Shown: piece after piece, positions 1 through 46,051 of the stretch
How positions within the stretch are numbered: position 1 is the first letter of the stretch
How the letters are laid out: the number at the start of each line of letters is the position of its first letter
Virus record (IMG/VR): IMGVR_UViG_3300010275_000216
Direction: 5' to 3' (one strand)
From: a virus
Lineage: Duplodnaviria > Heunggongvirae > Uroviricota > Caudoviricetes
DNA: 46,051 nucleotides
Translations under genes and position numbers: made by a program
Notes under the pieces: model-generated
Database searches by the model: none
What the model was told of the DNA's origin: nothing
The model's input: only the letters and a program-made list of their open reading frames with translations

Positions 1-121
1 CCACATAACCTGCACCATAGGTTCCCATTGCCAGAATTAACGCCATTGCCGTTGATGATTCAGGAAAAAATATTTCATGAAACACTAACGCTGCGCCGAG
101 CGAATATAACTGGAAGTCCAT
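1..121 (-). CDS. 5' end of a leftward gene truncated by the window edge; hydrophobic N-terminus (MDFQLYSLGAALVFHEIFFPESS...), probably a host-side membrane protein
   Basis: ATG at about 119-121 on minus strand with in-frame stop two codons upstream; reading frame runs off position 1; not in ORF track because incomplete. Confidence 0.3.
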   Translation of the reverse strand, partial: MDFQLYSLGAALVFHEIFFPESSTAMALILAMGTYGAGYV

Positions 122-724
122 AATTCACAGGTGTTTTTTCCCATCCTGTGGTTTCCTTGGCGTTTTCTAGGTTTTTTCAGATAGTTGCATTTTTTAAAAA
201 GCATCCTAAGTTCGATCTCAGTGTCTATCTGGGGCCTATTTCTGTCCCATATATGCCCCAAAAAGACTCCCCAACAGATAAGTAGTTTTTTCATGGATTT
301 ACGCGTAAAATCAATAACGGCTGGAAATCATTCAATACTCGCACTATCGAAAAATTTACCAGCCAACCGCAGCACGTTCTTGCATAAGGCGTGTCTGCGG
401 TTTTTCAACTATTCAGATACATCACTCCCATCACATTCATTCCTCCGCATCAAAGGCATATAGGCTATATCACCTTGATATTTTTCTTCTTCAGATAAAA
501 ACTGTTATCTATGTATACTTTTAAACCCAATCCGTGTAGAGTCTCTGCATAAGATAGTTTGCAGTTGCCACTTCAGCTTGCGCCATAAACCGCCTGATTT
601 TTGCCGCCACCTGTTAGCATTCCTGTATACCTGAAACGACAATGTTTATCTACGAACTTTAAGAACACCCAGGATAAAAATTGTCAACTATATCATATAT
701 AACACATTACTAATTCGAGGCTAT

Positions 725-838
725 ATGAACAGCATACTGATAATCACTTCGCTCCTTATCATATTCAGCATTTTTAGTCATGCTCTAATAAAATTAGGGA
801 TTGGCATATCCAATAACCCAGACAAAACCGATGTATAA
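725..838 (+). CDS. small hydrophobic 37-aa ORF ([37 protein letters not shown])
   Basis: ATG preceded by GAGG about 6 nt upstream; single predicted transmembrane helix; below ORF-track size cutoff. Confidence 0.25.
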
Positions 839-906
839 GTCAACATATCCTGAATCAGACATACAATATCGCAATGAAAATCAATAATATTTTAAGGAAT
901 ATCTTC

Positions 907-1140
907 ATGAAATCAAAAGACACCCTAAAGTGGTTCCCTGCGCAGCTTCCTGAAGTAAGAATTATCCTAGGGGATGCTGTAGTGGAAGTAGCAAAACAGG
1001 GAAGACCTATCAATACCAGAACATTGCTTGATTACATTGAAGGAAACATAAAGAAAAAGTCATGGCTGGATAACAAAGAATTATTACAAACAGCGATATC
1101 AGTTCTTAAAGACAACAAAAATTTAAATGGTAAAATGTAA
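907..1140 (+). CDS. ydfK: YdfK/YnaE-like prophage cold-shock-associated protein (77 aa from internal ATG)
   Basis: ATG at 907 with AAGGA 9 nt upstream; 77-aa product and position next to pin match the ydfK/ynaE arrangement of Qin/Rac as I recall it. Confidence 0.5.
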   Translation: MKSKDTLKWFPAQLPEVRIILGDAVVEVAKQGRPINTRTLLDYIEGNIKKKSWLDNKELLQTAISVLKDNKNLNGKM

Positions 1141-1458
1141 TATAATAAACTTACTTTTTTATCATTTTTCCACTTTAACAACATTTTGCTCCACTTTTCC
1201 ACGACCAAACAACTTGAAATCTGGTTAAAATAACACGCAACACTATTCTTCTTCCTTGAGTCCGCCCGGAACTCGAAAAACAAACCGAGTTAAGGCCATT
1301 TTTCACAAAATCGATTTTGGATCTCACCAAAATTACGTGGTTGCATACGCATTCGTTTATTTTCGAACGTGTACATACAAATATGTACAAAAATAATCAA
1401 AATTATTTTCTGAGATGCATTATGATATGTACACCAATTTCGTATAGAAGATCTCACT

Positions 1459-2049
1459 ATGTCTCGAATTTATGCTTACTGTCGGGTATCAACTCTGGAA
1501 CAAACAACCAAAAATCAACGTCGGGAAATCGAAAGTGCAGGTTTTAACATCAAATCTCAGCAAATAATTGAAGAACAAATTAGCGGCTCAGCAGCAACCA
1601 GTGAGCGTCCTGGTTTTAACCAGTTGCTTGATCGACTGAAAAGAGGTGATGCATTGATTGTCACAAAACTGGATCGCCTCGGTTGTAATCCAATGGATAT
1701 CAGTAAAACGGTGGAACAACTGACCAAAGCAGGTATCAAAGTGCATTGCTTAGCATTGGGGGGCGTTGACCTGACCAGTCCACCTGGAAAAATGATGATG
1801 CAAGTAATTTCAGCAGTCGCTGAATTTGAGCGAGACCTTTTACTTGAGCGTACTCATTCAGGGATATTAAGAGCACGGGGCGCAGGAAAGCGATTTGGTC
1901 GCCCACCTGTGTTAAATGATGAACAAATACAGAGGGTACTAGAGCAAATTAAGTCAGGTATAAATATAAGTGACATTGCCCAAGAATTCAAAACCTCGCG
2001 GCAAACCATTTTAAGAGCTAAAGCAAAAAATCAGACACCTGATATATAA
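1459..2049 (+). CDS. pin: serine recombinase, DNA invertase (Pin/Hin/Gin family, 196 aa)
   Basis: N-terminal [11 protein letters not shown] catalytic-serine motif, resolvase core, C-terminal HTH; 196 aa as PinQ/PinR; convergent with tfa. Confidence 0.85.
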
Positions 2050-2147
2050 AAATAATCTCGGTGTGAGATTCCTTACGTTTTCCAAGCCCCCCCTTCCTAG
2101 CCTTAAATGGAAAGATACTTCTAATTATAGAATTTATATATCTTACC

Positions 2148-2723
2148 CTACGGTAGGGCTGGCCATTCAATATCCGGTGCAGTTGATGTATCAACACGGT
2201 TCAGCAACACCCGATACTTTTTCCAGGCTTCCAGCAACAAGGTTTCTTTCTCCGTTGCGATCTCCAGATCCACAGCATCCTGAAGCGGCGCTATATGCTC
2301 ACTGGCTACCTGCATCAGGCTGTTTTTTGTTTCTTCCGCCTCCCGGATCCGGAACAGTTTTTCTGCTTCCGTATCCTTCACCCAGGCTGTGCCGTTCCAC
2401 TTCTGAAACTCCCCTTCCGGGGATAACCAGGTGACATTTTCCGGTAATGAGCCGAGTTCAGAAATAAATAACGCGTCGCCGGAAGCCACGTCATAGACCG
2501 TTTTTCCCCGATGGTCTTCAACGAGATGCCACGATGCCTCATCACTGTTGAAAACAGCCACAAAGCCAGCCGGAATATCTGGCGGTGCAATATCGGTACT
2601 GTTTGCAGGCAGACCTGTATGAGGCGGAATATATGCGTCACCTTCACCAATAAATTCATTAGTTCCGGCCAGCAGGTTATAAATTTTTATGGTCCGTGCT
2701 TGTTCACTCATTCTGAATGCCAT
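2148..2723 (-). CDS. tfa: tail fibre assembly protein Tfa
   Basis: N-terminus [38 protein letters not shown] matches my recollection of lambda Tfa along most of its length; start overlaps stf stop. Confidence 0.9.
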
Positions 2724-5674
2724 TATGCGAGCCTCACAATATAGTTAAATGCGATGTTTTTGACGGTGTTTTCCGCGTTACCAGCAGCGTTAACGGTGAT
2801 GGTGTGTCCATGTGAACCAATCGCAACAGAGTGCGTATGAGCACCAATACCGACAGTATGCGCGTGTGCACCCGCAGATGCTGCTGTGCCGGACAGTGAG
2901 TGTGTATGGTTTCCTTCTGAAGATGATTTACCTACCCATTGGGAGGTGCCACTGGTTAATGAGCCACTGATACCAACCTGATTAGTCCCGCTAACTTGAG
3001 TACTCCCTGCCGGAAACATTCCAGTAGGTTGACTCCCGCTATTCGTTCTGGGCCCAGTCTGACTATGTTGGTGGGCCCCAGCTGAACTTGTAGAGCCGCT
3101 CAGACTGTGCGTATGCGCCCCGGTGTTATTCGTGGATTTAGTGCCGTAATCAAACGACGATGTGGTTTTCGTCCCCAAATCCGTACTGGATGCGCTGGCG
3201 CTGTGGGTGTGCGATTTTATGCCGTCCTGTTCCTGAGACAATACGGCCCGACCACTGGCAGGTTTGCCCTTAATCGTCCAGCCACGCATATCAGGGATCA
3301 CGCCTGACGGATAAGCGGCTGCAAGTTTCGGGTATGCAGATTTGTCAAAAGTCTGCCCCTGCATCAGGGCATAACCAGACGGAACGGTATCTGATGGCCA
3401 CGGGATTGGTGCACCGACTGGATAAAACTCTGCAGGAGGATGAGCCGAGGTGTAAAGCTGCGCCCACGGCGACCAGTTTGCGTCGATCGTATCCCGTCGT
3501 GAACGAATAAATGCCGGAGCATGAGCACCGCTTGTACCACTCCAGCCGATGAGTAACTCACCTTCGCCAACGGCTGTCATCCCTTTCAGGTGAATGATAT
3601 TTCCATACGCTGTTGGATATCCGTTGTTATACACCTCGTATAACTCAAGACCTGTTGCCCCCTGCGTATTGTCTGTCAGCGCGGTTACCCGACCTTTTGA
3701 AGCCAGATTAACTGATGATACTGCTGTTCCACCTGACGGTAATGCCCCGATCTCTGATGCCGTTGGCTTATTTCTGGAGTTATAGTCCCTTCGCCAGCCA
3801 GGTGAATAATCTGTTCCGTGATTAATATAGGTAAACTGGGCGTTAGTTGTTCCGCCACCAGTGGAGGTGGTCGGTGTGGTAATGCGGATCGTCATCGCTG
3901 ACTTTATCCCCATTACTTCAATGACGGCTCCTGCGAGATGAATATTACCGCAGCCAGTATCAGTAATGATTTTATTATTGCCATAAGACCAGGAACCCTT
4001 GCACATCCAGTATGGATGGTTAAATGCTCCCTGAGAATCCAGCCACTCGATAAACTGTGCAGTCGTCCAGTTTCCTGTTGTTGTGCTTACTGACCCACCG
4101 AAGGCACGGCAGGCACCAATATTTTTCGTAAAGGTGTCTTTGCCAGGGATATCCGCACCGTTCTGATCTTTCTGCAGACGTTTCTCAGCATTGTCATTGG
4201 CTGCTTTTACTGCCTTTGGCGTTGCCGCCAGCGTTTCAGACGTGCTGTTGGTCGCACTGCTGAGCTGTACTATCCCCTTTTTCGTCGTGCTCGCATCCTC
4301 AAGCGCCACGGCGGATGCAATATCCTCTGCCCGTTTTGCTGCTGTCTCGGCGCGCGTTGCCGCGGATTCCGCCGTACTTTTGCTCTGAGCTGCCGCCGTC
4401 GCACTACCAGCTGCCTCTGTCGCCTTCGTGGATGCCGTCGTGGCGCTGCCTTTCGCTGCTGATGCCTGTCTGGTCGCCTCATCTTTTGAAGCAGACGCAG
4501 ATGATGCCGATGACGCCGCCGAACTGGCGGACGATGCAGCTGCCGTTTTTGAGGATTCTGCACTGGTTTCCGACGCTTTCGCGTTCGTTTCGGATGTCTT
4601 CGCTGCGGATGCAGACCTCGCTGCTGCGCTGGCCTGTTCAGCGGCTTCGCCAGCCTTCGTTGTGGCTGTTGAAGCAGACGATGCGGCACTTTCTGCCGAT
4701 TTTCCGGCGGCAGTGGCTCTGGCTGAGGCCTGCCCGGCACTTGTTGACGCGGCACTGGCAGATGATGCAGCCGCTGTTTTTGAGCCTGCCGCAGCTGAGG
4801 CACTCTGTCCCGCTGCCGTTTCAGAAGACCTGGCGTTCGTCTCGGACGTTTTTGCCGCCTTCGCGGAATTTGCTGCCGCCGTTGCCGAGGAAGCGGAACT
4901 ACTGGCGCTCGAGGATGCGTTCGTTTCTGATGATTTCGCTGCCTCTTTTGAGGCCGCCGCATCCCGGGCTGAGGTGGCAGCTTCTGACGCTTTCGTAGTC
5001 GCGGTGGATGCAGAAGTGGCTGCTGATTGTTGTGACGCTGCGGCATTCGTTTCTGACGTTTTCGCCGCACCGGCACTGGTAGCCGCCGCGCTTTTTGAGG
5101 ACTCTGCAGCGGCAGCACTTTTTTCCGCTTCAGTGGCCTTTGTTGATGCCGTTCCTGCGCTGGAGGACGCTGACTGAGCCGACGAAGCGGCCTGTCCGGC
5201 TGACGTGCTGGCTGCGCGTGCTGAGCCTGCAGCATCAGTCGCATGGGTTGCCGCCTCACTGGCAGATGTGCCGGCATCGCCGGCTGACTTCTTCGCGGCT
5301 GCCGTGTTCTGTGCCACCGCGGACGCGTTACGCGCCACCTCTTCCACCATCAGTTCAAAACGGCGCAGAGCCTCCGGACGGGCATCATCCTCCGTCATGG
5401 CACCGAGAAAATCATTCAGCGTACCGGGTCGGGAATCTTCATACACGGTGATAGTCCCGGCATGTGACGGCGGGAATCCCTCCACCAACAGAATAACGCT
5501 GTACTGACCGTACTCAACGTCCATGCTGTAACGCCCGGCTTCATCCGGATTTTCTGAGGCCAGCGTGTTCACCACCACCGTGTTGCTGTTACGTTTTGCT
5601 TTCAGCTGGATTGTGCAGTTCTGTACCGGTTTTCCTGTGCCGTCTTTCAGTACACCTGAAATCTTTACTGCCAT
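2723..5674 (-). CDS. stf: side tail fibre protein Stf with expanded Ala/Ser-rich central repeats and lambda-like C-terminal receptor-binding region
   Basis: N-terminus [26 protein letters not shown] and C-terminus ...[18 protein letters not shown] as in lambda Stf; ORF-track start at 5680 is GTG, ATG at 5674 preferred; 983 aa versus about 774 in lambda. Confidence 0.9.
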
Positions 5675-5690
5675 ATTCACCCCACAAAAA

Positions 5691-5712
5691 AGCCCGCCTG
5701 AACCGGCGGGCT
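5691..5712 (-). terminator. rho-independent terminator downstream of lom (GC stem AGCCCGCC/GGCGGGCT followed by T6 on minus strand)
   Basis: Inverted repeat with run of A on plus strand immediately 5' of it, about 30 nt after lom stop and 17 nt before stf start. Confidence 0.55.
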
Positions 5713-5738
5713 GTCATAACACTGTGTTACCTGGCTAA

Positions 5739-6338
5739 TCAGAATTTATAACCAACACCAACGATGAACCCGTCAGTGCGCCAGTCGCCACTGCCGGAGC
5801 CTTCATAAGCGACATCAACGGCCACGGATTCGGTCGGGTTAAACTGCACGCCAGCTCCCCACGCCAGAGAGGTGTTACTGTGGCGAGCGTCATCACTTCC
5901 GGTCAGCACATCATGCGTTTTCCCCTTGTTGTCAGTTACGCGGAGATAATCCCCGGAGAAAGTCGACACACGGCTGTAAGCCACACCCGCCATCGCATAC
6001 GCGCTGAACCATTCATTCACGCGCACAGACGGCCCCGCCATCACGCTGAACCAGCGGTTACGAACGGAATCTTCATGCCAGCGGGTATCGCTGTAACGGG
6101 TAAGCTGGCGATTCTTGTCTCCTGCATAGCTGAATGACGTCACCATCCCCAGTGTGTCCGTAAACTCATAACGGTATTTCACGTTAATCCCGTTCAGATC
6201 ATCGCTGCCGGGAACGTTCGTCGAGACATGAAGATACCCCGCGCTCAGCGTGGACTGATGTTCAGACGCCCATGCAGGCGCACCGGATACGGCCAGACAA
6301 ATGGCTGCGGACAAAATGGCTGCATAAAGTTTACGCAT
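5739..6338 (-). CDS. lom: outer membrane protein Lom (Ail/Lom family) with signal peptide
   Basis: Signal peptide [24 protein letters not shown], beta-barrel-like alternation, C-terminal F; lambda position J-lom-stf. Confidence 0.9.
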
Positions 6339-6368
6339 AATTACCTCTCGCTTTTCTGCAATAAAAAA

Positions 6369-6386
6369 GGCGTCATTTCTGACGCC
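6369..6386 (-). terminator. rho-independent terminator between J and lom (GGCGTCA-GAAA-TGACGCC plus T-run on minus strand)
   Basis: Perfect 7-bp stem with 4-nt loop followed by TTTTTTATT on minus strand; lies between J stop (6405) and lom start (6338). Confidence 0.6.
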
Positions 6387-6404
6387 CGTTCTGGGTTATA
6401 AAAT

Positions 6405-9806
<3,402 letters not shown>

Positions 9807-9863
9807 TCACGCTCCATAAACGACAAAACCGCCCGGAGGCGGTTTCACATAAAACGTTTTTCA

Positions 9864-10511
9864 TCAGCGACCAATCACCACAACCTGACCACCATCCCCT
9901 TCGTCTGCCGTGCTGATCTCCTGAGAGACCACCCGCGACCCCACGCGCATTTCACCGTACAGAACGGGCAGAACATTGCCCTGGGCAACCATGTTATCCA
10001 GTGAGGAGAAATAGGTGTTCTGTTTGCCGTTATCTGTACTTGCTGCCGTGGGCGTCCTGGCTTTCGGTGCCAGCATCTGCGCCACTCCGCCCAGGATCAT
10101 ACTGGCCCCTGCCGCATACATGCCCGATACAGCCGCGGCACCCAGCCAGCCCACAGGGTTCCACCATGCCACCGCAATCAGCGCCGCCCCCAGCACCACC
10201 TGAAACACACCGCCACTTTTAGCTCCCGCCAGACGCGGCACGATGTGGATCACGGCACCATTTGCCAGCGGCTCATTAAGACGGGCAGACAATTCGGTTT
10301 CACCTGCATCACGCCCGGCAATGCGTACCTGGTACCAGCCGTCGCTCAGTTTCTGACGAAACGCCGGGATCTGCATGGCCAGCGCCCGGATGGCTTCGGA
10401 CCCCGTTTTCACTCGAAGGTCGATGCGGCGGCCAAATCGTTGTAAATCCCCGTAAAGGCAGATGCGTGCCATGCCCGGTGACGCCAGAGGGAGTGTGTGC
10501 GTCGCTGCCAT
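9864..10511 (-). CDS. I: tail tip assembly protein I
   Basis: Lambda I-like sequence; 5' end overlaps 3' end of K as in lambda. Confidence 0.9.
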   Translation of the reverse strand: MAATHTLPLASPGMARICLYGDLQRFGRRIDLRVKTGSEAIRALAMQIPAFRQKLSDGWYQVRIAGRDAGETELSARLNEPLANGAVIHIVPRLAGAKSGGVFQVVLGAALIAVAWWNPVGWLGAAAVSGMYAAGASMILGGVAQMLAPKARTPTAASTDNGKQNTYFSSLDNMVAQGNVLPVLYGEMRVGSRVVSQEISTADEGDGGQVVVIGR

Positions 10512-11152
10512 TTGTCGGTGTACCTCTCTCGTTTGCTCAGTTGTTCAGGAATATGGTGCAGCAGCTCGCTGTCACCACAGTAAATGGCGGCATGATTCGG
10601 CACCGATGAACCAAAACAGCACAGCAGCACATCGCCCGGCTGCGCCGCTGACAACGGCACCTGATACAGCCCTGTGGCCTCCAGATTATCCAGATAGAGA
10701 TTCTGACCGTTACGCCACCAGTCATCCTCGCGATGAAAATCCGGCATCTCAATCCCCGCCAGATGGTAAGCATCCCGGAACAGCGTGTAACAGTCCGTCA
10801 CCCCGTGCTCAAAGCGCCGACCGGAAAGATGTGGCACACAGCGGAACTTGTGAATCGCCCCCCGGCAAACCAGCCACCACGGCAAATCACTCTGCACCTG
10901 CAGCCGCCGGTCGGTCTCACTCAGCCAGGGCAGACCACCGGGGTGGCTGTGGACCAGCGCCACAATCTCACCCTGCATCTCTGCCCGCAGCCAGTCCTCC
11001 GGCGACATCCGGAAATACTCCTCCGGCTCACCGGAGATATTCACGCAGGGAAAATATCTTTCCCCCTCCGGTGTTCTCACCACGAAGCCGCACGACTCCG
11101 CTGGCGCACATCGCCGGGCGTGCGCCAGAATCGCTGATTCTGTCTCTGTCAT
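10409..11152 (-). CDS. K: tail tip assembly protein K (NlpC/P60 plus JAB/MPN domain)
   Basis: JAMM motif HSHPGG...SETD; ORF-track start at 11161 is GTG overlapping L stop, ATG 9 nt downstream preferred. Confidence 0.85.
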   Translation of the reverse strand: MTETESAILAHARRCAPAESCGFVVRTPEGERYFPCVNISGEPEEYFRMSPEDWLRAEMQGEIVALVHSHPGGLPWLSETDRRLQVQSDLPWWLVCRGAIHKFRCVPHLSGRRFEHGVTDCYTLFRDAYHLAGIEMPDFHREDDWWRNGQNLYLDNLEATGLYQVPLSAAQPGDVLLCCFGSSVPNHAAIYCGDSELLHHIPEQLSKRERYTDKWQRRTHSLWRHRAWHASAFTGIYNDLAAASTFE

Positions 11153-11157
11153 GGGAT

Positions 11158-11856
11158 TCACTGCGAAAGTTTGTTAATGGAAAGGAAGCCGCCAAAGTTG
11201 CCGACGTTATTGCGAAACTTACAGCCGCTCAGGCATTTGCTGCATTTATCCTTCGTGATATCGGACGTCGGCTGATCATATTCATCCGCGACCGCCGGAC
11301 CGTGATAACCGCACTCATCACCGCGATAGGTCCAGGTGCAGGTGTTGGCCAGCATGATACGTCCCGGAAAAACGGCACCGTCCGTTTCCGTCGGCGTGGA
11401 CAGTACAAAAGAGGCACTCACCGCGCTCAGTTCGCTGCACTGCTCGATGCGCCAGCGGCTGATCACCTCCTGCTCCGGATCGGCGTCACTGTTTCCGTTG
11501 ACGAAGTTCACCGCATCCAGAAAACGGGCGTAAACCTTACGCCGGACCACCGTTCCTCCGACCAGACTCTGCAGGTCTTCCGCCATCCCGGTGACCATGC
11601 CGTGCAGGTTAGAAACCGTCAGTGTCGGACGGGCAGCACTGCCCTTGCCGTTCAGTTCAAATCCCGTCCCCTGAATGGGGTATACCTGATACTGCCGCCC
11701 CTGCCAGATAACCGGCTCACCTTTTTCGTTCTGCTCATTACAGAAAAAATAACGTTCACCACCGACCTCTGTCAGATCGATTTCCCAGAGCACCACCGGG
11801 GCTGACTGAGTGAGGCGTGTCGTCTCATGATGTGTTTCCTGTGGAATATCCTGCAT
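11158..11856 (-). CDS. L: minor tail protein L (232 aa)
   Basis: Same length as lambda L; Cys cluster near C-terminus; position M-L-K. Confidence 0.9.
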   Translation of the reverse strand: MQDIPQETHHETTRLTQSAPVVLWEIDLTEVGGERYFFCNEQNEKGEPVIWQGRQYQVYPIQGTGFELNGKGSAARPTLTVSNLHGMVTGMAEDLQSLVGGTVVRRKVYARFLDAVNFVNGNSDADPEQEVISRWRIEQCSELSAVSASFVLSTPTETDGAVFPGRIMLANTCTWTYRGDECGYHGPAVADEYDQPTSDITKDKCSKCLSGCKFRNNVGNFGGFLSINKLSQ

Positions 11857-11865
11857 CAGAGCCTC

Positions 11866-12195
11866 CTATGCCACGACCTGTTCAAAATCTGCCGTTATGG
11901 TTACCCACAGCGCCCCCACGCTTGCCGACCATTTACGACAAACCACCCTGATCGGTTTCCAGTCATAAGGTGGCGTCCACTGAAATGCACGGACGCCACC
12001 GTGCCGTTCCAGAAAGGCTTTTAAAGATGGGTGTTCACATTTACGAACACGTATCGTCACGCTGTAAGTCGACAACTGGTTATTCAGTCCCGCCGCACGA
12101 CGCTGTTCATAACCATCGCCCAGCTTCACTGTCACCACTTTCGGCTCTGATACCACATTCATATCCGGGCGCACTTTCCAGTGAAACGTCTCCAT
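11866..12195 (-). CDS. M: minor tail protein M (109 aa)
   Basis: Same length as lambda M; start overlaps H stop (TAATG). Confidence 0.9.
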   Translation of the reverse strand: METFHWKVRPDMNVVSEPKVVTVKLGDGYEQRRAAGLNNQLSTYSVTIRVRKCEHPSLKAFLERHGGVRAFQWTPPYDWKPIRVVCRKWSASVGALWVTITADFEQVVA

Positions 12196-15100
12196 TACCG
12201 ATATGCTCCACTTAACCGACCACCATCACGGGCCTGCTGTTGCATAAAGTCCGCTGCCGCTTTTTTCCCGAGGTCATAAACCGCCTTCAGGGCAGCCGGA
12301 CCTATCTGCCCGTTCGTGCCATCGTTATTGATCTCGATGTTGTACTGCGGGGAAAACATCGCCATACCTGAACCCCCAATATCCGCCACAACCCCCAGCT
12401 TACCGTCAGCACCACGACGCAATGGCAGAATGGCTTCAGGTCCCGCTTCCCCCATCACACCCGCGCCTTTTGCAAAAGCAAAAAACGTCGGACGGTTAAC
12501 CACCGTGCCACTGTAACGACTCAAATCAGCAGACTGATAAATCCCCCCATTGGCATTCAGGGAAAGGCTGCTGAGATCAAATCCCAGTACACTGCCAATC
12601 CCTTTTATCGATTTCATCATGGTTGCCTGCGCCAGGATTTTCGCCATATCTGACAGCACAGAAGAGGTGAAGGATTTGAAATTGAGTTTGCCGGTAGTGA
12701 CAAAAGTTGCCAGGCCATTTCCCATGTTGCTGAAGGCTGACGAGAACACCTGTTCTGCTGTTTCTGCCGTATTATCTGCATCCACGGTAAAATCCTGAAA
12801 TGCACGCAGGACTCCGTTTTTCCAGTTACCCTGCACAACTTCAAGCTGTTGCCAGTAACGGCGATTCTCATTCAGTTGTCGGTTCAGGCTCTCCGTCAGC
12901 GCCTGCTCGGCCTTTCTGTAGTCATCCGTGTTATATGTCCCTTTCTGCTCACTATCCCGCCTCAACTGCTCCAGCTGTTGCTGGTATTTCTGGCGAAGAC
13001 TCAGTTGTACCTGATATCGCTGTCGCTGCTGATCACCCATACCCACCGTGGCGATATCCAGGTCATGTTGCTGACGCTGAGCGCGCTCTTCTTCAGCCAG
13101 TTGACTGGTCAGCTGAATTGTTTTTTTCTTCAGCTCGTTGAGTGCCGTCTGTTTCTGAAGCTCCTGCTGTTTTACATCCAGCAGCGTCAGTGCCTGAATC
13201 AGTTCCTCTTTACGGGCCAGCACACTCTTTTCATCTGCCGTCAGTTTTTTCCCGTCCAGGTCGCTGATGCGCTGCTGCAGAGCCAGAAGCTGTTTATGCG
13301 CTTCTGTCATCCTTTCCGTGGCAATGCCTGCTGACTGTCTGGCAGCAGCAATCTGTCCTTCCACCTGTGCCTGTTGCTGACTGTACTGCAGCAATAACCG
13401 GGTGGCCTCATCATTACGGGTTTCGCGTGTTTTTTTCTTACCGGATGCCAGGGCTTTCTCGTAACGTTCATTTTCACGTTGTATCGCCGCATCCCTGACA
13501 GCCTGATCGGCGTACTGCATGGCATTAATACGCGCAATTTCACGCTGATGTCGTGCTGCTTCCGTTTCATTCATCCGGTTCAGTGCAGCATTTTCAGCAT
13601 TACGGCGTTTCTGTTGCTCCTGATAATTCCGCTCTGCCTGCTCTTTTGCATCCTGCAAATCCTTCTGGCGTTTTTTCTCCTGAAGATCGTTAAGACGCTG
13701 CTGATCGTATTCAACCTGAGAAGATGATGCCGTCCAGGGGAGTCTTTTCGCCCGCGACACTTTCTCCTGTAAAGCGGCAATCTGTTCATCCAGCGAGTCT
13801 TCACGACCAATATTCATGGCCGCATCCCAGAAACGACTCCACAAATCAGACAGATACTTCAGCGTACTGCCAAGCGCATTGAGGTTATTATCAATATCCG
13901 CAGTACGCCGACCGGTTTCCTCTGCCAGTGCAGACATGGCTATCCGTGCAGCATCACTGGACCGCCCCTGCTCCCCAAGGACGCGTATCTGCTCAAGCTG
14001 AGTGGCAGTAAGAAAATGCAGCTCATTGTCCAGAGCCTTCGCGGCATTTACAGGATCATCCTTCAGCCGCTTAAACTGATTTATGGTATCGCTGACCGAC
14101 TGGCCAACCGATCGCTCCATCTGTGCGGCAGCTCTCGCCACCATACCGATATCGTTTCCACGAAATGCACCACTCCCCACCACCTGAGCCAGCGCACCGG
14201 CTGCAGCATGTTGCGTGATACCATTCCCGGAAATAGCACGACTGAGCGTCCACAGCTGTCCGGCAGTGACTCCGGCATAATGCCCCGTCAGCGACAACTG
14301 GCGGTTAAATTCTTCCCCCTCCTTCTGACCGTCATACCAGGCTTTACCCAGACCATAGACGGCCGCGGCAATACCGCCAATAACCCCGCCTGGCATCATG
14401 CCTTTCGGTGACATCAGTGTGTCTATCCATCCGGCACGGTTAGCCAGCGTTATCCCGGATCCCCTCAGCGCCCCTAAATTGCCGCGGGCCAGTTCACCTA
14501 TCAGAACGCCTATCTCCTGGCGGGCTGCTGCACTTTTCAGACCCAGCGAATGCGTGGCTTTTCCTGCCTGCTCCATTTTGCGGATATACACTTCTGCAGC
14601 ACTGCTTACCCCCAGATGGGCTGCCTTAGCACGAAGCAACTCAGAAGATGAAAGATTCTGGCGGGTTGCCTGCTCTTTAAGCTGACGGATAAACGCCACT
14701 TTCTGTCGGGTAGCCTCTTCCTCAGCCTGTGTAAGAACACGGGTTTTCGCAGTAACCTCAGAAATCAGCGCCAGATAATCCTGCTGACCAATCCCGCCAC
14801 TGTTTCTGGCCTGTCGGATCTGCTGCTGAATACGCTGTAATTCCTGCAGCCCCGCACTGGCCTGTTTCACACTGTCAATCTGACGATAAAACGCAGCAGC
14901 CGCTTTATCCTGAGCCTCCGCCAGAGCCATGGCCTGCGCCTGTTCCTCGCGCATTTTCTGGCTCAGTGCCTCCATGCGCTGGCGGGTTTTCTCCACCTCG
15001 CGGGCCATGCGTTCATGAGCCTGTGCGTTCTTCTCCACCGTCTGCGCATGGACGGATGCGGCTGTTGCAGCCGAAGAAGCTGCCTGCGTTGTCTGCCGGG

Positions 15101-15260
15101 CGGCCTGAGTCTGACGCTCCATAAAACGCTGCATACGGGCAGAAGACCGTTCTGCATCGCTGGCTGCACCATTCAGAAGGTTTTTGATACGGGGAATTTC
15201 ATTTTTAAACTCTGCCGCATCAATCCCCAAATCAATGACCAGGTTGGCTATCTGGTCCAT
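12195..15260 (-). CDS. H: tail tape measure protein H (about 1021 aa)
   Basis: Coiled-coil-rich; C-terminal ...INNDGTNGQIGPAALKAVYD... as in lambda H; ORF-track start 15290 replaced by ATG at 15260 with GGAGG 8 nt upstream. Confidence 0.9.
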   Translation of the reverse strand: MDQIANLVIDLGIDAAEFKNEIPRIKNLLNGAASDAERSSARMQRFMERQTQAARQTTQAASSAATAASVHAQTVEKNAQAHERMAREVEKTRQRMEALSQKMREEQAQAMALAEAQDKAAAAFYRQIDSVKQASAGLQELQRIQQQIRQARNSGGIGQQDYLALISEVTAKTRVLTQAEEEATRQKVAFIRQLKEQATRQNLSSSELLRAKAAHLGVSSAAEVYIRKMEQAGKATHSLGLKSAAARQEIGVLIGELARGNLGALRGSGITLANRAGWIDTLMSPKGMMPGGVIGGIAAAVYGLGKAWYDGQKEGEEFNRQLSLTGHYAGVTAGQLWTLSRAISGNGITQHAAAGALAQVVGSGAFRGNDIGMVARAAAQMERSVGQSVSDTINQFKRLKDDPVNAAKALDNELHFLTATQLEQIRVLGEQGRSSDAARIAMSALAEETGRRTADIDNNLNALGSTLKYLSDLWSRFWDAAMNIGREDSLDEQIAALQEKVSRAKRLPWTASSSQVEYDQQRLNDLQEKKRQKDLQDAKEQAERNYQEQQKRRNAENAALNRMNETEAARHQREIARINAMQYADQAVRDAAIQRENERYEKALASGKKKTRETRNDEATRLLLQYSQQQAQVEGQIAAARQSAGIATERMTEAHKQLLALQQRISDLDGKKLTADEKSVLARKEELIQALTLLDVKQQELQKQTALNELKKKTIQLTSQLAEEERAQRQQHDLDIATVGMGDQQRQRYQVQLSLRQKYQQQLEQLRRDSEQKGTYNTDDYRKAEQALTESLNRQLNENRRYWQQLEVVQGNWKNGVLRAFQDFTVDADNTAETAEQVFSSAFSNMGNGLATFVTTGKLNFKSFTSSVLSDMAKILAQATMMKSIKGIGSVLGFDLSSLSLNANGGIYQSADLSRYSGTVVNRPTFFAFAKGAGVMGEAGPEAILPLRRGADGKLGVVADIGGSGMAMFSPQYNIEINNDGTNGQIGPAALKAVYDLGKKAAADFMQQQARDGGRLSGAYR

Positions 15261-15959
15261 AACGCACACCTCCGGAAATACCTTCCCCAAGATGCATCAG
15301 TTCTTCGTCCGTTCGCTCCGGTATCCCGTTCTCTTCCGGTAAAAGGCTGAAATCAGCCACCGCAGCATCACTGCTGCCGGACACCATTCTCACGATCAAT
15401 GCCTTCAGCGAGGCAAACTGCGCATCCATCCACACATCACTGAAGCTCTGCATCCGGAAATAATCGCCCCACTCACCAAGCTCAGTGGCCGACATTTCCG
15501 ACAGCATCCGCCGCCAGTCTGCCCGCCGGAACTCCCGGGCAAGCCGCATGACAAACTGCATTTCCCGCGTCAGGACTTTTCCGGCGTCAGCGCCTCATGC
15601 TCATCATCCACGGCATTATCAATGGCCCCCATACCGCTCAGCGACAGAACCATCTCCGCCCCCGCACCCAGGGCATCATACGACCATGTTGTAATAACGG
15701 ATGCGCAAAGCGTCTCTACATCCTTAGACTGATCCGCATTCCACAGTGAGCGGGAAACCAGCCAGGCATTGATATCCATCCCCATCCGCAGAAAAGCAAT
15801 CTGTCGTTCAGCCTCCGGCAGTTCTCCCTCCCCGGCATCAAACTTTGCCGTTCGCTGCTGAACAAACGTCAGATATTCAATTCTCTGCAGCCCGGACAGC
15901 TCACTGAGCACCACGGACTGTTTTTCATAATTAAACGTGTCCTGTTTCAGAAACATCAT
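15232..15959 (-). CDS. T: tail assembly chaperone G-T fusion made by programmed -1 ribosomal frameshift
   Basis: T-frame ORF (15232..15561 in track) is in -1 frame relative to G and open across the G stop; slippery heptamer at about 15576-15582. Confidence 0.7.
15570..15959 (-). CDS. G: tail assembly chaperone G
   Basis: MFLK... start as in lambda G; ATGATG preceded by AGGTGGAG; ORF-track start 15998 would overlap V. Confidence 0.85.
   Translation of the reverse strand: MMFLKQDTFNYEKQSVVLSELSGLQRIEYLTFVQQRTAKFDAGEGELPEAERQIAFLRMGMDINAWLVSRSLWNADQSKDVETLCASVITTWSYDALGAGAEMVLSLSGMGAIDNAVDDEHEALTPEKS
15576..15582 (-). other. candidate -1 frameshift slippery site (G GAA AAG in G frame, lambda uses G GGA AAG) near the 3' end of G
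   Basis: Heptamer sits 2 codons before the G stop and the -1 frame is open from here into T. Confidence 0.5.
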
Positions 15960-15978
15960 GTTCTCCACCTGCAAAAAA

Positions 15979-15996
15979 GCCCCGCATAACCGGGGC
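15979..15996 (-). terminator. hairpin GCCCCG-GTTATG-CGGGGC plus T6 between V and G; likely attenuator
   Basis: Strong GC stem followed by TTTTTT on minus strand, then SD and G start. Confidence 0.5.
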
Positions 15997-16016
15997 AAAT
16001 GATGAGTATCGTCCTG

Positions 16017-16760
16017 TTAACCTGCGGCGCTGACAGTCACCGCAGCCACAGCCACAAAATCGCCGTCAGAAGTCATGCCCACAATGCTGACACTGCCCTG
16101 CTTCACGCCTTTCACCGTGGCCACAAGCCCGTTCAGGGTCACCGTGGCAGTCTGTGGATCTGTCGAATGCACACTGATCGCTTTGTCACTGGCTCCGTCA
16201 GGTTTTACTGTAAAGGTCAGCGTGGTGGTTGCTCCCACTTTTACACTGGCAGATGCCGGTGCCACCGTCAGCCCGGTAACGCCCACGGTTTCAGTGCCTT
16301 CTTCTGCCAGATACGGACGCCCCACACCGCTGATTTTCACTGTGCGGGTCATCACGTCTTTTGAGGCAATGGTTTTACCCAGTGAACTCAGCCAGCCACG
16401 GAAAACATCAACAGTACCGTTGGGATATTTGATACGAAACGCGCAGACTTCACCGGAGTCGAACAACTGAACCAGTTTTTTCTGCCCGCTGTCACCCGGA
16501 CGCCAGGCCAGCGTCGCCGAAGTATCACCGACTGATTTCTGCCCCTGGGTTGTCGTTTTCCAGTCTGCATCTTCATCATCGAGATAAGTATCATCTTCTG
16601 CATCAGCGGTCATTTCGCCAGGTTGCAGATCCTTCACCATCGCAAGACGCAGCCAGTCAGTGTCCGACAAAGGGTTCGCAAATGCGTCGCCGTTGCCGGT
16701 ATACATCCAGAACGTCGTCCCCGCACCTTTCGTCTTTGCCAGTGGATTTGGTGTGGCCAT
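16017..16760 (-). CDS. V: major tail protein V with C-terminal Ig-like domain
   Basis: MATPNPLAKTKGAGTT... matches lambda V start; AAGGAGG SD; ORF-track start 16835 is an upstream in-frame extension. Confidence 0.9.
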   Translation of the reverse strand: MATPNPLAKTKGAGTTFWMYTGNGDAFANPLSDTDWLRLAMVKDLQPGEMTADAEDDTYLDDEDADWKTTTQGQKSVGDTSATLAWRPGDSGQKKLVQLFDSGEVCAFRIKYPNGTVDVFRGWLSSLGKTIASKDVMTRTVKISGVGRPYLAEEGTETVGVTGLTVAPASASVKVGATTTLTFTVKPDGASDKAISVHSTDPQTATVTLNGLVATVKGVKQGSVSIVGMTSDGDFVAVAAVTVSAAG

Positions 16761-16770
16761 TGCCACCTCC

Positions 16771-17172
16771 TTAATTCGTGTACGTGATCTGGTACGTGAT
16801 TTCCGCCATCGCCCAGGTGGCCATCTCATTATCACGTTGATAGTTAAAACCGAGTGGGATCAGGGTGTCGATGAGTCCGGAAAGTGCCGGCACATCATTC
16901 AGGGCCGGGAAAATGGTGCTCTCCATCCACATATCCAGCTCTGAATCCGGTGCCTGTGCCCGGATGAAGACAGCAATATGCAGAACAGCCTGCCAGTCAT
17001 CTTCATCCGTCATTTTTCCGGTGTACTGAGCATCACTCAGCCACACCGCCACGGCAGGCAGTTCCTGCGCATCAACAAATGCCGGAAGCCCGTCAAAAAA
17101 CGTGGCGCTGTCTCCACACTGTTCCCGAAGGCGTGCCAGTACGACCTGGCGGATTTGTGTATGTCGGTTCAT
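16771..17172 (-). CDS. U: tail terminator protein U
   Basis: ATFFDG...PAVAV...SELD.WMES motifs as in lambda U; ATG overlaps Z stop (ATGA). Confidence 0.85.
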   Translation of the reverse strand: MNRHTQIRQVVLARLREQCGDSATFFDGLPAFVDAQELPAVAVWLSDAQYTGKMTDEDDWQAVLHIAVFIRAQAPDSELDMWMESTIFPALNDVPALSGLIDTLIPLGFNYQRDNEMATWAMAEITYQITYTN

Positions 17173-17747
17173 CGGGTCAGCCATAACCTCAGTTGTTGTT
17201 TCAGTGCATACCCCAGCTGTTTCGGCATTTCCGCAGCAATGATGCGGTCGCGGGCATCTTCAAATGCCTGTGTCAGCGGTCCGGACAGAGGGATTTTCAC
17301 CACATCAATGGGGTAACGATTTTTGCCATCAATACGCCGCATCACATGCCAGCGACCATTCGCCAGTTGCTGAATAAACGCATCCCGGAAAAGATATTTA
17401 CCCACCTTCAGCACACTGCCACGGTACTGCAGTTTTCCACCACGCCGGGCCAGTCTGACCCGGGCTGTCCCCAGCTTAATGGCGGGCAGATTGCCCCGGT
17501 TAACGCGGATCCTGGCCGTCATTTTTCCTGACGGACTGGCTTTAAACACCCGGACACGCTGACGTACCAGTTTCAGGGGGATCCCTTTCACCTGGTTATC
17601 TCCCGCAACGGTATTCCCGGCAACCTGCCGGGTGGCAACCGAGACCGCTTTCTGTGCCACACGGTTTATCGCCCATGCGCTGGCCTGTGGCACCATACGG
17701 GTATCAAGGCTGTTCAGATTGCGGATGGCATTCTCAAGCCCCTTCAT
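17169..17747 (-). CDS. Z: tail completion protein Z (192 aa)
   Basis: Length and position as lambda Z; MKGLE... N-terminus. Confidence 0.85.
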   Translation of the reverse strand: MKGLENAIRNLNSLDTRMVPQASAWAINRVAQKAVSVATRQVAGNTVAGDNQVKGIPLKLVRQRVRVFKASPSGKMTARIRVNRGNLPAIKLGTARVRLARRGGKLQYRGSVLKVGKYLFRDAFIQQLANGRWHVMRRIDGKNRYPIDVVKIPLSGPLTQAFEDARDRIIAAEMPKQLGYALKQQLRLWLTR

Positions 17748-17758
17748 CCCACACCTCT

Positions 17759-18034
17759 TTACTCAATAAAGATCATTGGCTTACCGTTAAAACGTTCATG
17801 CCGTGTGACCGTCCATTGTTGTCCGTCATAAACAACGCGATCCCCGCGCCGTGGGCGGTATCCCGAAGAAAACACCACCAGAGAGACCGCAGGTCCGGAC
17901 AGAGCATTCAGCTCTGCCAGTGTTTCTCCCGGGATCACAGTCATATCGACATCATTAATCGAGGCTGTCTTTCCCATCTTTCTGACCGTGATCGCATCCA
18001 TACGCGCTGCCAGCCGGGAAAAGGGATCAGACAT
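17759..18034 (-). CDS. head-tail joining protein, FII-like
   Basis: Pattern G.TASI...RRGD...W.V similar to lambda FII; position immediately before Z. Confidence 0.55.
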   Translation of the reverse strand: MSDPFSRLAARMDAITVRKMGKTASINDVDMTVIPGETLAELNALSGPAVSLVVFSSGYRPRRGDRVVYDGQQWTVTRHERFNGKPMIFIE

Positions 18035-18350
18035 TGAGTTTTACCGGCACTTCTTCTGCACTGGTTCCGGCATCTGCCCATACAACCCCGACCAGCGGAT
18101 CAGAGCCGCTGTTAGTCAGCTGAACTTTTCCTGACTTCAGATAAACCTTCTTACCCGTTTTCATGTCATCCGTTTTCAGCTTAGGCAGCATAAACACACC
18201 TTCGGTTATGCCGTCGCCTGTTTCTCCCTGTGGAATATCGGTCAGCGCCACCGCAAAAACATCACCCACCTGCACCAGATCTCCGCTGCTGATGGCTGCA
18301 CTGGCAACAATCGCCACCGTTTTTCCTTCTTCTACAAAATTCTTTGCCAT
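18027..18350 (-). CDS. putative head decoration / DUF2190-like protein (107 aa)
   Basis: ATG at 18350 with GGAGAC SD; Gly-rich small protein directly after the capsid gene; family assignment from memory only. Confidence 0.45.
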   Translation of the reverse strand: MAKNFVEEGKTVAIVASAAISSGDLVQVGDVFAVALTDIPQGETGDGITEGVFMLPKLKTDDMKTGKKVYLKSGKVQLTNSGSDPLVGVVWADAGTSAEEVPVKLNV

Positions 18351-18393
18351 AACTGTCTCCGCACAGCCCCGTTCAGGGGCTGATTTCAGGTAC

Positions 18394-18412
18394 AAAAAAA
18401 GCCCTTACGGGC
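18394..18412 (-). terminator. terminator-like hairpin GCCC-GTAA-GGGC plus T7 after the capsid gene; a second hairpin CAGCCCC-TGAA-CGGGGCTG lies at about 18364-18382
   Basis: Read on minus strand between capsid stop (18437) and next start (18350). Confidence 0.45.
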
Positions 18413-18436
18413 CATCAGAGTTGTTGTCTGCGACGT

Positions 18437-20395
18437 TTACGCCGTACATTTCACCAGGCCGCGGTGATCAACTGGCGCAACACCAGCGTCAATACGCACT
18501 TTCGTTGTCACGCCATCCACACTGAAGCCCTCCATCTGATCAATATATGGCGTATCCACACCGTTGAGATAAGCCACTTCAATCGTATCGGAGCCTTTGG
18601 ACGCAGCCAGGTAGAAGGTGGTCTGGCTGTTATCATCAAGACGAGGCTCTGCAATAACGGTCGCAAAATCTTTCACCGGGTTAATAATACCGGCGTTAAT
18701 GTCAGCCCCCTTGACACTTGAGGAGCGAATGACCTGGTTAGCAACAGACTCCATCGCCGTCGGTACCAGTACGAACGCAGGACGAATATTCAGATGACGC
18801 TCACCCTCTTTCTGAACGCGCATCAACTGGCGGGCTTTATCCAGCGATGCCACGTCCATTGCCGCGCTCTCCAGTACGTTTGCATGTTTCGCTTTATCGA
18901 ACAGACTTACATTATCTGTGGAGATTTTCGGGTTAGACGTCAGAATGGCATAAACCAGATCGGCAATAGTGGATTTCGCCGCACGGCCCAGCTTCATCGG
19001 GACATCGGTCAGCATATTCAGATCATCATTGATAATGGCCTGACGGGTGATACTGAACAGCTCGCCATAGGTCGCCAGTGCAATAGTGGCCTGTTTATCT
19101 CCGGTGGTGACGTATTTATATTCTGCCCCTTCACGCACCTGACGCAGAGCACTGAAGCCCCCCATACCCACACGATGGGCAATTTTAAAATCAGACAACT
19201 GACCTTTCCGCGTCCACTGTTCATAGGTTTCAGGGGCATCTTCCCAGCCCTGCAGAATGGCTTTGTTCGCAACATCCAGCAGAATATTACCGAAGTCAGA
19301 CGTACTGTGTGTGAACGCCGCACCGACCATCTGCATCGGGTTATAACTGGAAACACCAATACCACGTTCAGTCAGTGACATACGGGCATATTCACGCAGG
19401 GTCATCCCGTTGTAGACATTATCACGTTCAGTTTTTTCAAACCCGGCGCGCGCCATCAGCGCCTGGCGGATCCCGTCCCCCACAAAATTACCGTTACCGG
19501 CATAAATATGAGCCGGGGTATTTTTATTGGATGGCGTGGACTCGCGCCCCATCTCGTTCAACAGCTTTTCGCGGGCCTGCTCCAGCGAACATTCAGGATC
19601 GGCAAGACACTGAGCCTGCAACGACTGATAACGCCCGCCAAACATGGCAAACAGATCATTAATACCGTTTACACGCGCTTTTTGCTCTGCCAGGACCTGC
19701 GCACGGATGCTGTTTTCATCCACCACGGGTGCTGCTGCCTGCACTGGCGTCCGGGAGGCTGCAGGTCCATCATCCTGTACGCGTGGAGCACTGTTGCGTG
19801 GCGGAGTAATCATATTTCGAATGGATTCCGGCATCTTTTTAAATTCCTCTGTACGTTTTGACTGAATACATGCCATTGCCTTAACGGCTGGTGTCACCTG
19901 ATCAGCAAATCCCTGTGCCAGACATTCGGCACCGGACATCCAGGTCTCATCCGCCAGCATGGCAGCAATTTCATCGGTGGTTTTCCCGGTTTTCTGTGCA
20001 TAAGCGGGTAACAGAACCGCCTCAACTTTATCGAGCAGGTCGGCATAGGTGCGCATGTCCTCCGCATCACCGCCCGTAAAGCCAAATGGTTTATGAATCA
20101 TCATGAAGGAGTTTTCCGGCATAATGACCGGGTTTCCCACCATCGCAATGACCGACGCCATTGACGCCGCCACACCGTCGACATAAACGGTAATGGACGC
20201 ACCATGTGTTTTCAGTGCATTAAAAATGGCGATGCCTTCAAAGACATCGCCACCCGGTGAATTAATATGGAGATTAATGTGGGTGATATCGCCCAGTGCA
20301 TTCAGATCACTGATAAACTGCTTCGCCGTAACACCCCAGAAACCAATCTCGTCATAAATATAAATATCCGCGTCACTCTGGTGACCTGCCTGCAT
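18437..20395 (-). CDS. prohead protease (ClpP/S14-like) fused to major capsid protein
   Basis: ClpP-like core HINSPGGDV...GVAASMAS in N-terminal third, large C-terminal capsid-like domain; ATG at 20395 is 13 nt after the portal stop, ORF-track start 20656 would overlap portal by about 250 nt. Confidence 0.8.
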   Translation of the reverse strand: MQAGHQSDADIYIYDEIGFWGVTAKQFISDLNALGDITHINLHINSPGGDVFEGIAIFNALKTHGASITVYVDGVAASMASVIAMVGNPVIMPENSFMMIHKPFGFTGGDAEDMRTYADLLDKVEAVLLPAYAQKTGKTTDEIAAMLADETWMSGAECLAQGFADQVTPAVKAMACIQSKRTEEFKKMPESIRNMITPPRNSAPRVQDDGPAASRTPVQAAAPVVDENSIRAQVLAEQKARVNGINDLFAMFGGRYQSLQAQCLADPECSLEQAREKLLNEMGRESTPSNKNTPAHIYAGNGNFVGDGIRQALMARAGFEKTERDNVYNGMTLREYARMSLTERGIGVSSYNPMQMVGAAFTHSTSDFGNILLDVANKAILQGWEDAPETYEQWTRKGQLSDFKIAHRVGMGGFSALRQVREGAEYKYVTTGDKQATIALATYGELFSITRQAIINDDLNMLTDVPMKLGRAAKSTIADLVYAILTSNPKISTDNVSLFDKAKHANVLESAAMDVASLDKARQLMRVQKEGERHLNIRPAFVLVPTAMESVANQVIRSSSVKGADINAGIINPVKDFATVIAEPRLDDNSQTTFYLAASKGSDTIEVAYLNGVDTPYIDQMEGFSVDGVTTKVRIDAGVAPVDHRGLVKCTA

Positions 20396-20408
20396 CCTGA
20401 ACCAGGAA

Positions 20409-21917
20409 TTATTCTTCGGACTGGTCGTCGGTGTGCTGCGGCTCCTGTCGTTTCGTTGCGGCACTGCTGCCTCCTTTATCACTGGCCGGATCGGTATCAA
20501 ATACCAGATCCAGCTTGCGGTTTTCATCAATTTCGGCCTTGCGCCGACGTTTGACATCATCCGGATTACGACCACCTGCACGTACCCAGTCTGATTCTGT
20601 CGCCGCTCCACCACGAATCTGAATTTTCCAGGCCTCAGCCTCCTTAACAGGGTCAATCCACGGCATCACCGGTCCGGAATACACCGCGGTATACAGTGAA
20701 GATCGGTCCAGATCGCGGGGTAGCCTGATAACACCGGATACCACAGCCTGTTTCAGCCAGGCACGGTACATCGGGCGGGTGACGGCACCAATAAACCAGT
20801 CCTGCAGGATCAGGTAGCCATCAGTAGATTCAACCAGCTCCTGACGCTGGGCGCTGTAAGTGCCGTTATAGTTGCGCGCTGTACTGGAAAAACTCAGACG
20901 ACTGCCCGCAGCCACGGCACGCAACTGACCATTACGAAAAGTTTCAAGGTTAGGATTGGGGCGATCCGACTTCACCATTCCGATTTCTTCGCCGGGTTTC
21001 AGATCGTCGTAAATAATGCCTGGCTGAATGGTAAGCTCGCGTTCATTCTCCTTGCTGTCATTACCATCCGTTTCATAGCTCTGTCCGTCGCCTTTCCGGA
21101 TGTACATCCCCAGAGCAGCGGCGATCCTTGCTGCAGTCAGCTCAGAATCTTCATACTCTTTCAGAGCACTGAGGCGGATCAGCACACCGGACAACAAAGA
21201 CGTCCCGCGCATCTGGTGCAGACGGCGAACAAATTTAAGATGCAGCATTCGCTCTGCATCCACTTCTTTGGTTTCCATCTGCCGCCCGGATACGGGACGG
21301 CTTTTATACACCAGATATTTTTCGGGACGCCCCCAGTCATCAACAAACACGCCCTGATTCAGCCTGTTGCTCTCATCACTGGTCATGGGAATAAAGTCCG
21401 GCTCGAGCGCCTCCAGCCAGAAATGAACACCGGCAGAAGGCGTCAGGCTGTTTATGCGCCCGGAAACCATCTGGGCAAACACCTCACCATCGCGCAGCCA
21501 GGTACGCAGCATCAGACGTTCCAGCATCGGACGGGTAAACTGCCCGGTGACCTCCGGACTGACAGACCATTCACTCCATCGGGTACGTATCTCCGCTGCC
21601 AGATCACGGGCAATGGCCCCATTGCGTAATACCGGATGTGGCTCGACAATAATCCCGTTTTTCCCCACCACCCGTTCTTCCAGCTTGTCAAATACACCAA
21701 TGACCAGATCGTGGTTGTTATCAAGGTAACGAGCCTGCTCACGTAACGACACGGCCCCGTACTGGCTTAACTGGTCGGCAGTTCGGTTCTCCCGTCGGGC
21801 TTTGTGTGTTCGCGTCGTTTTTACGGCCTCATAAGCCTGGATCACCGCACGGGAACGCAGCCTTGCCGCTTTCCATCCTGGTGAAAAAACGCCAATCACA
21901 TCATCAAGAATTGCCAT
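20409..21917 (-). CDS. portal protein
   Basis: About 500 aa, acidic C-terminus, position between W-like gene and protease/capsid; ATG at 21917 overlaps W stop. Confidence 0.8.
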   Translation of the reverse strand: MAILDDVIGVFSPGWKAARLRSRAVIQAYEAVKTTRTHKARRENRTADQLSQYGAVSLREQARYLDNNHDLVIGVFDKLEERVVGKNGIIVEPHPVLRNGAIARDLAAEIRTRWSEWSVSPEVTGQFTRPMLERLMLRTWLRDGEVFAQMVSGRINSLTPSAGVHFWLEALEPDFIPMTSDESNRLNQGVFVDDWGRPEKYLVYKSRPVSGRQMETKEVDAERMLHLKFVRRLHQMRGTSLLSGVLIRLSALKEYEDSELTAARIAAALGMYIRKGDGQSYETDGNDSKENERELTIQPGIIYDDLKPGEEIGMVKSDRPNPNLETFRNGQLRAVAAGSRLSFSSTARNYNGTYSAQRQELVESTDGYLILQDWFIGAVTRPMYRAWLKQAVVSGVIRLPRDLDRSSLYTAVYSGPVMPWIDPVKEAEAWKIQIRGGAATESDWVRAGGRNPDDVKRRRKAEIDENRKLDLVFDTDPASDKGGSSAATKRQEPQHTDDQSEE

Positions 21918-22129
21918 CAGAACCTCGCCAGCCGGTACCCGGGATGCCCCCGTCGTCGTGTAATCAGAGCCGCAAGGCGGCGCTCCCACTCCTGCCGCCC
22001 CTGCCGGATCTCAGATAAGTTTTCCATGGTCATCTGCTGACCATTAAAAGTGACGGATTTTCCGTCCAGCACCGCCATTTCAGCTTCCGTATAACGCTGA
22101 ATCATGGCTTCAATATCATTCTGATTCAT
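21917..22129 (-). CDS. W: head-tail connector / head completion protein, W-like
   Basis: C-terminus ...RRRGHPGY resembles lambda W ...RRRGPAGF; ATG overlaps terminase stop with GGAGG SD. Confidence 0.6.
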   Translation of the reverse strand: MNQNDIEAMIQRYTEAEMAVLDGKSVTFNGQQMTMENLSEIRQGRQEWERRLAALITRRRGHPGYRLARF

Positions 22130-24228
22130 AACCATCCTCCGGAAGTCAGCCAGGGGTTAACATCGTCAGTTACTGTTTTCTTCCGTTTTTGTTTTTTAAC
22201 AGGCGTGGGTACCGGTTCCGGTGAGGGTGACGGTTCGGTACTGTCCGGGACACACTCCAGCCAGGTTTCCCGGCTCGCCCACTCCGGTGCATCCGGCCAG
22301 CGGATCTTTTCGTATCCATGCAGAATGACCAGAGCCTCGGCATACACCATCAGGTCAAAAGCTTCGTTGGCACCGCGACCCGGCTTACTCCATTTCCCGT
22401 CACTGCTCCGCTCTTCATACGTCAGTTCGTCGTAAAACCAGCTCCCCAGCCAGTCAGGGAAATGCACATAGCCGGGACCTGGCGAGTCACGCCATAACGC
22501 GTTATTCACCCGGTCTTTCAGGGCATCCGTCTGAAGAAGCCAGAGCGGCACATCACCTGCGGCCTGCGCCCGTCGGCCCGTTCGTCCGGTGTTATCAGGG
22601 AATGTACGGGTGATCAGTTTTGCTCGCCGGATGCTGTCGCCCTTAAACAGGTAAATACGTTTACCAAGGCCATCACGACGGCAACGACGCCAGAATTTAT
22701 AGGCATTATCAGTGACCCCGTCTTCACCGCCGGAGTCCACCGCCATTGCCATCAGTCGCATTTGTTGAGAAGGGTCGGAGGCCAGCGGCCAGCTTTTATG
22801 AAAAACATCCGTCAGCAGGACATCCCAGTCTTCCGGATAGCTGGCCGGATCAATTCGCTGGCTCTCCCCGTCGCTGTCACCGCGCAATGACTGCGTGATG
22901 TTGTAACGATCAATAATCCAGCGTTCGCCACGGCTGCCATAGCCCGTTACCTGAACCACAAAACGGCGATGACGTCCCGCCTGCACATCCACTGTCGCCA
23001 CAAGGAAATTAACGCCATCCGGCACACTGCGGGAAGGAACTGGCTCTGCCCGCTGCTCAAGCAATTCACTTTTTCGTTGCTCCATGCTGGCGCGGGGAAG
23101 ATAAGGTAATCCCCAGTCGGTATTGATAACCGTCTTGAGTGTCTCTTCACTTCCGGTTGTCTCGTATTCCTGTTCTGCAGTAAGCAGTTTGTAAACGAGT
23201 TGCGAGAGTGTCTGATAAGCAGCTGCCGGACCCTCCATCCAGAATGACGCAATACGTGAACGCCGGGGATCACCATAACGACTGCCATCTGCATTGATGG
23301 ATTCACCATCCCGTAACCAGACCCCACGTCCGTTCAGCTCGCGTTTTTGTTCAGGCAAAATCCGTCCTGAACAGGAAGGACACTGAATATAAGCCGCCTC
23401 ACTTGCCAGCACAGGATCGGCAATATCACGGAAACCAGCAACCACATCGCCGCAGGGCTGAAAATACTCACCACAGTGTGGACAGGGCCAGTACCAGCGA
23501 CGGCGATCGCCACGGTTATAGAGCGACAGGATCCCCGTGGTTGGTGGAGCCTCATGCGGTGAAGTCCGTCGCCATTTCACATCCTTCACATCCCTGCCGG
23601 GGGAACTCTCCACCAGCGTCATACCACTGGACATAAATGTGGTGGTACGTTTTGAGGCAAGAGAGAAGGCATCCCCCTCACCATCAATATCTTCCGGAAA
23701 ACGGTCATAATCCGTCAGCGCCACGCATTTATAATCTGATGAAGACATGATATTGACTGACGGCCAGCCGATTTTCAGGTAGTTGCCAGCAAGGAATGTT
23801 CTGTCATAAACGTTGTTGTCATTTTTGTTCGGACTCAGGCGACTGACCACTTCCGGGCTGACGCGAAACGTTCTGGCGAGTCGTTTTTTGGAGTGTTCGC
23901 GGGCTTTTTCCTCCGTCATCTGAATGATCAGCATATCAGCAGGATCGCAAATCACGTTGTAAATCACCCAGCCGTCAATCAGGCCGATAGTCTTGCCGGT
24001 TCGTGCCGGGCCAACAAATATCACTGCGTCGTATTCACGCGAGGCCAGGCAGTTCATAGGCTCAATAACATACGGTGCCACCAGCGGATCCCACGGGACT
24101 GAGTTCCCTGCCCCCATGGGCACCCGCATATACTGAGCAACGGCATCAGCAACCCGCATTCGTCTCGGTGCGCGAAGGATATAACCTGAATCGGTTCGTG
24201 CTGCCTTTGCGGTTTCCTGATTCAGCAT
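22126..24228 (-). CDS. terminase large subunit (700 aa)
   Basis: Size, Walker A-like VGPARTGKT, Zn-finger-like CPHCGEY...CPSC, position downstream of small subunit and cos. Confidence 0.85.
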   Translation of the reverse strand: MLNQETAKAARTDSGYILRAPRRMRVADAVAQYMRVPMGAGNSVPWDPLVAPYVIEPMNCLASREYDAVIFVGPARTGKTIGLIDGWVIYNVICDPADMLIIQMTEEKAREHSKKRLARTFRVSPEVVSRLSPNKNDNNVYDRTFLAGNYLKIGWPSVNIMSSSDYKCVALTDYDRFPEDIDGEGDAFSLASKRTTTFMSSGMTLVESSPGRDVKDVKWRRTSPHEAPPTTGILSLYNRGDRRRWYWPCPHCGEYFQPCGDVVAGFRDIADPVLASEAAYIQCPSCSGRILPEQKRELNGRGVWLRDGESINADGSRYGDPRRSRIASFWMEGPAAAYQTLSQLVYKLLTAEQEYETTGSEETLKTVINTDWGLPYLPRASMEQRKSELLEQRAEPVPSRSVPDGVNFLVATVDVQAGRHRRFVVQVTGYGSRGERWIIDRYNITQSLRGDSDGESQRIDPASYPEDWDVLLTDVFHKSWPLASDPSQQMRLMAMAVDSGGEDGVTDNAYKFWRRCRRDGLGKRIYLFKGDSIRRAKLITRTFPDNTGRTGRRAQAAGDVPLWLLQTDALKDRVNNALWRDSPGPGYVHFPDWLGSWFYDELTYEERSSDGKWSKPGRGANEAFDLMVYAEALVILHGYEKIRWPDAPEWASRETWLECVPDSTEPSPSPEPVPTPVKKQKRKKTVTDDVNPWLTSGGWL

Positions 24229-24722
24229 TACTCCTCCTGCTGTAATTCCTCCTCATCATCCGCACCTGCTTCAGTCACCCGCAGGGCTATCTGATCGCGC
24301 AGATCATCAATAATGGACTGAACACGGCTCACAGCGGCAGGCTGCAGACCGCAGTCACGTTCAAGAATATCCGGTAATGTCTCCAGCACCTGCACGACCG
24401 CTTTTGCCCAGATGGCAAACTCCCGTCTGACATCACTGGCCGGAATGAGTTGTGCCGTTTCCTGTTCGAACTTAAGACGCTCACGTTCAGACTGATACCA
24501 GGCTTTGCGCTCATGTGCGTCCATTTCGCCTTCTGCAACCGGCGGTGGTAATGCCAGAAATGCCGACACAATATCAACCACCCGATAAAGCTTGAGGTTG
24601 CTTTCATGCCCCCCTGCAACGGGTAGATTTTGCAGCCTTGCCGCAGCAGTCTGGCGATGTACACCTGACAGTGCCGCCAATTGACTGATATTCAGCGTCA
24701 GATTTTTTAACTCTCGATCCAT
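24228..24722 (-). CDS. terminase small subunit (Nu1-like, N-terminal HTH)
   Basis: 164 aa, N-terminal ...NISQLAALSGVHRQTA HTH, acidic C-terminus; first gene after cos. Confidence 0.75.
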   Translation of the reverse strand: MDRELKNLTLNISQLAALSGVHRQTAAARLQNLPVAGGHESNLKLYRVVDIVSAFLALPPPVAEGEMDAHERKAWYQSERERLKFEQETAQLIPASDVRREFAIWAKAVVQVLETLPDILERDCGLQPAAVSRVQSIIDDLRDQIALRVTEAGADDEEELQQEE

Positions 24723-24889
24723 ACCCGCTCCAGAATGTTTTAAACATGCATCTTGCGAACGACTTTAGGCAAACGGTGTTAGTGATGAACAAAAAACAAT
24801 CAAAATCGACACCACAAAAATAAAAATACTGTAATATCAATCTATTACAGTAGTGGTGATGACGGATGAAATTTCAAAAACTAGCCTTT

Positions 24890-24915
24890 TTCCGCGACGC
24901 TCCCGCCCCGTGGCA
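24890..24915 (-). other. cos site: cosN-like 12-mer GGGCGGGAGCGT (minus strand, about 24897-24908) in lambda-like context ACG|GGGCGG......|CGCGG
   Basis: Minus-strand sequence CCACGGGGCGGGAGCGTCGCGGAAAAAGG aligns with my recollection of the lambda cos junction ACGGGGCGGCGACCTCGCGGGTTTT; about 175 nt upstream of terminase small subunit. Confidence 0.6.
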
Positions 24916-25088
24916 GGGGCCCCCACCGGGAGGACCCGACAGCCTGACAGCCGTGACGAGCATCTGATACAGCGCTTTACATAATGGCATAGGAATAATT
25001 CAGAAGGACATCACAGCATGCCCACACAAATTAGTGTGAGTGTCCTGTTTCTTCCTACGCACAGGACTGACGAGCATGAGGGGAAAAT

Positions 25089-25256
25089 ATGCGAACCATA
25101 AATGCCTCATCTTCAGCAATGCAGCCGGCATCCGAACAGGACGATATTGTAAATTCACCTAATTACGAGGACATTGCAGTAGTTGAATTGCAGCTCTGTA
25201 TTAGCCTGACAGTGACAGAATGCGATATTGACTCTGTCACAGGTGAAATAGTTTGA
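25089..25256 (+). CDS. small acidic 55-aa ORF (MRTINASSSAMQPASEQDDIVNSPNYEDIAVVELQLCISLTVTECDIDSVTGEIV)
   Basis: Strong SD GAGGGGAAAAT before ATG; below ORF-track cutoff; function unknown. Confidence 0.3.
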   Translation: MRTINASSSAMQPASEQDDIVNSPNYEDIAVVELQLCISLTVTECDIDSVTGEIV

Positions 25257-25276
25257 ATGATTAGCAGTTATGGTGC

Positions 25277-25483
25277 TCAGTCAACCACCAGGGAATAATC
25301 CTTCGAATTCTTATCGTGCTTCACCAACGCTGCCTCAATTGCCCTGAATGCTTCCAGAGACACCTGATGTTCTATACATGCAATTACAACATCCGGGTAA
25401 CTCATAGAAATGGTGCTATTAAGCATATTTTTTACACGAATCAGATCCAACGAGAGTTCATCAGCAGATTGTTCTTTATTCAT
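25277..25483 (-). CDS. small hypothetical protein (68 aa), YnfO-like by position
   Basis: ATG with GGAG SD about 8 nt upstream; placement between cos and ydfO-like gene as in Qin. Confidence 0.45.
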
Positions 25484-25783
25484 TTTGTCGCTCCATGCGT
25501 TTGCTCGTCATCTAGCGGTTAAAATATTACTTCAAATCTTTCTGCATAAAAGAGGAAAAGTATGAAAGTTTGAGTACATCGACCTTACATACATCTGTCG
25601 GTTGCATATCCCTCCTGGATGCCAGCAAGGCTCAACTTTGTTACGCAATCAACACTATTCATTAAAAACAGGCTTAATATTTGACATAAATCATCAACAA
25701 AACACAAAGAGGTCAGACCAGATTGAAACAATAAACACGATAATGCAAACTACGCGCCATCGTATCACATGGAAGGTTTACCA

Positions 25784-26194
25784 ATGGCTCAGGCTGCCAT
25801 TTTTAAAGAAATATTCGATCAAGTGCGTAAAGATTTAAACTGTGAATTATTTTATTCTGAGCTAAAACGTCACAATGTCTCACTTTATATTTACTATTTA
25901 GCCACAGATAATATTCACATTGTGTTAGAAAACGACAACATAGTGTTAGTAAAAGGACTCAAAAAGGTTGTAAATGTTAAATTCTCCAGAAACAAACATC
26001 TTATAGAGACCTCCTATAATAAGTTGAAATCAAAAGAAATCACATTTCAACAATACAGGGAAAATCTTGCTAAAGCAGGAGTTTTCCGATGGGTTACAAA
26101 TATCCAGGAACACCAAAGATATTACTATGCCTTTGATAACTCATTACTATTTACTGAAAGCATCCAGAAAACTACACAGATCTTACCACGCTAA
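25784..26194 (+). CDS. ydfO: DUF1398-family protein, YdfO/YbcV-like (136 aa)
   Basis: ATG at 25784 with GGAAGG SD; AT-rich moron-like gene near the cos/lysis region as in Qin and DLP12. Confidence 0.55.
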
Positions 26195-26296
26195 ACCATA
26201 ACGTCCGGCTTCTCTCACTCCTGAGCCGGACTGCATTGGTTTAATAAAAACCATCAACAATTGTGATTTAGATATTCGGAACCATTCAAATATAAC

Positions 26297-26319
26297 AAAA
26301 CCCCGTAAAAACGGGGTTT
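26297..26319. terminator. bidirectional terminator hairpin AAAACCCCG-TAAAAA-CGGGGTTT between convergent ydfO-like and gnsB-like genes
   Basis: Perfect GC stem flanked by A-run and T-run. Confidence 0.55.
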
Positions 26320-26345
26320 ATGGATAAATTTTATTATTGAATACA

Positions 26346-26519
26346 TCAGATTAAATTAATCTTGACATCATAGCTTTCAAGACCCGTCATTTTTTCCCGT
26401 GCGGTAAACTGAATACTGGTAACTTCTTTCCCGGTCTTTTTCTTAAGTTCAATAATTTTTTTTGTTATATATTCAGAAATATCTGCTTCTGTTTTTGTTT
26501 TTAAGTCTTCAATATTCAT
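26346..26519 (-). CDS. gnsB: GnsA/GnsB-family small protein (57 aa)
   Basis: Translation MNIEDLKTKTEADISEYITKKIIELKKKTGKEVTSIQFTAREKMTGLESYDVKINLI read directly from minus strand; matches GnsB as I recall it; below ORF-track cutoff. Confidence 0.65.
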   Translation of the reverse strand: MNIEDLKTKTEADISEYITKKIIELKKKTGKEVTSIQFTAREKMTGLESYDVKINLI

Positions 26520-26690
26520 CATTTCCTCTTTTAGTCTGTTATGACTTTCCAGTTACACAGTAAGTCGATTATATGGTGCAAACGTGTAAAAGATAAGATG
26601 AAACATCGCAATAATCAACATACGATAGTCTAAATTTTACACAAACAGACAAAGAGAATTTTCCTGAATTATCAATACAATAGCATCAAA

Positions 26691-26921
26691 TCAACTCAAG
26701 AGCCTTATTGCTGCTTCCAGAATTTCTTCTGAAGTAACATGTCGATCCGCGGCTACATAAATGACTTTATGATCTCCGGTCAGAGATGGAAACCCTGCGG
26801 CCATTACAGTAAGGTGTGTTTTTTCGCCATTTGGATATTCACGCATGATGGTGTTAACTCCAGTCATCGCTGGCACTACCACTGCTGGTTCAGAGTTAAA
26901 AAAAACTATGATTTTTTTCAT
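26691..26921 (-). CDS. hypothetical protein (76 aa from internal ATG)
   Basis: ORF-track start 26963 is TTG; first ATG at 26921; weak SD. Confidence 0.35.
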   Translation of the reverse strand: MKKIIVFFNSEPAVVVPAMTGVNTIMREYPNGEKTHLTVMAAGFPSLTGDHKVIYVAADRHVTSEEILEAAIRLLS

Positions 26922-26964
26922 GATGTTACCGTAGTATGTGAGTATCCATCGAATAGACACCAAG

Positions 26965-26985
26965 CAAAAAAGCTCCCGAAGGAGC
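26965..26985 (-). terminator. terminator hairpin (GGCTCC-TTCG-GGAGC plus T6 on minus strand) about 200 nt downstream of cspI
   Basis: Read on minus strand. Confidence 0.45.
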
Positions 26986-27192
26986 CTTCATTTTCACTTT
27001 TTTAAATCCAACGACAGACGGCTGGCATTTAAGTATTGTGAAATATTATCAAATGTAATCATCATTGATTTACAAAAGATACATTTTGCCCCGAAAGGAT
27101 TCATGTCAGAAACATCAAAAGATGATGTTCTATACTGGGAACCATGACAACACGGGCATCTAAAGTGAATATGGTTTGTAATATTGTCTACC

Positions 27193-27405
27193 TCAAAGCG
27201 CCACTACATGAACAGCGGCAGGACCTTTAGGTCCGTTCTCAATACCAAATTCAACTTCCTGATTCTCAGTTAATGTTTTGAAATCGTTGCTCTGAATTGC
27301 TGAGAAATGGACAAACACATCTTTGCTGCCATCTTTCGGCGTGATGAAACCAAAACCTTTTTCAGGGTTAAACCATTTCACTAAACCAGTCATTTTGTTA
27401 GACAT
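27193..27405 (-). CDS. cspI: cold shock protein, CspA family (70 aa), CspI-like
   Basis: [23 protein letters not shown]...[12 protein letters not shown] motifs; long upstream leader as in cold-shock genes. Confidence 0.8.
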
Positions 27406-27765
27406 AATTATTACCTTTTGAAGAAATTAGCCCTTGGGCAGAATGGTCCGAAAAAAAATATCAGAGAGAAAAACCAACAAGGAAATCCCAAGAGGTACAA
27501 ATAATAAAATTATAACAATGACTGCTTCAGATAAATTTGTAACAAACCAGAACACCATTAACGCATGATTAACCACCCATAGCAAGGATTACTTTTGTAA
27601 AGAAAAATACAGCAATGAAAGAATAGCTTTATTTATTAATAAAACGTGTCATTCTGATTAAGACCTTTTCTTACCCTTAAGATTTCAGGAATTTTGGCTC
27701 ATGGAAGAGTCCTTTTTATTTAAATTTTACATTCCGCGATGTAAATGTTCCGATTTAATATTACC

Positions 27766-28789
<1,024 letters not shown>

Positions 28790-28793
<4 letters not shown>

Positions 28794-29101
28794 AGATATT
28801 TATGATGAGGACGCTCGTGCTTATTGGCAGGATTTTCAATCTTAAAGGAGTACTGATGCTGCAGATAAGACTCAACTTTTTCTGACAATTTTTCTGCTAC
28901 TTCCAGGAAGACTTGCCGGACGCTCCTTCTGGCTGCTGCCTCATAAAACTCCAGCGCAGCTCCTTCAACACGGTCCATGGCGACATCCAGGTCAAAAATT
29001 TCACCGTCAAAGCGTTCTTTGTCCTGTAAGGCTACAGTTACCGTAACTTTATTCTCAAAATTACGGACTCCTTTCACAACCAGTTCATAGTCTTGAGTCA
29101 T
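28790..29101 (-). CDS. ydfR: YdfR-like protein (103 aa) between holin and endolysin
   Basis: Same position (holin - ydfR - endolysin) and length as in Qin; overlaps endolysin start (ATGA). Confidence 0.55.
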
Positions 29102-29105
29102 TGGA

Positions 29106-29321
29106 TTACTCTCCTCTCGCAGCCTTACGCCTGTCTTCTTTAATCTTGAAATAAAGATTTGTCAGATACGTCAGCAGGCCAAAAACCAGGCTACCCAGCA
29201 CACCGATTGCAGCCCACTGTGACGGAGTTACTTTATCGAGTAACTGCAATGCCCAGAAACCAGCATTACCCGCCGATGTGCCATAGGCAACACCTGTTGT
29301 TAACTTATCCATTGATTTCAT
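29106..29321 (-). CDS. class II holin / pinholin, S21-like, with dual-start motif MKSMDK
   Basis: [26 protein letters not shown]...[30 protein letters not shown] closely matches phage 21 S as I recall it; GGTGAGG SD; ORF-track start is an upstream extension. Confidence 0.85.
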
Positions 29322-29540
29322 ATCCTCACCCCGATGTACACGGATGGTGCAATATGTTTGAAAAGATCGGAGTCTACGGGGTAGTTTTGACAGCACACGT
29401 TGTTCTCAACGGCGCTAAAAAAACATACACATTAAAAATGTGGGTAATTATTTTGAAAGAAAGTCATATATAAAATAATAATACGAGAAATGTTTTCATA
29501 TTTAGTGTACTGTATACGGCCATTTATACAGGAAAAGCCT

Positions 29541-29711
29541 ATGTCAGAACGTAAAGACTCAAAATCACGCCGTAATTATCTCGTTAAATGTTCCTGCCCA
29601 AACTGCACCCAAGAGTCAGAACACAGTTTTTCAAGAGTACAAAAAGGTGCCCTTTTGATCTGCCCTCATTGCAACAAAGTATTCCAGACAAATCTTAAAG
29701 CTGTAGCCTGA
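29541..29711 (+). CDS. small zinc-ribbon protein (56 aa, CPNC...CPHC)
   Basis: ATG with AGGAAAAG SD; two CxxC pairs. Confidence 0.5.
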   Translation: MSERKDSKSRRNYLVKCSCPNCTQESEHSFSRVQKGALLICPHCNKVFQTNLKAVA

Positions 29712-29775
29712 TTGATTTTATTAGTAACAAGTATTTTTTATATTTTAATAATATATTTAAAGCAGATAATAAAAA

Positions 29776-29791
29776 ACCCGCCTGAGCGGGT
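29776..29791. terminator. bidirectional terminator ACCCGCC-TGA-GCGGGT flanked by A6 and T3
   Basis: Between convergent zinc-ribbon gene and cspB. Confidence 0.55.
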
Positions 29792-30074
29792 TTGAGATTG
29801 TGGTGCTTTTTGTGGGAGTCATCCACTTACGCACTTTGTTTTGCGATGCCAGCAGTTAGCTTCTGCTGTGAAACTATTCATGCAGCAAACCTGCACTTCA
29901 CCACAATGGTTAGCATACTTTTCCTGATTAAGATTTTGCCAAATATGCTGGCCATTGTTTCATGTATTGGACCTCCTTACTTTTTATTAAAGAGATCCAA
30001 TATTCACTACTCTGTCCGTATCTCTACTCAGGCATCAGCCTTCTTCGTTATCGTATACAGACGAGCGATGAATT

Positions 30075-30290
30075 TTAATCAGTAATGATGACATTTACTG
30101 CTGCAGGACCTTTAGCACCACTCTCTATAGAGAAGGTAACCTTTTGACCTTCAAATAAGGTTCGATAATTATCATTCTGAATCGCAGAAAAATGCACAAA
30201 CACATCTTTACTACCATCAACAGGAGAAATAAAGCCGAAACCTTTATCAGCGTTAAACCATTTTACTAAACCAGTCATTTTATTTGACAT
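30075..30290 (-). CDS. cspB: cold shock protein CspB-like (71 aa)
   Basis: [23 protein letters not shown]...; divergent from cspF as in Qin. Confidence 0.8.
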
Positions 30291-30590
30291 TCTACATTCC
30301 TTAACTTGAGCCTTTCGGCATAAATGGTTTGCATAACAGAAACGACTTCGTACTTAATTGGAGAGACTCAAAGAAGGAATAAGTGAATAACACCTGAAAT
30401 GAGAACTGCTTTAGTAAACTACTTCGTATATCGTCTGTTCTTCAAACCGACGCAATCATTAACGCATAGTTGAACATATGAAGCAATGTTTATTTTAGAC
30501 ATCCAGCCATCTTCAACCCCATCAAAAAACTATAGCTTTCTTCAGGAACGTGTGTATAGTGCGCCAAGTTATCAGTATTAAGGAATTTTT

Positions 30591-30803
30591 TTGTCCCGTA
30601 AAATGACAGGGATTGTCAAAACCTTTGACGGCAAAAGCGGCAAGGGTCTTATCACCCCATCCGATGGTCGTATCGATGTCCAGCTTCATGTTTCAGCGCT
30701 CAATCTCCGCGATGCAGAAGAAATTACCACCGGATTACGCGTGGAATTTTGCCGGATAAATGGTCTGCGTGGCCCTTCAGCTGCCAATGTTTACCTTTCA
30801 TGA
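30591..30803 (+). CDS. cspF: cold shock protein CspF-like (70 aa), TTG start
   Basis: [23 protein letters not shown]...; divergent from cspB. Confidence 0.75.
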
Positions 30804-31095
30804 GCTATATTAAAGCTTTAATTTCAGGCCCCATCGGATCACACATGGAGAGTTTTTATGAATAACCCCGTCTGTCTTGATGACTGGTTGATTGGCTTTA
30901 AAAGCTTATGCTGTACTTTGGCCGTAATAGCTCTGCTAATAATATAATAAGCAGACTCATTGTGTTTAGGGACATTGTACTGGAAGAAAACATTTTAAAC
31001 ATCAGGCAAATAACCAAGTCACCAGCTAAATAATAAGTTAACAGACATGAGTCCCGGGATGAGATTCAACATTACCATTGCCCCATTTAAAGCAC

Positions 31096-31119
31096 AAAAC
31101 CCGCTCATCAGCGGGTTTT
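31096..31119 (+). terminator. terminator hairpin AAAACCCGC-TCATCA-GCGGGTTTT about 300 nt downstream of cspF
   Basis: GC stem followed by T-rich tract on plus strand. Confidence 0.5.
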
Positions 31120-31572
31120 CTACTTTTTCTTAACGTCGGGTATACAAAGCCCATCTTTGAAAAAATTTTATCCATATTTTTTGAAAAATGCAAGCATCAC
31201 GTTACCATCTTCATTGAAAAACCTTTATCGTGTTACTTTTATCAATTGCACTTCAGCATAGAGTTATCCCAGACAGCACTTTAAAGACTTCTACATTACA
31301 CACACCTTGTCTCCCCTTCTCGTCATATCTGCAAGACCGATATGCATGACGCAGTACATACGCTGAACTGCTTTATCCATCTGCATATTCTAGTGCTAAA
31401 GCGACTTCAGTAGCAGAAGCAAAATTCTGCTACTGTGCCAAACAGGAGTAAACGTCATTTTATGTAATATTGATTGAGTGGTCATAGTATCACCTCAATA
31501 ACAACTCTCCGCCCTATCATTGAAAGCATATCTGCTATAATTAAAAAACCACTTAACATCAGGACTTCAAAC

Positions 31573-31758
31573 ATGACTTCAAATCAATCTGAAAACGAAA
31601 TAGTTAATACTGTCAAAAAATATGCATCATGTGCTGACGATGCTTTGCAGGGAGGCAAAGAAAACGTTAAAGATAAATTTAGAAATTATCCACTGACTAG
31701 CGTGGTGGTTGCTCTAAGCATAGGGTTAACGCTTGGTTTTATTATTGGCAGAAAATAA
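31573..31758 (+). CDS. small tail-anchored membrane protein, DUF883 (ElaB/YqjD)-like C-terminus
   Basis: C-terminal ...NYPLTSVVVALSIGLTLGFIIGRK resembles the NPW...G..LG.L..R anchor of the ElaB/YqjD family; ATG at 31573. Confidence 0.35.
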   Translation: MTSNQSENEIVNTVKKYASCADDALQGGKENVKDKFRNYPLTSVVVALSIGLTLGFIIGRK

Positions 31759-32918
31759 TCTTAAGCCTCCCATAAGTCGTACACAATCACATCTGCCAAT
31801 TAATGTTCCATTAGTAAAAAACCACCTCCTGTGGAGGTGGTTTAAGGATAGCAACAAAACACAACCTACTTTAAACGGCTATATTCTGCTATATCTAAAT
31901 AATAGGATCTCTTTTATCATCCGGTGAAAAAGGGTTCAATGGTTGCCCCTCATCAGGACGCTCAACGGGCTCATCATCAGGCTTACGGTCATCAAAATCT
32001 GGATGTTCTGACATATTCCACCCTAGTATTTTCATGCAGGAAAGATTATTTACTCTTTCCGGTTGTCTTTTTTATTATCCTTACCCTTACTATCCTCATT
32101 GTTTTTATTCCTGTCATGAGATTTTTCATTTGAATCACTTACATATAATGTATTCATGGGGACTCCAGTTTTTTAACAGCACAATGCTGTATCTGTAATT
32201 ATAGATGCAATTAATCATTATGATATGTATGTTTCATGCACAAATCAGAAACGCATCTAGTGCTTTAATTAATATGGATTTTATTGCTGTAGATTTACAA
32301 AAATTTTCATAATTAACCAGCAATATAAGACAAATATCTCATAACATGAGGAAAATCAAGCTCATTTAAAGCAATTTATAATTTTCATCCTACTGTTTTC
32401 CCTGCACTGCCAACACAAGTTTCATCGCAACACTCTGACAAGACACCTATAAAATCAGTTTCGTTATCACCTTAATTTTCTTCATGGGTAACAAACCGGT
32501 AATACATCGATAGCCAGATTTCCGGCGTAAGCCATTTATTTGCAGCCTGATTGATGCGCGTTACTGTTACCTCTTCCCTGCATCAGGATGGCTTCTCCAG
32601 ATGATATGGTTAATCACACTGGAACATTCACGCATAACCGTTTCCTTCATATCCTGCCGTTTTAGCATGTCTTTTCCCCTTCTTGTTAATATCAATAACT
32701 AACACAAATCTAAAAAAGCCAGCAATGTAAAAAAACTGCATTCACGGCAACCATAATGGTTACCGTTCTGCACAAAGTTTATGTCCACAAAAAAACCACT
32801 CTGCGCGGCTTATTGATATTTTCCACAGGTATGCATATAAGGCTCATCATTGGAAAACTCTTTGCACGTTTCCTTAGAAAATACAATCGTTATGTCGCCA
32901 TCGTTCGGTGAAAATCAT

Positions 32919-33671
32919 TTATCTCGTCACTTTTCTTAATTGCACCTCAGCATATGCTTCTTCCTGCCAGCACTTTGTAACCAGTTTATCAATGACATCT
33001 GCATATCCTTTGTACCACTGATAATCCGTCAGGTCTGGTACCAGCTTCTGGACATGACACCGCGCCAGTGTCGTTGGTAAACGACTAAACCGGTTTCCAT
33101 TGCAACGCCCACAAACCTTATAAACAGGCGTGCTATGAAGCCGGGTTCTTTTTTCATCCAGGACAATACCTTTCCCCTTACACCCTCTGCACGCTGTGCT
33201 GACTTCTCCCTTACCATGGCAATGCTGACATAGTTCCTTCACCCACTCTTCCTTGATAACAGATTCCCCACTTCTGGAGTGTTTCACCACTTCGCGCAAT
33301 ACATTATGAAATCCAGTACCAGCACAATACTCACAGCGAGCCTTACTTGCCGCAGACCTGGAATAATCAGCAAAGGCAAAATTCACAAGGTAAGGGATGA
33401 TCTGTAACCGGATTTCTTCACTCAATTTGTTCAATGTCGGATTATCCATTGCCATCGCGTAATTGAGCAGACCTTCAATCGCAAACTGAGGATCCTGAAC
33501 ACCAACTTTTGCCAGGAATAAGGCAAAACCAAGCGGAGCTTTCGACTGCACCATCCCCTGCGCAGCCATCACATCTGTTATTGTTAAACCACCCGAGCCT
33601 GTCGCCGGTGCGTCATCACTCAATTTTGGAGATTTTGGGGAGTAATATTTTGGTAAAGCTTCAAGGTTCAT
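32919..33671 (-). CDS. quuQ: late-gene antitermination protein Q (250 aa)
   Basis: Length as QuuQ; multiple CxxC zinc-binding motifs; position upstream of lysis region. Confidence 0.75.
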   Translation of the reverse strand: MNLEALPKYYSPKSPKLSDDAPATGSGGLTITDVMAAQGMVQSKAPLGFALFLAKVGVQDPQFAIEGLLNYAMAMDNPTLNKLSEEIRLQIIPYLVNFAFADYSRSAASKARCEYCAGTGFHNVLREVVKHSRSGESVIKEEWVKELCQHCHGKGEVSTACRGCKGKGIVLDEKRTRLHSTPVYKVCGRCNGNRFSRLPTTLARCHVQKLVPDLTDYQWYKGYADVIDKLVTKCWQEEAYAEVQLRKVTR

Positions 33672-33684
33672 GCTCGTTCTCCAC

Positions 33685-34734
33685 TTACGCCAGTACGCCT
33701 ATTGCCAGCGCACGATCGATAAAACGAAATATCAGCTCCAGTTGGGAGCCATACTTCTCTTCAAATGCCACGGTATTCGCATGCAGCTCGTCGTGATGCT
33801 TTCTGCACAAAGGCAACACAAAGAGATCATGTGCTTTGGTTCCCATTCCGCCCTGCCCGTGACCAATCAGATGATGCGGATCGTCGGCTGGCATACCGCA
33901 GCAAGCACACGGCTGTGTCTTAACCCAGCGTGTGTATTTCTCCTTAACCCAACGGTGACGTTTAGGCAGCTTCATGAAAGATTCCGGAGACTCTGGATCA
34001 ACGGTGATGCTTACCACCGTCTTTTCCTGTGATGGGTTTTGTTGCTGGTGGGCGTGAGGCAACGGTGCAAGATTTTTTGTGCGCTGTTTCAATATGCTGG
34101 TGGCGGTCTGCTCTCCCGGTACGATGTCGCTTTCGCGGTACACCGAGCAGTTTTTTTCCGCTGGTAATCCCAGCGAGCGACGTAATACCGCTTCCGGTAG
34201 CGCGTCCGCCACCTGATTGCGGACCGCCCACCAGGATAATTCAGCCAGAGATAATTCACGCTCCTGCGTACCGCTTATTGCGTGACCGATGACGTCAATC
34301 ATCCATGCTGACAGGTTTTGATGAGCAAGTTGCTCGAGTGATTCGGATGTCTGGTCACGCAGCTGGTTGTCGCAGTGCCAGCACAACACCATTGCGCCGG
34401 TACCATAACGGTGAATAACGGTTTCACTGTGATGATAATCGCCGTGTGGCCACTGGCAGGATTTAATATGGCGCAACAGCCAGTCAGACAATGCACCAGC
34501 ACCACCAGCAGCACGAATTACCCGTGCGTTACTGAAAAACGGCAGCAATGTTTTGTCTTCCACCAGCGGCTGGCGAACGGCAGGAACGACCCCGGACGGC
34601 AGATTACGCATGCTTTTCGGTTCCGGCTCCACCAGTACCCGGGTATTGTGGAATACCGGCATGGATTCACGGCCCGGCTTAACGACCACCAGCCCGAGTT
34701 CCGGTACCAGAACAGGTCGAAGTAATACCCGCAC
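33685..34734 (-). CDS. ydfU: DUF968-family protein YdfU-like (349 aa), GTG start
   Basis: Same length and position (just before Q) as ydfU of Qin; C-terminal Cys/His-rich motif CACCG...HHLIGHG...CRKHHDELH. Confidence 0.6.
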   Translation of the reverse strand: MRVLLRPVLVPELGLVVVKPGRESMPVFHNTRVLVEPEPKSMRNLPSGVVPAVRQPLVEDKTLLPFFSNARVIRAAGGAGALSDWLLRHIKSCQWPHGDYHHSETVIHRYGTGAMVLCWHCDNQLRDQTSESLEQLAHQNLSAWMIDVIGHAISGTQERELSLAELSWWAVRNQVADALPEAVLRRSLGLPAEKNCSVYRESDIVPGEQTATSILKQRTKNLAPLPHAHQQQNPSQEKTVVSITVDPESPESFMKLPKRHRWVKEKYTRWVKTQPCACCGMPADDPHHLIGHGQGGMGTKAHDLFVLPLCRKHHDELHANTVAFEEKYGSQLELIFRFIDRALAIGVLA

Positions 34735-34735
34735 G

Positions 34736-35014
34736 TTACCTCCAGATGCGTTGCTGGAATGTACGGGACGGACGCGGTGGGCGTTCGGAGTAAGGCAATC
34801 TGACTGAGATTATCCAGTGACGGTAGTCGAGACTAAGGGCTTTCTTAACCTCGTATCCGCGCCTGCGGTAACACTGAATTATCCATTCAGCCTGCTCTTC
34901 AGTGCATGGAGGGTGCTGGAACCATTCAGACTTGAATGCGTGAGAATACCGCTCGTGCGTGCAGGCAAGAACGGGCGAATTATCAGAATTGTAATATTTT
35001 ACGTTGCGTGCCAT
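34736..35014 (-). CDS. hypothetical protein (92 aa)
   Basis: ATG with GGAG SD; stop abuts ydfU start. Confidence 0.45.
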   Translation of the reverse strand: MARNVKYYNSDNSPVLACTHERYSHAFKSEWFQHPPCTEEQAEWIIQCYRRRGYEVKKALSLDYRHWIISVRLPYSERPPRPSRTFQQRIWR

Positions 35015-35080
35015 CGGTTTTCTCCGGTGGCACGGTGTTACTCAGCGGGAGTTCAGCCCCGCGCAAGATTGTAGATGAGT

Positions 35081-35332
35081 TTATTCTTCTGCAAAAGCTG
35101 AAAAGCCTGCTTTTATTCCGATCTCTTTCAGTGCCTGTAATGAAGTGACAAACTCACCTTCGCGCAAGATAAATCCGTCTGTCACTCGACCATCCACAAA
35201 ATTAATTAACGCAGCCCCATTCTTTCGCAAACACATAATGCGGTAATGACTAACAAGATTTCCATTTTCAACGCACACAGCATAGAGGCCATCTTCACAA
35301 AAAATTTTACGCAGTTCTTCGATGTTCATCAT
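35081..35332 (-). CDS. hypothetical protein (83 aa), Rem-like by length and position
   Basis: ATGATG start with GGAAGGA SD; located between hok and ydfU where rem lies in Qin. Confidence 0.4.
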   Translation of the reverse strand: MMNIEELRKIFCEDGLYAVCVENGNLVSHYRIMCLRKNGAALINFVDGRVTDGFILREGEFVTSLQALKEIGIKAGFSAFAEE

Positions 35333-35462
35333 CAGAATCCTTCCGGATAATTAGCTCTCCCCTTTAAGGGACCATCCCTCTTATCCCTGCGCGCTACTTA
35401 AGTATTTTTGATTCTATTCCGGCACCGTCCAGAACTTCAAACGCGTTGAAAATAAAAACAAA

Positions 35463-35480
35463 AACCCGCCGAAGCGGGTT
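35463..35480 (-). terminator. terminator AACCCGC-TTCG-GCGGGTT plus T-run downstream of hok
   Basis: Read on minus strand about 70 nt after hok stop; a second hairpin GGCGAGGGA-TTTC-TCCCTCGCC at about 35520-35543 directly follows the stop. Confidence 0.55.
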
Positions 35481-35548
35481 AAGTGCGGGTGCGTTGAGGA
35501 TGCCTGCCACATCAGAGGTGGCGAGGGATTTCTCCCTCGCCGGGTCTC

Positions 35549-35704
35549 TTACTCCTCAGGTTCGTAAGCTGTGAAGACAGCGACCTCCGTCTGGCCGGTT
35601 CGGATTCGTACCTCGCAGAGGTCTTTCCTCGTTACCAGTGCCGTCACTATGACGGTTAAACAAATGACGATCAGGGCGATTAACATCGCCTTTTGCTGCT
35701 TCAT
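35549..35704 (-). CDS. hokD: Hok-family type I toxin (51 aa), HokD/RelF-like
   Basis: MKQQKAMLIALIVICLTVIVTALVTRKDLCEVRIRTGQTEVAVFTAYEPEE; AGGAG SD. Confidence 0.85.
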   Translation of the reverse strand: MKQQKAMLIALIVICLTVIVTALVTRKDLCEVRIRTGQTEVAVFTAYEPEE

Positions 35705-35900
35705 AGCCTGCTTCTCCTTGCCTTTCGGCACGTAAGAGGCTAACCTACATGTGTCTAGCATGAAATTGGCCTCAGATTAATGTTAAGCGTCTTGCAGGAC
35801 GCGTAATGTTAACTGGGGCTTTTCTCTATCTGCCGTTGGTGTTCATGCCCGAGGCAGATAGCCTCAAGCACCCGCAGCCATTCTACTTAACTACCGTTAC
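35705..35900. promoter_or_regulatory. hok leader region: in-frame 19-codon upstream extension (mok-like) and candidate antisense Sok-type RNA on plus strand
   Basis: ORF-track 70-aa form starts at ATG 35761; plus-strand promoter-like TTGCCT-17-TAACCT at about 35717-35745 oriented antisense to hok; inference only. Confidence 0.3.
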
Positions 35901-36319
35901 CTCGCCAATATGAAATCAATCAGTAAGGTGATCCATAAGAACAATAACAAGACAATAAATTGCCATTACAGCCACAATAGCCAGCGTGCATTTGAGAACC
36001 AGCACATAAATCTCCTGCTCTTGACGTATACAGGCACTGATAAATATGTGTCTTCGTGCTCGTTACTTCAATACGTAAGCGTCAGTTGCGCGTAATCAAA
36101 TCAGACAACCGACTTTAAACCAGGGACAAACAGCAGGTAAAATAATCAAACGTTATTTTAAGCCATATCATGGCTTCAAGATTTCCTCTAATTTCAACAA
36201 GATGAGCAGGTCATTGCTTGCACTGATGACCTGCTCATTAATCATGATTATTTGAAAATTAAGGTAGGCGTACTATATATAGAAACACTGCTACGCTCCG
36301 TTGTTGGCATAATATAAAA

Positions 36320-37006
36320 TCATTCCTGCCCTTCTTTACCGTAGTGGAGTTGACCAATTTTGATTAGAGGGCGTCCCTGAGATTTGCGGTGTAGATTGGT
36401 ATCGCGCAGTGAATACACGCAGCCACAATATTCCTGCTGATAGAATTGTTCGCGCTTGCTGATTTCAATCATGCGGGAAGAGCCGCCCTGCTTTCGCCAG
36501 TTATAATCCCAGTACACCATGCCCGGATAATACGCGACGGCTCGCCGTCCACAGTCGTTAACCTGCTGCATATTTTTCCAGCGTGAAATGCCCAGTGAGC
36601 TACTGATCACACTGAAACCATTTTCAGCGGCATACAGCGCAGTCCGCTCAAAACGCATGTCAAAACACATGGTACAACGGATCCCTCGTTCAGGCTCCCA
36701 TTCCATTCCTTTGGCTCGCTCAAACCAGTTGTCTGTGTCGTAATCAGCATCAATAAATGGCACGCCGTGTTGTTTAGCAAAGCGAATATTCTCATCCTTA
36801 CGAATTAAATACTCTTTCTGAGGATGAATGTTCGGGTTGTAGAAAAAGATGGTGTAGTCGATTCCCGAGGCCTGAAGCGCCTCCATCACTTCACCGGAAC
36901 ATGGAGCACAGCAAGAGTGCAGTAATAGTTTTTTTGCCCCGTTTGGGAGCTCCAATTTGGGGCGTTTGAAATCAGCAACAGTCATAAATGTGTTTATGAG
37001 GTTCAT
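36320..37006 (-). CDS. queH: QueH-like epoxyqueuosine reductase (DUF208)
   Basis: N-terminal [13 protein letters not shown], later CTMCFDMRF and QEYCGC motifs typical of DUF208/QueH; start uncertain (ATG 37006 or 36985, ORF-track GTG 37099), no clear SD. Confidence 0.55.
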
Positions 37007-37038
37007 GAAAATAGCAAAAAGTGTAGCATCAGAACGGG

Positions 37039-37341
37039 CTATCGGAAACAGATGTCTAAATCTGGTAATGTCTGCTTTTGATGCAAAGCAGACAACCACG
37101 GCAGCGCACGAAAATCAGCGATAATGTCGGGATTAATAATCGGGTGACGTCCATCACATAGCGAATGTTCCTCTTTCCTGATATCGCTAAATATCGACCA
37201 TTCGTCATTCTTATCGAACCAGAGCATGCGACTGCCACAGCACATGTCGAGAATGGTAGCCGATGTACTCACAGCATCACCTCCCGATAATTCCCCTGAT
37301 AAAACGTCAGAACACGCTGCATAACTTCGCTCTTCCGGCAC
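37039..37341 (-). CDS. doubtful ORF (100 aa, GTG start) overlapping neighbours in other frames; possibly remnant of a frameshifted gene
   Basis: No SD at any candidate start; overlaps 3' end of the 140-aa gene and 5' region of the QueH-like ORF. Confidence 0.2.
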
Positions 37342-37691
37342 TCGCGACAGATTATGTTTAGACGACTGTCGTAGCGGCGTATTTCTCCATCAGGTAATGA
37401 CCAGATAAGGTCCGGATCAACCACAGCAGGTTTCTTCACCTTTGCCCTCGAGAGTTTTTTGCGGGCGTTTTGCCAGTCCTTACGCGCCTGTTCAGACGGG
37501 AATAACCCGTAGCCGGAGTTGTATACATCGCCACTGGCTACCAGCTCTCTGGCAAGAACGCTCATCAGATATCTAGTCGCACCTGTTTTAGCTTCCAGTT
37601 GCCGTAACGTCTCACGACCGCTCTGGCGCACGAGTTCCACCACCTGCCCTTTAATTTTTTCCCGCTCTTCTTGTGTAAAAACTTTTGCCAC
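37269..37691 (-). CDS. hypothetical early-region protein (140 aa), GTG start
   Basis: GTG preceded by strong SD AAGGGGGA; follows replication gene. Confidence 0.5.
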   Translation of the reverse strand: MAKVFTQEEREKIKGQVVELVRQSGRETLRQLEAKTGATRYLMSVLARELVASGDVYNSGYGLFPSEQARKDWQNARKKLSRAKVKKPAVVDPDLIWSLPDGEIRRYDSRLNIICRECRKSEVMQRVLTFYQGNYREVML

Positions 37692-37731
37692 AAGTCCCCC
37701 TTAAAATTACCTCATGACCTGAAATCAACAT

Positions 37732-38697
37732 TTATCCTCTGAAACCAGGCGGAATTTCTGTATCCGGTTCAGAAATATGATTAACACAACGCTGTACAGG
37801 TGAACGTCCCAGGCGGATGACCAGTTCGTCCCATTTTTCGCGGAGCTTTGACGGGCTCATGATGTTTTTTACCCAGAATGGATCTCGCTGAACCCGACCA
37901 AACATTTCGCAAATTTGTCTGTGGCTTCTGCCATCCAGCATCCGCATTGTGCGCACGTCATTGGCCCAGGCAGTCCAGTTAGGCTCTTTTGGTCGCATGA
38001 TCTCGCCATCATCACTGGCTGCCTGTTCGTAGAGACCCACGATCCGCCCCCAGATCCACTGCGCACACGCCAAATCCTCCCTGCTACCCCACTGGCTTTT
38101 TTTCGCACTAAACACAACCGCGTCGGAGTTCCGGGTTAAAAAATCCTGTTCAGTCGTCTGCGGGTCCGGTTGCGAAGCTTCCGGACGAAAAGTGTTTTTA
38201 TTCTCTGTAGTAATCTCTGTTGTATTCTCTGTAAGATCATCAGGCCATTTTGACCCGATGACATTGGATCGTTTTGAACCAATGGAGCGTTTCATTTTGA
38301 CCTCTTCCATCGTGTCATTTTGACCTGATGGAGCGGCGCATTTTGAACCGATGGATTCGCTCAATTTGCCATCATCTAAAAGCTCGCTCTCGTAGTTGAT
38401 CGTGTAGAAATTGGTCATATCGCGCTTTGATTTATTGAGCTTTTCACAACGCAAAAGCCCCAGCTTTTTCAGACTTGCAAACGCGCGCTTTAACGTTGAC
38501 TCTGACCAGAATGGGAACTGTTCCAGCCATTGTTCCGTTGTGTTGTAAATCCAGCGAACACCATCACATTCCATGCCGGAATTGGTATCTCTCAACCAGT
38601 AATGCAACTGCTGCAACACAATGGCTTCATTTAAGCCAATCTTCATCGCAAGCTGTGTGTTTATAACCAGTGGGCGTTCAGCAAAAAGAAGGCTCAT
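37732..38697 (-). CDS. putative phage replication initiation / replisome organizer protein (O-like, about 321 aa)
   Basis: N-terminal winged-helix-like region, position downstream of cro-like/cII-like genes; ORF-track TTG start replaced by ATG 38697. Confidence 0.5.
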   Translation of the reverse strand: MSLLFAERPLVINTQLAMKIGLNEAIVLQQLHYWLRDTNSGMECDGVRWIYNTTEQWLEQFPFWSESTLKRAFASLKKLGLLRCEKLNKSKRDMTNFYTINYESELLDDGKLSESIGSKCAAPSGQNDTMEEVKMKRSIGSKRSNVIGSKWPDDLTENTTEITTENKNTFRPEASQPDPQTTEQDFLTRNSDAVVFSAKKSQWGSREDLACAQWIWGRIVGLYEQAASDDGEIMRPKEPNWTAWANDVRTMRMLDGRSHRQICEMFGRVQRDPFWVKNIMSPSKLREKWDELVIRLGRSPVQRCVNHISEPDTEIPPGFRG

Positions 38698-39199
38698 AAT
38701 TCCATCCAGCTTTTTGTTGGTATTGCTGTCGATACGCAAGTTTGAAAGCAATTGCTTTTTCTATAAGTTCGTCAGTTTCACGATCCACTACGGCAGGATC
38801 AGCAAAAAGCAGTCCGGACTCCACCACATCGCCATATTCTTTGTTTAACCCGGCGATCATGTACGTGATGCTTTTTCCGTCACTAATTTCACGATACAAC
38901 CTGAAATCATTAATCCGGATAGCCTCCATAATTGCAGGCACTAGCGCCGTGAACTTTTCACGCTTATCCCTGGTGTCGATAGCCTTCCAGCGTTCGAATA
39001 TCTTCACTCGATTAACGCCAAGCGCTCGCTGATCAACCGCGCCACCTTCATCTGTGACACGCTGAACATCGATGTTCGGGCGCTCTTTCAAAGCCCAGAA
39101 TGCTTCAGTGATTAATATCGTCGCCTGCTCCTGTGTCATTCCTGGTCGACATATCCAGGCATCCAGAGCCTCACGAGCCTGTTCAGGAGTGATTTTCAT
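38678..39199 (-). CDS. early regulatory protein (173 aa), YdaT/cII-position
   Basis: Immediately follows cro-like gene with overlap; family assignment uncertain. Confidence 0.4.
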   Translation of the reverse strand: MKITPEQAREALDAWICRPGMTQEQATILITEAFWALKERPNIDVQRVTDEGGAVDQRALGVNRVKIFERWKAIDTRDKREKFTALVPAIMEAIRINDFRLYREISDGKSITYMIAGLNKEYGDVVESGLLFADPAVVDRETDELIEKAIAFKLAYRQQYQQKAGWNYEPSFC

Positions 39200-39410
39200 T
39201 GTTCAACCGCCCCGCCCGCTTCGTCTTACGATATTCGTCATAAACCTTGGGATCATACTGAAGCTCGCCGCCAGATGCCTCCTGTAGACGCATCGCGCGA
39301 CCTTCAGGAACCAGCTCTTGCCATTGAGAAACAGCAGATGGGTCAACGCCAGCAGCTTTCGCTACTTTGGCTTTCGTACCGTAAAAATTAATTACGTCTG
39401 ATTTAAACAT
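39183..39410 (-). CDS. dicC: Cro-like HTH regulator, DicC/YdaS family (75 aa)
   Basis: FYGTKAKVAKAAGVDPSAVSQW...SGGELQYDPKVY HTH; ATG 39410 with GGAGGTG SD; divergent from dicA-like repressor. Confidence 0.7.
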   Translation of the reverse strand: MFKSDVINFYGTKAKVAKAAGVDPSAVSQWQELVPEGRAMRLQEASGGELQYDPKVYDEYRKTKRAGRLNNENHS

Positions 39411-39419
39411 CGCACCTCC

Positions 39420-39440
39420 AATATTGAGTTTTCTCAATAC
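39420..39440. promoter_or_regulatory. operator-like inverted repeat TATTGAG-TTTT-CTCAATA in the dicC-dicA intergenic region
   Basis: Perfect 7-bp inverted repeat between divergent repressor and cro-like genes. Confidence 0.55.
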
Positions 39441-39487
39441 TAATCACTCAAGGAATCTCAAGTCAAGGGTTATTAAGATATCTAAAT

Positions 39488-39895
39488 ATGAACGAGAAAA
39501 CTTTAGGTCAACGCATTAGAGAAAGACGTAAGCAGGTAGGCTTAAGTCAAAACGGTTTAAGCAAAGCTGCTGGCGTATCTGGCTCATCAATTTCATTATG
39601 GGAAAGTGACCATACAGCCCCGCGCGGGCAAAATTTGCATCGCCTCGCCGAGGTATTACAATGTTCACCAACCTGGATACTGTTTGGCGACGAGGACAAA
39701 ACACCAGCTCCCCCTGTTTCACTCGATAGTGCCTTAGACTTATCGGAAGATGAGTTAGAGATGCTGCGTTTGTATCGTGCACTTCCTAAATCAGAGCAAC
39801 AAGCACAACTCAGCGAACTCCGCGCCCGCGTTGAGAATTTTAATCGCCTGTTCACCGAGCTATTAGAGGCTCGCAAACGCAACAAGCATCAATAA
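39488..39895 (+). CDS. dicA: prophage repressor DicA (XRE-family HTH, 135 aa)
   Basis: 135 aa; ...QVGLSQNGLSKAAGVSGSSISLWE... HTH and ...LQCSPTWILFGDEDK... segment as DicA. Confidence 0.85.
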   Translation: MNEKTLGQRIRERRKQVGLSQNGLSKAAGVSGSSISLWESDHTAPRGQNLHRLAEVLQCSPTWILFGDEDKTPAPPVSLDSALDLSEDELEMLRLYRALPKSEQQAQLSELRARVENFNRLFTELLEARKRNKHQ

Positions 39896-39956
39896 TCATC
39901 CCTTCACAAAATTTTAAAGCCTTACATTTCAATGTATTGGCTTTATCTTGCGTCAA

Positions 39957-39973
39957 TACTTGAGTTTTCTCAT
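39957..39973. promoter_or_regulatory. second copy of the operator core TTGAGTTTTCTCA, upstream of ydfA; partial inverted copy TGAGAAAACT at about 39997-40006
   Basis: 13-mer identical to the core of the 39420-39440 site. Confidence 0.45.
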
Positions 39974-40087
39974 CAAAAAACCTTGACGAAAAATAATGAG
40001 AAAACTAAATTACCTCCATCAAGACACCGCACGGTGTTCTCAGCAAACAGTTCCGCTACCCCGGCGTTAAGGGGAAATGAGGTCAGC

Positions 40088-40243
40088 ATGGATACTATCG
40101 ATCTTGGCAACAACGAATCTCTGGTATGTGGCGTGTTCCCCAACCAGGACGGCACGTTCACCGCGATGACGTATACCAAAAGCAAAACGTTTAAAACCGA
40201 AAATGGTGCCCGTCGCTGGCTGGAAAGAAACTCAGGTGAGTGA
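40088..40243 (+). CDS. ydfA: YdfA-like small protein (51 aa)
   Basis: MDTIDLGNNESLVCGVFPNQDGTFTAMTYTKSKTFKTENGARRWLERNSGE; ATG with GAGG SD. Confidence 0.7.
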   Translation: MDTIDLGNNESLVCGVFPNQDGTFTAMTYTKSKTFKTENGARRWLERNSGE

Positions 40244-40244
40244 T

Positions 40245-40820
40245 ATGGATTTCGACACAATCATGGAAAAGGCTTACGAAGAATACTTCGAAGGCCTTGC
40301 CGAAGGCGAAGAAGCTCTCAGCTTCAGTGAGTTTAAACAGGCACTCAGAATAAGAATGTGCTCTCACAATGACGCAGAGCACAAATATGAGAAGCAAAAT
40401 CAGACCGCAGAAAATTTTGTTCTGGAACCCGGAGAAACGCTTTTCAAAATTCCCGTTACGTGCCCCATTTGCGGTTTTACATCAGAAGAACTTGACGACT
40501 CCTGTAACAATCAGGAAACAACCAAGTATGTCGAAGATGATACCGAGTGCGCACGAAGAACGATTATATCCACGAGTCCAAACTCCAGGACCAATAAATC
40601 TCACTTTGAGAGGGTGATTAATCCACTCCCCCAAACCAATAAAAAAGATGCCGGAGGACAAAAAACCCAATGGAACAACGGGATATCTGTCAAAAAAAGA
40701 CGTTCCATTAAAGACAAACAACGCAGCGCCAACAACTGTAAGCGCTTTATTCCAGTAATCAATTTTCATGTTCTTAAGCGGATTTATTGGTGGTTGCGAC
40801 ATTGCTTAATGAATCCTTAA
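40245..40820 (+). CDS. YdfB/YdfC-region protein as a single 191-aa ORF
   Basis: Starts MDFDTIMEKAYEEYFEGLAEGEE (ydfB-like) and continues uninterrupted; contains CPICGF. Confidence 0.5.
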   Translation: MDFDTIMEKAYEEYFEGLAEGEEALSFSEFKQALRIRMCSHNDAEHKYEKQNQTAENFVLEPGETLFKIPVTCPICGFTSEELDDSCNNQETTKYVEDDTECARRTIISTSPNSRTNKSHFERVINPLPQTNKKDAGGQKTQWNNGISVKKRRSIKDKQRSANNCKRFIPVINFHVLKRIYWWLRHCLMNP

Positions 40821-41079
40821 AACTGTGGTGATTTTAAGGATACCACCTCGCCTGACGTGGTTAAAAGCAGGCACACAACACGAAAGCGCACGGCGAAGTT
40901 CGTCTCACTGTACGGTGTCGTTAAATTTAATTCGACCGTGCGCTTCCGGTTGTGGCAACCCGCGAAATGGCGCGGCGGTAAGTATGGCGGGGTTATTCCT
41001 TCCCCGTAGAGGACACCGAGTTGTCAGGTTGACCATACGCTTAAGTGACAACCCCGCTGCAACGCCCTCTGTTATCAAT

Positions 41080-41137
41080 TTTCTGGTGACGTTTGGCGGT
41101 ATCAGTTTTACTCCGTGACTGCTCTGCCGCCGTTTTT
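41080..41137 (+). ncRNA. dicF: DicF small RNA (ftsZ-targeting sRNA of the dicB operon) with terminator U-tract
   Basis: TTTCTGGTGACGTTTGGCGGTATCAGTTTTACTCCGTGACTGCTCTGCCGCCGTTTTT matches the DicF sequence as I recall it over 52 of 53 nt; correct operon position between ydfBC and dicB. Confidence 0.8.
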
Positions 41138-41306
41138 AAAGTGAGTTTTGTGATGCGGTGAATGCGGCTAAGCGCACGCGGAACAGTTAAAACCAAAAAC
41201 AGTGTTATGGGTGGATTCTCTGTATCCGGCGTTAATTGTTAACTGGTTAACGTCACCTGGAGGCACCAGGCACTGCATCACAAAATTCATTGTTGAGGAC
41301 GCGATA

Positions 41307-41495
41307 ATGAAAACGTTATTACCAAACGTTAATACGTCTGAAGGTTGTTTTGAAATTGGTGTCACTATCAGTAACCCTGTATTTACTGAAGATGCCATTA
41401 ACAAGAGAAAACAAGAACGGGAGCTATTAAATAAAATATGCATTGTTTCAATGCTGGCTCGTTTACGTCTGATGCCAAAAGGATGTGCACAATGA
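41307..41495 (+). CDS. dicB: cell division inhibitor DicB (62 aa)
   Basis: MKTLLPNVNTSEGCFEIGVTISNPVFTEDAINKRKQERELLNKICIVSMLARLRLMPKGCAQ. Confidence 0.85.
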   Translation: MKTLLPNVNTSEGCFEIGVTISNPVFTEDAINKRKQERELLNKICIVSMLARLRLMPKGCAQ

Positions 41496-41683
41496 ATTCA
41501 GCATTTGCGCTTGTTCTGACAGTTTTTCTTGTTTCCGGAGAGCCAGTTGATATTGCAGTCAGTGTTCACAGGACAATGCAGGAGTGTATGACTGCAGCAA
41601 CCGAACAGAAAATTCCCGGTAACTGTTACCCGGTCGATAAAGTTATTCACCAGGATAATATCGAAATCCCGGCAGGTCTTTAA
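41492..41683 (+). CDS. ydfD: YdfD-like small membrane/lysis protein (63 aa)
   Basis: MNSAFALVLTVFLVSGEPVDIAVSVHRTMQECMTAATEQKIPGNCYPVDKVIHQDNIEIPAGL; start overlaps dicB stop. Confidence 0.75.
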   Translation: MNSAFALVLTVFLVSGEPVDIAVSVHRTMQECMTAATEQKIPGNCYPVDKVIHQDNIEIPAGL

Positions 41684-41776
41684 AACAGTTCCGTAATAAA
41701 TATCCGGTTTCATTCTTATATGCCAGCAATAGCAGGGATTTGTTCATCCTTAAATCTGTCATGAGGTTAAAACAAA

Positions 41777-44248
41777 ATGAGTAAAGTCTTTATTTGCGCC
41801 GCTATTCCTGACGAACTGGCAACAAGGGAAGAAGGCGCTGTGGCTGTAGCCACAGCCATTGAAGCTGGCGACGAACGCCGTGCTCGAGCAAAATTTCACT
41901 GGCAGTTCCTGGAACATTATCCGGCTGCTCAGGACTGCGCTTATAAATTTATTGTCTGCGAGGATAAACCTGGCATACCCCGCCCTGCCCTCGATTCATG
42001 GGATGCTGAATATATGCAGGAAAACCGCTGGGATGAGGAGTCTGCTTCTTTTGTCCCGGTTGAGACTGAATCCGATCCGATGAACGTCACTTTTGACAAG
42101 CTGGCCCCTGAAGTACAGAACGCTGTCATGGTTAAGTTCGACACATGTGAAAACATCACCGTTGATATGGTTATTAGCGCACAGGAATTGTTGCAGGAAG
42201 ACATGGCAACATTCGACGGACATATCGTTGAAGCGTTGATGAAAATGCCAGAAGTTAACGCCATGTATCCGGAGCTTAAGTTGCACGCCATTGGGTGGGT
42301 TAAGCATAAATGTATTCCTGGTGCTAAATGGCCCGAAATTCAGGCAGAGATGCGCATCTGGAAAAAACGTCGCGAAGGTGAACGCAAGGAAACCGGAAAA
42401 TACACGTCTGTTGTTGATCTCGCCCGCGCCAGAGCCAATCAACAGTACACTGAAAATTCAACAGGAAAAATCAGCCCGGTCATTGCTGCCATTCATCGCG
42501 AATACAAGCAGACATGGAAAACACTGGATGACGAACTGGCCTACGCTCTCTGGCCTGGTGATGTGGATGCCGGAAACATTGACGGCAGCATCCATCGCTG
42601 GGCAAAAAAAGAAGTTATCGACAACGACCGCGAAGACTGGAAGCGTATCTCGGCATCAATGCGCAAACAGCCTGATGCCCTTCGCTACGACCGCCAGACT
42701 ATTTTTGGCCTTGTCCGTGAGCGTCCGATCGACATTCACAAAGATCCCATAGCACTGAACAAATATATCTGCGAATACCTGACGACAAAGGGCGTGTTTG
42801 AGAATGAAGAAACAGACCTGGGCACTGTTGATGTTCTCCAGTCATCAGAAACACAAACTGATGCAGTGGAAACTGAGGTATCTGATATCCCAAAAAATGA
42901 AACCGCGCCGGAAGCTGAACCATCTGTAGAGCGTGAGGGGCCGTTCTATTTCCTCTTCGCAGATAAGGACGGAGAAAAATACGGTCGCGCAAACAAACTT
43001 TCTGGTCTGGATAAGGCACTGGCTGCTGGCGCCACTGAAATCACAAAAGAAGAATATTTTGCCCGAAAAAATGGCACATACACGGGCTTACCGCAAAATG
43101 TAGATACCGCTGAAGATTCAGAACAACCAGAGCCGATAAAAGTTACCGCTGACGAAGTAAACAAAATTATGCAGGCAGCCAATATCAGCCAGCCTGACGC
43201 CGATAAGTTGCTTGCTGCATCACGTGGTGAATTTGTTGAAGGGATTAGTGACCCGAATGATCCGAAATGGGTTAAGGGGATCCAGACCCGCGATTCTGTG
43301 AACCAGAACCAGCATGAATCGGAACGGAACTACCAAAAAGCGGAACAAAACAGCACAAATGCGTTACAAAACGAGCCAGAAACGAAACAGCCTGAACCAG
43401 TGGCGCAACAGGAAGTGGAAAAAGTCTGCACCGCCTGCGGTCAGACCGGCGGCGGCAACTGCCCTGATTGTGGCGCGGTGATGGGCGACGCAACATACCA
43501 AGAAACATTCGATGAAGAGTATCAGGTTGAAGTTCAGGAAGATGATCCGGAGGAAATGGAAGGCGCTGAACATCCACACAAGGAGAACACTGGCGGCAAT
43601 CAGCATCACAATAGCGATAATGAAACTGGCGAGACGGCAGATCACTCAATTAAGGTGAACGGTCATCACGAAATCACATCCACCAGCAGGACGTGTGACC
43701 ATCTAATGATCGACCTTGAAACCATGGGAAAAAATCCTGATGCCCCGATCATCTCAATAGGTGCAATATTTTTCGATCCGCAAACCGGAGATATGGGACC
43801 GGAATTTAGTAAGACTATCGATCTGGAAACTGCTGGCGGAGTCATTGATCGGGACACCATTAAATGGTGGCTTAAGCAATCACGCGAAGCGCAATCTGCC
43901 ATTATGACCGATGAAATCCCGTTAGATGATGCACTGTTACAATTGCGGGAATTTATCGACGAAAACTCCGGTGAATTTTTTGTTCAGGTTTGGGGAAATG
44001 GAGCCAACTTCGACAACACGATTTTGCGCCGTTCATACGAACGGCAGGGGATCCCCTGCCCGTGGCGTTACTACAACGATCGCGATGTACGCACAATCGT
44101 TGAGCTGGGGAAAGCCATAGACTTCGATGCCAGAACGGCTATTCCATTCGAAGGTGAGCGCCATAATGCACTTGATGACGCCCGTTACCAGGCAAAATAC
44201 GTTTCAGTTATCTGGCAAAAACTGATCCCGAGTCAGGCTGATTCTTAA
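41777..44248 (+). CDS. large early protein (823 aa): YdfE-like N-terminal region, central zinc ribbon, C-terminal DnaQ-like DEDDh 3'-5' exonuclease domain
   Basis: C-terminal motifs MIDLETMG (Exo I), WGNGANFDNTIL (Exo II), HNALDDARY (Exo III); CTACGQTGGGNCPDCG zinc ribbon; position after ydfD. Confidence 0.7.
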   Translation: MSKVFICAAIPDELATREEGAVAVATAIEAGDERRARAKFHWQFLEHYPAAQDCAYKFIVCEDKPGIPRPALDSWDAEYMQENRWDEESASFVPVETESDPMNVTFDKLAPEVQNAVMVKFDTCENITVDMVISAQELLQEDMATFDGHIVEALMKMPEVNAMYPELKLHAIGWVKHKCIPGAKWPEIQAEMRIWKKRREGERKETGKYTSVVDLARARANQQYTENSTGKISPVIAAIHREYKQTWKTLDDELAYALWPGDVDAGNIDGSIHRWAKKEVIDNDREDWKRISASMRKQPDALRYDRQTIFGLVRERPIDIHKDPIALNKYICEYLTTKGVFENEETDLGTVDVLQSSETQTDAVETEVSDIPKNETAPEAEPSVEREGPFYFLFADKDGEKYGRANKLSGLDKALAAGATEITKEEYFARKNGTYTGLPQNVDTAEDSEQPEPIKVTADEVNKIMQAANISQPDADKLLAASRGEFVEGISDPNDPKWVKGIQTRDSVNQNQHESERNYQKAEQNSTNALQNEPETKQPEPVAQQEVEKVCTACGQTGGGNCPDCGAVMGDATYQETFDEEYQVEVQEDDPEEMEGAEHPHKENTGGNQHHNSDNETGETADHSIKVNGHHEITSTSRTCDHLMIDLETMGKNPDAPIISIGAIFFDPQTGDMGPEFSKTIDLETAGGVIDRDTIKWWLKQSREAQSAIMTDEIPLDDALLQLREFIDENSGEFFVQVWGNGANFDNTILRRSYERQGIPCPWRYYNDRDVRTIVELGKAIDFDARTAIPFEGERHNALDDARYQAKYVSVIWQKLIPSQADS

Positions 44249-44320
44249 TGTTCAACTGTCGCCGGTTGTGACTGGTATTCTGCAACCGGCGCTCGTCTGA
44301 TGTAAGAGATAAAGAAATCG

Positions 44321-44572
44321 ATGAGCGAAGTAATCATGATTGTCTCTCCCGGCAAATGGGTATCCGAAGAGCAGTTAATTGCGCTGAAAGGAATAAAAAA
44401 AGGTACGTTAAAAAAGGCCCGGGAAAAATCGTTTATGGAAGGAAGGGAATATAAGCATGTCGCTCATGACGGTATGCCATGGGATAACAGTCCATGCTTT
44501 TACAACCTGGAAGAAATTGATCGCTGGATTGAGCGCCAGGCATCAGCGAGACCAAGACGTCATCTTACTTGA
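44321..44572 (+). CDS. xis: putative excisionase / DNA-binding protein (83 aa)
   Basis: Small gene immediately upstream of and co-oriented with integrase. Confidence 0.5.
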   Translation: MSEVIMIVSPGKWVSEEQLIALKGIKKGTLKKAREKSFMEGREYKHVAHDGMPWDNSPCFYNLEEIDRWIERQASARPRRHLT

Positions 44573-44606
44573 CTAAAAGCCACACTAACTAATGAGAGAA
44601 GTTGAA

Positions 44607-45887
44607 ATGAAATATCCGACAGGCGTGGAAAACCATGGAGGGAAATTACGTATCTGGTTTGTTTATAAAGGCGTAAGAGTCAGGGAAAATCTGGGGGTTC
44701 CTGACACAGCAAAAAACAGGCGCGTTGCAGGTGAACTACGCTCCTCTGTTTGTTACGCAATAAAAACTGGTGTTTTCGACTATGCAAAACAGTTTCCCTC
44801 CTCACGCAATCTGGAAAAATTTGGTGAGGCCCGACAAGATTTAACCATAAAAGAACTGGCTGAAAAATTTCTGGCACTGAAAGAAACTGAAGTCGCCAAA
44901 ACATCACTCAACACATACCGTGCCGTCATCAAAAATATCCTGAGCATAATCGGTGAAAAAAATCTTGCCTCATCGATTAATAAAGAAAAATTACTGGAGG
45001 TTCGTAAAGAGCTACTGACTGGATACCAGATCCCCAAAAGTAACTATATTGTTACACAACCAGGGAGATCGGCTGTAACTGTAAATAATTACATGACAAA
45101 TCTTAACGCCGTGTTCCAGTTTGGTGTTGATAACGGTTACCTGCCAGATAATCCGTTTAAGGGGATCTCGCCATTAAAGGAATCAAGAACCATTCCGGAT
45201 CCTCTTTCGCGGGAGGAATTTATCCGTCTTATCGATGCGTGCAGAAATCAGCAAGCAAAAAATTTATGGTGTGTTTCTGTTTATACTGGCGTTCGCCCTG
45301 GTGAGCTGTGTGCACTTGGATGGGAGGACATAGATCTGAAAAATGGAACAATGATGATCAGGAGAAATTTAGCAAAAGACCGTTTCACGGTACCAAAAAC
45401 ACAGGCGGGAACCAATCGGGTCATTCATCTTATTAAGCCAGCAATCGACGCTCTCCGGAGTCAGATGACATTAACGAGACTGAGCAAAGAGCATATCATT
45501 GATGTTCACCTCAGAGAGTATGGCAGAACAGAAAAACAAAAATGCACCTTTGTTTTTCAACCTGAAGTGTCAGCGAGAGTAAAAAATTATGGTGACCATT
45601 TTACCGTTGACTCAATAAGGCAGATGTGGGACGCAGCGATAAAACGTGCCGGACTCCGCCATCGAAAATCATATCAGTCGAGACATACTTATGCCTGCTG
45701 GTCGCTGACAGCTGGTGCTAACCCGGCATTTATAGCAAACCAGATGGGCCATGCAGATGCGCAAATGGTATTTCAGGTATACGGAAAATGGATGTCTGAA
45801 AACAATAATGCACAGGTAGCTTTGTTAAATACACAGTTAAGCGAGTTTGCCCCAACCATGCCCCATAACGAAGCAATGAAAAATTAA
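44607..45887 (+). CDS. int: tyrosine recombinase / phage integrase
   Basis: C-terminal catalytic region with R...HxxR...Y (SRHTYACW, GHAD...VYGKW); ATG 44607 with GAGAGAAG SD; outermost gene, transcribed toward window end. Confidence 0.85.
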   Translation: MKYPTGVENHGGKLRIWFVYKGVRVRENLGVPDTAKNRRVAGELRSSVCYAIKTGVFDYAKQFPSSRNLEKFGEARQDLTIKELAEKFLALKETEVAKTSLNTYRAVIKNILSIIGEKNLASSINKEKLLEVRKELLTGYQIPKSNYIVTQPGRSAVTVNNYMTNLNAVFQFGVDNGYLPDNPFKGISPLKESRTIPDPLSREEFIRLIDACRNQQAKNLWCVSVYTGVRPGELCALGWEDIDLKNGTMMIRRNLAKDRFTVPKTQAGTNRVIHLIKPAIDALRSQMTLTRLSKEHIIDVHLREYGRTEKQKCTFVFQPEVSARVKNYGDHFTVDSIRQMWDAAIKRAGLRHRKSYQSRHTYACWSLTAGANPAFIANQMGHADAQMVFQVYGKWMSENNNAQVALLNTQLSEFAPTMPHNEAMKN

Positions 45888-46051
45888 TTTAATATTTATC
45901 AAATAGTTGACACGTATGACTCTTGAAATCCATAAATTCAAGCGCAGTGCCCAACCATCCCGATACTGCTGCTTTCACCAAATCCTTAGTACTTCTTTCG
46001 TGTTTTTCTATTGTCATAATGGTTATCTCTAAAAAAGAGGTAAGATGCGTA

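Follow-up and report, generated by a model that had tools for sequence, protein, structure and literature searches.

The window, that is, the whole stretch of 46,051 nucleotides analyzed here (IMG/VR record IMGVR_UViG_3300010275_000216), is a Qin-type Escherichia coli prophage sitting in ydfJ, and the object under study in it, a recombinase gene called pin beside tail-fiber genes, is already known as the pinQ/pinR arrangement of the K-12 prophages Qin and Rac. The genes and features of the locus are listed below, where the names of transposon parts anticipate the assignment argued for afterwards.

725–838, plus strand: small ORF ynfT/ynaM (Pfam YnaM, 6.5e-28), annotated ynfT in strain 2A and in K-12
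907–1140, plus strand: cold-shock gene ydfK/ynaE, annotated ydfK in strain 2A and in K-12
1252–1256, no strand: left copy of the target-site duplication TTCCT, identical in sequence to 2094–2098
1257–1294, plus strand: degenerate left terminal inverted repeat (IRL), TGAGTCCGCCCGGAACTCGAAAAACAAACCGAGTTAAG, with 25/38 ungapped matches to the transposon inverted repeat (IR) GGGGTCCGCTTGGAAAACGGAAAATATCCCACGCTAAG
1361–1446, plus strand: remnant of the res site and tnpR promoter; transposon homology starts at 1361, equivalent to position 4903 of plasmid sequence L085
1361–1369, plus strand: res half-site h2, TTTCGAACG, from the alignment of four transposon res regions
1370–1389, no strand: palindrome 1, exact, composed of TGTACATA (1370–1377), CAAA and TATGTACA (1382–1389)
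1384–1415, plus strand: res site II, TGTACAAAA, 14 nt and TTTCTGAGA, the sole dimer-type res-like site in the window
1390–1409, no strand: a second perfect 8-4-8 palindrome, AAAATAAT, CAAA and ATTATTTT, abutting palindrome 1 and inside the site II spacer
1421–1426, plus strand: −10 box TATGAT of the tnpR promoter
1428–1446, plus strand: res site III-like sequence, TGTACACCA/TTTCGTATA
1459–2049, plus strand: pin (pinQ/pinR type), a serine recombinase gene of 196 aa, very probably derived from tnpR (Pfam Resolvase, 1e-37; HTH_7, 1.8e-11)
2055–2093, minus strand: degenerate right terminal inverted repeat (IRR), ending in a C-run at 2087–2093; local alignment reaches the exact IRR terminus, with 26/38 ungapped matches
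2094–2098, no strand: right copy of the duplication TTCCT, by sequence, present in the K-12 type too
2146–2158, no strand: palindrome 2, exact, composed of CCCTAC (2146–2151), G and GTAGGG (2153–2158)
2148–2723, minus strand: tfa, tail-fiber assembly, 191 aa with the C terminus WPALP (Pfam Caudo_TAP, 3.6e-44)
2723–5680, minus strand: stf, side tail-fiber, 985 aa, the window's sole stf in the ORF list (Pfam phage_tail_N, 3.1e-71, and Collar)

An earlier note made from the sequence had placed the start of pin at 1317, a position that belongs to a spurious overlapping ORF of 76 aa. Its description of a single tfa and a single stf, convergent with pin and with no second tfa/stf set, was borne out by the ORF list and Pfam. 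The ydfK/ynaE gene is 99–100% identical in nucleotides to that of K-12 Qin, and the region 3′ of it would represent the left side of the transposon target discussed below. The small ynfT/ynaM ORF is part of a right-end cargo module conserved across Qin/Rac-type prophages. When positions 1–6500 were scanned with Rfam, no family was detected in the pin region, the sole above-threshold match being IS009 inside tfa, and a terminator scan of positions 600–2800 found nothing. A small hairpin 3′ of the pin stop codon is part of the transposon IR.

Both K-12 counterparts, PinQ in Qin and PinR in Rac, share the gene order of the window (ynfT/ynaM, ydfK/ynaE and pin, then tfa and stf convergent on pin) as well as the transposon IR remnants, the TTCCT duplication and a cysteine at residue 76, and Qin occupies the same chromosomal site, ydfJ. 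The window protein belongs with the PinQ/PinR orthologues, having 196 aa, 85% identity to K-12 PinQ, the motif KLDRLGC, the same ynfT-ydfK-pin-tfa-stf module and the same ydfJ locus. Compared to K-12, the window carries a second allele, in which the gene is approximately 90% identical in nucleotides while the flanks are 99% identical, and only this allele has the perfect palindromes. At an identity of at least 95%, the window allele was detected in 152 genome records, with 2,580 records in the 90–95% band, where K-12-type copies fall.

The closest look-alike of the region outside prophages was found on a plasmid. Window positions 1361–2091 align with positions 4903–5637 of L085 at 82% identity over 712 nt, and the alignment stops exactly at the right IR terminus of a 3,815-bp transposon (L085 1823–5637) with the order IRL, tnpA (994 aa, DDE_Tnp_Tn3), a 160-bp intergenic region, tnpR and IRR; the divergent tnpA-res-tnpR layout of Tn3/γδ is seen in this intact relative. 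Minimal Tn3-family transposons of this type reside on replicons of E. coli, Escherichia albertii and Shewanella, and resolvase relatives of the window protein at 72–76% identity in Shewanella, Vibrio and Serratia adjoin Tn3-type transposases. The element is matched by 850 Klebsiella plasmids, and most matching plasmids overall lie in the 80–90% identity band. The L085 transposon and the window remnant are probably Tn5403-like, with the link to Tn5403 being a lead only: a Klebsiella plasmid annotation gives "Tn5403-pinR" as neighbors (PMC13253593), and Tn5403 contains transposition genes only and generates 5-bp duplications (PMC5142620).

Tn3-family inverted repeats are about 38 bp long, start with GGGG and end with TAAG. 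Repeats of this kind, each in degenerate form, were found at both ends of the window element, and a 5-bp duplication, TTCCT, abuts both IR ends; its left copy was present in all 65 prophage loci with a readable left flank. IRL is the window's second-best match to the transposon IR, after IRR. Taken singly, its match is modest (25/38, with shuffles reaching a maximum of 24); in the reciprocal probe, the best matches of IRL in the sequences L085 and L095 were exactly both transposon IRs, with 25 matches where the runner-up had 20. Alignment of four transposon res regions gave the half-site consensus TGTMCGAAA, and the conserved half-sites of these transposons map to 1361–1446. The tnpR gene, res homology from h2 on, and sites II and III with 1–2 mismatches per half-site are all present, the subsite roles being assigned by analogy. 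Missing from the window res remnant is half-site h1, which would form the left part of crossover site I; by analogy to Tn3/γδ res, h1 and h2 together are presumed to make up this site. Tn3/γδ resolvases share the domain architecture, half-sites starting TGTC/TGTAC and three dimer-binding regions around the tnpR promoter. They differ in having subsites of 28 and 34 bp, compared to 26 and 32 bp here, in their low identity (83–85 bits with phmmer for solved resolvases), and in their catalytic Arg71, which is replaced in the window protein.

No tnpA fragment encoding a DDE_Tnp_Tn3 transposase was detected in the window, whose sole match to the 3,815-bp transposon spans 1377–2087, and because the transposase gene is missing, we class the element as a deleted remnant rather than a transposon. 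Relative to the L085 transposon, with which it shares 80% TnpR identity as well as homology in the right IR and in the res sequence upstream of tnpR, between h2 and the ATG, the window element is without transposase, has lost half of site I, and has degenerate IRs, an Arg71-to-Cys replacement and a dN/dS 4–7 times higher. Altogether, the results make it very likely that window positions 1257–2093 (837 bp) are an internally deleted Tn3-family transposon, probably Tn5403-like, that pin is its tnpR, and that the palindromes are incidental. An empty target site was found neither in 5,426 E. coli genomes, searched with a synthetic joined query (ydfK flank-TTCCT-tfa flank), nor as an exact match in IMG/VR or one-genome-per-species contigs; we therefore infer the insertion, with no before-and-after pair seen.

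We propose that the transposon entered a non-essential stretch separating ydfK from the tfa 3′ end, at a point 54 bp beyond the tfa stop codon, in an ancestor of Qin/Rac-type lambdoid prophages, duplicating TTCCT. A later deletion of approximately 3 kb would have taken the transposase gene and the adjoining 62 bp of res, and with them the presumed site I's left half. Between a worn IRL and a worn IRR, this would have left the resolvase gene and the old tnpR promoter with the accessory sites II and III around it. The replacement of Arg71 by Cys76 would have arisen in the prophage lineage alone, with the resolvase fold and the nucleophilic Ser11 kept, and expression may proceed from the ancestral tnpR promoter, probably under self-repression. 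The position of pin beside tfa is an accident of insertion. In the searchable literature, we found no account of a tnpR origin by transposase deletion together with replacement of the catalytic arginine in the prophage lineage.

The protein itself does not fit the "Pin-family" label given earlier: its identity is 38% with PinE, 35% with Cin and 32.5% with phage D108 Gin, versus 80% with TnpR of the Tn3-family transposon in L085. Its recognition helix, TSRQTILR, closely resembles the T[TS]RQTI[LH]R of transposon TnpRs. The catalytic set in Tn3 numbering is Y6, R8, S10, D36, R68 and R71 (PMC2794168). Of the corresponding residues, Y7, R9, S11 and R73 are present in the window protein, the D36 position holds Glu as in transposon TnpRs, and Cys76 aligns with Arg71 of γδ resolvase and with the equivalent Arg of Gin, which leaves the Tn3-type active site incomplete. 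In Tn3 resolvase, R71A and R71K substitutions make recombination undetectable and cleavage approximately 1,000-fold slower (PMC2794168). Among the best 120 homologues, KLDRLGC occurs only in four prophage clusters, and Arg is found at that position in 113 others; 17 derived residues, R76C included, are common to the window and K-12 alleles. Four proteins, P0004 to P0007, which carry Arg76 and are 90–92% identical to PinQ, were considered as ancestral prophage forms and rejected on the two examined: P0007 (L103) and P0005 (L104) come from metagenome scaffolds that are identical to the transposon in their 5′ part and match the K-12 prophage in their 3′ part, which marks both proteins as products of gene conversion or of chimeric assembly rather than ancestors. 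The recombinase ORF is intact in 83/83 prophage copies, which argues that the protein still does something, and dN/dS between prophage alleles is 0.36, versus 0.03–0.08 between transposon copies. These features suggest that the window protein is a TnpR derivative that binds DNA but is weakened in catalysis, and relaxed purifying selection may keep it for some function in trans.

Members of the Hin/Gin/Cin/Pin group are about 60–70% identical to one another and complement each other, and their invertase genes carry a Fis-dependent recombinational enhancer towards the 5′ end. With the systems of Salmonella, Mu, P1 and e14 (Hin, Gin, Cin and PinE), the window has in common a small serine recombinase with a C-terminal HTH, a phage tail-fiber neighborhood and the reported effect of K-12 PinQ on the e14 P segment. 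It differs from them in an identity of only 32–38% and in lacking paired 26-bp crossover sites, an invertible segment and alternative fiber C termini or tfa genes, with its recombinase gene convergent with tfa. The crossover-site search proposed earlier (pix/gix/hix-like sites and a second copy) gave nothing above chance in the window: the e14 pix 16-mer, allowing up to 3 mismatches, had one match with 3 mismatches at 40624 (0.47 expected), the core AAACC-NN-GGTTT had one match with 1 mismatch (1.97 expected), and no long inverted repeats were found in positions 1–10000. A half-site pair scan for a second res-like dimer site returned only the site II remnant at 1384–1415. It might still be held that a second inverted tfa/stf-C set between tfa and pin was deleted from a Mu/P1/e14-type cassette, fixing the invertase in place, as the adjacency of pin and tfa, the historical name "pin" and a phmmer score slightly higher for Gin (99.5 bits) than for γδ resolvase (84.9 bits) would allow. 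This origin is in effect refuted by a gene that lies inside transposon IRs with a target duplication, is far closer to a TnpR than to PinE, Cin or Gin, points towards tfa rather than away from the fiber genes and has no pix/gix/hix-like core or half-site above chance; no other gene arrangement was seen among 80 related IMG/VR loci either, a set in which a second inverted fiber set was not systematically sought. There is no hidden DNA-inversion switch: the gene was never part of a tail-fiber switch and has no site pair in cis. The earlier suggestion of a fixed remnant thus holds insofar as no invertible segment or partner site exists in cis, but the remnant is that of a Tn3-family transposon.

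Both palindromes pointed out earlier are exact: palindrome 1 ends 70 nt before the ATG of pin, and palindrome 2 overlaps the tfa stop codon at 2148–2150. Palindrome 1 covers the spacer between sites I and II and the first 6 nt of half-site h3, in a register that differs from the ancestral resolvase sites. It is perfect in 13/14 readable window-type loci and reaches no more than 7/8 in any of the 52 K-12-type or 13 third-haplotype loci. The earlier note had itself held that palindromes lacking in homologous prophages would count against their significance, and in most of these prophages palindrome 1 is imperfect. The neighboring palindrome at 1390–1409 has the spacer CATA in K-12 and occurs neither in the third haplotype nor in the transposons. 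No K-12-type locus has palindrome 2; all read CCCTACGGCAGTG, the difference lying in synonymous codons for Ala-Leu-Pro-stop. As the earlier note had supposed, homology to lambda tfa stops there, at approximately 2160/2161, and tfa-only matches across E. coli genomes break off at the same place (2158–2161), which confirms a mosaic junction at the tfa stop; this junction is also found in haplotypes without palindrome 2. Within positions 1–2160, two perfect palindromes with 8-nt arms were observed versus 0.38 expected, a number reached in 7.7% of shuffles. Palindromes with 6-nt arms number 69 in the window versus about 47 in shuffles; since they are common by chance, palindrome 2 is unremarkable.

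A functional role of the palindromes, with palindrome 1 (together with a third TATGTACA at 1426–1433) serving as an operator or a new recombination site and palindrome 2 as the hotspot behind the tfa mosaic junction, appears quite unlikely to us. Two of the few upstream differences from K-12 do hit TGTACA motifs, both perfecting the motif in the window haplotype, TGTAC is a natural variant of the outer end of the resolvase half-site, the left arm of palindrome 1 coincides with a promoter-like −35, and the lambda tfa junction lies at the edge of palindrome 2. Of the TGTACA motifs, however, only the third is ancestral, and the left arm of palindrome 1 lies in former inter-site spacer. Motif state does not follow the protein allele: in the third haplotype, an intact third motif goes with a K-12-type protein, and at locus L016, TGCACA accompanies a window-type protein. 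K-12-type copies with the same junction lack palindrome 2, and the shuffle statistics above are weak. Known TyrR, CRP and LexA boxes for palindrome 1 and a Fur box for 1390–1409 were tried and gave no convincing fit in spacing or sequence. The palindromes are not crossover sites and are incidental; palindrome 1 is most likely a haplotype-specific by-product of drift in a decaying res, and palindrome 2 a chance outcome of synonymous codons at the end of tfa.

The suggestion that the recombinase acts in trans concerns function and is compatible with a transposon origin. It has published support from K-12 PinQ, overproduction of which left the e14 P segment 88% inverted, compared to approximately 30% in the wild type. 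The effect of overproduction on T2 disappeared when stfP, stfE or e14 was deleted, and deletion of pinQ raised T2 sensitivity (PMC12529663). With a window protein 85% identical to PinQ and its ORF universally intact, the protein could be an active invertase with targets outside the prophage, flipping the e14 P segment at the pix inverted repeats such that the chimeric StfE2 blocks T2 adsorption. Were the effect of PinQ on the P segment direct, Cys76 could not abolish catalysis, which would count against impaired catalysis. Yet the replaced arginine is catalytic, and in a pinE single mutant that is pinQ+ pinR+, the P segment is locked in the non-inverted state (PMC12529663); native PinQ and PinR are therefore insufficient. 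In addition, the recognition helix is of the transposon TnpR kind, the half-site pair scan found no cognate TGTMCGAAA dimer sites in the 8-kb e14 region, and a plain invertase would be expected to settle close to a 50:50 ratio rather than 88:12. The full e14 P segment with pinE is present in 170/5,426 complete E. coli genomes, versus 2,679 with the pinQ/R fossil. Direct catalysis by PinQ is doubtful because of the Arg-to-Cys replacement, the reported pinE dependence and this rarity of e14, and we regard a trans-acting active invertase as unlikely, while action in trans as such keeps its published support. In strain 2A, the closest genome, the e14 P segment was not located in two 49-kb stretches at the expected position. 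A large rearrangement between prophages is seen at that position.

The object is an ordinary one, the pinQ/pinR module of K-12 prophages, to which our analysis adds an origin and a catalytic caveat. A stranded Tn3-family tnpR explains the lack of any invertible segment found in Qin or Rac, and it cautions that "pin" annotations beside tail-fiber genes should not be taken as inversion switches. Together with Cys76, this origin provides a stringent way to test the recent claim of direct e14 P-segment inversion by PinQ as phage defense. It is possible, and we put it forward only tentatively, that the PinQ/PinR-type proteins, which roughly half of the complete E. coli genomes encode, arose by domestication of transposon resolvases, are impaired in catalysis and are kept by lambdoid prophages as DNA-binding factors, not as invertases. 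As such, they may repress or interfere with incoming Tn5403-like transposons via the shared res/promoter sites, or modulate PinE, biasing the e14 P segment without cutting; if this is true, the published phage defense mechanism of the "PinQ invertase" would be indirect.

The prophage end that carries the recombinase gene (pin) was laid out as follows, with lom and J coming after stf in the tfa-stf block convergent on pin:

725-838 (+), ynfT, right end of the lambdoid prophage, at the window's left end
907-1140 (+), ydfK, right end of the lambdoid prophage
1459-2049 (+), serine recombinase gene (pin), 196 aa, with a Resolvase catalytic domain and an HTH_7 domain
2148-2723 (-), tfa, convergent on pin
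2723-5680 (-), stf, convergent on pin

This layout bears out the single tfa and single stf, convergent with pin, described in the earlier note; position 1317, where that note had pin begin, is the start of a spurious overlapping ORF. Because exonuclease and integrase genes lie at its right end, the window holds a whole prophage. In the closest complete genome, Escherichia coli strain 2A (one mismatch in 1120 nt), the pin end sits within an interrupted ydfJ, the Qin site of K-12, and the gene order ynfT/ynaM, ydfK/ynaE, pinQ/pinR, tfa, stf is common to the window and to Qin and Rac of K-12. Since the window flanks (100-1360) match K-12 Qin at 95-100% identity per 100-nt bin, whereas the pin region is only about 90% identical, the window pin is a second allele in the same frame. 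Segment 1361-2093 was found, at coverage of at least 80%, in 2679 of 5426 complete E. coli genomes, with 152 records at 95% identity or higher (the window allele) and 2580 at 90-95%, the band where K-12-type copies fall. The isolated phage HannyBb has the pin module between its tail-fibre genes and int. The pin-tfa-stf arrangement is already known and common.

Several features elsewhere in these prophages were recorded. The middle of stf (4270-5280) is a long Ala/Ser/Thr-rich repeat; read in other frames it gives long spurious ORFs, and it also yields weak Rfam isrG matches below threshold. An Rfam IS009 match at 2182-2380 (-), scoring 218.5 bits versus a gathering score of 117, falls wholly within the tfa coding sequence, in its 3' half and on the same strand, so this "sRNA" family seems to have been built from tail-fibre-assembly gene sequence. 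In the early region, a 259-aa ORF (36320-37099, -) may, from its matching position, be the counterpart of the epoxyqueuosine reductase QueH annotated in the strain 2A prophage; if true, the lambdoid phage would be carrying unusual cargo. In strain 2A itself (NZ_CP146939.1; loci L093 41494-49001, L094 1-44770 and L001), the integrase end of the Qin-type prophage, by rspB, is about 400 kb from the pin end, by ydfJ; both ends read into prophage DNA in one direction, and the integrase-side half ends in tfa, then sitDCBA. Such a pattern resembles the outcome of a large inversion between two lambdoid prophages around the terminus, unlike the contiguous arrangement of the window prophage. The terminase large-subunit gene of the strain 2A prophage is interrupted by a satellite-like element of about 10 kb (L094 13405-23288) with genes for an integrase, an Icd-like protein, a primase, SSB and a prohead protease/capsid fusion protein.

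Window Pin shares 85% identity with K-12 PinQ and PinR but only 38% with PinE of e14, and its closest non-prophage homologues (80% identity) are Tn3-family resolvases rather than the invertases among which it had been placed. When Mu/P1/e14-type crossover sites were sought, neither the e14 crossover repeat taken from K-12 (CCTTCTCCCAAACCAA) nor the invertase core AAACC-NN-GGTTT had an above-chance match in the window, and within the first 10 kb no inverted repeats were better than 29 nt at 76% complementarity.

One such resolvase, the 196-aa TnpR P0013 (80% identical to window Pin), is listed on 512 contigs. Its gene lies within a 3815-bp element consisting of 38-40-bp terminal inverted repeats (IRs), a 994-aa DDE_Tnp_Tn3 transposase, a 160-bp intergenic region and the recombinase gene, i.e., a minimal Tn3-family transposon; homologues at 72-76% identity in Shewanella, Vibrio and Serratia likewise adjoin Tn3-type transposases. 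Window 1361-2091 aligned to the transposon at 82% identity over 712 nt, beginning within the intergenic res, covering tnpR and ending on the final bases of the right IR, and further traces were found outside this alignment:

1252-1256 and 2094-2098, TTCCT, 5-bp target duplication, abutting both IR ends
1257-1294, degenerate left IR (IRL), 25 of 38 matches to the transposon IR

The IRL is the second-best IR match in the window, behind the right IR (shuffle maximum, 24), and when used as a probe against two transposon loci its top matches were exactly their two IRs. K-12-type copies and all related loci that could be read retain the TTCCT pair; a 5-bp target duplication, expected of Tn3-family transposition, has been described for Tn5403 (PMC5142620). 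Comparison with the transposon revealed no transposase fragment anywhere in the window. Given the homology up to the right IR end, the left IR match, the TTCCT pair and the absence of tnpA, a transposon origin of 1257-2093 is well supported: the element would have landed 54 bp downstream of the stop codon of tfa, an internal stretch of about 3 kb being lost afterwards. It is probably Tn5403-like, a name that rests on Klebsiella plasmid matches (850 plasmids match the 3815-bp element) and on "pinR" annotations, the label that pipelines give to the resolvase beside the Tn5403 transposase (PMC13253593). At the IR terminus (2087-2093), the window has a run of 7 C, most window-type IMG/VR loci 6 C and the K-12 type 5 C, where the intact transposon reads GCGGACCCC.

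Alignment of the intergenic regions of four transposons gave a half-site consensus, TGTMCGAAA, and the order 26-bp site (half-sites h1 and h2), 32-bp site (h3 and h4), TATAAT -10 box and third half-site pair. By analogy with Tn3/gamma-delta res, the sites would be site I (crossover, nearest tnpA), site II and site III. The window retains the following:

1361-1369, h2 remnant, 1-2 mismatches to the half-site
1384-1415, site II remnant, 1-2 mismatches per half-site
1421-1426, -10 box, TATGAT in the window
1428-1446, third half-site pair, 1-2 mismatches each

Half-site h1 is missing, and no dimer-type res-like site other than site II occurs in the 46 kb. Identity to K-12 Qin, in 100-nt bins, is 95-100% across the ynfT-ydfK region and left IR, and 85-92% in the adjoining fossil and tfa 3' end (1361-2300); so sharp a mosaic boundary, close to the res remnant, suggests that the pin segment was swapped by allelic exchange via recombination.

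Both palindromes to which attention had been drawn exist exactly, at 1370-1389 and 2146-2158; neither is conserved across all homologous prophages. The first covers the old site I-site II spacer together with 6 nt at the start of h3; nothing in the transposons corresponds to its left arm, and its dyad is displaced by 3 bp from the ancestral dyad. Of 14 window-type loci, 13 have it in perfect form, and it is no better than 7/8 in all 52 K-12-type loci and all 13 of a third haplotype. Its statistical support is weak, with two perfect 8-nt-arm palindromes in 1-2160 versus 0.38 expected and 7.7% of shuffles reaching two. The second is made by the codons GCC-CTA-CCG-TAG, and K-12 encodes the same Ala-Leu-Pro-stop without a palindrome (GCA-CTG-CCG-TAG); six-nt-arm palindromes are frequent by chance. 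Both palindromes are incidental. A recombination junction had been proposed at the tfa end, and homology to lambda tfa does stop at about 2160/2161, with tfa-only matches across E. coli genomes ending at 2158-2161, but the junction is present whether or not the palindrome is there. Another perfect 8-4-8 palindrome, AAAATAAT CAAA ATTATTTT (1390-1409), directly abuts the one at 1370-1389 with an identical CAAA spacer; it is loosely Fur-box-like, has the spacer CATA in K-12 and is absent from the third haplotype and the transposons.

In window Pin, the motif KLDRLGR reads KLDRLGC, placing Cys76 at the Arg71 position in alignment with Gin and gamma-delta resolvase. Among the 120 best homologues, Cys occurred only in four prophage clusters, whose representatives stand for 374, 2148, 6 and 1066 sequences; 113 had Arg, and the motif was unreadable in two. 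Relative to transposon TnpR, 17 derived residues including R76C are common to the window and K-12 alleles, which suggests that the change happened once, in the ancestor that they share. In Tn3 resolvase, R71A and R71K make recombination undetectable and cleavage about 1000-fold slower (PMC2794168). Since the ORF is intact with Cys in 83 of 83 prophage copies, and dN/dS is 0.36 between the two prophage alleles versus 0.03-0.08 between transposon-borne copies (0.12 for the adjacent tfa), constraint on pin is relaxed, not lost. Rare Arg76 "intermediates" were considered as ancestral forms, and the two metagenome scaffolds checked were both chimeras of transposon and K-12 prophage sequence: the 5' part of pin (L103 1-748; L104 11-700) is identical to plasmid transposon tnpR, the 3' part, IR and tfa flank match the K-12 prophage, and Arg76 is restored in both. 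These genes reflect either gene conversion between plasmid transposon and chromosomal fossil or assembly chimeras.

The earlier note had left a choice between a fixed remnant and action in trans. The latter is supported by the report that, when K-12 PinQ is overproduced, the inverted share of the 1797-bp e14 P segment rises from about 30% to 88%, e14 inversion blocking T2 adsorption through the chimeric StfE2 protein; the same authors found inversions only in e14 and none in Qin or Rac (PMC12529663, 2025). That a PinQ-type protein itself catalyses this inversion is nevertheless argued against by the Cys in place of its catalytic arginine and by the P segment being locked in one orientation in a pinE mutant with pinQ and pinR still present (PMC12529663). 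Moreover, its recognition helix is near that of transposon TnpRs, and the e14 region has none of the dimer sites cognate to these TnpRs; a plain invertase would not usually give a bias of 88:12; and the full P segment with pinE occurs in 170 genomes versus 2679 for the fossil. The best reading is that window Pin is a transposon-derived, catalytically weakened DNA-binding protein, which would be expressed from its ancestral promoter without a cis substrate and may be kept for some role in trans. The transposon origin and Arg-to-Cys change of pin were not found in the searchable literature; they are useful corrections to the reading of this gene, not a new kind of system.

Follow-up and report, generated by a model that had tools for sequence, protein, structure and literature searches.

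The stf locus described here raises the question of whether the long repetitive stretch at the centre of a side tail fibre gene is a labile DNA repeat or a structural element of the fibre. The window, by which we mean the whole 46,051-nt stretch of viral DNA that was analysed (IMG/VR record IMGVR_UViG_3300010275_000216), had been the subject of a sequence-only reading, in which the centre of stf appeared as an expanded repeat array whose copy number could modulate fibre length and which would be prone to assembly error.

This stf is a side tail fibre gene of the standard lambda type from an E. coli prophage, ordinary and already known, with the PF08400 domain, gene position, heptad shaft and gp37-like C-terminus of that type. 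The identification as a side tail fibre, already made from the sequence, is borne out by the PF08400 N-terminus, the Collar domain, the gp37-like C-terminus and the neighbouring genes, tfa downstream and lom and J upstream (Table 1). Pfam finds PF08400 (E=3e-71) and PF07484 (E=7e-12) in the product. The order J-lom-stf-tfa, all on the minus strand, agrees with lambda and Rac; lom lies directly upstream of stf, as in lambda, and the start of tfa overlaps the stf stop. In the near-identical genome CP051698, RefSeq places the stf start at the same ATG and gives the same CDS limits; the GTG at 5680 is no more than a mechanical extension of the ORF. The prophage is lambdoid and is located at the Qin (ydfJ) site.

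Table 1. Features of the stf region in the window (aa numbers refer to Stf)
Feature	Position	Strand	Basis
Pin-type serine invertase, convergent with tfa	1459..2049	+	Pfam Resolvase and HTH_7
tfa, tail fibre assembly chaperone, 191 aa	2148..2723	-	Pfam PF02413, E=3.6e-44
stf CDS, side tail fibre, 983 aa	2723..5674	-	ATG at 5674, stop codon 2723-2725
T4 gp37-type C-terminal region, aa 750-983	2726..3427	-	PDB 2xgf, E=9.4e-82
Hypervariable tip segment, aa 861-925	2900..3094	-	Module conservation among relatives
Middle module, aa 653-749, fold without assignment	3428..3718	-	PHROG phrog_22609, phrog_37852 (tail-fibre families)
Mu gpS-like domain, aa 495-652	3719..4192	-	8ju3_A residues 178-335, stretch E=2e-68
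Junction box, conserved, aa 458-494	4193..4303	-	Common to Mu gpS-type fibres
49 in-phase heptads, aa 115-457, putative proximal coiled-coil shaft	4304..5332	-	Autocorrelation, heptad stack, PSSM scan
15-heptad block absent from lambda Stf, aa 304-408, 105 aa	4451..4765	-	Global alignment
Sole DNA-level tandem repeat, 9 nt x 2.8, aa ~386-394	4494..4518	-	TRF
N-terminal collar domain, aa 1-94	5393..5674	-	phmmer to PDB 9e7m/9mgh (lambda tail fibre protein), E=5.7e-51
lom, Ail/Lom outer-membrane protein	5739..6338	-	Pfam PF06316, E=3e-120
J, central tail fibre / host specificity protein, 1132 aa	6405..9803	-	ORF; gpJ annotated in CP051698
Alternative-frame ORF, 335 aa	4270-5277	-	ORF list
Alternative-frame ORF, 227 aa	4315-4998	+	ORF list
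Alternative-frame ORF, 249 aa	4428-5177	+	ORF list

Periodicity is pronounced at the protein level. When the residue autocorrelation of Stf was compared with 500 shuffles, every lag divisible by 7 stood out (z = 7-10) and no others did. A PSSM scan returns one single in-phase run, that listed in Table 1, which is collinear with the arrays of lambda and StfR. Stacking its 49 uninterrupted copies yields the consensus heptad [T/S]-S-A-[T/S]-x-A-[A/x], with A at position 6 in 46/49, A at position 3 in 34/49 and S at position 2 in 36/49. The stretch that had been placed at 4270-5280 is indeed periodic, but its unit is the 7-aa heptad and its limits are those of the array in Table 1; the 12-letter motif cited for it is one recurring heptad pair, found at irregular spacings (42, 28 and 84 aa). 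Ala, Ser and Thr together make up 70-78% of the residues in this central part. Its high GC content, also noted from the sequence, is confirmed (0.60-0.64, against ~0.46-0.55 in the flanks). The heptad array has a GC of 0.62 and the remainder of stf 0.517. Since GC3 is equal inside and outside the array (0.51 and 0.50), the excess is attributable to the Ala (GCN) codons.

In the DNA, by contrast, the array is barely repetitive. TRF, run on positions 2000-7000, detected no tandem repeat on the scale of the array, within which exact repeats do not exceed 12 nt. The heptad period does show in the DNA as an identity at lag 21 above that of codon shuffles (0.455 against 0.377 +/- 0.013); the best 6-heptad block within the array reaches an identity of 0.60. 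A self dot-plot had been proposed as a check on periodicity; the periodicity is there in the protein, but an ordinary dot-plot of the DNA would look almost empty. No strong diagonal was seen when the array was searched for higher-order repeats in a heptad-by-heptad matrix, and on this ground we rejected the idea that the extra 15 heptads were recently copied from those next to them.

We consider it very unlikely that the array arose by recent expansion of an unstable tandem repeat, with slippage or unequal recombination readily altering its copy number and so tuning fibre length in the manner of a contingency locus. Heptad counts do differ across the family (roughly 14, 30-35, 40 and 47-49), lambda and the window are separated by a clean in-phase indel of 15 heptads, and one relative (L035) has lost 3 aa precisely at the 9-nt microrepeat. 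However, the repeats are too dissimilar for slippage or unequal crossing-over, the low best multi-heptad DNA identity argues against any recent duplication, and 80 distinct array DNAs, 90.6-100% identical to that of the window, are every one exactly 1029 nt long. The periodicity of the array is kept by structural selection at the protein level, not by recent DNA expansion.

Length statistics were obtained from stf loci fetched from IMG/VR and genomes; the relatives were picked by N-terminal similarity, so that family-wide frequencies are biased to close relatives. Within this set, comparing repeat numbers as the sequence-only reading had advised, 69 of the 80 unique relatives having both flanking anchors share the array length of the window, and 48-49 heptads are called in 75/105 relatives by heptad scan. 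The difference from the window is 0, 105 or 112 aa, all multiples of 7, in 76 of the 80 anchored relatives; exceptional indels include +4 and -3, each equivalent to 4 mod 7 and of stutter type. Array lengths form a few discrete classes and no continuum. Of 5426 complete E. coli genomes, 3686 carry the 15-heptad block. We conclude that the 49-heptad array is the standard, stable, majority length in E. coli lambdoid prophages and that lambda is a short variant. The label "expanded" does not hold for what is the majority form, present also in K-12 Rac StfR and bearing no sign of recent duplication. As to the proposed modulation of fibre length, array length is a plausible determinant, heptad counts ranging from roughly 14 to 49 in the family, but the number is not labile. 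A scan of genome contigs added little taxonomic breadth, many of the non-enteric matches being lambda control-DNA contamination.

A more speculative proposal, which we regard as unlikely, is that shaft length is a selected, quantised "ruler" matched to the reach needed by the receptor-binding tip. Most of the family belongs to one of two discrete in-phase classes, 49 and 34 heptads, apart by exactly 15 heptads (a predicted ~15.6 nm), and within each class the length stays constant although nucleotide sequences diverge by 5-10% and distal modules are freely exchanged. The reach might be needed, for example, beyond the central J fibre or across O-antigen or capsule layers of differing thickness.

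Very probably, the stf gene of the window encodes a homotrimeric lambda-type fibre with a coiled-coil heptad shaft of standard, stable length. As in a coiled coil, the 7-residue periodicity is unbroken and the a and d positions are conserved, with Ala in the core positions rather than large hydrophobic Leu, Ile or Val. An Ala/Ala core is atypical of trimeric coiled coils and, to our knowledge, no atomic structure of this Ala-core shaft exists; that the Ala-core heptad defines a separate type of trimeric coiled coil, thinner than usual, is a further speculative and unlikely proposal. A single-sequence AF2 monomer (pTM 0.27, mean pLDDT 75.7) is ~95% helix across aa 98-478, with helices assigned by DSSP to model residues 4-160, 169-294 and 304-384 of 386. 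The single chain folds back upon itself as three long helices, as expected because one chain of a trimeric coiled coil was modelled alone. With moderate confidence, the array is predicted to be helical.

Published work on lambda gives this model its frame. Lambda Stf is listed among long coiled-coil proteins (PMC1322226) and is divided into collar (1-91), linker (92-101), proximal coiled coil (102-393), hinge, distal coiled coil and receptor-binding domain, twelve gpStfN copies making the collar at the gpV/gpM junction (PMC12617516). In Ur-lambda, Stf is a trimer on the virion and allows faster adsorption via an outer-membrane receptor; the fibre appears in tomograms as a rod with a defined hinge and was modelled as a coiled coil, the published model past the deposited chain being AlphaFold3 fitted to tomograms (PMC12617516). 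The deposited lambda Stf chain spans aa 1-94 only. For the window protein, trimeric coiled-coil geometry, physical length and receptor role are suggested by the Ur-lambda cryo-EM/ET work together with T4 gp37, and the Ala-core packing and oligomer state of the shaft by the lambda study alone.

That the Ala/Ser/Thr-rich stretch is instead an intrinsically disordered low-complexity linker seems scarcely credible. Its composition, the Ala in place of Leu/Ile/Val in the core and the singling out of StfR as a low-complexity outlier (PMC12695832) would all suit disorder, yet a disordered segment would have no reason to retain a strict 7-residue phase across 343 aa. The indels are overwhelmingly multiples of 7, with stutter-type changes among the exceptions, the AF2 helix is continuous, and the Ur-lambda fibre is rod-like in tomograms.

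In the coiled-coil fibre that we favour, the collar domain would fasten the fibre to the tail, and the proximal shaft, aa 115-457, would have a core of small residues, with Ala at a and d and flanking Ser/Ala. At ~0.15 nm per residue the array would span ~51 nm, ~15.6 nm beyond the 34-heptad array of lambda. Past the junction box would come an exchangeable Mu gpS-like domain, the unassigned module, a gp37-type collar, the HxH needle and the tip, and the adjacent Tfa chaperone would fold this distal part.

It is extremely improbable that the extra length arose as an assembly artefact, by mis-joining or collapse, whether between the stf copies of co-resident prophages or inside the repeats. Complete E. 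coli genomes do carry 1-14 copies of Stf N-terminal DNA, and thousands of "partial" Stf fragments ending 113-235 aa in occur in public short-read assemblies; when protein databases were searched with the first 134 aa, the 120 matches listed were nearly all fragments of 113-235 aa, mostly labelled partial, and uninformative on length. Against this, eleven complete genomes contain the tfa-stf-lom stretch (4301 nt) as one piece that is 99.1-99.7% identical, the stf frame is uninterrupted, and full-length homologues exist for each of its modules. The length is not an artefact of assembly, because an independent complete genome, CP051698, carries a 983-aa Stf identical to the window protein at 981/983 positions; with internal exact repeats of 12 nt at most, the predicted proneness to assembly error is unlikely.

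There is virtually no chance that the long alternative-frame ORFs in the array, open in most relatives though they are, represent overlapping genes, a reading rejected on codon-position variation: the variable sites of the 80 arrays are concentrated at stf third positions (73/70/226 at the first, second and third), synonymous codon differences from the window exceed non-synonymous ones (2839 against 1179), and the scarcity of stops in other frames would reflect GCN/TCN/ACN codon composition.

Outside the array, the PF08400 match covers aa 1-134 and the whole profile length (E=3.1e-71). Phage Mu tail fibre protein S matches aa 441-524 (PDB 5yvq, E=1.6e-17; 8ju3, E=4e-17), and the junction box is found at an identity of at least 70% in 99/113 relatives. 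It is the boundary between the conserved proximal part and exchangeable distal modules. Only 29 of the 113 have the Mu gpS-like module, and the middle module, present in 25/113, co-occurs with it. The C-terminal region comprises a collar domain (Pfam Collar, aa 754-801), a needle with seven HxH motifs and a receptor-binding tip; its last module, aa 926-983, is matched over at least 80% of its length in 80/113 relatives. The tip segment is at least 90% identical in only two of the 113, against 68-111 for the other shared modules, and diverges from both lambda and T4 gp37. From this pattern of divergence, it is likely to be the receptor-contact region.

A fibre switched by an invertase, as in the Mu G, P1 C and e14 P segments, was rejected at this locus, where crossover sites and inverted repeats were not detected. 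No AAACCNNGGTTT-type crossover site occurs near 600-6000, the sole match in the window, at 26308, being within chance expectation, and no cix/gix-like sites or convincing inverted-repeat pair were found around the Pin-type invertase locus. A single tfa gene lies between stf and pin.

As a discovery the locus carries little weight: the gene, its modular make-up and the heptad shaft are those of the well-known lambdoid side tail fibre. For annotation, the stretch should be read as a coiled-coil shaft, neither a low-complexity artefact nor an unstable repeat, and alternative-frame ORFs inside it as compositional shadows. For host range it is the distal modules and the tip that are informative; the array is not. 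The discrete 34- and 49-heptad classes are a small curiosity for those who engineer lambda Stf chimeras.

Compared with the 774-aa lambda Stf, the window protein is 209 aa longer. The sequence-only reading had put the excess at about 200 aa with conserved termini; both termini do align (aa 1-303 and aa ~750-983), but half of the difference is a module swap. The array accounts for only 105 of the extra residues, and there global alignment opens one clean gap of exactly 15 heptads (34 in lambda, 49 in the window) with only ~5-6 nt of microhomology at its junction; the rest is a replaced middle module. Past the junction box lambda continues with a hinge, followed by a distal coiled coil of six chains, whereas the window has the Mu gpS-like domain, to which lambda does not align, and a further module. 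The two proteins share the collar domain, heptad type and phase from aa 115, the junction box, the gp37-like C-terminus, the Tfa partner and the location after J and lom. OmpC specificity cannot be assumed for the window Stf, because its tip differs from that of lambda and the C-terminal repeats show small indels.

The Mu fibre gene is switched by inversion of the G segment by Gin, whereas the Pin-type invertase of the window is without detectable inversion sites. Mu S matches the window Stf at aa 441-524 and 495-652 (stretch E 4e-17 and 2e-68) and is without the lambda-type collar domain and the long heptad shaft. In T4, the whole crystallised fragment of the gp37 tip (PDB 2xgf) aligns with aa 750-983, sharing the collar motif, the HxH motifs and an 11-residue C-terminal ending; the head/tip sequence is unrelated to aa ~868-925 and the remainder of gp37 is not homologous.

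StfR of the E. coli K-12 Rac prophage (NP_415890.2, 1120 aa) was compared using the MG1655 sequence, a first K-12-like match having been set aside as IS2-disrupted. StfR has ~137 more residues between junction box and collar, not alignable to the Mu gpS-like module of the window, and a different tip segment, and the window prophage occupies the Qin (ydfJ) site instead of that of Rac. The two loci nevertheless share the order stf-tfa-pin-ynaE/ydfK, with TfaR identical at 181/191 and PinR at 167/196 positions. The StfR N-terminal domain is identical to that of the window at 112/114 positions, the two proteins have the same junction box and share 84-96% of residues in their gp37-like C-terminal parts, and the array, likewise of 49 heptads and equal in length, is identical at 330/343 positions.

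The repeat in Stf is a heptad repeat of the protein, not a tandem repeat of the DNA. Ala, Ser and Thr together account for 48-78% of residues over aa 101-450, and for 70-78% from aa 151 on. Autocorrelation of aa 115-455 gave a clear peak at each multiple of 7 (identity 0.37-0.45; z = 7-10, with 500 shuffles as control), every other lag being equal to or under expectation. Stacking in sevens yielded 49 consecutive heptads in one phase, with the consensus [T/S]-S-A-[T/S]-x-A-[A/x]; position 6 is Ala in 46 of the 49, position 3 is Ala in 34 and position 2 is Ser in 36. The sequence-only reading, which placed the repeat stretch at 4270-5280, came close to the measured limits (see table). The motif AAKTSETNA that it proposed does recur, but represents only one heptad pair, whose copies are spaced by 42, 28 and 84 aa.

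Features of stf, its product and the surrounding prophage
Feature	Position (nt)	Stf residues	Strand	Remarks
Pin-type serine invertase	1459-2049		+	beyond tfa
ydfK/ynaE-like ORF				beyond tfa, with the invertase
tfa	2148-2723			Caudo_TAP tail fibre assembly gene; downstream, overlapping stf stop
Rfam IS009 (RF02111) match	2182-2380		-	218 bits, full model length
stf	2723-5674	1-983	-	single long ORF
Hypervariable tip	2900-3094	861-925	-	between HxH repeats
Heptad array	4304-5332	115-457
Block missing in lambda	4451-4765	304-408
TRF tract	4494-4518			9 nt x 2.8
Shadow ORF	4270-5277		-
Shadow ORF	4315-4998		+
Shadow ORF	4428-5177		+
lom	5739-6338			upstream of stf
J	6405-9803			upstream of stf
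cspA-type 5' thermoregulator leader	27166-27551		-
cspA-type 5' thermoregulator leader	30028-30451		-
sok antitoxin RNA	35699-35873		-
DicF sRNA	41081-41132		+
Integrase	44592-45887
Lambda Stf collar match		1-94		9e7m/9mgh; E 5.7e-51
Mu tail fibre protein S match		441-524		5yvq/8ju3; E 1.6e-17 / 4e-17
Mu tail fibre protein S match		495-652		8ju3; stretch E 2e-68
T4 gp37 receptor-binding tip fragment match		750-983		2xgf; E 9.4e-82

The array had been described as a GC-rich repetitive stretch. Its GC content is indeed raised and the heptads are evident in the protein, but the DNA is hardly repeated: the tract in the table is the sole TRF repeat, repeat families do not exceed 46 nt (61-88% identical, spaced mostly by multiples of 21 nt) and the longest exact repeat within the 1029-nt array is 12 nt. 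At lag 21, DNA identity reaches 0.455, compared with 0.377 +/- 0.013 in codon-shuffled controls, and no higher-order diagonal was found in a heptad-by-heptad matrix, where the best 6-heptad DNA identity is 0.60. The GC excess (0.62 versus 0.517 in the remainder of stf) is a matter of composition, since GC3 is alike in the array and elsewhere in the gene (0.51 and 0.50). Variable sites in 80 distinct array DNAs fall 73/70/226 on the three stf codon positions, which indicates purifying selection in the stf frame. The same distribution argues against taking as genes the shadow ORFs of 227-335 aa that occupy three other frames of the array; these were rejected as compositional shadows.

Full-length lambda Stf (KT232076, 774 aa) is 209 aa shorter than the window protein, in agreement with an earlier estimate of about 200 aa, but just half of this excess lies in the array. 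The two proteins are colinear over window aa 1-303 and again from aa 409; between these, lambda lacks 105 aa (exactly 15 heptads) in a single clean gap, whose junction has only ~5-6 nt of microhomology. Past the conserved box ...[26 protein letters not shown], no alignment is obtained until window aa ~750 (lambda aa 536). About half of the excess thus consists of extra heptads; about half is due to a middle module that is different and longer, with small deletions in the C-terminal repeats offsetting it. The termini are conserved, as had been stated, lambda aligning over aa 1-303 and from ~aa 750.

Relatives were fetched by N-terminal similarity (80 + 80 IMG/VR loci and 37 genome loci), giving 105 unique full-length Stf proteins. 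When repeat number was compared across these related prophages by heptad scan, 62 had 49 heptads, 13 had 48 and 20 had 33-34; ten in all had 14, 30, 32, 35, 40, 47 or 12+39. Spacing between fixed flanking anchors, measured in 80 unique proteins, was identical to that of the window in 69, shorter by 105 aa (lambda type) in six and by 112 aa in one. The change was not a multiple of 7 in four IMG/VR loci (+4, -3, +9 and -220 in L006, L035, L076 and L134). The +4 indel is a TSAS duplication and the -3 indel a loss of SSA, exactly in a 9-nt microrepeat matching the TRF tract; both are stutter-equivalent coiled-coil discontinuities. The eighty distinct array DNAs share 90.6-100% identity with the window, and every one is exactly 1029 nt long. 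Among 5426 complete E. coli genomes, DNA of the N-terminal domain occurs in 4845 (15,232 places) and the 15-heptad block missing in lambda in 3686 (5471 places). K-12 MG1655 carries the 49-heptad array too, in its Rac StfR (1120 aa), with 330 of 343 residues identical to the window; the N-terminus is also nearly identical (112/114). From the length counts, the frequency of the block and the StfR array, the window's allele is the standard long one, and lambda's the short one. The array had been called expanded; its length is in fact the commonest, with no visible recent expansion. Repeat number does vary over the family, as had been suggested, but the array itself is stable. A much more regular array was seen at aa ~125-350 of Stf from two fetched loci, L103 (Escherichia ruysiae) and L105 (Escherichia sp.); multi-heptad duplications (type [29 protein letters not shown]...) stand out clearly in it, and the distal domain that follows is a different one, lacking the [14 protein letters not shown] junction box.

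The array had also been thought prone to assembly error. Such an error is unlikely, since eleven complete genomes each match the 4301-nt tfa-stf-lom stretch as a single piece (99.1-99.7%), and the 983-aa Stf of CP051698 is identical to the window protein at 981 of 983 residues. The closest proteins among the database matches listed (P0001-P0120) are nearly all fragments of 113-235 aa, most of them 'partial', and clusters among them comprise as many as 3747 members. It is just inside the array, near its start, that short-read contigs systematically stop. These breaks are likely due to co-resident prophage copies sharing the conserved 5' part of stf, present in 1-14 copies per E. coli genome, and not to repeats within the array. 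Among the genome_contigs matches, lambda stf was also found in assemblies labelled as other bacteria (L085-L092, L094-L102 and others; Leeuwenhoekiella, Pseudomonas, Shewanella, Desulfosporosinus, Oceanobacillus, Kitasatospora and others). The contigs are ~48.5 kb or fragments, at ~1x coverage, and L085, the one locus translated, encodes the frameshifted 401-aa PaPa form. Their presence in these public genomes is almost certainly contamination by lambda control DNA.

In a mechanical ORF list, stf is extended as far as a GTG (5680); RefSeq annotates the start, in a near-identical genome, at the ATG of 5674, which gives a protein beginning with MAVKISG. Its identity as a side tail fibre is confirmed by two Pfam domains, PF08400 (prophage tail fibre N-terminal; aa 1-134, E=3e-71) and the phage tail Collar (aa 754-801), and by neighbours that are those of lambda stf. 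E. coli SCU-152 (CP051698) has this block in a prophage that splits ydfJ, the Qin site. The remainder of the window, which also encodes antiterminator Q, terminase, a protease-capsid fusion and tape measure protein, fits a complete Qin-type lambdoid prophage; DicF, sok and the cspA-type leaders, typical Qin-prophage cargo, likewise indicate a full-length one. The invertase, convergent with tfa and identical to K-12 PinR at 167 of 196 residues, is an orphan, like PinQ and PinR: a search for a cix/gix-like crossover site or inverted-repeat pair found none, and its locus has one tfa/stf C-terminus set only. The IS009 match falls wholly within tfa; what is catalogued as an 'sRNA' family may thus be no more than conserved coding sequence of that gene.

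Modules of the fibre were assigned by sequence search of solved structures (see table). PHROG matches are to tail-fibre families without exception, and the gp37-like region has seven HxH motifs. Nearly all of 113 full-length relatives have the N-terminal domain, array and junction box; the Mu gpS-like module and the next one occur in ~25-29, and the collar and C-terminal end in ~80. The tip segment, at least 90% identical in only two of the 113, is the one truly hypervariable segment of the fibre, and the receptor is therefore probably not lambda's OmpC. This distribution of modules places the variable, host-range-relevant parts distally, and the array within the conserved proximal part.

In Ur-lambda, as described by Wang et al. 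2025 (PMC12617516), the collar domain of Stf (aa 1-91) is present in twelve copies around the gpV/gpM junction. It is joined by a flexible linker (92-101) to a proximal coiled coil (102-393), beyond which come the hinge, distal coiled coil and OmpC-contacting receptor-binding domain. Each virion has four such fibres, all trimeric, extending past the central fibre. A 2005 listing of long coiled-coil proteins already included lambda Stf (PMC1322226). An AF2 single-chain model of aa 95-480 is ~95% helix (mean pLDDT 75.7) and folds back as three long helices, with breaks where pLDDT is low; folding of this kind is the artefact to be expected from modelling a single chain of a trimer. We infer that the 49 heptads form a rod-like proximal shaft, to which the 15 extra heptads would add ~15.6 nm relative to lambda, at ~0.15 nm per residue. 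Trimeric coiled coils do not usually have an Ala/Ala core like that of this array; its packing in the shaft is predicted geometry, the deposited lambda chain ending at aa 94. The array lengths fall mainly into discrete 34- and 49-heptad classes.

Altogether, the observation is real but is better described as a heptad coiled-coil shaft than as a DNA repeat array. The sequence-only reading was right about the side tail fibre, about an array longer than lambda's (by 15 heptads, as measured) and about length variation in the family; the array is no unusual expansion, nor is it unstable or an assembly hazard. Every part matches known families. The array is present in the K-12 reference genome, and the proximal coiled coil of Ur-lambda is collinear with it.

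Follow-up and report, generated by a model that had tools for sequence, protein, structure and literature searches.

A programmed -1 frameshift of the lambda type between the tail genes G and T, predicted to occur on the heptamer G_GAA_AAG, is the best explanation for the junction of these genes in the window (the whole 46,051-nt stretch of DNA that was analysed, IMG/VR virus record IMGVR_UViG_3300010275_000216), and a probability of roughly 0.85 is attached to this reading. In the proposed mechanism, a small share of the ribosomes translating G would slip back by one base at the heptamer and then read the T frame (GTC CTG ACG ...), giving a G-T fusion of 242 aa (...EALTPEK|VLTREMQFVMRLAREF...), and the majority would terminate two codons on, releasing G of 129 aa. 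G and GT would act together as in lambda, serving as chaperones for the tape measure protein H and bringing in the tail tube protein V. The original prediction had proposed such a G-T frameshift, with G_GAA_AAG in the place of lambda's G_GGA_AAG; gene order, Pfam assignments, the alignment column of the slip lysine and conservation across relatives all agree with it.

The window belongs to an E. coli phage of the mEp460/cdtI-like type. In this region, identity to Escherichia phage PhiR55_1 is 100%; a further 16 phage records match at 97.6-99.9%, among them mEp460, cdtI, Tritos and Ayreon, and an 821-bp stretch of the locus is present in 1847 of 5426 complete E. coli genomes. According to the Pfam assignment of each gene, the tail genes follow the order Z-U-V-G-T-H, all on the minus strand (Table 1). 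Two small ORFs, G and T, therefore separate the major tail tube gene from the tape measure gene, which is the lambda-type arrangement, and both belong to the corresponding lambda families (PF06894 and PF06223). G starts with an ATG at 15959, a second ATG follows at 15956, and identical records name the product 'tail component G' or 'phage tail assembly chaperone G'.

Two further features of the segment concern expression of the tail genes. The translation units of G, T and H are tightly packed, because the first 29 nt of H, from its ATG at 15260, also form the end of the T frame (15232..15260, minus strand). Additionally, a hairpin resembling an intrinsic terminator (GCCCCG-GTTATG-CGGGGC followed by TTTTTT) is located at 15996..15973 on the minus strand, between V and G and within the late operon. 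This hairpin is an annotated terminator in mEp460 and Ayreon, its counterpart in N15, annotated as a putative rho-independent terminator, separates genes 13 and 14, and it could reduce the expression of G, T and H relative to V.

Table 1. Coordinates of the tail genes and of the elements around the G-T junction in the window.
Feature	Coordinates	Strand	Basis
Z	17169-17747	minus	PF06763
U	16771-17184	minus	PF06141
V, major tail tube, directly upstream of G	16017..16760	minus	PF16461 (E = 1.2e-66), plus Big_2
G, tail assembly chaperone, 129 aa	15570..15959	minus	PF06894 Phage_TAC_2 (E = 3.8e-40)
TGA closing the T (-1) frame upstream; 5' limit for shift sites	15595..15597	minus	sequence
Shine-Dalgarno-like GAGG, 10 nt 5' of the heptamer	15593..15596	minus	anti-SD duplex energy
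Putative slippery heptamer G_GAA_AAG; P-site GAA (Glu), A-site AAG (Lys)	15576..15582	minus	sequence and conservation
T segment in the -1 frame after the predicted slip	15232..15576	minus	PF06223 Phage_tail_T (E = 5.1e-15)
ATG used as T start	15559..15561	minus	GenBank/PGAP annotation
H, tape measure, directly downstream of T	12195..15260	minus	PF06791, PF09718, PF24622

On the minus strand, the 3' end of the G frame reads GAG GCG CTG ACG CCG GAA AAG TCC TGA. The AAG codon of the heptamer occupies 15578..15576 and the G stop TGA 15572..15570, with one sense codon (TCC) between them; the earlier placement of the last heptamer codon second before the G stop is thus confirmed once the sequence is read on the minus strand, which that description had left unstated. 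The further claim that the T frame is open across the G stop was also borne out: T lies in the -1 frame relative to G, is open from 15594 to its stop at 15234..15232 and overlaps G by 25 nt. The predicted GT fusion corresponds to join(15959..15576, 15576..15232) on the minus strand, in which base 15576 would be read twice and the first -1-frame codon after the slip would be GTC at 15576..15574.

The heptamer taken by itself is not significant, with 13 occurrences of GGAAAAG in the window vs. 7.7 expected; its position, not its mere presence, is what is significant. The structural genes of the window hold 28 in-frame NNA_AAG motifs in 6624 codon positions, and the chance of at least one such motif in the seven codon pairs of the overlap is 0.029, falling to 0.002 for G_GAA_AAG. 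Compared with the canonical X_XXY_YYZ motif, the A-site half has the Y_YYZ form (A_AAG, in the correct register), whereas the P-site half departs from the rule that the first three bases be identical, reading G_GA here.

Relatives of the locus were gathered from phage records, GTDB genomes and IMG/VR, and a single-protein query of genome contigs returned only close relatives. Among loci with more than 50% G identity, GGAAAAG is located at the same distance from the G stop in 185 of 185, and the 15-mers at the junction fall into three forms: CCGGAAAAGTCCTGA (176 loci), CCGGAAAAGCCCTGA (5 loci) and CCGGAAAAGTCATGA (4 loci). In an alignment of G plus T from 12 sequences (765 columns, 54-100% G identity), no invariant run is longer than CCGGAAAAG, which shares its length with one other 9-mer. 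Extending it by the following 6 nt gives a 15-nt block with 14 invariant positions. Directly before this block lie about 60 alignment columns without a single invariant position, corresponding to the hypervariable acidic C-terminal tail of G; only P-E-K is invariant in the G C-termini. Given the codon usage of these genes, the probability of encoding this peptide as CCG GAA AAG is about 0.11 per lineage, and the invariance therefore acts at the nucleotide level. As far as sequence comparison reaches, this conservation settles the question of the predicted frameshift site.

Other shift sites were considered and rejected. Upstream of the overlap the -1 frame is closed by the TGA at 15597..15595, and the G-T overlap among relatives spans 19-46 nt; no other shift site is possible, since certain Salmonella relatives have an overlap of just 19 nt. 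An alternative slippery site further upstream, which the original prediction had listed as a finding that would count against it, is thereby excluded.

Several unusual loci were encountered among the relatives. Two GTDB MAGs labelled 'Bacillota bacterium' and 'Proteobacteria bacterium' contain G genes that are 92-94% identical to that of the prophage, and their taxon labels likely reflect misbinning or contamination. Two database proteins from E. coli assemblies (P0025 and P0039) are in-frame G-T fusions produced by deletions, with both PF06894 and PF06223 present and with junctions reading ...SLSG|FVMRLAREF... and ...SYDA|GKVLTREMQ..., respectively; these may come from defective prophages or be assembly artefacts. 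In a more distant clade represented by two IMG/VR sequences (L107 and L109, approximately 37-40% G identity), G ends in CTG GCA AAA TAG and the sole candidate shift site is G_GCA_AAA, immediately before the stop. This suggests a different flavour of recoding in the clade, with P-site tRNA-Lys slippage on A_AAA at the stop codon.

The comparison with lambda extends the pattern beyond close relatives. The -1 frameshift between G and G-T in lambda has reportedly been studied by Levin, Hendrix and Casjens in 1993 and by Xu, Hendrix and Duda in 2004, 2013 and 2014. The window shares with lambda the gene order V-G-T-H, the Pfam families, a downstream -1 ORF without its own start and an A-site AAG, and the slip lysine is located at the homologous column, with the conserved F of F..LARE following 8 codons later. 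The two systems differ in the heptamer (G_GGA_AAG with a P-site Gly in lambda, G_GAA_AAG with a P-site Glu in the window), in the number of codons from the heptamer to the G stop (five in lambda, one in the window) and in the length of the G-T overlap (64 nt in lambda, 25 nt in the window), and identity between their G proteins is only about 32%. When the predicted GT fusions of the window, lambda and N15 are aligned, the slip lysine falls in one common column (TPEK|VLTREMQF in the window, SAGK|VFDGELSF in lambda and TAEK|ALASELKF in N15), and the -1-frame peptide K[VA][LF]xxE[LMI]xF[VA]xxLARE is kept with constant spacing across 15 family members.

The closest parallels to the heptamer itself are found in N15 and Gifsy-2. 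The N15 record NC_001901 contains a misc_feature at 10027..10033, described as 'slippery sequence for -1 translational frameshift', which reads GGAAAAG. The gene 14/gene 15 pair of N15 has this heptamer in the same register and alignment column as the window, although the preceding codon is GCG (Ala) instead of CCG (Pro), the G stop lies 5 codons past the heptamer, GAGG is absent at 10 nt and N15 G is only about 33% identical to that of the window. G_GAA_AAG is also present at the same alignment column in phi80, mEp043 and an N15-like Enterobacter phage. In the Salmonella prophage Gifsy-2, which belongs to the same clade as the window (56% G identity), the junction ACG CCG GAA AAG TCC TGA is the same as that of the window and GAGG is likewise found 10 nt upstream, whereas the flanks have diverged and the overlap is 31 nt rather than 25 nt. 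The Gifsy-2 record for STM1039/STM1041.1n carries the text 'part of G+G' frameshift hybrid protein; Lambda gpT homolog'.

Across the family, three P-site halves (G_GGA, G_GAA and A_AAA) are found at one alignment column. G_GGA_AAG is present in all 35 distinct relatives of lambda G, and is carried by lambda, the Stx2a phages and PhiR12_5, with CP-1639 carrying A_AAA_AAG; of the 61 distinct relatives of N15 G from IMG/VR, 59 have G_GAA_AAG. The two exceptions (L247 and L253) have G_GCA_AAG and A_GAA_AAG at the homologous position. Only the A_AAG half of the putative slip site is, on these alignments, strictly kept across the family.

With respect to the mechanism, A-site tRNA-Lys would re-pair from AAG to AAA, the classic A_AAG slip of E. 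coli, which would be enabled by the single tRNA-Lys whose modified U34 reads both AAG and AAA. For P-site tRNA-Glu, the move would be from GAA to GGA, with the first and third pairs retained and a G.U in the middle; in lambda, the corresponding re-pairing involves a third-position wobble instead of a middle-position G.U. This geometry of re-pairing is one that we infer. The base before GAA is G in all 185 loci, even though it is a synonymous third position (CCG), and it is also G, as part of GCG, in N15, phi80, mEp043 and a Ravinvirus. This pattern suggests that the first G:C pair of tRNA-Glu re-paired on GGA is under selection.

A variant of this explanation, considered somewhat unlikely, omits the P-site re-pairing and ascribes the shift to slippage of the A-site tRNA alone on the hexamer GAA_AAG, in the manner of IS1222 and B. 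subtilis cdd (CGA_AAG). It is in keeping with the rare N15-clade variants A_GAA_AAG and G_GCA_AAG, which retain only A_AAG. However, the G before GAA, kept at all 185 loci and in 59 of the 61 distinct sequences of the N15 type, is at odds with slippage of a single tRNA, and known hexamer sites need strong downstream stimulators, none of which was found here. Shifting on NNA_AAG hexanucleotides is in itself established (Atkins 2016 review, PMC5009743). The invariant G leads us to infer that one-mismatch tandem slippage is favoured over pure single-tRNA slippage.

Known hexanucleotide sites provide a useful comparison for the preferred tandem slip. In IS1222 (G_CGA_AAG) and in B. subtilis cdd (A_CGA_AAG), tRNA-Lys moves from AAG to AAA as proposed here, whereas no canonical re-pairing is available to the P-site codon; in the window, the P-site tRNA would retain two Watson-Crick pairs plus a G.U. 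The NNA_AAG sites of IS1222 and cdd depend on downstream stimulators, and NNA_AAG motifs are said to have been tested by Licznar and colleagues (EMBO J, 2003). A second parallel concerns the P-site re-pairing, since the GGGGGAA motif of actinophage tail chaperones (the 'fivetwo' class) was explained in PRFect by tRNA-Glu moving from GAA to GGA with a G:U pair (PMC10885494). In these actinobacteriophages the motif has Glu as its 3' codon, whereas in the window Glu is the 5' codon, and their hosts and tRNA sets differ from those of the window. The 'twofour' motif class of PRFect fits GGAAAA (PMC10885494).

The novelty of the variant, which the original prediction had implied, could not be upheld. 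The non-canonical heptamer G_GAA_AAG is already documented and is not new, because it is annotated as slippery in N15, dominates in the N15/phi80 clade, is present in the Gifsy-2 record and falls within the PRFect classes.

The annotation of T bears on whether a frameshift is needed at all. T is a separate 109-aa CDS in every inspected record of the phage group, and G and T are joined in none; in Ayreon, the T CDS begins even further downstream than the ATG at 15561. This ATG is probably not a real T start, as judged from the relatives, in which the codon at its position is ATT, CTT or CGG. The next Met after the annotated start is likewise not conserved, with CGG in two relatives. The downstream ORF therefore has the lambda-type layout, lying in the -1 frame, overlapping the 3' end of G and having no conserved start, and because T is without a conserved start of its own, it must be reached by frameshifting if it is to be made. 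Additionally, the -1-frame Glu codon between the slip site and the annotated ATG varies synonymously (GAA/GAG), which shows that the -1 frame is constrained as coding sequence starting at the slip site. In lambda, T is produced solely as GT, reportedly according to Levin and colleagues in 1993.

The frameshift would be unnecessary if T were produced separately, as a 109-aa protein initiated at the ATG at 15561 (for instance through termination-reinitiation), and the location of this ATG (15561..15559) only 8 nt past the G stop, along with the uniform annotation of the inspected records, is compatible with such a route. This explanation is nevertheless very unlikely, as the ATG is changed to ATT, CTT or CGG in relatives that retain the heptamer, and conservation of the -1-frame K-V/A-L/F-x-x-E upstream of the ATG extends to lambda and N15, with its codons varying synonymously. 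The only SD-like bases (GGGA) are 1 nt from the ATG, which is too close for a ribosome-binding site.

Productive transcriptional slippage requires homopolymer runs of about 9 nt. The generation of the -1 product by slippage of RNA polymerase on the short A run (AAAA) within the heptamer is thus extremely improbable, four A being far too few, the heptamer being kept in a frame register (AAG as a 0-frame codon) that matters to ribosomes and not to polymerase, and the reviewed examples of productive slippage having long homopolymer runs (Atkins 2016 review, PMC5009743).

Elements that might stimulate the proposed ribosomal frameshift were sought on both sides of the heptamer. Downstream, minimum free energy folds of the RNA were inconsistent among 20 relatives, RNAalifold gave a weak consensus (-12.6 kcal/mol; covariation term, -1.0) and the window's own fold was no better than that of shuffled sequence (z-score -0.31). 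A conserved downstream stimulatory stem-loop or pseudoknot, of the kind known from dnaX, was rejected on the basis of this weak consensus and z-score. Two chance matches were all that an Rfam scan covering 15100..16100 gave at E <= 1, and no phage-encoded tRNA that might modulate the shift was found in the window.

Upstream, the GAGG has the same 10-nt spacing as the Shine-Dalgarno element of dnaX. Its duplex with the anti-SD is weak at -5.6 kcal/mol, as 22% of the positions within G do equally well, and the element is not significant in the window alone. Over 6 diverged lineages, SD-like elements located 6-12 nt 5' of the heptamer are enriched when compared with random positions (P of approximately 5e-4), and in a control with aligned positions, 3% of positions do as well. 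Reading of the N15, phi80 and lambda sequences revealed no SD-like element at the GAGG spacing. These results are suggestive, and the upstream GAGG is put forward purely as a hypothesis for a possible weak stimulator.

The original prediction had described the efficiency of the variant as unknown, which is fair in part. An in vivo efficiency value for G_GAA_AAG was not found in the literature; text searching for GGAAAAG frameshifting gave Peng et al. 2019 (PMC6924986) as the sole relevant match. In the reconstituted E. coli system of that study, AUG GAA AAG was less slippery and gave mainly the 0-frame product, being called unfavourable owing to the second-position mismatch (PMC6924986). The A_AAG tetramer is the best -1 tetramer in E. 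coli, with shifting near background without a stimulator and at 5.6% with the IS3 pseudoknot (Sharma et al. 2014, PMC4066793). For lambda, a G:GT molar ratio of 30:1 is cited in the Atkins 2016 review (PMC5009743).

The efficiency at the natural site is probably low, a few percent or less. It may be well below that of lambda because the sequence slips poorly in vitro, A_AAG is near background and no conserved structure was found. G_GAA_AAG served as a poorly slipping control in vitro, yet two large lambdoid clades have it as their selected natural shift site, and approximately one third of complete E. coli genomes contain one of these clades. It is unlikely, though worth stating, that G_GAA_AAG reaches lambda-like GT levels in vivo through an unrecognised stimulator; alternatively, the tails of these phages may be built with a much lower GT:G ratio than in lambda. 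Candidates for such a stimulator in the clade are the GAGG 10 nt upstream, the invariant CCG E-site codon and the nearby stop. If either proposal is true, the rules for the tolerance of P-site mismatches in bacterial -1 frameshifting would be refined.

Overall, the comparative evidence indicates that the site is a real, conserved and functional lambda-type G-T -1 frameshift site. It adds one more case of a conserved G-T frameshift whose heptamer is flexible in its P-site half, and searches restricted to canonical X_XXY_YYZ motifs would miss the site. The main value of the finding lies in annotation: G and T are now listed separately and the GT fusion is missed, including in RefSeq/PGAP, and in practice the result allows the annotation of a very widespread prophage family to be corrected.

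What the first reader, a model, noticed from the sequence alone, without database searches (positions are those of the whole stretch)
24723..25090. Lambda-like cos region with a diverged cosN 12-mer
The sequence GGGCGGGAGCGT, flanked by ACG and CGCGG exactly as at the lambda cos junction, lies about 175 nt upstream of the small terminase gene. It differs at 4 of 12 positions from the lambda overhang, so packaging specificity may differ.
Basis: partly seen in the sequence, partly recalled or inferred. Interest (0 to 1): 0.35.

Follow-up and report, generated by a model that had tools for sequence, protein, structure and literature searches.

The report
Common lambda-like prophage cos site
This is the DNA-packaging cut site (cos) of a very common lambda-like E. 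coli prophage. Its sticky-end sequence differs from lambda's at four bases, but the same site already marks the genome ends in published phage records, so it is real and ordinary.

Summary
GGGCGGGAGCGT lies on the minus strand at 24908..24897, flanked by ACG and CGCGG, 175 nt upstream of a small-terminase gene. It differs from lambda's overhang at positions 7, 8, 9 and 11.

It sits in a complete lambda-type cos:
- the cosQ heptamer GGGTCCT lies 29 nt upstream (30 nt in lambda);
- the CG pairs at both nick sites are conserved;
- cosB has an IHF consensus between inverted R-like repeats;
- a distant Nu1 relative (Pfam DUF1441, phrog_141) and a gpA-family large terminase follow.

GenBank records of phages cdtI and Tritos start with this 12-mer and end at ...CCACG. 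The whole cos-terminase module is 98.6-99.9% identical to cultured phages (phi458, mEp460, Ayreon). The region occurs in 2109 of 5426 complete E. coli genomes.

Variation in bases 7-12 of lambda-like cohesive ends is documented (Feiss 2015; Vahanian 2017). Gifsy-1's end, GGGCGGCAGCGT, differs from this one by a single base.

Packaging specificity almost certainly differs from lambda. The reason is the different cosB and small terminase, not the 12-mer.

I found no direct end-mapping for this clade, so the 12-nt overhang remains an inference. Verdict: already known, low interest.

The parts
24931..24937 (-). cosQ heptamer GGGTCCT, the packaging-termination signal in lambda
   Evidence: It is the only GGGTCCT in the window. 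Its first G is 29 nt before the predicted top-strand nick, against 30 nt in lambda. It is invariant in all relatives aligned.
24895..24910 (-). cosN: the 12-mer GGGCGGGAGCGT (24908..24897) plus the CG pair on each side. Predicted nicks lie between 24909|24908 (top, packaging strand) and 24897|24896 (bottom strand).
   Evidence: Shown. Records of phages Tritos and cdtI begin at the first G and end at ...CCACG. The Hafnia phage yong2 record begins at the CGCGG that follows its 12-mer. Eight of the 16 bp are two-fold symmetric, against 10 of 16 in lambda.
24723..24896 (-). cosB: the terminase small-subunit and IHF binding region between cosN and the small-terminase start codon
   Evidence: It aligns over its full length with phi458 and 569R4 and, more distantly, with PhiR40_1, CP-1639 and 1720a-02. 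Its architecture parallels lambda's R3-I1-R2-R1.
24853..24863 (-). [quoted passage not shown]
   Evidence: The position matches lambda R3 (bp 50-65) and N15 R3 (bp 48-60) (PMC9026076). It is the first member of the forward/reverse/forward triple found by script. The core 7-mer recurs at R1.
24835..24847 (+). IHF consensus TATCAATCTATTA (bp 62-74), the counterpart of lambda I1
   Evidence: It is one of only two exact WATCAANNNNTTR matches in the 46-kb window. A match with at most one mismatch lies at bp 61-65, in the same orientation, in PhiR40_1, CP-1639, VT1-Sakai, Fels-1, mEp043 and cdtI. Among 47 related cosB sequences the variable positions fall in the NNNN part.
24827..24852 (.). Perfect 10-bp inverted repeat TACTGTAATA / TATTACAGTA around the IHF site
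   Evidence: Found. It is kept in the closest relatives (phi458, 569R4) but not in PhiR40_1, Fels-1 or Gifsy-2, so it is probably specific to this subtype or incidental.
24805..24815 (-). R2-like site GTGGTGTCGAT, inverted relative to R3 and R1 (core GTGTCGA, bp 97-103; reverse complement TCGACAC)
   Evidence: Shown. In relatives the homologous position is the exact reverse complement of R1: Gifsy-2 GTGTCGAA/TTCGACAC, PhiR40_1 ATGTCGAA/TTCGACAT, Fels-1 GATGATGA/TCATCATC.
24778..24790 (-). R1-like site GTTCATCACTAAC (core TCATCAC, bp 121-127)
   Evidence: Shown. It is preceded by the spacer TGTTTTTTGTTC, which is conserved across the family.
24228..24722 (-). Terminase small subunit, 164 aa (Pfam DUF1441, phrog_141)
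   Evidence: Pfam DUF1441, E 3e-41. phrog_141 'terminase small subunit', E 7e-74, with a cross-hit to lambda Nu1's family phrog_57, E 8e-10. hhalign against lambda and Gifsy-1 Nu1 is colinear, E 3e-4, probability 40%. It is 100% identical to the small terminases of phages phi458, Ayreon and 569R4.
22126..24228 (-). Terminase large subunit, 700 aa, gpA family (ATPase plus endonuclease that nicks cosN)
   Evidence: Pfam GpA_ATPase, E 2e-71, and GpA_nuclease, E 1e-85. It is 25% identical to lambda gpA over 623 aa and 88% identical to the cdtI large terminase.
21917..22135 (-). gpW-like head-tail adaptor, the next gene of the packaging and head module
   Evidence: phrog_118 'head-tail adaptor', E 1e-37.

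Best explanation
This is the functional cos site of a complete lambdoid prophage that carries a Gifsy-2/mEp460-type head and packaging module. The proposed mechanism is as follows. The small terminase (24722..24228) binds the R-like repeats of cosB. IHF bends the DNA at the consensus site between R3 and the inverted R2. This anchors the gpA-family large terminase on cosN. The large terminase then nicks after ...CACG on the packaging strand and after ...CCGCG on the other strand. That gives virion DNA with 12-nt 5' cohesive ends, GGGCGGGAGCGT and its complement. Packaging runs leftward in window coordinates through the terminase, head and tail genes. It ends at the next cos, where cosQ (GGGTCCT) is needed for the terminal cut. 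Shown here: the sequence elements, their spacing, their conservation and the gene families. Inferred by homology with lambda: protein binding, the exact nick positions and the direction of packaging. [quoted passage not shown] They change which DNA ends can anneal, not which DNA is recognised. Recognition specificity resides in cosB and the small terminase, and both are unlike lambda's.
For: 1. Anatomy. cosQ, cosN and cosB are colinear with lambda, with spacing preserved: 29 vs 30 nt from cosQ to the nick, and 175 vs 179 nt from the overhang to the small-terminase ATG. The bases around both nick sites are identical to lambda's: ACG^GGGC on top and CCGCG^A on the bottom strand.
2. Chance is excluded. 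The lambda-derived frame is expected 0.03 times. cosQ is unique in the window. The IHF consensus is one of only two in 46 kb.
3. Genome ends. The linear Tritos record and the cdtI record begin at GGGCGGGAGCGTCGCGG and end at ...CCACG. The yong2 record starts at the CGCGG just after its 12-mer. The assemblies of Ayreon and mEp460_4F5, phages with this same module, break within 0-5 nt of cosN.
4. Function in living phages. The region 21900-24915 is 98.6-99.9% identical to cultured phages phi458, mEp460, mEp460_4F5, ev081 and Ayreon.
5. cosB. A script that recovers lambda's R3/R2/R1 (bp 53, 111, 155) finds forward/reverse/forward triples at matching positions in Fels-1, Gifsy-2, VT1-Sakai and the window. 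The repeat sequence differs between phages but stays self-consistent within each. The IHF site is conserved in position at bp 61-65.
6. Enzymes. The large terminase belongs to the gpA family. The small terminase is a remote Nu1 relative.
7. Literature. Lambda-like cohesive ends vary at bp 7-12 without effect on cleavage (PMC4669245). Gifsy-1's end, read here as GGGCGGCAGCGT, differs from this one only at bp 7.
8. Expert practice. The authors of the LLS paper, citing Vahanian et al. 2017 and a personal communication from M. Feiss, infer a 12-nt 5' overhang at the homologous site of LLS and mEp213, which have the same terminase family (PMC12315714; record feature).
Against: I found no experimental end-mapping for this exact cos or its close relatives. 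The LLS overhang is explicitly an inference. I could not read how the cdtI and Tritos record starts were chosen: Asakura 2007 is not held, and the Tritos paper describes no end determination. Overhang length is not fixed in the wider family. The cyanophage Cr-LKS3, whose small terminase is 40% identical, has experimentally determined 9-nt ends (PMC9303873). The Stx-phage group has only 10-11 nt between the conserved ACG and CGCGG flanks. The window's own R-like repeats are weak, with 8 mismatches in 30 compared positions; their assignment leans on position and on clearer relatives. The small terminase is not a Pfam Phage_Nu1 member and shows no BLASTP similarity to Nu1. Whether this particular prophage can be induced is unknown.
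Confidence: 0.85

Rival explanations
1. It is the cos site, but the nicks are not where lambda homology places them. The overhang would then be shorter or shifted, for example 9-11 nt, rather than exactly GGGCGGGAGCGT.
For: Cr-LKS3, a distant phage of the same small-terminase family, has measured 9-nt 5' ends GGGCTCGCG (PMC9303873). Stx-phage relatives have ACACG-GGGCGGGCGG(G)-CGCGG, that is 10-11 nt between the conserved flanks, while the cosQ-to-CGCGG length stays at 53-54 nt. The large terminase is only 25% identical to lambda gpA.
Against: In the window both nick contexts (ACG^G and CCGCG^A) and the 12-nt spacing are identical to lambda. Three independent records start or end exactly at these two positions. 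The authors of the LLS paper infer 12 nt for the sister site of mEp213 and LLS.
Confidence: 0.1
2. The site is an intact-looking relic. The prophage is defective or never induced, so cos is not used in this host.
For: The region between lysis and cos carries Qin/DLP12-like cargo genes (cspI, ynfN, gnsB, ydfO-like), as in the cryptic K-12 prophages. The window also carries DicF and hok/sok. Nothing here tests inducibility.
Against: Unlike K-12 Qin, the window has uninterrupted small and large terminase, portal, protease-capsid, tail and integrase-sized ORFs. The packaging module is 98.6-99.9% identical to plaque-forming phages. No disruption of cosQ, cosN or cosB is visible.
Confidence: 0.15
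3. The phage packages by a headful (pac) mechanism, and the lambda-like 12-mer is a coincidence or a vestige.
For: None specific.
Against: The large terminase has both gpA domains, the family of 5'-cos phages. The chance expectation for the frame is 0.03.
Confidence: 0.02

Closest known systems
Bacteriophage lambda cos (cosQ-cosN-cosB with Nu1 and gpA)
   Same: The order and spacing of cosQ (GGGTCCT), cosN and cosB match. Bases 1-6, 10 and 12 of the overhang and the CG pairs at both nicks are identical. An IHF site lies between an R3-like site and an inverted R2-like site, followed by R1. The small-terminase gene starts about 180 nt downstream and is followed by a gpA-family large terminase.
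   Different: Overhang positions 7, 8, 9 and 11 differ. The cosB sequence is unrelated, with R core TCATCAC/TCGACAC against lambda's CGTTTCC. The small terminase is DUF1441/phrog_141 with no BLASTP similarity to Nu1. The large terminase is only 25% identical. The head module has a fused protease-capsid gene rather than lambda C/Nu3/E.
Salmonella phage Gifsy-1 cosN (GGGCGGCAGCGT)
   Same: The right half of the overhang, AGCGT, is the same; the two 12-mers differ only at bp 7. Gifsy-1 is cited by Feiss as a natural lambda-like cosN variant at bp 8, 9 and 11 (PMC4669245).
   Different: Gifsy-1 has a true Nu1/gp1-type small terminase and lambda/21-like head genes. Its small terminase is absent from the homologue list of the window protein.
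Phages cdtI (AB285204) and Tritos (OV696610)
   Same: The 12-mer is identical, and so are the next ~21 nt (through ...GGCTAGTTTTT). The cosQ side is near-identical. The large terminase is 88% identical. Both records start and end at the predicted nicks.
   Different: From about bp 34 onward cosB is different (no matching R-like repeats) apart from the conserved IHF site, and the small terminase is only about 42% identical, with recognition-helix region HRDTVKKR against HRQTAAAR. This is probably a different packaging specificity with the same cohesive ends.
Phages mEp460, phi458, Ayreon, mEp460_4F5 and ev081
   Same: The cos, small terminase, large terminase and W are 98.6-99.9% identical. The small terminase is 99.4-100% identical. 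This is effectively the same packaging module.
   Different: None of these records annotates cos or starts exactly at it. The Ayreon authors only predicted that a cos lies upstream of the small terminase (PMC5764929).
Phages LLS and mEp213/mEp043 (overhang inferred as GGGCGGCGCGCT)
   Same: They share the terminase family (small terminase 57-58% identical), the cosQ...ACG|12-mer|CGCGG frame, and a Gifsy-2-like head module.
   Different: The right half of the overhang differs. Their cosB is shorter, with the small-terminase start at bp 130.

Membership tests
[quoted passage not shown] | Virion DNA carries 12-base 5' single-stranded extensions made by staggered nicks | not testable with these tools
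   There is only indirect support. Records of Tritos, cdtI and yong2 start or end at the predicted nicks. The overhang of the sister phage LLS is itself an inference.
[quoted passage not shown] | The cohesive-end sequence is similar to lambda's, with the left half (bp 1-6) conserved and differences confined to bp 7-12 | tested here: met
   Eight of 12 bases are identical. Bp 1-6 are identical, and the differences are at 7, 8, 9 and 11.
[quoted passage not shown] | Conserved CG dinucleotides flank both nick positions, and cosN has partial two-fold symmetry | tested here: met
   CG|GGGCGGGAGCGT|CG has 8 of 16 bp symmetric, against 10 of 16 in lambda and Gifsy-1.
[quoted passage not shown] | The 7-bp cosQ GGGTCCT lies about 30 bp upstream of the top-strand nick | tested here: met
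   It is at 24931-24937, 29 nt from the nick, and is the only copy in the window.
[quoted passage not shown] | A complex cosB in the order R3 - IHF site - inverted R2 - R1, with R3 near bp 48-65 | tested here: inconclusive
   The IHF consensus is exact and conserved in position. The R-like triple at bp 50/91/121 is weak in the window (8 of 30 mismatches) but clear at the same positions in Fels-1, Gifsy-2 and VT1-Sakai. Protein binding was not tested.
[quoted passage not shown] | A gpA-family large terminase is encoded just downstream | tested here: met
   PF05876, E 2e-71, and PF20454, E 1e-85.
Nu1 small-terminase family (Pfam Phage_Nu1; lambda, 21, N15, Gifsy-1) | [quoted passage not shown] | tested here: not met
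   Pfam assigns DUF1441 only and BLASTP against Nu1 finds nothing. Homology is remote: phrog_57 cross-hit E 8e-10, and a colinear hhalign match with E 3e-4 and probability 40%. No PDB sequence hit was found. The AlphaFold model was too poor to test the fold.
mEp460/cdtI/Gifsy-2-type packaging module (DUF1441 small terminase + gpA large terminase + fused protease-capsid) | Near-identity of cos, small terminase and large terminase to characterised members | tested here: met
   DNA identity to phi458, mEp460, Ayreon and ev081 is 98.6-99.9%. The small terminase is 100% identical to that of phi458 and Ayreon. A 739-aa protease-capsid-sized ORF lies at 18437-20656.

The most novel reading that the evidence does not exclude
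The right half of cosN may not be drifting neutrally. The AGCGT-type overhang would then define a separate cohesive-end compatibility group, shared by several cosB/small-terminase specificities (mEp460-type, cdtI-type, and satellite-like elements such as the one in L017). Lambda-type ends would be kept from annealing with it. That would shape which co-resident prophages and satellites can exchange or hijack packaging.
Probability: 0.07. Interest if true: 0.35.

Novelty: already known. Interest (0 to 1): 0.1.

Why it matters
The value is mainly for annotation. RefSeq labels the small terminase only as 'DUF1441 family protein' and marks no cos, although this site occurs in about 39% of complete E. 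coli genomes. Knowing the cos position fixes the virion genome ends. It also fixes the direction of packaging, which matters for any cos-driven transduction of flanking DNA. Finally, it tells which phages or satellites share cohesive ends. It does not open a new question: natural variation in the right half of lambda-like cohesive ends, and its lack of effect on cleavage, are already described.

Tried and rejected
- **Text search.** A full-text search for the 12-mer found only an unrelated mammalian paper.
- **Papers not held.** Asakura 2007 on phage cdtI, Casjens and Gilcrease 2009 and Vahanian 2017 could not be read. How the cdtI ends were fixed, and whether this exact 12-mer is tabulated, remain unverified.
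- **Tritos paper.** It describes no end determination for Tritos.
- **Small terminase against Nu1.** BLASTP found nothing. A family profile against PDB sequences gave no significant hit.
- **Structure.** The single-sequence AlphaFold2 model had mean pLDDT 66, and the N-terminal DNA-binding part was below 50-67. I judged it too poor and ran no fold search.
- **Footprinting.** Among 47 window-like cosB sequences from IMG/VR the sequences were too similar to separate sites from spacers, apart from variation inside the NNNN of the IHF site.
- **The 10-bp palindrome at 24827-24852.** I considered it as a small-terminase operator. It is not conserved outside the closest relatives, so I did not adopt it.
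- **Direct repeats.** The repeat finder reported none in cosB. The R-like sites emerged only from a mismatch-tolerant search for forward/reverse/forward triples.

Full report
**What is there.** The minus strand around the finding reads ...GGGTCCTCCCGGTGGGGGCCCCTGCCACG GGGCGGGAGCGT CGCGGAAAAAGGCTAG.... The 12-mer occupies 24908..24897. ACG lies at 24911..24909 and CGCGG at 24896..24892. The 12-mer is unique in the window. Its last base is 175 nt from the ATG (24722) of a 164-aa ORF. That ORF overlaps by one base a 700-aa ORF (24228..22126), and a 72-aa ORF follows. Pfam assigns the 700-aa protein both domains of lambda gpA, the ATPase (E 2e-71) and the endonuclease (E 1e-85). It assigns the 164-aa protein DUF1441, not Phage_Nu1. 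PHROGs calls the 164-aa protein a terminase small subunit (phrog_141, E 7e-74) and the 72-aa protein a head-tail adaptor.

**Not chance.** The frame taken from lambda, ACGGGGCGG-N6-CGCGG, matches once, against 0.03 expected even with one mismatch allowed. GGGTCCT, lambda's cosQ heptamer, occurs once in 46 kb (3.5 expected). It lies 29 nt before the predicted nick, against 30 nt in lambda. An exact IHF consensus, one of only two in the window, lies inside the 175-nt interval.

**Comparison with lambda.** An alignment of the junctions of lambda, the window, Tritos and cdtI shows four things:
- cosQ is conserved.
- The top-strand nick context ACG^GGGC is identical.
- The bottom-strand context CCGCG^A is identical.
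- The differences are confined to overhang positions 7, 8, 9 and 11.

Two-fold symmetry of the 16-bp cosN is 8 of 16 bp, against 10 of 16 in lambda.

**Related phage records.** Two records begin at base 1 with GGGCGGGAGCGTCGCGGAAAAAGGCTAGTTTTT and end with ...GGGTCCT(C/T)CCGGTGGGG...CTGCCACG. They are the linear record of phage Tritos (OV696610) and the record of phage cdtI (AB285204). Their ends are therefore the two predicted nick sites.
- Hafnia phage yong2, of the same small-terminase family, starts at the CGCGG that follows its 12-mer.
- The mEp460_4F5 record starts 5 nt left of the 12-mer and lacks 3 nt of cosN.
- The Ayreon record has a chimeric join exactly at the right edge of cosN.

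The last two look like assembly breaks at physical DNA ends.

The whole module (21900-24915) is 98.6-99.9% identical to cultured phages phi458, mEp460, mEp460_4F5, ev081 and Ayreon. The small terminase is 100% identical to that of phi458, Ayreon and 569R4. The 301-bp cos region matches 2109 of 5426 complete E. coli genomes, with at least 80% coverage in 1236.

**Variation of the 12-mer.** I scanned IMG/VR for GGGTCCT-N28-48-CGCGGAAAAAGG, leaving cosN free. The cosQ-to-CGCGG distance was almost always the same, at 53 nt. GGGCGGGAGCGT was the commonest 12-mer. Variants included ...GCGG...GCAT and GGGCGGCAGCGG. Among relatives:
- Fels-1 has GGGCGGCAGCGG.
- mEp043 and LLS have GGGCGGCGCGCT.
- Stx-phage relatives (VT1-Sakai, CP-1639, 1720a-02) have only 10-11 nt between the conserved flanks.
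- Gifsy-1, which has a true Nu1-type small terminase, has GGGCGGCAGCGT, one base from the window's 12-mer.

**cosB.** The region aligns over its full length with phi458 and 569R4. It aligns at about 75-77% identity with PhiR40_1, CP-1639 and 1720a-02. A script that looks for forward/reverse/forward 10-mer triples gave these positions:

| Phage | R3 (bp) | R2 (bp) | R1 (bp) |
|---|---|---|---|
| lambda | 53 | 111 | 155 |
| Fels-1 | 47 | 93 | 119 |
| Gifsy-2 | 52 | 96 | 123 |
| VT1-Sakai | 47 | 98 | 125 |
| window (weaker) | 50 | 91 | 121 |

- The repeat cores differ between phages but agree within each. Fels-1 has TCATCATC. Gifsy-2 has TCGACACTGA. PhiR40_1 has the pair ATGTCGAA/TTCGACAT.
- The window has TCATCAC at bp 47-53 and bp 121-127, and the inverted GTGTCGA at bp 97-103.
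- An IHF consensus with at most one mismatch lies at bp 61-65, in the same orientation, in the window, PhiR40_1, CP-1639, VT1-Sakai, Fels-1, mEp043 and even cdtI.
- This is lambda's R3-I1-R2-R1 layout with R3 at the lambda/N15 position (PMC9026076).
- The R-site assignment in the window itself is the weakest link and is an inference.

**The small terminase.** BLASTP against Nu1 finds nothing. Three results point to remote homology:
- The protein cross-hits Nu1's PHROG (phrog_57, E 8e-10).
- Nu1 cross-hits phrog_141 (E 6e-8).
- A profile-profile comparison is colinear over 142 columns (E 3e-4, probability 40%). It aligns LNISQLAALSGVHRQTAAARL with Nu1's VNKKQLADIFGASIRTIQNWQ, which is the helix-turn-helix region.

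The HRQT..R segment is nearly invariant in the family, while cdtI has HRDTVKKR. That fits a shared R core and a divergent cdtI cosB. I could not confirm the fold: there was no PDB sequence hit and the single-sequence model was of low confidence.

**What is known.** Feiss et al. 2015 (PMC4669245) define lambda-like phages by 12-base 5' extensions similar to lambda's. They make four relevant points:
- Differences at bp 7-12 are common (N15: 9 and 12; Gifsy-1: 8, 9 and 11).
- Right-half changes do not measurably affect cos cleavage.
- cosQ and the CG pairs at the nicks are conserved.
- Lambda and 21 share cosN and cosQ yet differ more than 1000-fold in specificity, through cosB and the small-terminase recognition helix.

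A dedicated survey exists (Vahanian et al. 2017, Virology 509:140) but is not held here. The authors of the LLS paper, citing Vahanian et al. 2017 and a personal communication from M. Feiss, infer a 12-nt 5' overhang for LLS and mEp213, which belong to the same terminase family as the window (PMC12315714). The LLS GenBank record annotates it. That overhang is an inference, not a measurement. The only measured ends I found in this small-terminase family are the 9-nt 5' ends of cyanophage Cr-LKS3 (PMC9303873). Overhang length is therefore not guaranteed across the family.

**Verdict.** The finding is a correct identification of a cos site that is common, belongs to a described class, and is already used as the origin of published phage genomes. 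Specificity very probably differs from lambda, but through cosB and the small terminase. The 12-mer sets cohesive-end compatibility. What remains unproven is the exact nick positions and whether this prophage is active.

Noticed in passing
L017 1-11983 (IMGVR_UViG_2574179916_000005): Two cos sites of this family lie in the same orientation, 10.67 kb apart. The first is followed by a DUF1441 small terminase and a large terminase cut to its ATPase half (331 aa). Next come a tyrosine integrase, an AAA_25 protein and a ClpP-protease/capsid fusion. Then comes a second cos (12-mer GGGCGGGAGCGG) with a different DUF1441 small terminase. It looks like an integrase-bearing element, either a capsid-encoding satellite or a second prophage, inserted in a prophage large-terminase gene.
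   Followed up: partly
L139 (VT1-Sakai), L011 (CP-1639), L010 (1720a-02): Stx-phage relatives read ACACG-GGGCGGGCGG(G)-CGCGG, with only 10-11 nt between the conserved flanks. The cosQ-to-CGCGG length is kept at 53-54 nt. Their overhang length or nick register may differ from 12 nt.
   Followed up: partly
window bp 1-33 of cos (24908-24876) against cdtI and Tritos: There is a mosaic joint inside cos. cosQ, cosN and the first ~21 nt after the 12-mer are shared with cdtI and Tritos. After that, cosB and the small terminase switch to a different type. The large terminase is about 100% identical from residue ~380 onward but more diverged before that. The same cohesive ends are thus combined with different recognition modules.
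   Followed up: partly
MF807953.1 44500-44590 (L141) and LR595868.1 1-30 (L133): The Ayreon record joins a fragment of its own small-terminase gene directly to ...CGTGGAAAAAGG, and this is annotated as a 'putative late gene regulator'. The mEp460_4F5 record lacks 3 nt of cosN. Both are probably assembly artefacts at the cohesive ends.
   Followed up: partly
window 24938-24952: The 8-mer GGCTGTC(A/G) occurs twice in tandem immediately upstream of cosQ; Tritos has three copies.
   Followed up: no
window 25131-25242: About 110 nt upstream of cos is 86% identical to lambda 47979-48090, an unannotated stretch near lambda's right end. It is also found in HK629, HK630 and DE3. It overlaps a 55-aa ORF on the plus strand (25089-25256) that has no Pfam hit.
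   Followed up: no
window 41081-41132 (+), 35699-35873 (-), 27166-27551 (-), 30028-30451 (-), 2182-2380 (-): Rfam finds a DicF sRNA, a sok antitoxin RNA, two cspA-type thermoregulator leaders (one before the cspI-like gene at 27405..27193) and an IS009 RNA. ARAGORN finds no tRNA genes. The cargo resembles the K-12 Qin prophage, but here within a full-length prophage.
   Followed up: no
L144 (NZ_CP070902.1 2327049-2334349): RefSeq annotates the small terminase only as 'DUF1441 family protein'. It marks no cos and calls the W-like adaptor 'hypothetical protein'.
   Followed up: no

Follow-up and report, generated by a model that had tools for sequence, protein, structure and literature searches.

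Duplicated lambda-type late control modules at the ends of a probable mosaic insert downstream of Q in an mEp460/Qin-like phage

The late control cassette of lambda-type phages has been defined as comprising Q, the promoter pR', the Q-binding element (QBE), the pause element (SDPE) and a terminator (PMC9388147). The lambda pause element reads AACGAT at +1 to +6, followed by GGG (PMC4005639), pR' is constitutively active and gives short terminated RNAs in lysogens (PMC7547250), and it is established lambda biology that Q-modified polymerase ignores terminators (PMC9388147).

Here we examine the segment that follows Q (positions 31120-32918) in a stretch of 46,051 nt of viral DNA, hereafter the window, which is an mEp460/Qin-like lambdoid phage. 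We consider it probable that this segment represents ordinary lambdoid mosaicism with a moron in it, rather than a novel type of control region.

Two late modules at the ends of an insert

The Q gene and the two copies of the late module that we discuss, with the elements of the intact copy, are as follows.
32919..33671, minus strand: Q antiterminator gene, 250 aa (PF03589, E=4e-50; PF00684, 34.9 bits), whose stop codon borders the segment
32793..32886, minus strand: copy A, a degenerate relic of pR', pause element and tR' that adjoins Q and can be aligned with its counterparts in SfV, K-12 and lambda
31096..31193, minus strand: copy B, an intact lambda-type late module, 99% identical to the module right after quuQ in K-12
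31193-88, minus strand: copy B -35, TTGCAT
31187-71, minus strand: copy B 17-nt spacer, the presumed Q-binding element
31170-65, minus strand: copy B -10, TAAAAT
31158-50, minus strand: copy B pause element, AAAGAT-GGG, with the predicted start at 31158
31119-31096, minus strand: copy B terminator tR', 10-bp stem, -23.9 kcal/mol, z -9

The antiterminator is a lambda-family Q (PF03589) and is encoded immediately upstream, as in lambda-type late cassettes. It is 41% identical to lambda Q over a full-length alignment, 93% to K-12 QuuQ and 97% to SfV Q, and differs from lambda Q by an extra 47-aa DnaJ-type zinc-finger segment, inserted with the pattern CXXCXGXG.

Ten comparison copies of the module, from nine other loci, share a common pattern of TTGCAT, an invariant 17-nt spacer, TAA(A/G)AT, 6 nt, AA(N)GAT-GGGC and a strong terminator; the -35 and the spacer are identical in 10/10, and the -10 varies at one position only (TAAAAT/TAAGAT). 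Copy B fits this pattern, with which lambda aligns too, and its presumed binding spacer, invariant across the ten comparison copies, matches lambda at 11/17 positions. At the sequence level, it has the -35 and -10 hexamers of a sigma70 promoter 17 bp apart and downstream of Q, a -10-like hexamer at +1 to +6 that keeps A2 and T6 and precedes GGG, as in sigma-dependent pausing, and an intrinsic terminator shortly downstream of the promoter. The composite late-module pattern matches twice in the window, against 0.02 matches expected, and the lysis genes lie on the same strand, downstream of copy B. Copy B would thus be the working late promoter, a real lambda-type promoter that appears intact at the far end of the insert described below.

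The original prediction had expected the late promoter in this segment, correctly, as the late control region is present together with a diverged copy of itself, but had found no recognisable lambda pR', which is wrong: the segment or its edge holds two lambda-like modules, both of which can be aligned with lambda pR' as far as the AACGAT-GGG pause element. Its alternative of a diverged late control region describes copy A and misses the intact copy B, 1.7 kb away. A generic scan for promoters and terminators recovered two strong terminators and the weak hairpin of copy A and flagged neither copy of pR'. Promoter-like sites in this generic sigma70 scan were no commoner than in shuffled sequences (11 versus 11.3), with nothing at copy A, and copy B went unflagged because its TTGCAT -35 scores only 3 of 6.

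The layout of copy B is that of pR', with -35, 17-bp spacer, -10, 6 nt, pause hexamer plus GGG and terminator in the same order (PMC4005639, PMC9388147). It differs from lambda in the -35 (TTGCAT) and the pause hexamer (AAAGAT), and in lying 1.7 kb from its Q gene, with an apparently dead duplicate before it.

This distance is due to positions 31194-32886, an insertion of 1,693 nt relative to K-12 Qin and roughly 1,300 other E. coli genomes, in which the Q stop falls at the equivalent of 31225 and module B follows directly; the empty site is shown by K-12 and SCU-101. The insert is carried by 40 of 5,426 E. coli genomes and by two deposited phage records, HannyBb and PhiR63_1, and is flanked by an imperfect direct repeat of 73 nt, D1 (31210-31282 versus 32904-32976, 77% identity). 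Its junctions form a reciprocal mosaic at the -35 hexamer, as seen in identities measured against an empty-site genome (L061).
Copy A: Q 3' end 100%, post-stop segment 84%, module 63.5%
Copy B: Q 3' end 75%, post-stop segment 74%, module 95.6%

From module B leftwards (ynfS, cspF, cspB, holin) the sequence is 94-99% identical to Qin of K-12, and Q, copy A and the Ren-like gene after it match the arrangement Q - pR' - tR' - orf47 of SfV and mEp460. Whereas Qin, SfV and mEp460 have one module directly after Q, there are two here with 1.7 kb between them, and the SfV-like part is only about 75% identical to SfV and mEp460 and degenerate. Searches for a parental P2-type phage found none. A conserved gene spanning the region in homologues would have refuted the original prediction, but no single gene does so; most homologous prophages lack the region.

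Gene debris, a hairpin and a three-gene cassette

The description of the segment as AT-rich with few credible open reading frames (ORFs) is confirmed: its GC content of 36.6% is below the 48.9% of the window and the 46% of Q, a value as low being reached in only 10 of 443 sliding 1.8-kb windows, and its ORFs are all short. The longest, of 94 aa with a TTG start (31474-31758), contains a true gene of 61 aa (TA61). Unannotated small proteins or RNAs had been suggested, and the proteins are borne out, with three short genes that have homologues and pS >> pN, of which PGAP annotates just one (TA61). The RNAs are not: the segment has no Rfam family match in the covariance search for known sRNAs (Rfam 15; 28500-34000, E<=1), its sole match being a chance-level snoRNA (24 bits versus 50, E=0.44). 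The only real match of that search lies outside the segment, at 30028-30451, and is the cspA-type thermoregulator of cspB; a 29-aa ORF that likewise lies beyond the segment matches YnfS. When the small ORFs were compared with Pfam, NCBIfam, PHROGs and PADLOC, phrog_11629 (TA61) was the only strong match, and literature searches on quuQ, ydfT, PhiR63_1 and WP_000203370 returned nothing relevant.

Much of the insert consists of gene fragments, one of which contains a perfect hairpin.
32387..32668, minus strand: Ren-like (SfV orf47-like) winged-helix pseudogene, with a conserved start (MLKRQDM) followed by frameshifts and stops
31296..31485, minus strand: frameshifted pseudogene made of some 63 codons from the 5' end of a Rha/Bro-N-type antirepressor gene, with 1-nt indels in the alignment
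31225..31282, minus strand: 18-codon 3'-terminal remnant of a second, diverged Q gene, joined to the Rha fragment and part of direct repeat D1
31408..31435, no strand: perfect 11-bp hairpin inside the Rha pseudogene

The DNA of the Ren-like pseudogene is about 75% identical to the post-Q regions of SfV, mEp460 and Stx2c phage and about 74% identical to ren; six-frame translation splits the Ren motifs over two frames with stops, and related contigs are polymorphic for a 32-bp deletion (32512-32543). The Rha fragment shares 79% DNA identity with the first 183 nt of the PhiR26_1 Rha gene and with P22AR-domain genes, and the second Q remnant, seen by tblastn as KCCLG*LYAEVQLIKVTR, is about 75% identical to Q 3' ends.

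Between these fragments lies a cassette of three small genes in two convergent units.
31533..31541, plus strand: predicted extended -10 promoter of TA61, TGcTATAAT
31561-31564, plus strand: Shine-Dalgarno (SD) site of TA61, AGGA, read by eye
31573..31758, plus strand: TA61, gene for a 61-aa tail-anchored membrane protein (PGAP WP_000203370.1; phrog_11629, E=5e-47)
31819..31843, both strands: bidirectional intrinsic terminator between the convergent units, with an 11-bp GC-rich perfect stem and a minus-strand T6 run
31895..32014, minus strand: P39, gene for a 39-aa acidic, proline-rich protein (MSEHPDFDD...PDDKRD), with a homologue in locus L011
32050..32157, minus strand: P35, gene for a 35-aa Lys/Asn/Asp-rich hydrophilic protein, with tblastn homologues in loci L011, L012 and L034
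32158..32210, minus strand: putative promoter and leader of the P35/P39 operon
32203-32198, minus strand: putative -10 of the operon, TATAAT
32176-32190, minus strand: palindrome in the operon leader, ACAGCA-N3-TGCTGT
32166-32163, minus strand: putative SD site of the operon, GGAG

TA61 has an N-terminal hydrophilic helix and a C-terminal transmembrane (TM) segment ending in ...LGFIIGRK, and its AF2 model comprises helices at 3-38 and 40-60. An exhaustive HMMER search found homologues of 64-95 aa (36-57% identity) in Enterobacter, Leclercia, Atlantibacter and Silvania, whereas a word-indexed protein search returned TA61 alone; three long repetitive proteins in the HMMER list (P0003, P0006, P0008) were discarded as compositional matches. 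P35, which gene callers predict in both phage records, has homologues in the corresponding place in L011, L012 and L034 (tblastn, 1.5e-4 to 2e-5), and P39, which occurs in only 6 clusters among 5.8 billion proteins, is 59% identical to a 45-aa L011 protein, with a 6-codon in-frame indel and a dN/dS of about 0.34. In all three genes pS exceeds pN (0.75-0.84 versus 0.32-0.41 for TA61; 1.0 versus 0.39 for P35), and for P35 and P39 the comparisons, drawn from two lineages only, are consistent with coding, though thin.

The same three-gene layout occurs in L011, L012 and L034 at another prophage position, between the lysis genes and Nu1. Equivalents of the TA61 promoter and SD site, TGCTATGAT and CAGGAG, are kept upstream of the TA61 homologues of L011 and L034, as are the promoter and leader elements of the operon, the flanks not being conserved. 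For the bidirectional terminator the folding energy is -20.5 kcal/mol (minus strand) or -17.8 (plus strand), and L011 has an analogous hairpin at the same position. Inspected by eye, the palindrome near the P35 promoter was considered as a LexA box and the idea dropped (the right half-site is not CAG), and a type I toxin-antitoxin reading of TA61 was dropped for want of evidence of an overlapping antisense RNA and in view of a largely hydrophilic protein. PADLOC defence models had no match at E<=1 for TA61, P39, P35 or P0007, and a 65-aa 'NEWEDEGGA' protein that accompanies TA61 homologues elsewhere is absent from the window.

Morons, in the sense of Hendrix and colleagues, are autonomous promoter-gene-terminator units. 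Like lambda bor and lom, the cassette has promoter-like sites and a predicted strong terminator of its own, is AT-rich relative to its flanks (36.9% GC versus 48.9% for the window), is present in some phages while the same site is empty in close relatives, and stands at a different position in another prophage. Its putative control signals (the extended -10, the TATAAT and the SD sites) are kept in L011 and L034. Ayreon offers a comparable case, a lipoprotein moron between duplicated tR' copies. The cassette differs from these morons in that its three genes are very small and form two convergent units, and in having come with pseudogene debris, not by clean insertion. In the lysogen its own promoters probably drive its expression without any need of Q, and a membrane or stress-related function in lysogenic conversion would be a guess.

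A more ambitious reading sees an undescribed, lysogen-expressed module that is driven by its own promoters, moves between lambdoid prophages of the Enterobacteriaceae and confers a membrane or stress phenotype or phage exclusion, the hairpin again being a quasi-palindrome perfected by template switching; we hold this to be rather unlikely. TA61 would then be DUF883-like, and P35 and P39 highly charged and probably disordered. The resemblance to the DUF883 proteins ElaB, YqjD and YgaM, which are tail-anchored in the inner membrane, lies in the hydrophilic helix, the C-terminal TM segment and the ...LGF..GR+ end, and all four TA61 family members give weak DUF883_C matches (best E=0.0048). Against it, TA61 is much shorter, lacks any match to the N-terminal DUF883 domain and scores below the Pfam gathering score (12.3 bits versus 27), so that membership is not established.

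The perfect inverted repeat of the original prediction, AGTAGCAGAA-GCAAAA-TTCTGCTACT, is present, at 31409-31434, 2 nt from the coordinates first given (31407-31432). It is no part of the late control region, falling instead inside the frameshifted Rha fragment, and has no T-run on either strand, on which ground it was rejected as an intrinsic terminator. Its predicted RNA fold has an energy of -18.2 kcal/mol (z -4.5) for the plus strand and -18.7 (z -3.3) for the minus strand. Although it was picked post hoc, it is unlikely to be a chance match, because a first-order Markov model expects 0.03 perfect 10-bp hairpins (loop 3-10) in the segment; across the whole window the same model expects 0.38, and seven distinct ones are seen. 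A mobile or repeated element was also rejected, the arm pattern, with any loop, occurring only in 15 IMG/VR contigs that have the same insert.

Quasi-palindromes can be corrected through template switching, a known source of mutation that needs no selection to give such a pattern. At the corresponding site three intact Rha genes have only 8/11 pairs and a bulge, and here three substitutions and a 1-nt deletion complete the stem (11/11). The hairpin is most likely a by-product of this kind, a quasi-palindrome in the Rha pseudogene perfected after coding constraint was lost. It could instead be a selected element (one that stabilises RNA or directs its processing, a palindrome bound by a protein, or a barrier that insulates the TA61 promoter), as all four arm changes raise pairing, which is very unlikely under drift, the hairpin is unchanged in insert variants of 92-97% identity, and the fold is stable on both strands. 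It is, however, found in this one element only and has no equivalent upstream of the homologous L011 and L034 cassettes; with neither a T-run nor an Rfam match, and with template switching accounting for the same arm changes, we regard selection as improbable.

The module copy next to Q

Copy A holds the place where a late promoter would be looked for, and its elements are as follows.
32886-81, minus strand: -35, TTGTAT, followed by a 17-nt spacer
32863-58, minus strand: -10, AAAGAG
32851-43, minus strand: pause element, AATGAT-GAG
32811-32793, minus strand: weak terminator hairpin, -8.5 kcal/mol, z -0.7

Copy A deviates in every otherwise invariant element. The combination TTGTAT-17-AAAGAG lacks the hexamers of a sigma70 promoter, the spacer matches at 8/17 positions, and the hairpin does not amount to an intrinsic terminator. 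A search for phages with copy A as the sole late module, or with an intact -10, returned only the same insert-bearing contigs, and conservation says little about copy A because all insert carriers are at least 92% identical there. Judged by these elements copy A looks dead, though it could have residual activity or be recognised by an unseen route.

Copy A might nevertheless be a real, diverged late promoter, with the 1.7 kb as a late-operon leader and the small genes as Q-dependent late genes. It sits at the canonical place, roughly 35 nt after the Q stop, keeps the register -35/17/-10/6/pause element, retains A2 and T6 in AATGAT, and has P35 and P39 on the late strand. Yet its -10 lacks both T-12 and T-7, its spacer departs from one that is invariant in ten comparison copies whose loci encode the same Q type, GGG has become GAG, its terminator folds no better than shuffled sequence does, what follows just downstream is a pseudogene polymorphic for an indel, and a fully canonical module follows 1.7 kb downstream; we consider this reading very improbable.

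The same position, register and retained bases could also be read as those of the first of two tandem Q-responsive promoters. The insert would then owe its late transcription to A, and the lysis and structural genes theirs to both A and B, as transcription from A would run through B. The defects in the -10, spacer, GGG and terminator weigh against this as well, and there is no sign of selection keeping A, so that we give it very little credence. That the whole insert is non-functional junk and its three ORFs unexpressed chance occurrences in AT-rich DNA is hardly likely either: clear pseudogenes flank and intersperse it, the ORFs are very short (P35 and P39 of low complexity), Pfam, NCBIfam and PADLOC families are all sub-threshold and the insert is rare, but all three ORFs recur in the same layout in an Enterobacter-type prophage at about 60-65% DNA identity (by eye), with reading frames, in-frame indels, SD sites and -10 motifs conserved and pS >> pN, and TA61 has homologues in four other genera.

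Proposed history and late regulation

Under the reading that we prefer, mosaicism with a moron, the insert would have arisen by homologous recombination within the segment spanning the Q 3' end and pR', with a diverged relative, followed by deletions. This reconstruction, which we infer from the junctions, would have left two copies of that segment, A next to Q and dead, B at the far end and working. The sequence between them shows decaying fragments (the Ren-like pseudogene, the Rha 5' fragment and the Q 3' remnant) and one functional-looking moron, in which TA61, with its extended -10, converges on the operon that encodes P35 (35 aa, basic/polar) and P39 (39 aa, acidic and proline-rich), with the bidirectional terminator separating the two units.

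By analogy with lambda, RNA polymerase would start at about 31158 and pause, in a sigma70-dependent manner, at AAAGAT-GGG. Without Q it would stop at the terminator at 31119-31096 and release an RNA of about 65 nt, whereas the 6S RNA of lambda has 194 nt. Q, supplied in trans from its gene 1.7 kb upstream, would bind the spacer between -35 and -10 and render the paused polymerase terminator-resistant, so that cspB, holin, lysozyme and structural genes are transcribed. The short RNA predicted from module B would resemble StxS and lambda 6S RNA in being constitutive and in ending at tR' (PMC7547250), and differs from both in having neither sequence similarity to them nor an Rfam match.

For annotation, the value of the locus is that the working late promoter in this phage group would lie 1.7 kb from Q, behind a dead duplicate. 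Predictions of pR' and qut, and Stx-style analyses of the 'pR' region', would choose the wrong site where they assume adjacency to Q. The three-gene cassette is a rare, uncharacterised family with two known lineages, and nothing here shows anything unusual in what it does. The locus would also serve as a clean example of how lambdoid mosaics may form through recombination inside the conserved segment of the Q end and pR', with morons arriving together with debris.

A mosaic insert between Q and the late genes

The window spans a complete mEp460/Qin-type lambdoid genome whose late genes lie on the minus strand; phage HannyBb matches 79–81% of it at 96.5–98.6% identity, and its structural half is covered by mEp460 relatives. 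The minus-strand gene order is ydfU, Q (32919–33671), the segment analysed here (31120–32918), ynfS and cspF (plus strand), cspB, holin and lysozyme, which near the segment agrees with the annotated chromosome of Escherichia coli 2012C-4221. As originally predicted, the segment is AT-rich and poor in credible open reading frames (ORFs): its GC content is 36.6% compared to 48.9% for the window, within the lowest 2% of 1.8-kb windows, and its ORFs are all short.

Searching 5,426 complete E. coli genomes, we found the whole segment in only 40, and roughly 1,300 others, K-12 among them, match its left 483 nt only. In these, the match already enters the 3′ end of ydfT/quuQ, and the stop codon of K-12 Q aligns with position 31225 of the window. 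An imperfect 73-nt direct repeat (31210–31282 and 32904–32976, 77% identity) comprises the final 58 nt of Q plus 15 nt; its left copy translates as KCCLG*LYAEVQLIKVTR and is a dead 18-codon Q remnant. HannyBb and PhiR63_1, deposited phage genomes with named hosts, have the same arrangement at 99.6–99.7% identity, which suggests, but does not prove, that it is compatible with lytic growth.

A late-promoter module (pR′, pause element and tR′) is present as copy A, adjoining Q, and copy B, at the far end of the insert, and we compared both with the empty-site genome SCU-101. On the copy A side, the Q 3′ end is 100% identical, the 31-nt post-stop segment 84% and the module 63.5%; on the copy B side, these values are 75%, 74% and 95.6%. 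From these reciprocal identities, the foreign DNA corresponds to 32886..31194 (1,693 nt), and the switch in identity falls close to the −35 hexamer in each copy. Read on the minus strand from Q, the insert contains:

32886–32793, minus: copy A of the module, a putative relic (first item)
32668–32387, minus: Ren-like gene, counterpart of SfV orf47, first 7 codons conserved
32157–32050, minus: P35 ORF (35 aa), Lys/Asn/Asp-rich
32014–31895, minus: P39 ORF (39 aa), acidic, Pro-rich
31843–31819, minus: strong terminator with T6, downstream of P35/P39
31573–31758, plus: TA61 (61 aa), convergent with P35/P39, extended −10 TGcTATAAT, Shine–Dalgarno (SD) AGGA
31485–31296, minus: first ~63 codons of a Rha/Bro-N antirepressor, 79% identity to intact genes, 1-nt indels
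Q remnant (last item)

Upstream of P35/P39 lie TATAAT, a conserved ACAGCA-N3-TGCTGT palindrome and SD sites. The Ren-like gene is a pseudogene: beyond codon 7, Ren motifs are scattered over two frames with stops, and a 32-bp deletion is polymorphic among insert carriers.

The reciprocal pattern would follow from one homologous crossover with a diverged relative in circular or tandem form. Deletions would have come later, one of them joining the first ~63 Rha codons to the last 18 codons of the relative's Q. No parent of the foreign DNA was found in phage or IMG/VR collections. A simpler case of this kind is seen in phage Ayreon: at 1646–2427 (minus strand) of its locus L005, a 141-aa lipoprotein-like moron separates a normal pR′–tR′ module from a second, nearly identical tR′ hairpin. 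Late-terminator duplication around inserted genes therefore recurs in the phage group of Ayreon and the window.

Two copies of the late-promoter module

Q is a lambda-family antiterminator (PF03589, E = 4e-50), 41% identical to lambda Q over its full length. Residues about 113–159 form a 47-aa insertion relative to lambda Q, an additional zinc-finger segment with DnaJ-type CXXCXGXG motifs that is also found in K-12 QuuQ and SfV Q; Q passes the Pfam threshold for the DnaJ central domain (34.9 versus 32.7 bits). We aligned the minus-strand sequence that follows each Q end to those of K-12, SfV, Ayreon and lambda, and then took the same register from more loci, for a total of 10 comparison copies drawn from 9 loci. 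In lambda, AACGAT at +1 to +6 is a sigma70-dependent pause element with a discriminator-like GGG (PMC4005639), and the stretch separating the −35 and −10 hexamers holds the Q-binding element (PMC9388147, PMC6266700).

Table. Elements of the late-promoter module (element: comparison copies; lambda; copy B; copy A)
Coordinates, minus strand: –; –; 31193–31096; 32886–32793
−35: TTGCAT; TTGACT; TTGCAT; TTGTAT
17-nt spacer: TTTTCAAAAAATATGGA, invariant; TATTGAATAAAATTGGG; identical to family; 8/17 match
−10: TAA(A/G)AT; TAAATT; TAAAAT; AAAGAG
Pause hexamer + next 3 nt: AA(C/A/T)GAT + GGG; AACGAT + GGG; AAAGAT + GGG; AATGAT + GAG
Terminator: strong, GC-rich; not aligned; −23.9 kcal/mol, z −9; −8.5 kcal/mol, z −0.7

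Copy B and the K-12 module share 99% identity, and AAAGAG in copy A is without the two most conserved −10 bases. The two copies are the sole window matches to the composite pattern TTGYAT-N28-CAANGATG, against 0.02 expected. Across the 92–97% insert variants, copy B varies yet retains functional forms (TAAGAT, AATGAT), and the degenerate state of copy A is unchanged. As copy B keeps the family elements and copy A is degenerate, we infer from sequence that B is the working pR′/qut/tR′ and A a relic. The claim that the segment carries no recognisable lambda pR′ did not hold: two lambda-like modules lie in it or at its edge, and copy B fits the comparison copies. A lambda-like late control region does exist, placed at the distal end of the insert rather than next to Q.

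By analogy with lambda and Stx phages, in which pR′ fires constitutively (PMC7547250), pR′ of copy B would fire constitutively in the lysogen, with transcription stopping at 31119–31096 to leave an RNA of roughly 65 nt; the cassette genes (TA61, P35 and P39) would be read from their own predicted promoters, insulated by the bidirectional terminator. On induction, Q made from the early rightward transcript would act in trans on the copy B module, which lies 1.7 kb away from the Q gene, and free polymerase paused at AAAGAT-GGG. The Q-modified polymerase would then read past tR′ and later terminators (for example, 29793–29770) into the lysis and morphogenesis genes.

The transcribed part of copy B (31120–31170) differs by 13–14% from insert carriers L024, L025 and L027, compared to about 1–2% in the terminator, Q remnant and rest of the insert, a contrast that points to a distinct patch of recombination within the short pR′–tR′ transcript. 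A 29-aa ORF (30858–30947, plus strand), running antisense to late transcription, lies between cspF and the copy B tR′ and gives a full-length match to Pfam YnfS (E = 4.7e-23). The cspB gene (30075–30290) and its upstream leader match, at 30028–30451 (minus strand), the Rfam cspA thermoregulator RF01766 over its full length (158.9 bits, E = 1.4e-42), so the phage-borne cspB probably keeps the cold-sensing mRNA structure. Downstream of cspB and ahead of the holin gene lies a strong terminator-like hairpin, AAACCCGCTCAGGCGGGTTTTTT (29770–29793, minus strand), with a weak Trp-leader Rfam match, through which late transcription must read.

A perfected quasi-palindrome in the Rha fragment

The perfect hairpin reported at the outset, AGTAGCAGAA/GCAAAA/TTCTGCTACT, is present at 31409–31434, 2 nt from where it had been placed, and its stem lengthens to 11 bp at 31408–31435 (about −18 kcal/mol on both strands; 0.03 such hairpins expected in the segment from Markov simulations). 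It lies entirely within the Rha pseudogene, at a site that reads CACAATAACAGAATTTGGCTTACTGCCACTGAAG in three intact Rha genes (8/11 pairs plus a bulge) and CACAGTAGCAGAATTTTGCTT-CTGCTACTGAAG in the window (11/11 pairs). Three substitutions and a 1-nt deletion, also a frameshift, separate the two, and every change improves pairing; divergence around the hairpin equals that elsewhere in the Rha fragment.

Correction of quasi-palindromes by template switching is a known mutational route, and it explains the perfected stem without need for function. Selection may nonetheless have played a part. The hairpin is found in this element only and is missing from the homologous cassette at other loci. Random drift is very unlikely to have produced the perfect stem, and a terminator is ruled out as it is without a T-run. 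In total, the window has seven distinct perfect hairpins with a stem of at least 10 bp, against 0.38 expected; four of these lie elsewhere, at 24827–24852, 37069–37094, 40813–40841 and 45531–45558.

A rare small-protein cassette

TA61 corresponds to the PGAP protein WP_000203370.1 and matches phrog_11629. A word-indexed protein search with it returned only itself, and an exhaustive HMMER search found relatives of 64–95 aa at 36–50% identity that keep the pattern ..SENE..YA..DDAL..K.K..P.T....LGF..GR+. When genomes were scanned, relatives turned up in Leclercia, Atlantibacter, Silvania and Enterobacter. In the GCA_033865815.1 lambdoid prophage and Enterobacter wuhouensis, the TA61 homologue lies between the lysis genes and Nu1, again convergent with P39 and P35 homologues; the P39 homologue there has 59% identity and a 6-codon in-frame indel. 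The SD and −10 motifs of the cassette are also conserved in homologous loci, and pS greatly exceeds pN in all three genes (TA61, 0.75–0.84 versus 0.32–0.41; P39, 0.50 versus 0.24; P35, 1.0 versus 0.39). From these relatives, the convergent arrangement, the conserved motifs and the pS excess, we conclude that TA61, P35 and P39 form a real, uncharacterised and rare moron cassette. P39 occurs in 6 clusters among 5.8 billion proteins. The AF2 model of TA61 has a long helix followed by a transmembrane helix; its DUF883_C matches are below threshold, and no NCBIfam or PADLOC model matches the cassette proteins.

The Leclercia homologue of TA61 belongs to an islet that is a prophage remnant and also contains part of an integrase gene and genes resembling cspB and cspF. 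In Leclercia tamurae (L029, 3656–7293), this islet follows arsB–arsC and a truncated phage integrase, carries the TA61 homologue with cspB-like, cspF-like and YnfU-like genes, and resembles what is left of a degraded Qin-type prophage, here in a different genus. A 62–65-aa protein with the motif QEEW..S.NEWEDEGGA adjoins TA61 homologues in two lineages (minus strand; 4939–5136 in L011, which has the Enterobacter-type cassette, 307–495 in comparison locus L010 and 4591–4779 in L029); it is missing from the window and found no family match.

The observation behind the original prediction stands, but what explains it is ordinary: a mosaic insert that carries debris of genes and a single small moron. 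Only two items are mildly novel, namely the uncharacterised cassette of three small-protein genes and the quasi-palindrome that became perfect.

Follow-up and report, generated by a model that had tools for sequence, protein, structure and literature searches.

The window analyzed here, a 46,051-nt stretch of E. coli prophage DNA, carries on its minus strand an intact hok/mok/sok type I toxin-antitoxin cassette that goes by the name hokD in RefSeq and that we place, with a probability of roughly 90%, in the same subfamily as hokW-sokW of the Stx phages 933W and Sp5, with a mechanism proposed from plasmid R1 and Sp5. The locus is an already known and very common element: the window DNA is 100% identical to hokD-annotated loci in several complete E. 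coli genomes, and among the matches listed the 701-bp stretch 35400-36100 recurs at 100% identity in at least eight complete genomes. The subfamily was described with phage 933W and was experimentally tested in Sp5 (PMC8621323). We saw no frameshift, stop or insertion element within any element of the cassette. The first-pass annotation had described a free-standing locus of the hok/sok type, and that description is upheld by the match of the leader to Rfam RF01794, by the 5'/3' fold-back in the predicted fold of the mRNA, and by an antisense promoter and Sok body homologous to those of sokW. RefSeq marks only the hok CDS and leaves mok and Sok unannotated, so that a reader used to K-12 may take the normal form of the locus for an unusual one.

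The toxin gene encodes the 51-residue protein MKQQKAMLIALIVICLTVIVTALVTRKDLCEVRIRTGQTEVAVFTAYEPEE, which matches Pfam HOK_GEF (PF01848) at E=3e-23 (81.6 bits versus a cutoff of 22) and shows 100% identity to K-12 HokD in a tblastn comparison, bearing out the earlier reading of the Hok peptide as intact. The NCBIfam Hok subfamily model scores this protein below its cutoff (48.5 versus 73 bits), and RefSeq names the identical protein HokD. We also observed that the codon for Hok Tyr47 (~35563-35566, minus strand) lies in a TACG context, with a sequence identical to that of K-12; TACG is the reported motif for A-to-I editing by TadA, and low-level Tyr-to-Cys recoding occurs in K-12 hokD mRNA (PMC12214031).

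An ATG at 35761, with a GAGG Shine-Dalgarno sequence 8 nt upstream, opens a 70-codon frame that adds 19 codons before hok, as had been proposed for a mok-like in-frame extension, and PHROG 251 ('MokW-like host killing') matches this frame at E=7.7e-33. In-frame mok is normal for the subfamily, mokW of 933W likewise ending at the hok stop codon. The mok start is present in six relatives, with a frame that varies: in an alignment of relatives, the window, 933W and PPompW have mok and hok in one frame, Rac442 and a P1-like plasmid-phage have mok in the +1 frame with a 68-aa product, and in PhiR12_3 mok is a 17-codon ORF ending just before the hok ATG. This variability fits the established view that it is the translation of mok that matters, and not its product (PMC9841398). 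Separately, comparison of window positions 35705-35761 with relatives L004-L009 shows that the mok frame is switched by a 1-nt indel, located in a small hairpin within the Sok promoter region.

The predicted hok/mok promoter scores 9 of 12 consensus matches, its -10 region (AGTTAAGTAGAAT) is kept in relatives, and from its sequence it is presumably active. We infer that the mRNA begins at G35873, 7 nt past the -10 box, which is also where the Rfam model starts. The full-length 414-nt transcript predicted from this start to the terminator T-run (Table 1) is homologous to the 933W hokW locus along its length and folds with a minimum energy of -170.6 kcal/mol (z = -7.6 versus shuffles). In this fold the first 12 nt of the mRNA (tac) form a 12-bp helix with the fold-back inhibition (fbi) element near the 3' end (35873-35862 with 35499-35487), and the mok Shine-Dalgarno sequence is buried opposite GCCCC (ucb), an arrangement of fold-back and Shine-Dalgarno sequestration that has been described for plasmid R1 (PMC9841398). 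The covariance-model search that had been called for earlier was positive, with RF01794 matching over its full length and well above its gathering score.

Table 1. Coordinates of the elements of the hok/mok/sok locus in the window.
Feature	Position	Strand	Basis and details
hok/mok mRNA promoter (predicted)	35880..35908	-	consensus scan: TTGGCG (35908-35903), 17-nt spacer, TAGAAT (35885-35880)
Full-length hok mRNA, 414 nt (predicted)	35460..35873	-	3' end at terminator T-run
hok leader, Rfam RF01794 ('sok')	35699..35873	-	115.3 bits, gathering score 59, E=6.2e-27, full model 1-157
tac element GGGUGCUUGAGG, mRNA 5' end, first 12 nt	35862..35873	-	minimum-energy fold; named after R1 model (PMC9841398)
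mok reading frame, 70 codons, in frame with hok	35549..35761	-	ORF list; Shine-Dalgarno GAGG 35770-35773
hok toxin gene, 51 aa	35549..35704	-	Shine-Dalgarno GGAG 35714-35717; Pfam HOK_GEF, tblastn
First 3'-UTR hairpin, GGCGAGGGA-GAAA-TCCCTCGCC, 9 bp GC-rich, GAAA loop	35520..35541	-	folds
fbi (fold-back inhibition) element CCUCAACGCACCC	35487..35499	-	complementary to tac, one bulged C; minimum-energy fold
Intrinsic terminator of hok mRNA	35453..35480	-	terminator scan; 7-bp GC stem AACCCGC-TTCG-GCGGGTT (35480..35463), UUCG loop, T-run
Sok promoter (predicted)	35718..35746	+	-35 TTGCCT (35718-35723), 17-nt spacer, -10 TAACCT (35741-35746); identity to Sp5
Sok antisense RNA, 71 nt (predicted)	35753..35823	+	coordinates carried over from 933W sokW misc_RNA via alignment

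RF01794 bears the name 'sok antitoxin', and its match, which stops at the hok AUG, is to the sense strand of hok. The family thus behaves as a hok-leader model, and its strand calls, which give the strand of hok and not that of Sok, should be treated with care.

Downstream of the stop codon, the first-pass annotation had seen two hairpins and taken them for the fold-back element itself. Both hairpins are present; the fold-back element is neither of them, since fbi sits between the two. The first hairpin likely forms the protective 3' end of the processed mRNA, by analogy with R1 (PMC9841398), and two of its pairs are changed on both sides among relatives. The tac/fbi helix is 97.6% paired across seven relatives, with only one-sided G-U changes. 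Across eight related loci, 93.5% of cells are paired in the structure as a whole (slid controls, ~33-41%), and 12 pairs change on both sides compared to 4.5 ± 1.7 in shuffles, with none of 500 shuffles reaching the observed value; because these eight sequences are few and closely related, one of them (the window) also having supplied the structure, we regard this covariation as supportive and not decisive. When the mRNA is truncated at its 3' end (35516-35873), the 5' end rearranges locally and the mok Shine-Dalgarno sequence is still paired at minimum energy, indicating that the activating refolding is not reproduced by thermodynamic prediction, a result that counts neither in favor of activation nor against it.

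A scan of 34500-37000 also returned Rfam matches below their gathering scores. We rejected isrK, a Salmonella prophage sRNA family, on the hok 3' UTR (35459..35540, minus strand; 25.7 bits versus a gathering score of 50, E=0.007), which probably reflects the two-hairpin shape, as well as rsmX on the same 3' UTR (21.5 bits versus 56). Matches to ceN48 and fungal SRP in the region of the hok leader were rejected too, since generic hairpin or terminator shapes account for all of these.

The position of the antisense RNA was taken from the 933W record AF125520, which lists mokW and hokW together with a sokW antisense RNA of 71 nt, and it agrees with the earlier guess of an antisense transcript at about 35750-35820. 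The predicted Sok folds (-28.7 kcal/mol, z = -5.1) into a long terminator hairpin, preceded by a single-stranded 5' tail of 15 nt and followed by a U-run. It spans the mok start codon and the mok Shine-Dalgarno sequence and leaves the hok Shine-Dalgarno sequence and start outside, following the same logic as in R1, where hok is controlled indirectly through mok. A consensus sigma-70 scan of the window did not find the Sok promoter, whose -10 box TAACCT is a poor match to consensus, and we placed it instead by identity with the Sp5 sequence and with the primers used on it. Probe YO-597 of Takada et al. matches 35716-35745 exactly, the primers bounding their pACYC184-sokW fragment match 35701-35722 and 35835-35855 exactly, and their 'pro-less' primer YO-421 rewrites precisely the -10 hexamer found in the window. 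In Sp5, sokW was seen on northern blots, mutation of the sokW -10 box ('pro-less') abolished antitoxin activity, and Sok supplied in trans restored protection (PMC8621323). Judging from this agreement in sequence, we infer that Sok would be transcribed from the window locus as well. The Sok 5' tail and mok-start segment (~35753-35776) is the most variable transcribed part of the locus, with 65-68% mean pairwise identity among relatives; tac, the Sok promoter and the CDS stand at 87-95%. This pattern is as expected if coexisting hok copies diversify their recognition sequence, and may reflect divergence in Sok-target specificity.

Taken as a whole, the window represents most of a lambdoid (lambda-like) E. 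coli prophage in reverse orientation, in the order tail, head, terminase, lysis, Q, hok locus, queH, DUF977 gene, O-like replication gene, immunity region, DicF, exonuclease and integrase. A 24-kb query from its right half aligned to the 45-kb phage genome HannyBb at 98.6% identity over 84% of its length. The hok locus lies in the early-right (nin-like) region, between queH and rem-ydfU-Q, and has the orientation of the early-right operon, which runs O-like gene, DUF977, queH, hok, rem, ydfU, Q; a terminator scan predicted no terminator between queH and hok. The gene just upstream, at 36320..37099 (minus strand), encodes the epoxyqueuosine reductase QueH (Pfam E=4e-65), a phage-borne tRNA-modification gene. 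Elsewhere in the window, Rfam matches at gathering score comprise IS009 RNA (2182..2380, minus strand), two cspA-type thermoregulator leaders of cspB/cspF-like prophage cold-shock genes (27166..27551 and 30028..30451, both minus strand) and the DicF sRNA (41081..41132, plus strand). In strain 2012C-4221 (NZ_CP027437.1, 5808-7609) the hok region is otherwise identical, and an IS100/IS21-family insertion lies just beyond queH and is followed directly by dicB, indicating that the early region there is truncated relative to the window.

Immediately upstream of the hok promoter we observed an unannotated, hydrophobic ORF of 29 codons, MLVLKCTLAIVAVMAIYCLVIVLMDHLTD (35916..36005, minus strand), with a GTG start, a strong Shine-Dalgarno sequence (GGAG) at 36012-36015, and a stop codon 9 nt before the hok -35 box. 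Pfam, NCBIfam and PHROG contain no family matching the peptide. Across six loci it occurs as five DNA variants encoding five peptide variants, with length, start and stop all kept; the changes are synonymous and conservative, and the upstream flank diverges. Four phage records were the only ones to contain it by tblastn (HannyBb, mEp460_ev081, Tritos and Evi), and it adjoins hok in those whose surroundings were compared; the 415-bp spacer around it occurs in 117 of 5426 E. coli genomes, REL606 included. We consider it very unlikely that this ORF is a functional fourth component of a hok subtype, whether as a second membrane peptide or as a translated leader whose transcript continues into hok and couples the release of Hok to early-right (pR) transcription at induction.

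We assign the molecular mechanism of the locus by homology, with high confidence; its steps are those of plasmid R1 and phage Sp5, and the window supplies the sequence elements. A weak constitutive promoter would produce a stable hok mRNA of ~410 nt, in which tac pairs with fbi and the mok Shine-Dalgarno sequence is buried in a stem with ucb, so that the full-length RNA is proposed to be neither translated nor bound by Sok. Slow 3' trimming to the first hairpin would remove fbi, allowing the leader to refold and mok to become translatable. Ribosomes on mok would then pass through the hok start region and bring about Hok synthesis, and at this locus mok translation should also yield a 70-aa Mok-Hok fusion. 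As long as it is made, the short-lived 71-nt Sok would pair with the mok start region, blocking translation of mok and hence of hok and marking the duplex for RNase III. Once Sok synthesis ends, which could follow prophage loss, a transcription block or prophage induction, the stable processed mRNA would be translated, and the 51-aa Hok would enter the inner membrane and collapse the membrane potential.

The most likely physiological role, by analogy with hokW-sokW, is prophage retention through post-segregational killing and/or help with lysis at induction. Whether lysis timing is the main role, to the exclusion of retention, is more doubtful, though it is the alternative to which we give the most weight: induction would remove Sok, and Hok would damage the membrane before holin and endolysin act, releasing more phage as in Sp5. 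[quoted passage not shown] In the window the neighboring genes all lie on the hok strand with no intervening terminator predicted after queH, such that read-through from pR could run into Sok transcription and also supply additional hok-sense RNA. However, hokW of 933W sits at the far end of its genome in a different transcriptional context, so the read-through idea is not transferable from the tested system.

It is unlikely that the cassette serves chiefly as an abortive-infection defense, in which a lytic phage would stop host transcription, Sok would be depleted, and Hok would kill the host before the infecting phage has finished its cycle. R1 hok-sok on a high-copy plasmid cut the plating efficiency and plaque size of T4 (cited in PMC8621323), but the effect was modest and confined to high copy number, and the survey in bioRxiv 10.1101/2025.08.07.668861 found no enrichment of hok near defense systems.

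Quite improbable, too, is a complete but silent cassette that, like most hok loci of K-12, is a chromosomal relic in decay with no effect on host or phage. In its favor, chromosomal hokA, hokB and hokC gave no post-segregational killing and no rifampicin response in earlier tests (summarized in bioRxiv 10.1101/2025.08.07.668861), the hokA, hokC, hokD and hokE loci of K-12 are considered inactive (PMC12214031), the Sok -10 box is weak by consensus, and decay does occur, as in the close relative phage 666R9, whose hok is frameshifted and whose fbi region is broken. Against it, every element in the window is intact, its tac stem-loop and the segments of its Sok promoter match the experimentally active hokW-sokW at 100% identity, and its host element resembles a viable phage (HannyBb).

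Among the closest known systems to this hok/mok/sok cassette is hokW-mokW-sokW of 933W/Sp5 (AF125520; Takada et al. 2021, PMC8621323), which shares 93.8% DNA identity with the window over 416 nt, including identical tac stem-loop and Sok promoter segments and a mokW in frame through the same 57-nt leader. Toxicity of HokW and its neutralization by sokW have been demonstrated (PMC8621323), and HokW is 92% identical as a protein to the Hok of the window, with 47 of 51 residues shared and C-terminal residues that differ (TAYEPEE in the window against VDYESEK). The Sok hairpins differ by 1 nt, whereas the Sok 5' tail and mok-start segments are only 75% identical, suggesting that cross-recognition between the window's Sok and sokW may be reduced. 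The two loci also differ in genomic position, the window's hok lying in the nin-like region and hokW at the far right end of the 933W genome.

The hok/mok/sok (parB) locus of plasmid R1 contains the same elements in the same order as the window (tac, ucb, mok Shine-Dalgarno sequence, Sok target and Sok promoter in the leader, followed by hok, the 3' hairpin, fbi and terminator), and RF01794, a model built around R1-like loci, matches the window over its full length. The R1 Hok protein, however, is only about 44% identical, a figure obtained for the near-identical HokW; its mok overlaps hok out of frame, whereas that of the window is in frame, and the R1 locus resides on a plasmid and not in a prophage. 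The E. coli hokC (gef)/mokC locus resembles the window in having an in-frame mok with an extended product of ~70 aa, and the 933W record calls MokW 'similar to Gef+leader protein'. Unlike the window locus, hokC is a separate chromosomal locus outside any prophage, and an insertion element is considered to have inactivated its K-12 copy (PMC12214031).

[quoted passage not shown] The first-pass annotation had noted no relBE upstream of hok, and this held: a tblastn search of the 46-kb window with K-12 RelE and RelB found no homologs (best E=1.6), which also rules out relBE elsewhere in the window, and the upstream ORFs encode QueH, a DUF977 protein and an O-like replication protein in place of the relB and relE that lie directly upstream in Qin. 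An assembly artefact that removed relBE is likewise ruled out, because many complete genomes share this arrangement, as does a deposited phage genome. The complete E. coli genomes compared number 5426, and 4287 of them have an intact leader (at least 80% coverage; median two copies, up to nine) compared to 1167 with the K-12 relE-hokD junction, indicating that the absence of relBE is unremarkable and that the free-standing form is the normal one. K-12 Qin encodes an identical Hok protein, the same 3' UTR with hairpin, fbi and terminator, and the same downstream genes (rem, ydfU, ydfT/Q); along the 2.9 kb that run from the Q gene through hokD, identity is 92.8%. Homology to the window ends at 35718, 14 nt upstream of the hok ATG, beyond which K-12 carries relE-relB; K-12 hokD is consequently without the hok promoter, tac, the mok start, the Sok target and most of the Sok gene, all of which the window has. 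The position of this break indicates that K-12 is the rearranged version and the window the unrearranged one, with the K-12 leader replaced by relB-relE such that hokD became the third gene of a protein-regulated operon. K-12 hokD is co-transcribed with relBE (PMC3598666), and PMC12214031, citing the original hok survey, already sees it as a rearranged locus missing canonical components. The window thereby provides a clean, unrearranged reference for K-12 hokD as it was before relBE took the place of the leader.

Follow-up and report, generated by a model that had tools for sequence, protein, structure and literature searches.

Escherichia coli does not synthesize vitamin B12 de novo, and epoxyqueuosine (oQ) accumulates in its cells when the vitamin is lacking. 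We know of neither a difference in decoding between oQ and queuosine (Q) nor a phenotype that separates one from the other. The reduction of oQ in E. coli was reportedly found to be cobamide-dependent by Frey et al. in 1988. QueG, which completes the queuosine pathway in this species, requires cobalamin (PMC5175355). A different enzyme for the same step, QueH (DUF208, PF02677, COG1636), was discovered by Zallot et al. in 2017, as cited in PMC5372724 and PMC9508795, and crystal structures of the Thermotoga maritima protein are available (7LC5, 7LC7, 9DEU). The QueH family is biochemically and structurally characterized, and a queH gene by itself is not a discovery. In 7LC5, six cysteines in the CCAP, CxxC and CGC motifs bind a [4Fe-4S] cluster and an adjacent iron, and we take Asp13 of this enzyme to be the third ligand of the extra mononuclear iron. 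The PDB also holds a D13N mutant of T. maritima QueH (9DCO), which fits a ligand role for Asp13. An in-silico link between DUF208 and Holliday-junction genes, proposed in 2012 (PMC3403352), was set aside as a rival assignment because it was drawn from gene neighborhood only.

The locus compared here with these systems lies in an IMG/VR virus record, IMGVR_UViG_3300010275_000216, and the whole stretch of 46,051 nucleotides is called the window below. Positions 36000-37700 of the window match E. coli FHI_NMBU_03 (NZ_CP019455.1) with 100% identity, and the prophage annotation was taken from the corresponding 46-kb stretch of that genome, placed by this match. The carrier, the gene and its diagnostic motifs are as follows.

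113..45940, no strand: complete Qin-type lambdoid prophage in ydfJ, from comparison with phage HannyBb and the annotation of NZ_CP019455.1
36320..36985, minus strand: coding sequence of queH, epoxyqueuosine reductase QueH, 221 aa plus stop, from Pfam, PGAP, the PDB match and allele comparison
36896..36919, minus strand: HSCCAPCS motif (Cys25, Cys26, Cys29), aa 23-30 of the 221-aa QueH
36650..36676, minus strand: CTMCFDMRF motif (Cys104, Cys107), aa 104-112 of QueH
36419..36430, minus strand: YCGC motif (Cys187, Cys189), aa 186-189 of QueH

The identity of the encoded enzyme as QueH is near certain. Its sequence matches Pfam PF02677 with an E-value of 4.3e-65 and 219.5 bits, against a cut-off of 23.5, over profile positions 1-174 of 175, and this full-length match together with the motifs makes the observation real and far beyond chance. 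The T. maritima enzyme (PDB 7LC5) was also matched by sequence alone (E 8e-22). In an alignment of 19 gammaproteobacterial homologues, the T. maritima enzyme and the prophage QueH, six cysteines are invariant in 21 of 21 sequences; these are Cys25, 26, 104, 107, 187 and 189 of the prophage protein, corresponding to Cys9, 10, 87, 90, 169 and 171 in T. maritima. Cys29 aligns with T. maritima Asp13 and is plausibly its equivalent as an iron ligand, a cysteine being present at this position in all 24 gammaproteobacterial homologues aligned. An AlphaFold2 model of the prophage protein, of moderate confidence (pLDDT 71, pTM 0.73), gave T. maritima QueH as each of the best five PDB matches in Foldseek (target TM 0.80-0.82, rmsd 2.8-3.1 A), and the PP-loop enzymes LarE and TtuA ranked next and far weaker, with E-values of about 1e-5. 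A scan of the protein against NCBIfam returned zero matches, a result that was given no weight beside the evidence from Pfam, the PDB and PGAP.

Moreover, the protein is 80-90% identical in amino acids to QueH of Providencia, Proteus, Photorhabdus, Erwinia, Gibbsiella, Enterobacter and Citrobacter, and in Providencia the chromosomal queH belongs to a core neighborhood with tmcA, purC and bamC. The original prediction, made from the letters of the window, had proposed a QueH-like (DUF208) epoxyqueuosine reductase in the early region of a lambdoid prophage, on the strength of the HSCCAPCS, CxxCFxxRF and YCGC motifs. All three motifs were located, and the assignment is borne out by the family HMM, the cysteine ligands, the fold, the orthology and the phage context. 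Among the checks it had suggested, the HMM search, the structure prediction, the alignment of the cysteine ligands and the comparison of homologous prophages came out in its favor, the last of them with the constant gene order described below.

The extent of the gene needs a correction. The open reading frame predicted at 36320-37099 exists on the minus strand, where it is listed as 259 aa initiated by GTG at 37099, but the true coding sequence is 36320-36985, and the upper 114 nt belong to a leader. PGAP annotates a CDS with identical coordinates in NZ_CP019455.1 (WP_021568046.1, 'epoxyqueuosine reductase QueH'). Comparison of alleles indicates that translation starts at the conserved ATG at 36985 and that the frame is extended too far when counted from the GTG at 37099. 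Two longer versions were rejected, the 259-aa frame and a 228-aa version starting from the ATG at 37006. Both are contradicted by an indel in the leader, by an upstream TAA stop and an ATT in the GPEC657 allele, and by ATT in the Klebsiella copies. GPEC657 carries the most divergent E. coli allele, in which the change of the upstream ATG to ATT is followed by the in-frame TAA; the leaders of the window and of ST131 differ by a frame-breaking indel of 1 nt. Since a stop codon and an indel stand upstream of the ATG at 36985 in other alleles, positions 36986-37100 are leader and not coding sequence. A Shine–Dalgarno sequence is absent before either ATG of queH.

The prophage that carries the gene is annotated throughout in NZ_CP019455.1, from an integrase at its start to a tail fiber at its end. 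The order of genes runs from the integrase through an exonuclease, dicB, a DicA-like repressor, Cro, YdaT, an O-like gene and the DUF977 gene (lygF), after which come a truncated methyltransferase, queH, hokD/sok, rem, ydfU, the Q antiterminator and the lysis, head and tail genes. Some 40 kb of the prophage run collinear with Escherichia phage HannyBb, and its ends (~113 and ~45940) meet at a single point of the HannyBb genome, 24078/24092. These ends were set solely by the comparison with HannyBb, as no exact repeat of an att core was found. The collinearity makes the carrier of queH look like a viable temperate phage. A region 99.6% identical to this one is present in E. coli B REL606, E. 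coli C and ATCC 8739.

Within this prophage, queH occupies a slot bounded by two well-defined neighbors, with a gene remnant at its upstream flank.

37269..37691, minus strand: DUF977 gene, LygF ('Ren-like'), Pfam PF06163 with E 4.7e-29
37087..37272, minus strand: truncated DNA methyltransferase pseudogene, 5' part only, at the upstream flank of the cassette
35549..35873, minus strand: hokD/mok toxin gene with the sok antisense RNA, Pfam HOK_GEF with E 3e-23 and Rfam sok with 115 bits

The DUF977 gene closes the replication module and is the constant neighbor of queH on its upstream side. A probe spanning queH and the DUF977 gene is covered to at least 80% in 957 complete E. coli genomes, which places the two genes side by side there, and among 80 IMG/VR contigs whose QueH is at least 96% identical, the DUF977 gene lies upstream of queH in 75 and hok lies downstream in 68. 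The predicted placement between hok and the replication genes is thus confirmed, with hokD/sok on one side and DUF977, the O-like gene, YdaT and Cro on the other. The neighboring frames, which had been suspected of uncertain integrity, include the methyltransferase pseudogene, labeled by PGAP as 'methyltransferase, incomplete, missing C-terminus' and matched by PHROG and PADLOC methyltransferase models in its N-terminal part only. In phage PhiR42_1, an intact methyltransferase gene of 357 nt follows lygF, and homology to the window ends at about 37106. In the favored reading, the queH cassette replaced the 3' part of the methyltransferase gene in this prophage.

Four further contexts were sampled, those of ST131 strain 751, O157:H7 (Z1814), MS 85-1 and the Rac-type prophage of GPEC657, and queH directly follows the DUF977 gene in all four, while their repressors and replication genes differ. 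The block common to the four corresponds to window positions 36314-37100. PhiR42_1, mEp460 and Rac-type phages have lygF in common with this prophage but do not carry the cassette. In the Qin prophage of K-12, the slot upstream of hokD is filled by relBE; an NgoMIV-type restriction-modification system adjoins queH at O157 Z1814, and a KwaB-like pair adjoins it in MS 85-1. The presence of relBE, the restriction-modification system and the KwaB-like pair marks this slot as a general hotspot for cargo and defense genes. Judged by these alignments, queH is a discrete cargo cassette, variably present between conserved phage modules.

The cassette contains more than the coding sequence, and three elements around the gene are of interest for its expression.

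36986..37100, minus strand: non-coding leader traveling with queH, from its conservation in viral contigs and plasmids and from the indel and stop in other alleles
37020..37028, minus strand: TGCTACACT, candidate promoter element of the extended -10 kind, 34 nt before the ATG
36196..36240, minus strand: stable 13-bp hairpin, about 80 nt past the queH stop, with a fold of -26.9 kcal/mol and z -3.7

About 70 nt of the leader adjoining the ATG are kept in 80 of 80 IMG/VR loci and in copies on Klebsiella IncF plasmids. The element TGCTACACT is likewise kept in all 80 viral-contig leaders, whatever the sequence further upstream, and also in the Rac-type and Klebsiella plasmid copies; in a chromosomal locus of Enterobacter type its position is occupied by TGCTACAAT. 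This pattern suggests that TGCTACACT is a candidate extended -10 promoter (TGnTACACT) that moves with queH, and the gene may be expressed from this conserved element. A simple sigma-70 scan, which requires both hexamers, did not call it. No preQ1 or other riboswitch was detected in the leader by Rfam at E<=1, which returned sok and sub-threshold noise only. A palindrome, TGTCTGCTTTGCATCAAAAGCAGACA (37068-37093), was considered as a conserved RNA hairpin and found unsupported, as its arms are not complementary in the ST131 allele; it could serve as a protein-binding site. The hairpin downstream of the gene is a possible weak terminator, with a poor T-run and no call from the terminator scan, and it is limited to the window and Rac-type variant, the 375-nt segment that holds it (35939-36313) being missing from the loci of ST131/O157 type.

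The distribution of the gene is broad. A queH CDS is present in 995 of 5426 complete E. coli genomes, nearly always as a single chromosomal copy; over-sampling of clones (ST131, O157) may have raised this uncorrected prevalence of ~18%. Carriers include E. coli B (REL606), E. coli C, ST131 and O157 strains. On the other hand, queG is present in all 5426 genomes, and in REL606 both genes are intact. At least 80% of the queH CDS is found in 985 E. coli genomes, and among the matches listed in E. coli genomes, all are annotated as QueH. The protein is listed as 'MULTISPECIES: QueH [Escherichia]', with at least 1000 contigs that encode it. The original prediction had called a phage-borne QueH in hosts that use QueG an unexpected cargo, which is an overstatement for a gene with this frequency beside a universal queG and with its RefSeq name already QueH.

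Prophage alleles of queH diverge by up to 6-8% in DNA with the protein almost unchanged, and dN/dS between them (Nei-Gojobori) is 0.05-0.09, with dS of at most 0.27. The frame is intact in six of six translated alleles. Such values indicate that the alleles are under strong purifying selection.

Additionally, the gene is not confined to prophages. About 200 plasmids in PLSDB, mostly conjugative, carry a queH that is 60-95% identical in DNA, with 99 in Klebsiella, 67 in Escherichia and 23 in Acinetobacter. In two Klebsiella IncF plasmids that were inspected, queH lies near repA amid ordinary plasmid cargo, and the leaders of both copies align with that of the prophage gene.

Taken together, these observations point to a captured housekeeping queH that probably serves as a moron, giving the lysogen a cobalamin-independent step from oQ to Q. 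In this model, a housekeeping queH of other Enterobacterales, with some 70-115 nt of its own leader, would have been captured into the lambdoid cargo slot that is flanked by the DUF977 gene, which closes the replication module, and by hok. Its product would be a cobalamin-independent iron-sulfur enzyme converting oQ to Q at position 34 of tRNA-Asp, -Asn, -His and -Tyr, the catalytic activity being predicted, with the purifying selection as its indirect support. The most likely selected effect would be lysogenic conversion, in which oQ is finished to Q without corrinoids, since the QueG of E. coli depends on B12 and the bacterium does not make it de novo; a B12-sparing benefit to the lysogen is what we infer from this. 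The occurrence of the same cassette and leader on conjugative IncF plasmids of Klebsiella favors a benefit to the bacterial host over a function in the lytic cycle. Induction would transcribe queH too, given its sense orientation in the early-right operon, and for this reason host-level and lytic roles are not exclusive. The effect during induction that had been predicted at first may nevertheless be too narrow a view, given the plasmid copies.

A mainly lytic role is the first alternative to be weighed, and we regard it as rather unlikely. According to it, queH would be an auxiliary of the lytic cycle, expressed chiefly from the early-right promoter after induction and topping up Q on tRNA, so that phage genes with slightly more NAU codons would be translated well. 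The gene is co-oriented with cro, ydaT, the O-like gene and the DUF977 gene, with no called terminator between them, and NAU makes up a fraction of 0.586 of the Asn, Asp, His and Tyr codons in the prophage (0.60 in late genes) versus 0.526 in the host (49-kb sample); however, this difference is small and too weak to carry the argument. It also seems that little would be gained by altering the stable tRNA pool during a single latent period. IncF plasmids, which are not lytic, keep the same cassette, and the leader with its promoter-like motif is conserved regardless of what stands upstream. Plasmid carriage, a self-contained leader and purifying selection are easier to reconcile with a host-level benefit than with a purely lytic role.

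The company that queH keeps in its slot gives rise to another reading, in which the oQ/Q state of the four tRNAs with GUN anticodons would be a lever in conflict between phage and host or between phages. For instance, the enzyme might shield the tRNAs of the lysogen from an anticodon nuclease, or hamper translation by a superinfecting phage when corrinoids are scarce, and queH would then do more than bypass a metabolic step. The slot also houses the NgoMIV-type system of Z1814, the KwaB-like pair of MS 85-1, relBE in K-12 and hok/sok, and the adjoining DUF977 protein is a 'Ren-like exclusion protein' in PHROGs. Yet hotspots gather plain metabolic morons as well, no partner gene co-varies with queH across the four sampled contexts, and the protein is as close to ordinary housekeeping QueH as the identities given above. 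PADLOC gave no match for QueH or for its intact neighbors, the methyltransferase remnant alone matching MTase models. A role in conflict is on this evidence improbable.

It is very hard to credit a substrate other than tRNA, such as a 7-deazaguanine modification of phage DNA, which would be in line with the 7-deazaguanine-related function offered in the original prediction as a second option. A general precedent exists in phages that carry genes of the 7-deazaguanine pathway for DNA modification (PMC6884629), but no QueA, QueG or QueH was found in the DNA-modifying viruses analyzed there, and oQ is made on tRNA by QueA. [quoted passage not shown] Genes for tRNAs and other translation-related cargo are also absent from the window. 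Finally, a functionless hitch-hiker decaying like the methyltransferase remnant next door, in a region that is often rearranged, has almost no chance of being correct, as the low dN/dS, the CDS in 985 genomes, the intact frames and the retention of all ligand residues rule it out and the selection analysis contradicts it.

Because RefSeq already names the exact protein QueH (WP_021568046.1), the kind of gene is known; the picture worth keeping is that of a population, in which queuosine synthesis in Enterobacteriaceae has a mobile, B12-independent final step. This picture comprises a fixed slot of lambdoid prophages in the stated share of complete E. coli genomes, with its possible clonal inflation, and IncF plasmids of Klebsiella. 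As queH is always found in addition to a core queG, and as purifying selection on it is strong, finishing oQ to Q would matter to fitness when corrinoids are limiting. Phage databases under-annotate the gene: HannyBb has it as 'hypothetical protein', and PHROG 3217, which matches at E 5e-135 with a profile that starts at Met34, past the CCAPC motif, is labeled 'unknown function'. In the searchable literature, no account of prophage- or plasmid-borne QueH in E. coli was found, with the reservation that the QueH discovery paper might mention one. Laboratory strains of E. coli B and K-12 may differ in the Q/oQ status of their tRNA in B12-free media, and E. coli B versus K-12, or isogenic lysogens, with and without B12, offer a cheap test system.

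Compared with the known systems, the prophage enzyme shares with T. maritima QueH the full-length domain, the six cysteines and the fold, at a size of 221 aa versus 192 aa. It differs in having a cysteine for Asp13 and a basic C-terminal tail of about 25 aa, features common to all aligned gammaproteobacterial homologues. In contrast to chromosomal QueH, this copy resides on a temperate phage whose host already has QueG. With QueG it shares the predicted reaction and substrate (oQ34-tRNA to Q34-tRNA), and both genes occur in the same cells; their folds and cofactors, however, are unrelated, QueG being the B12-dependent enzyme, and queG is core where queH is accessory.

Among phage-borne systems, the nearest parallels are the lambdoid morons, such as relBE-hokD in the Qin prophage of K-12. 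These resemble the queH cassette in their slot between the replication genes and Q, in their variable presence and in forming a discrete cassette whose ends are conserved and which has its own candidate promoter; unlike their toxins, defense functions or virulence factors, the cargo here is a tRNA-modification enzyme. The DpdA clusters of phages, with FolE, QueD, QueE and QueC (Hutinet et al. 2019, PMC6884629), are alike in placing a queuosine-pathway gene on a phage genome. In contrast to them, this prophage is without their defining genes, and its QueH acts after insertion into tRNA, at the very end of the pathway.

The interval between queH (or its neighbour DUF977) and hokD is a cargo hotspot, in which different prophages carry different genes at the same position:

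O157:H7 Z1814 locus, 4806-6816: NgoMIV-type restriction enzyme with a cytosine methyltransferase.
MS 85-1 locus, 5153-6792: KwaB-like protein with a partner.
K-12 Qin locus, 4347-4873: relBE.

Within this interval, the window contains a 375-nt segment (35939-36313) downstream of queH, which is shared with Rac-type loci but missing from ST131-type loci. Two elements were identified here:

35966-36007, minus strand: 13-codon ORF, MCWFSNARWLLWL, inside the 375-nt segment, with a strong ribosome-binding site (GGAGA) in front of it.
36196-36240, minus strand: hairpin with a 13-bp stem, very stable (folding energy -26.9 kcal/mol, z -3.7).

The short ORF could encode a leader or toxin-like peptide, or it could have arisen by chance. 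The hairpin lies about 80 nt past the queH stop codon and is followed by a poor U-tract; a weak or bidirectional terminator is a possible role for it. Just downstream of hokD, at 35459-35540 on the minus strand, a sub-threshold match to the Rfam family of the Hfq-binding sRNA isrK was also observed; it reaches 25.7 bits (E 0.007), where the gathering score is 50.

On the other side of the gene, the queH leader contains a further element, located upstream of the candidate extended -10 promoter element (37020-37028):

37068-37093, minus strand: perfect 10-bp inverted repeat, TGTCTGCTTT-GCATCA-AAAGCAGACA, with about 45 nt separating it from this candidate element.

The sequence of this repeat is partly conserved in the leaders of MS 85-1 and of Klebsiella plasmids; at the ST131 locus, its arms are not complementary. 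Instead of forming an RNA hairpin, the repeat may serve as a binding site for a protein.

The occurrence of queH with its leader extends beyond prophages. Conjugative IncF plasmids of Klebsiella pneumoniae carry the gene together with a leader homologous to that of the prophage, as found at two plasmid loci:

Klebsiella pneumoniae IncF plasmids, 5987-6655 in each of the two loci: queH.

More broadly, queH was found on approximately 200 PLSDB plasmids, whose hosts are Klebsiella, Escherichia and Acinetobacter.

Phage resources mis-handle queH. The matching PHROG profile, phrog_3217, carries the label 'unknown function' and starts only at Met34, past the CCAPC motif. In the collinear Escherichia phage HannyBb (PP925841.1, 33011-33697), the gene is annotated from the 228-aa start, and its product is called a hypothetical protein.

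Prophages carrying queH also differ in the cargo found elsewhere in their genomes. No tRNA genes occur in the window prophage, unlike two other prophages with queH, in which they lie downstream of the late-gene antiterminator region:

ST131 locus, 1985-2237: tRNA genes for Arg and Ile.
Rac-type prophage locus, 3244-3397: tRNA genes for Gly and Thr.

A second nucleobase-related cargo, absent from the window, is present in the version of this prophage found in E. coli B REL606 (Qin prophage, locus 2597-4817). Two genes make it up, one of the YbgA family and one of the 2-thiouracil desulfurase family; they are situated between Q and the lysis genes beside a lipocalin gene, and both are disrupted by an IS3 element.
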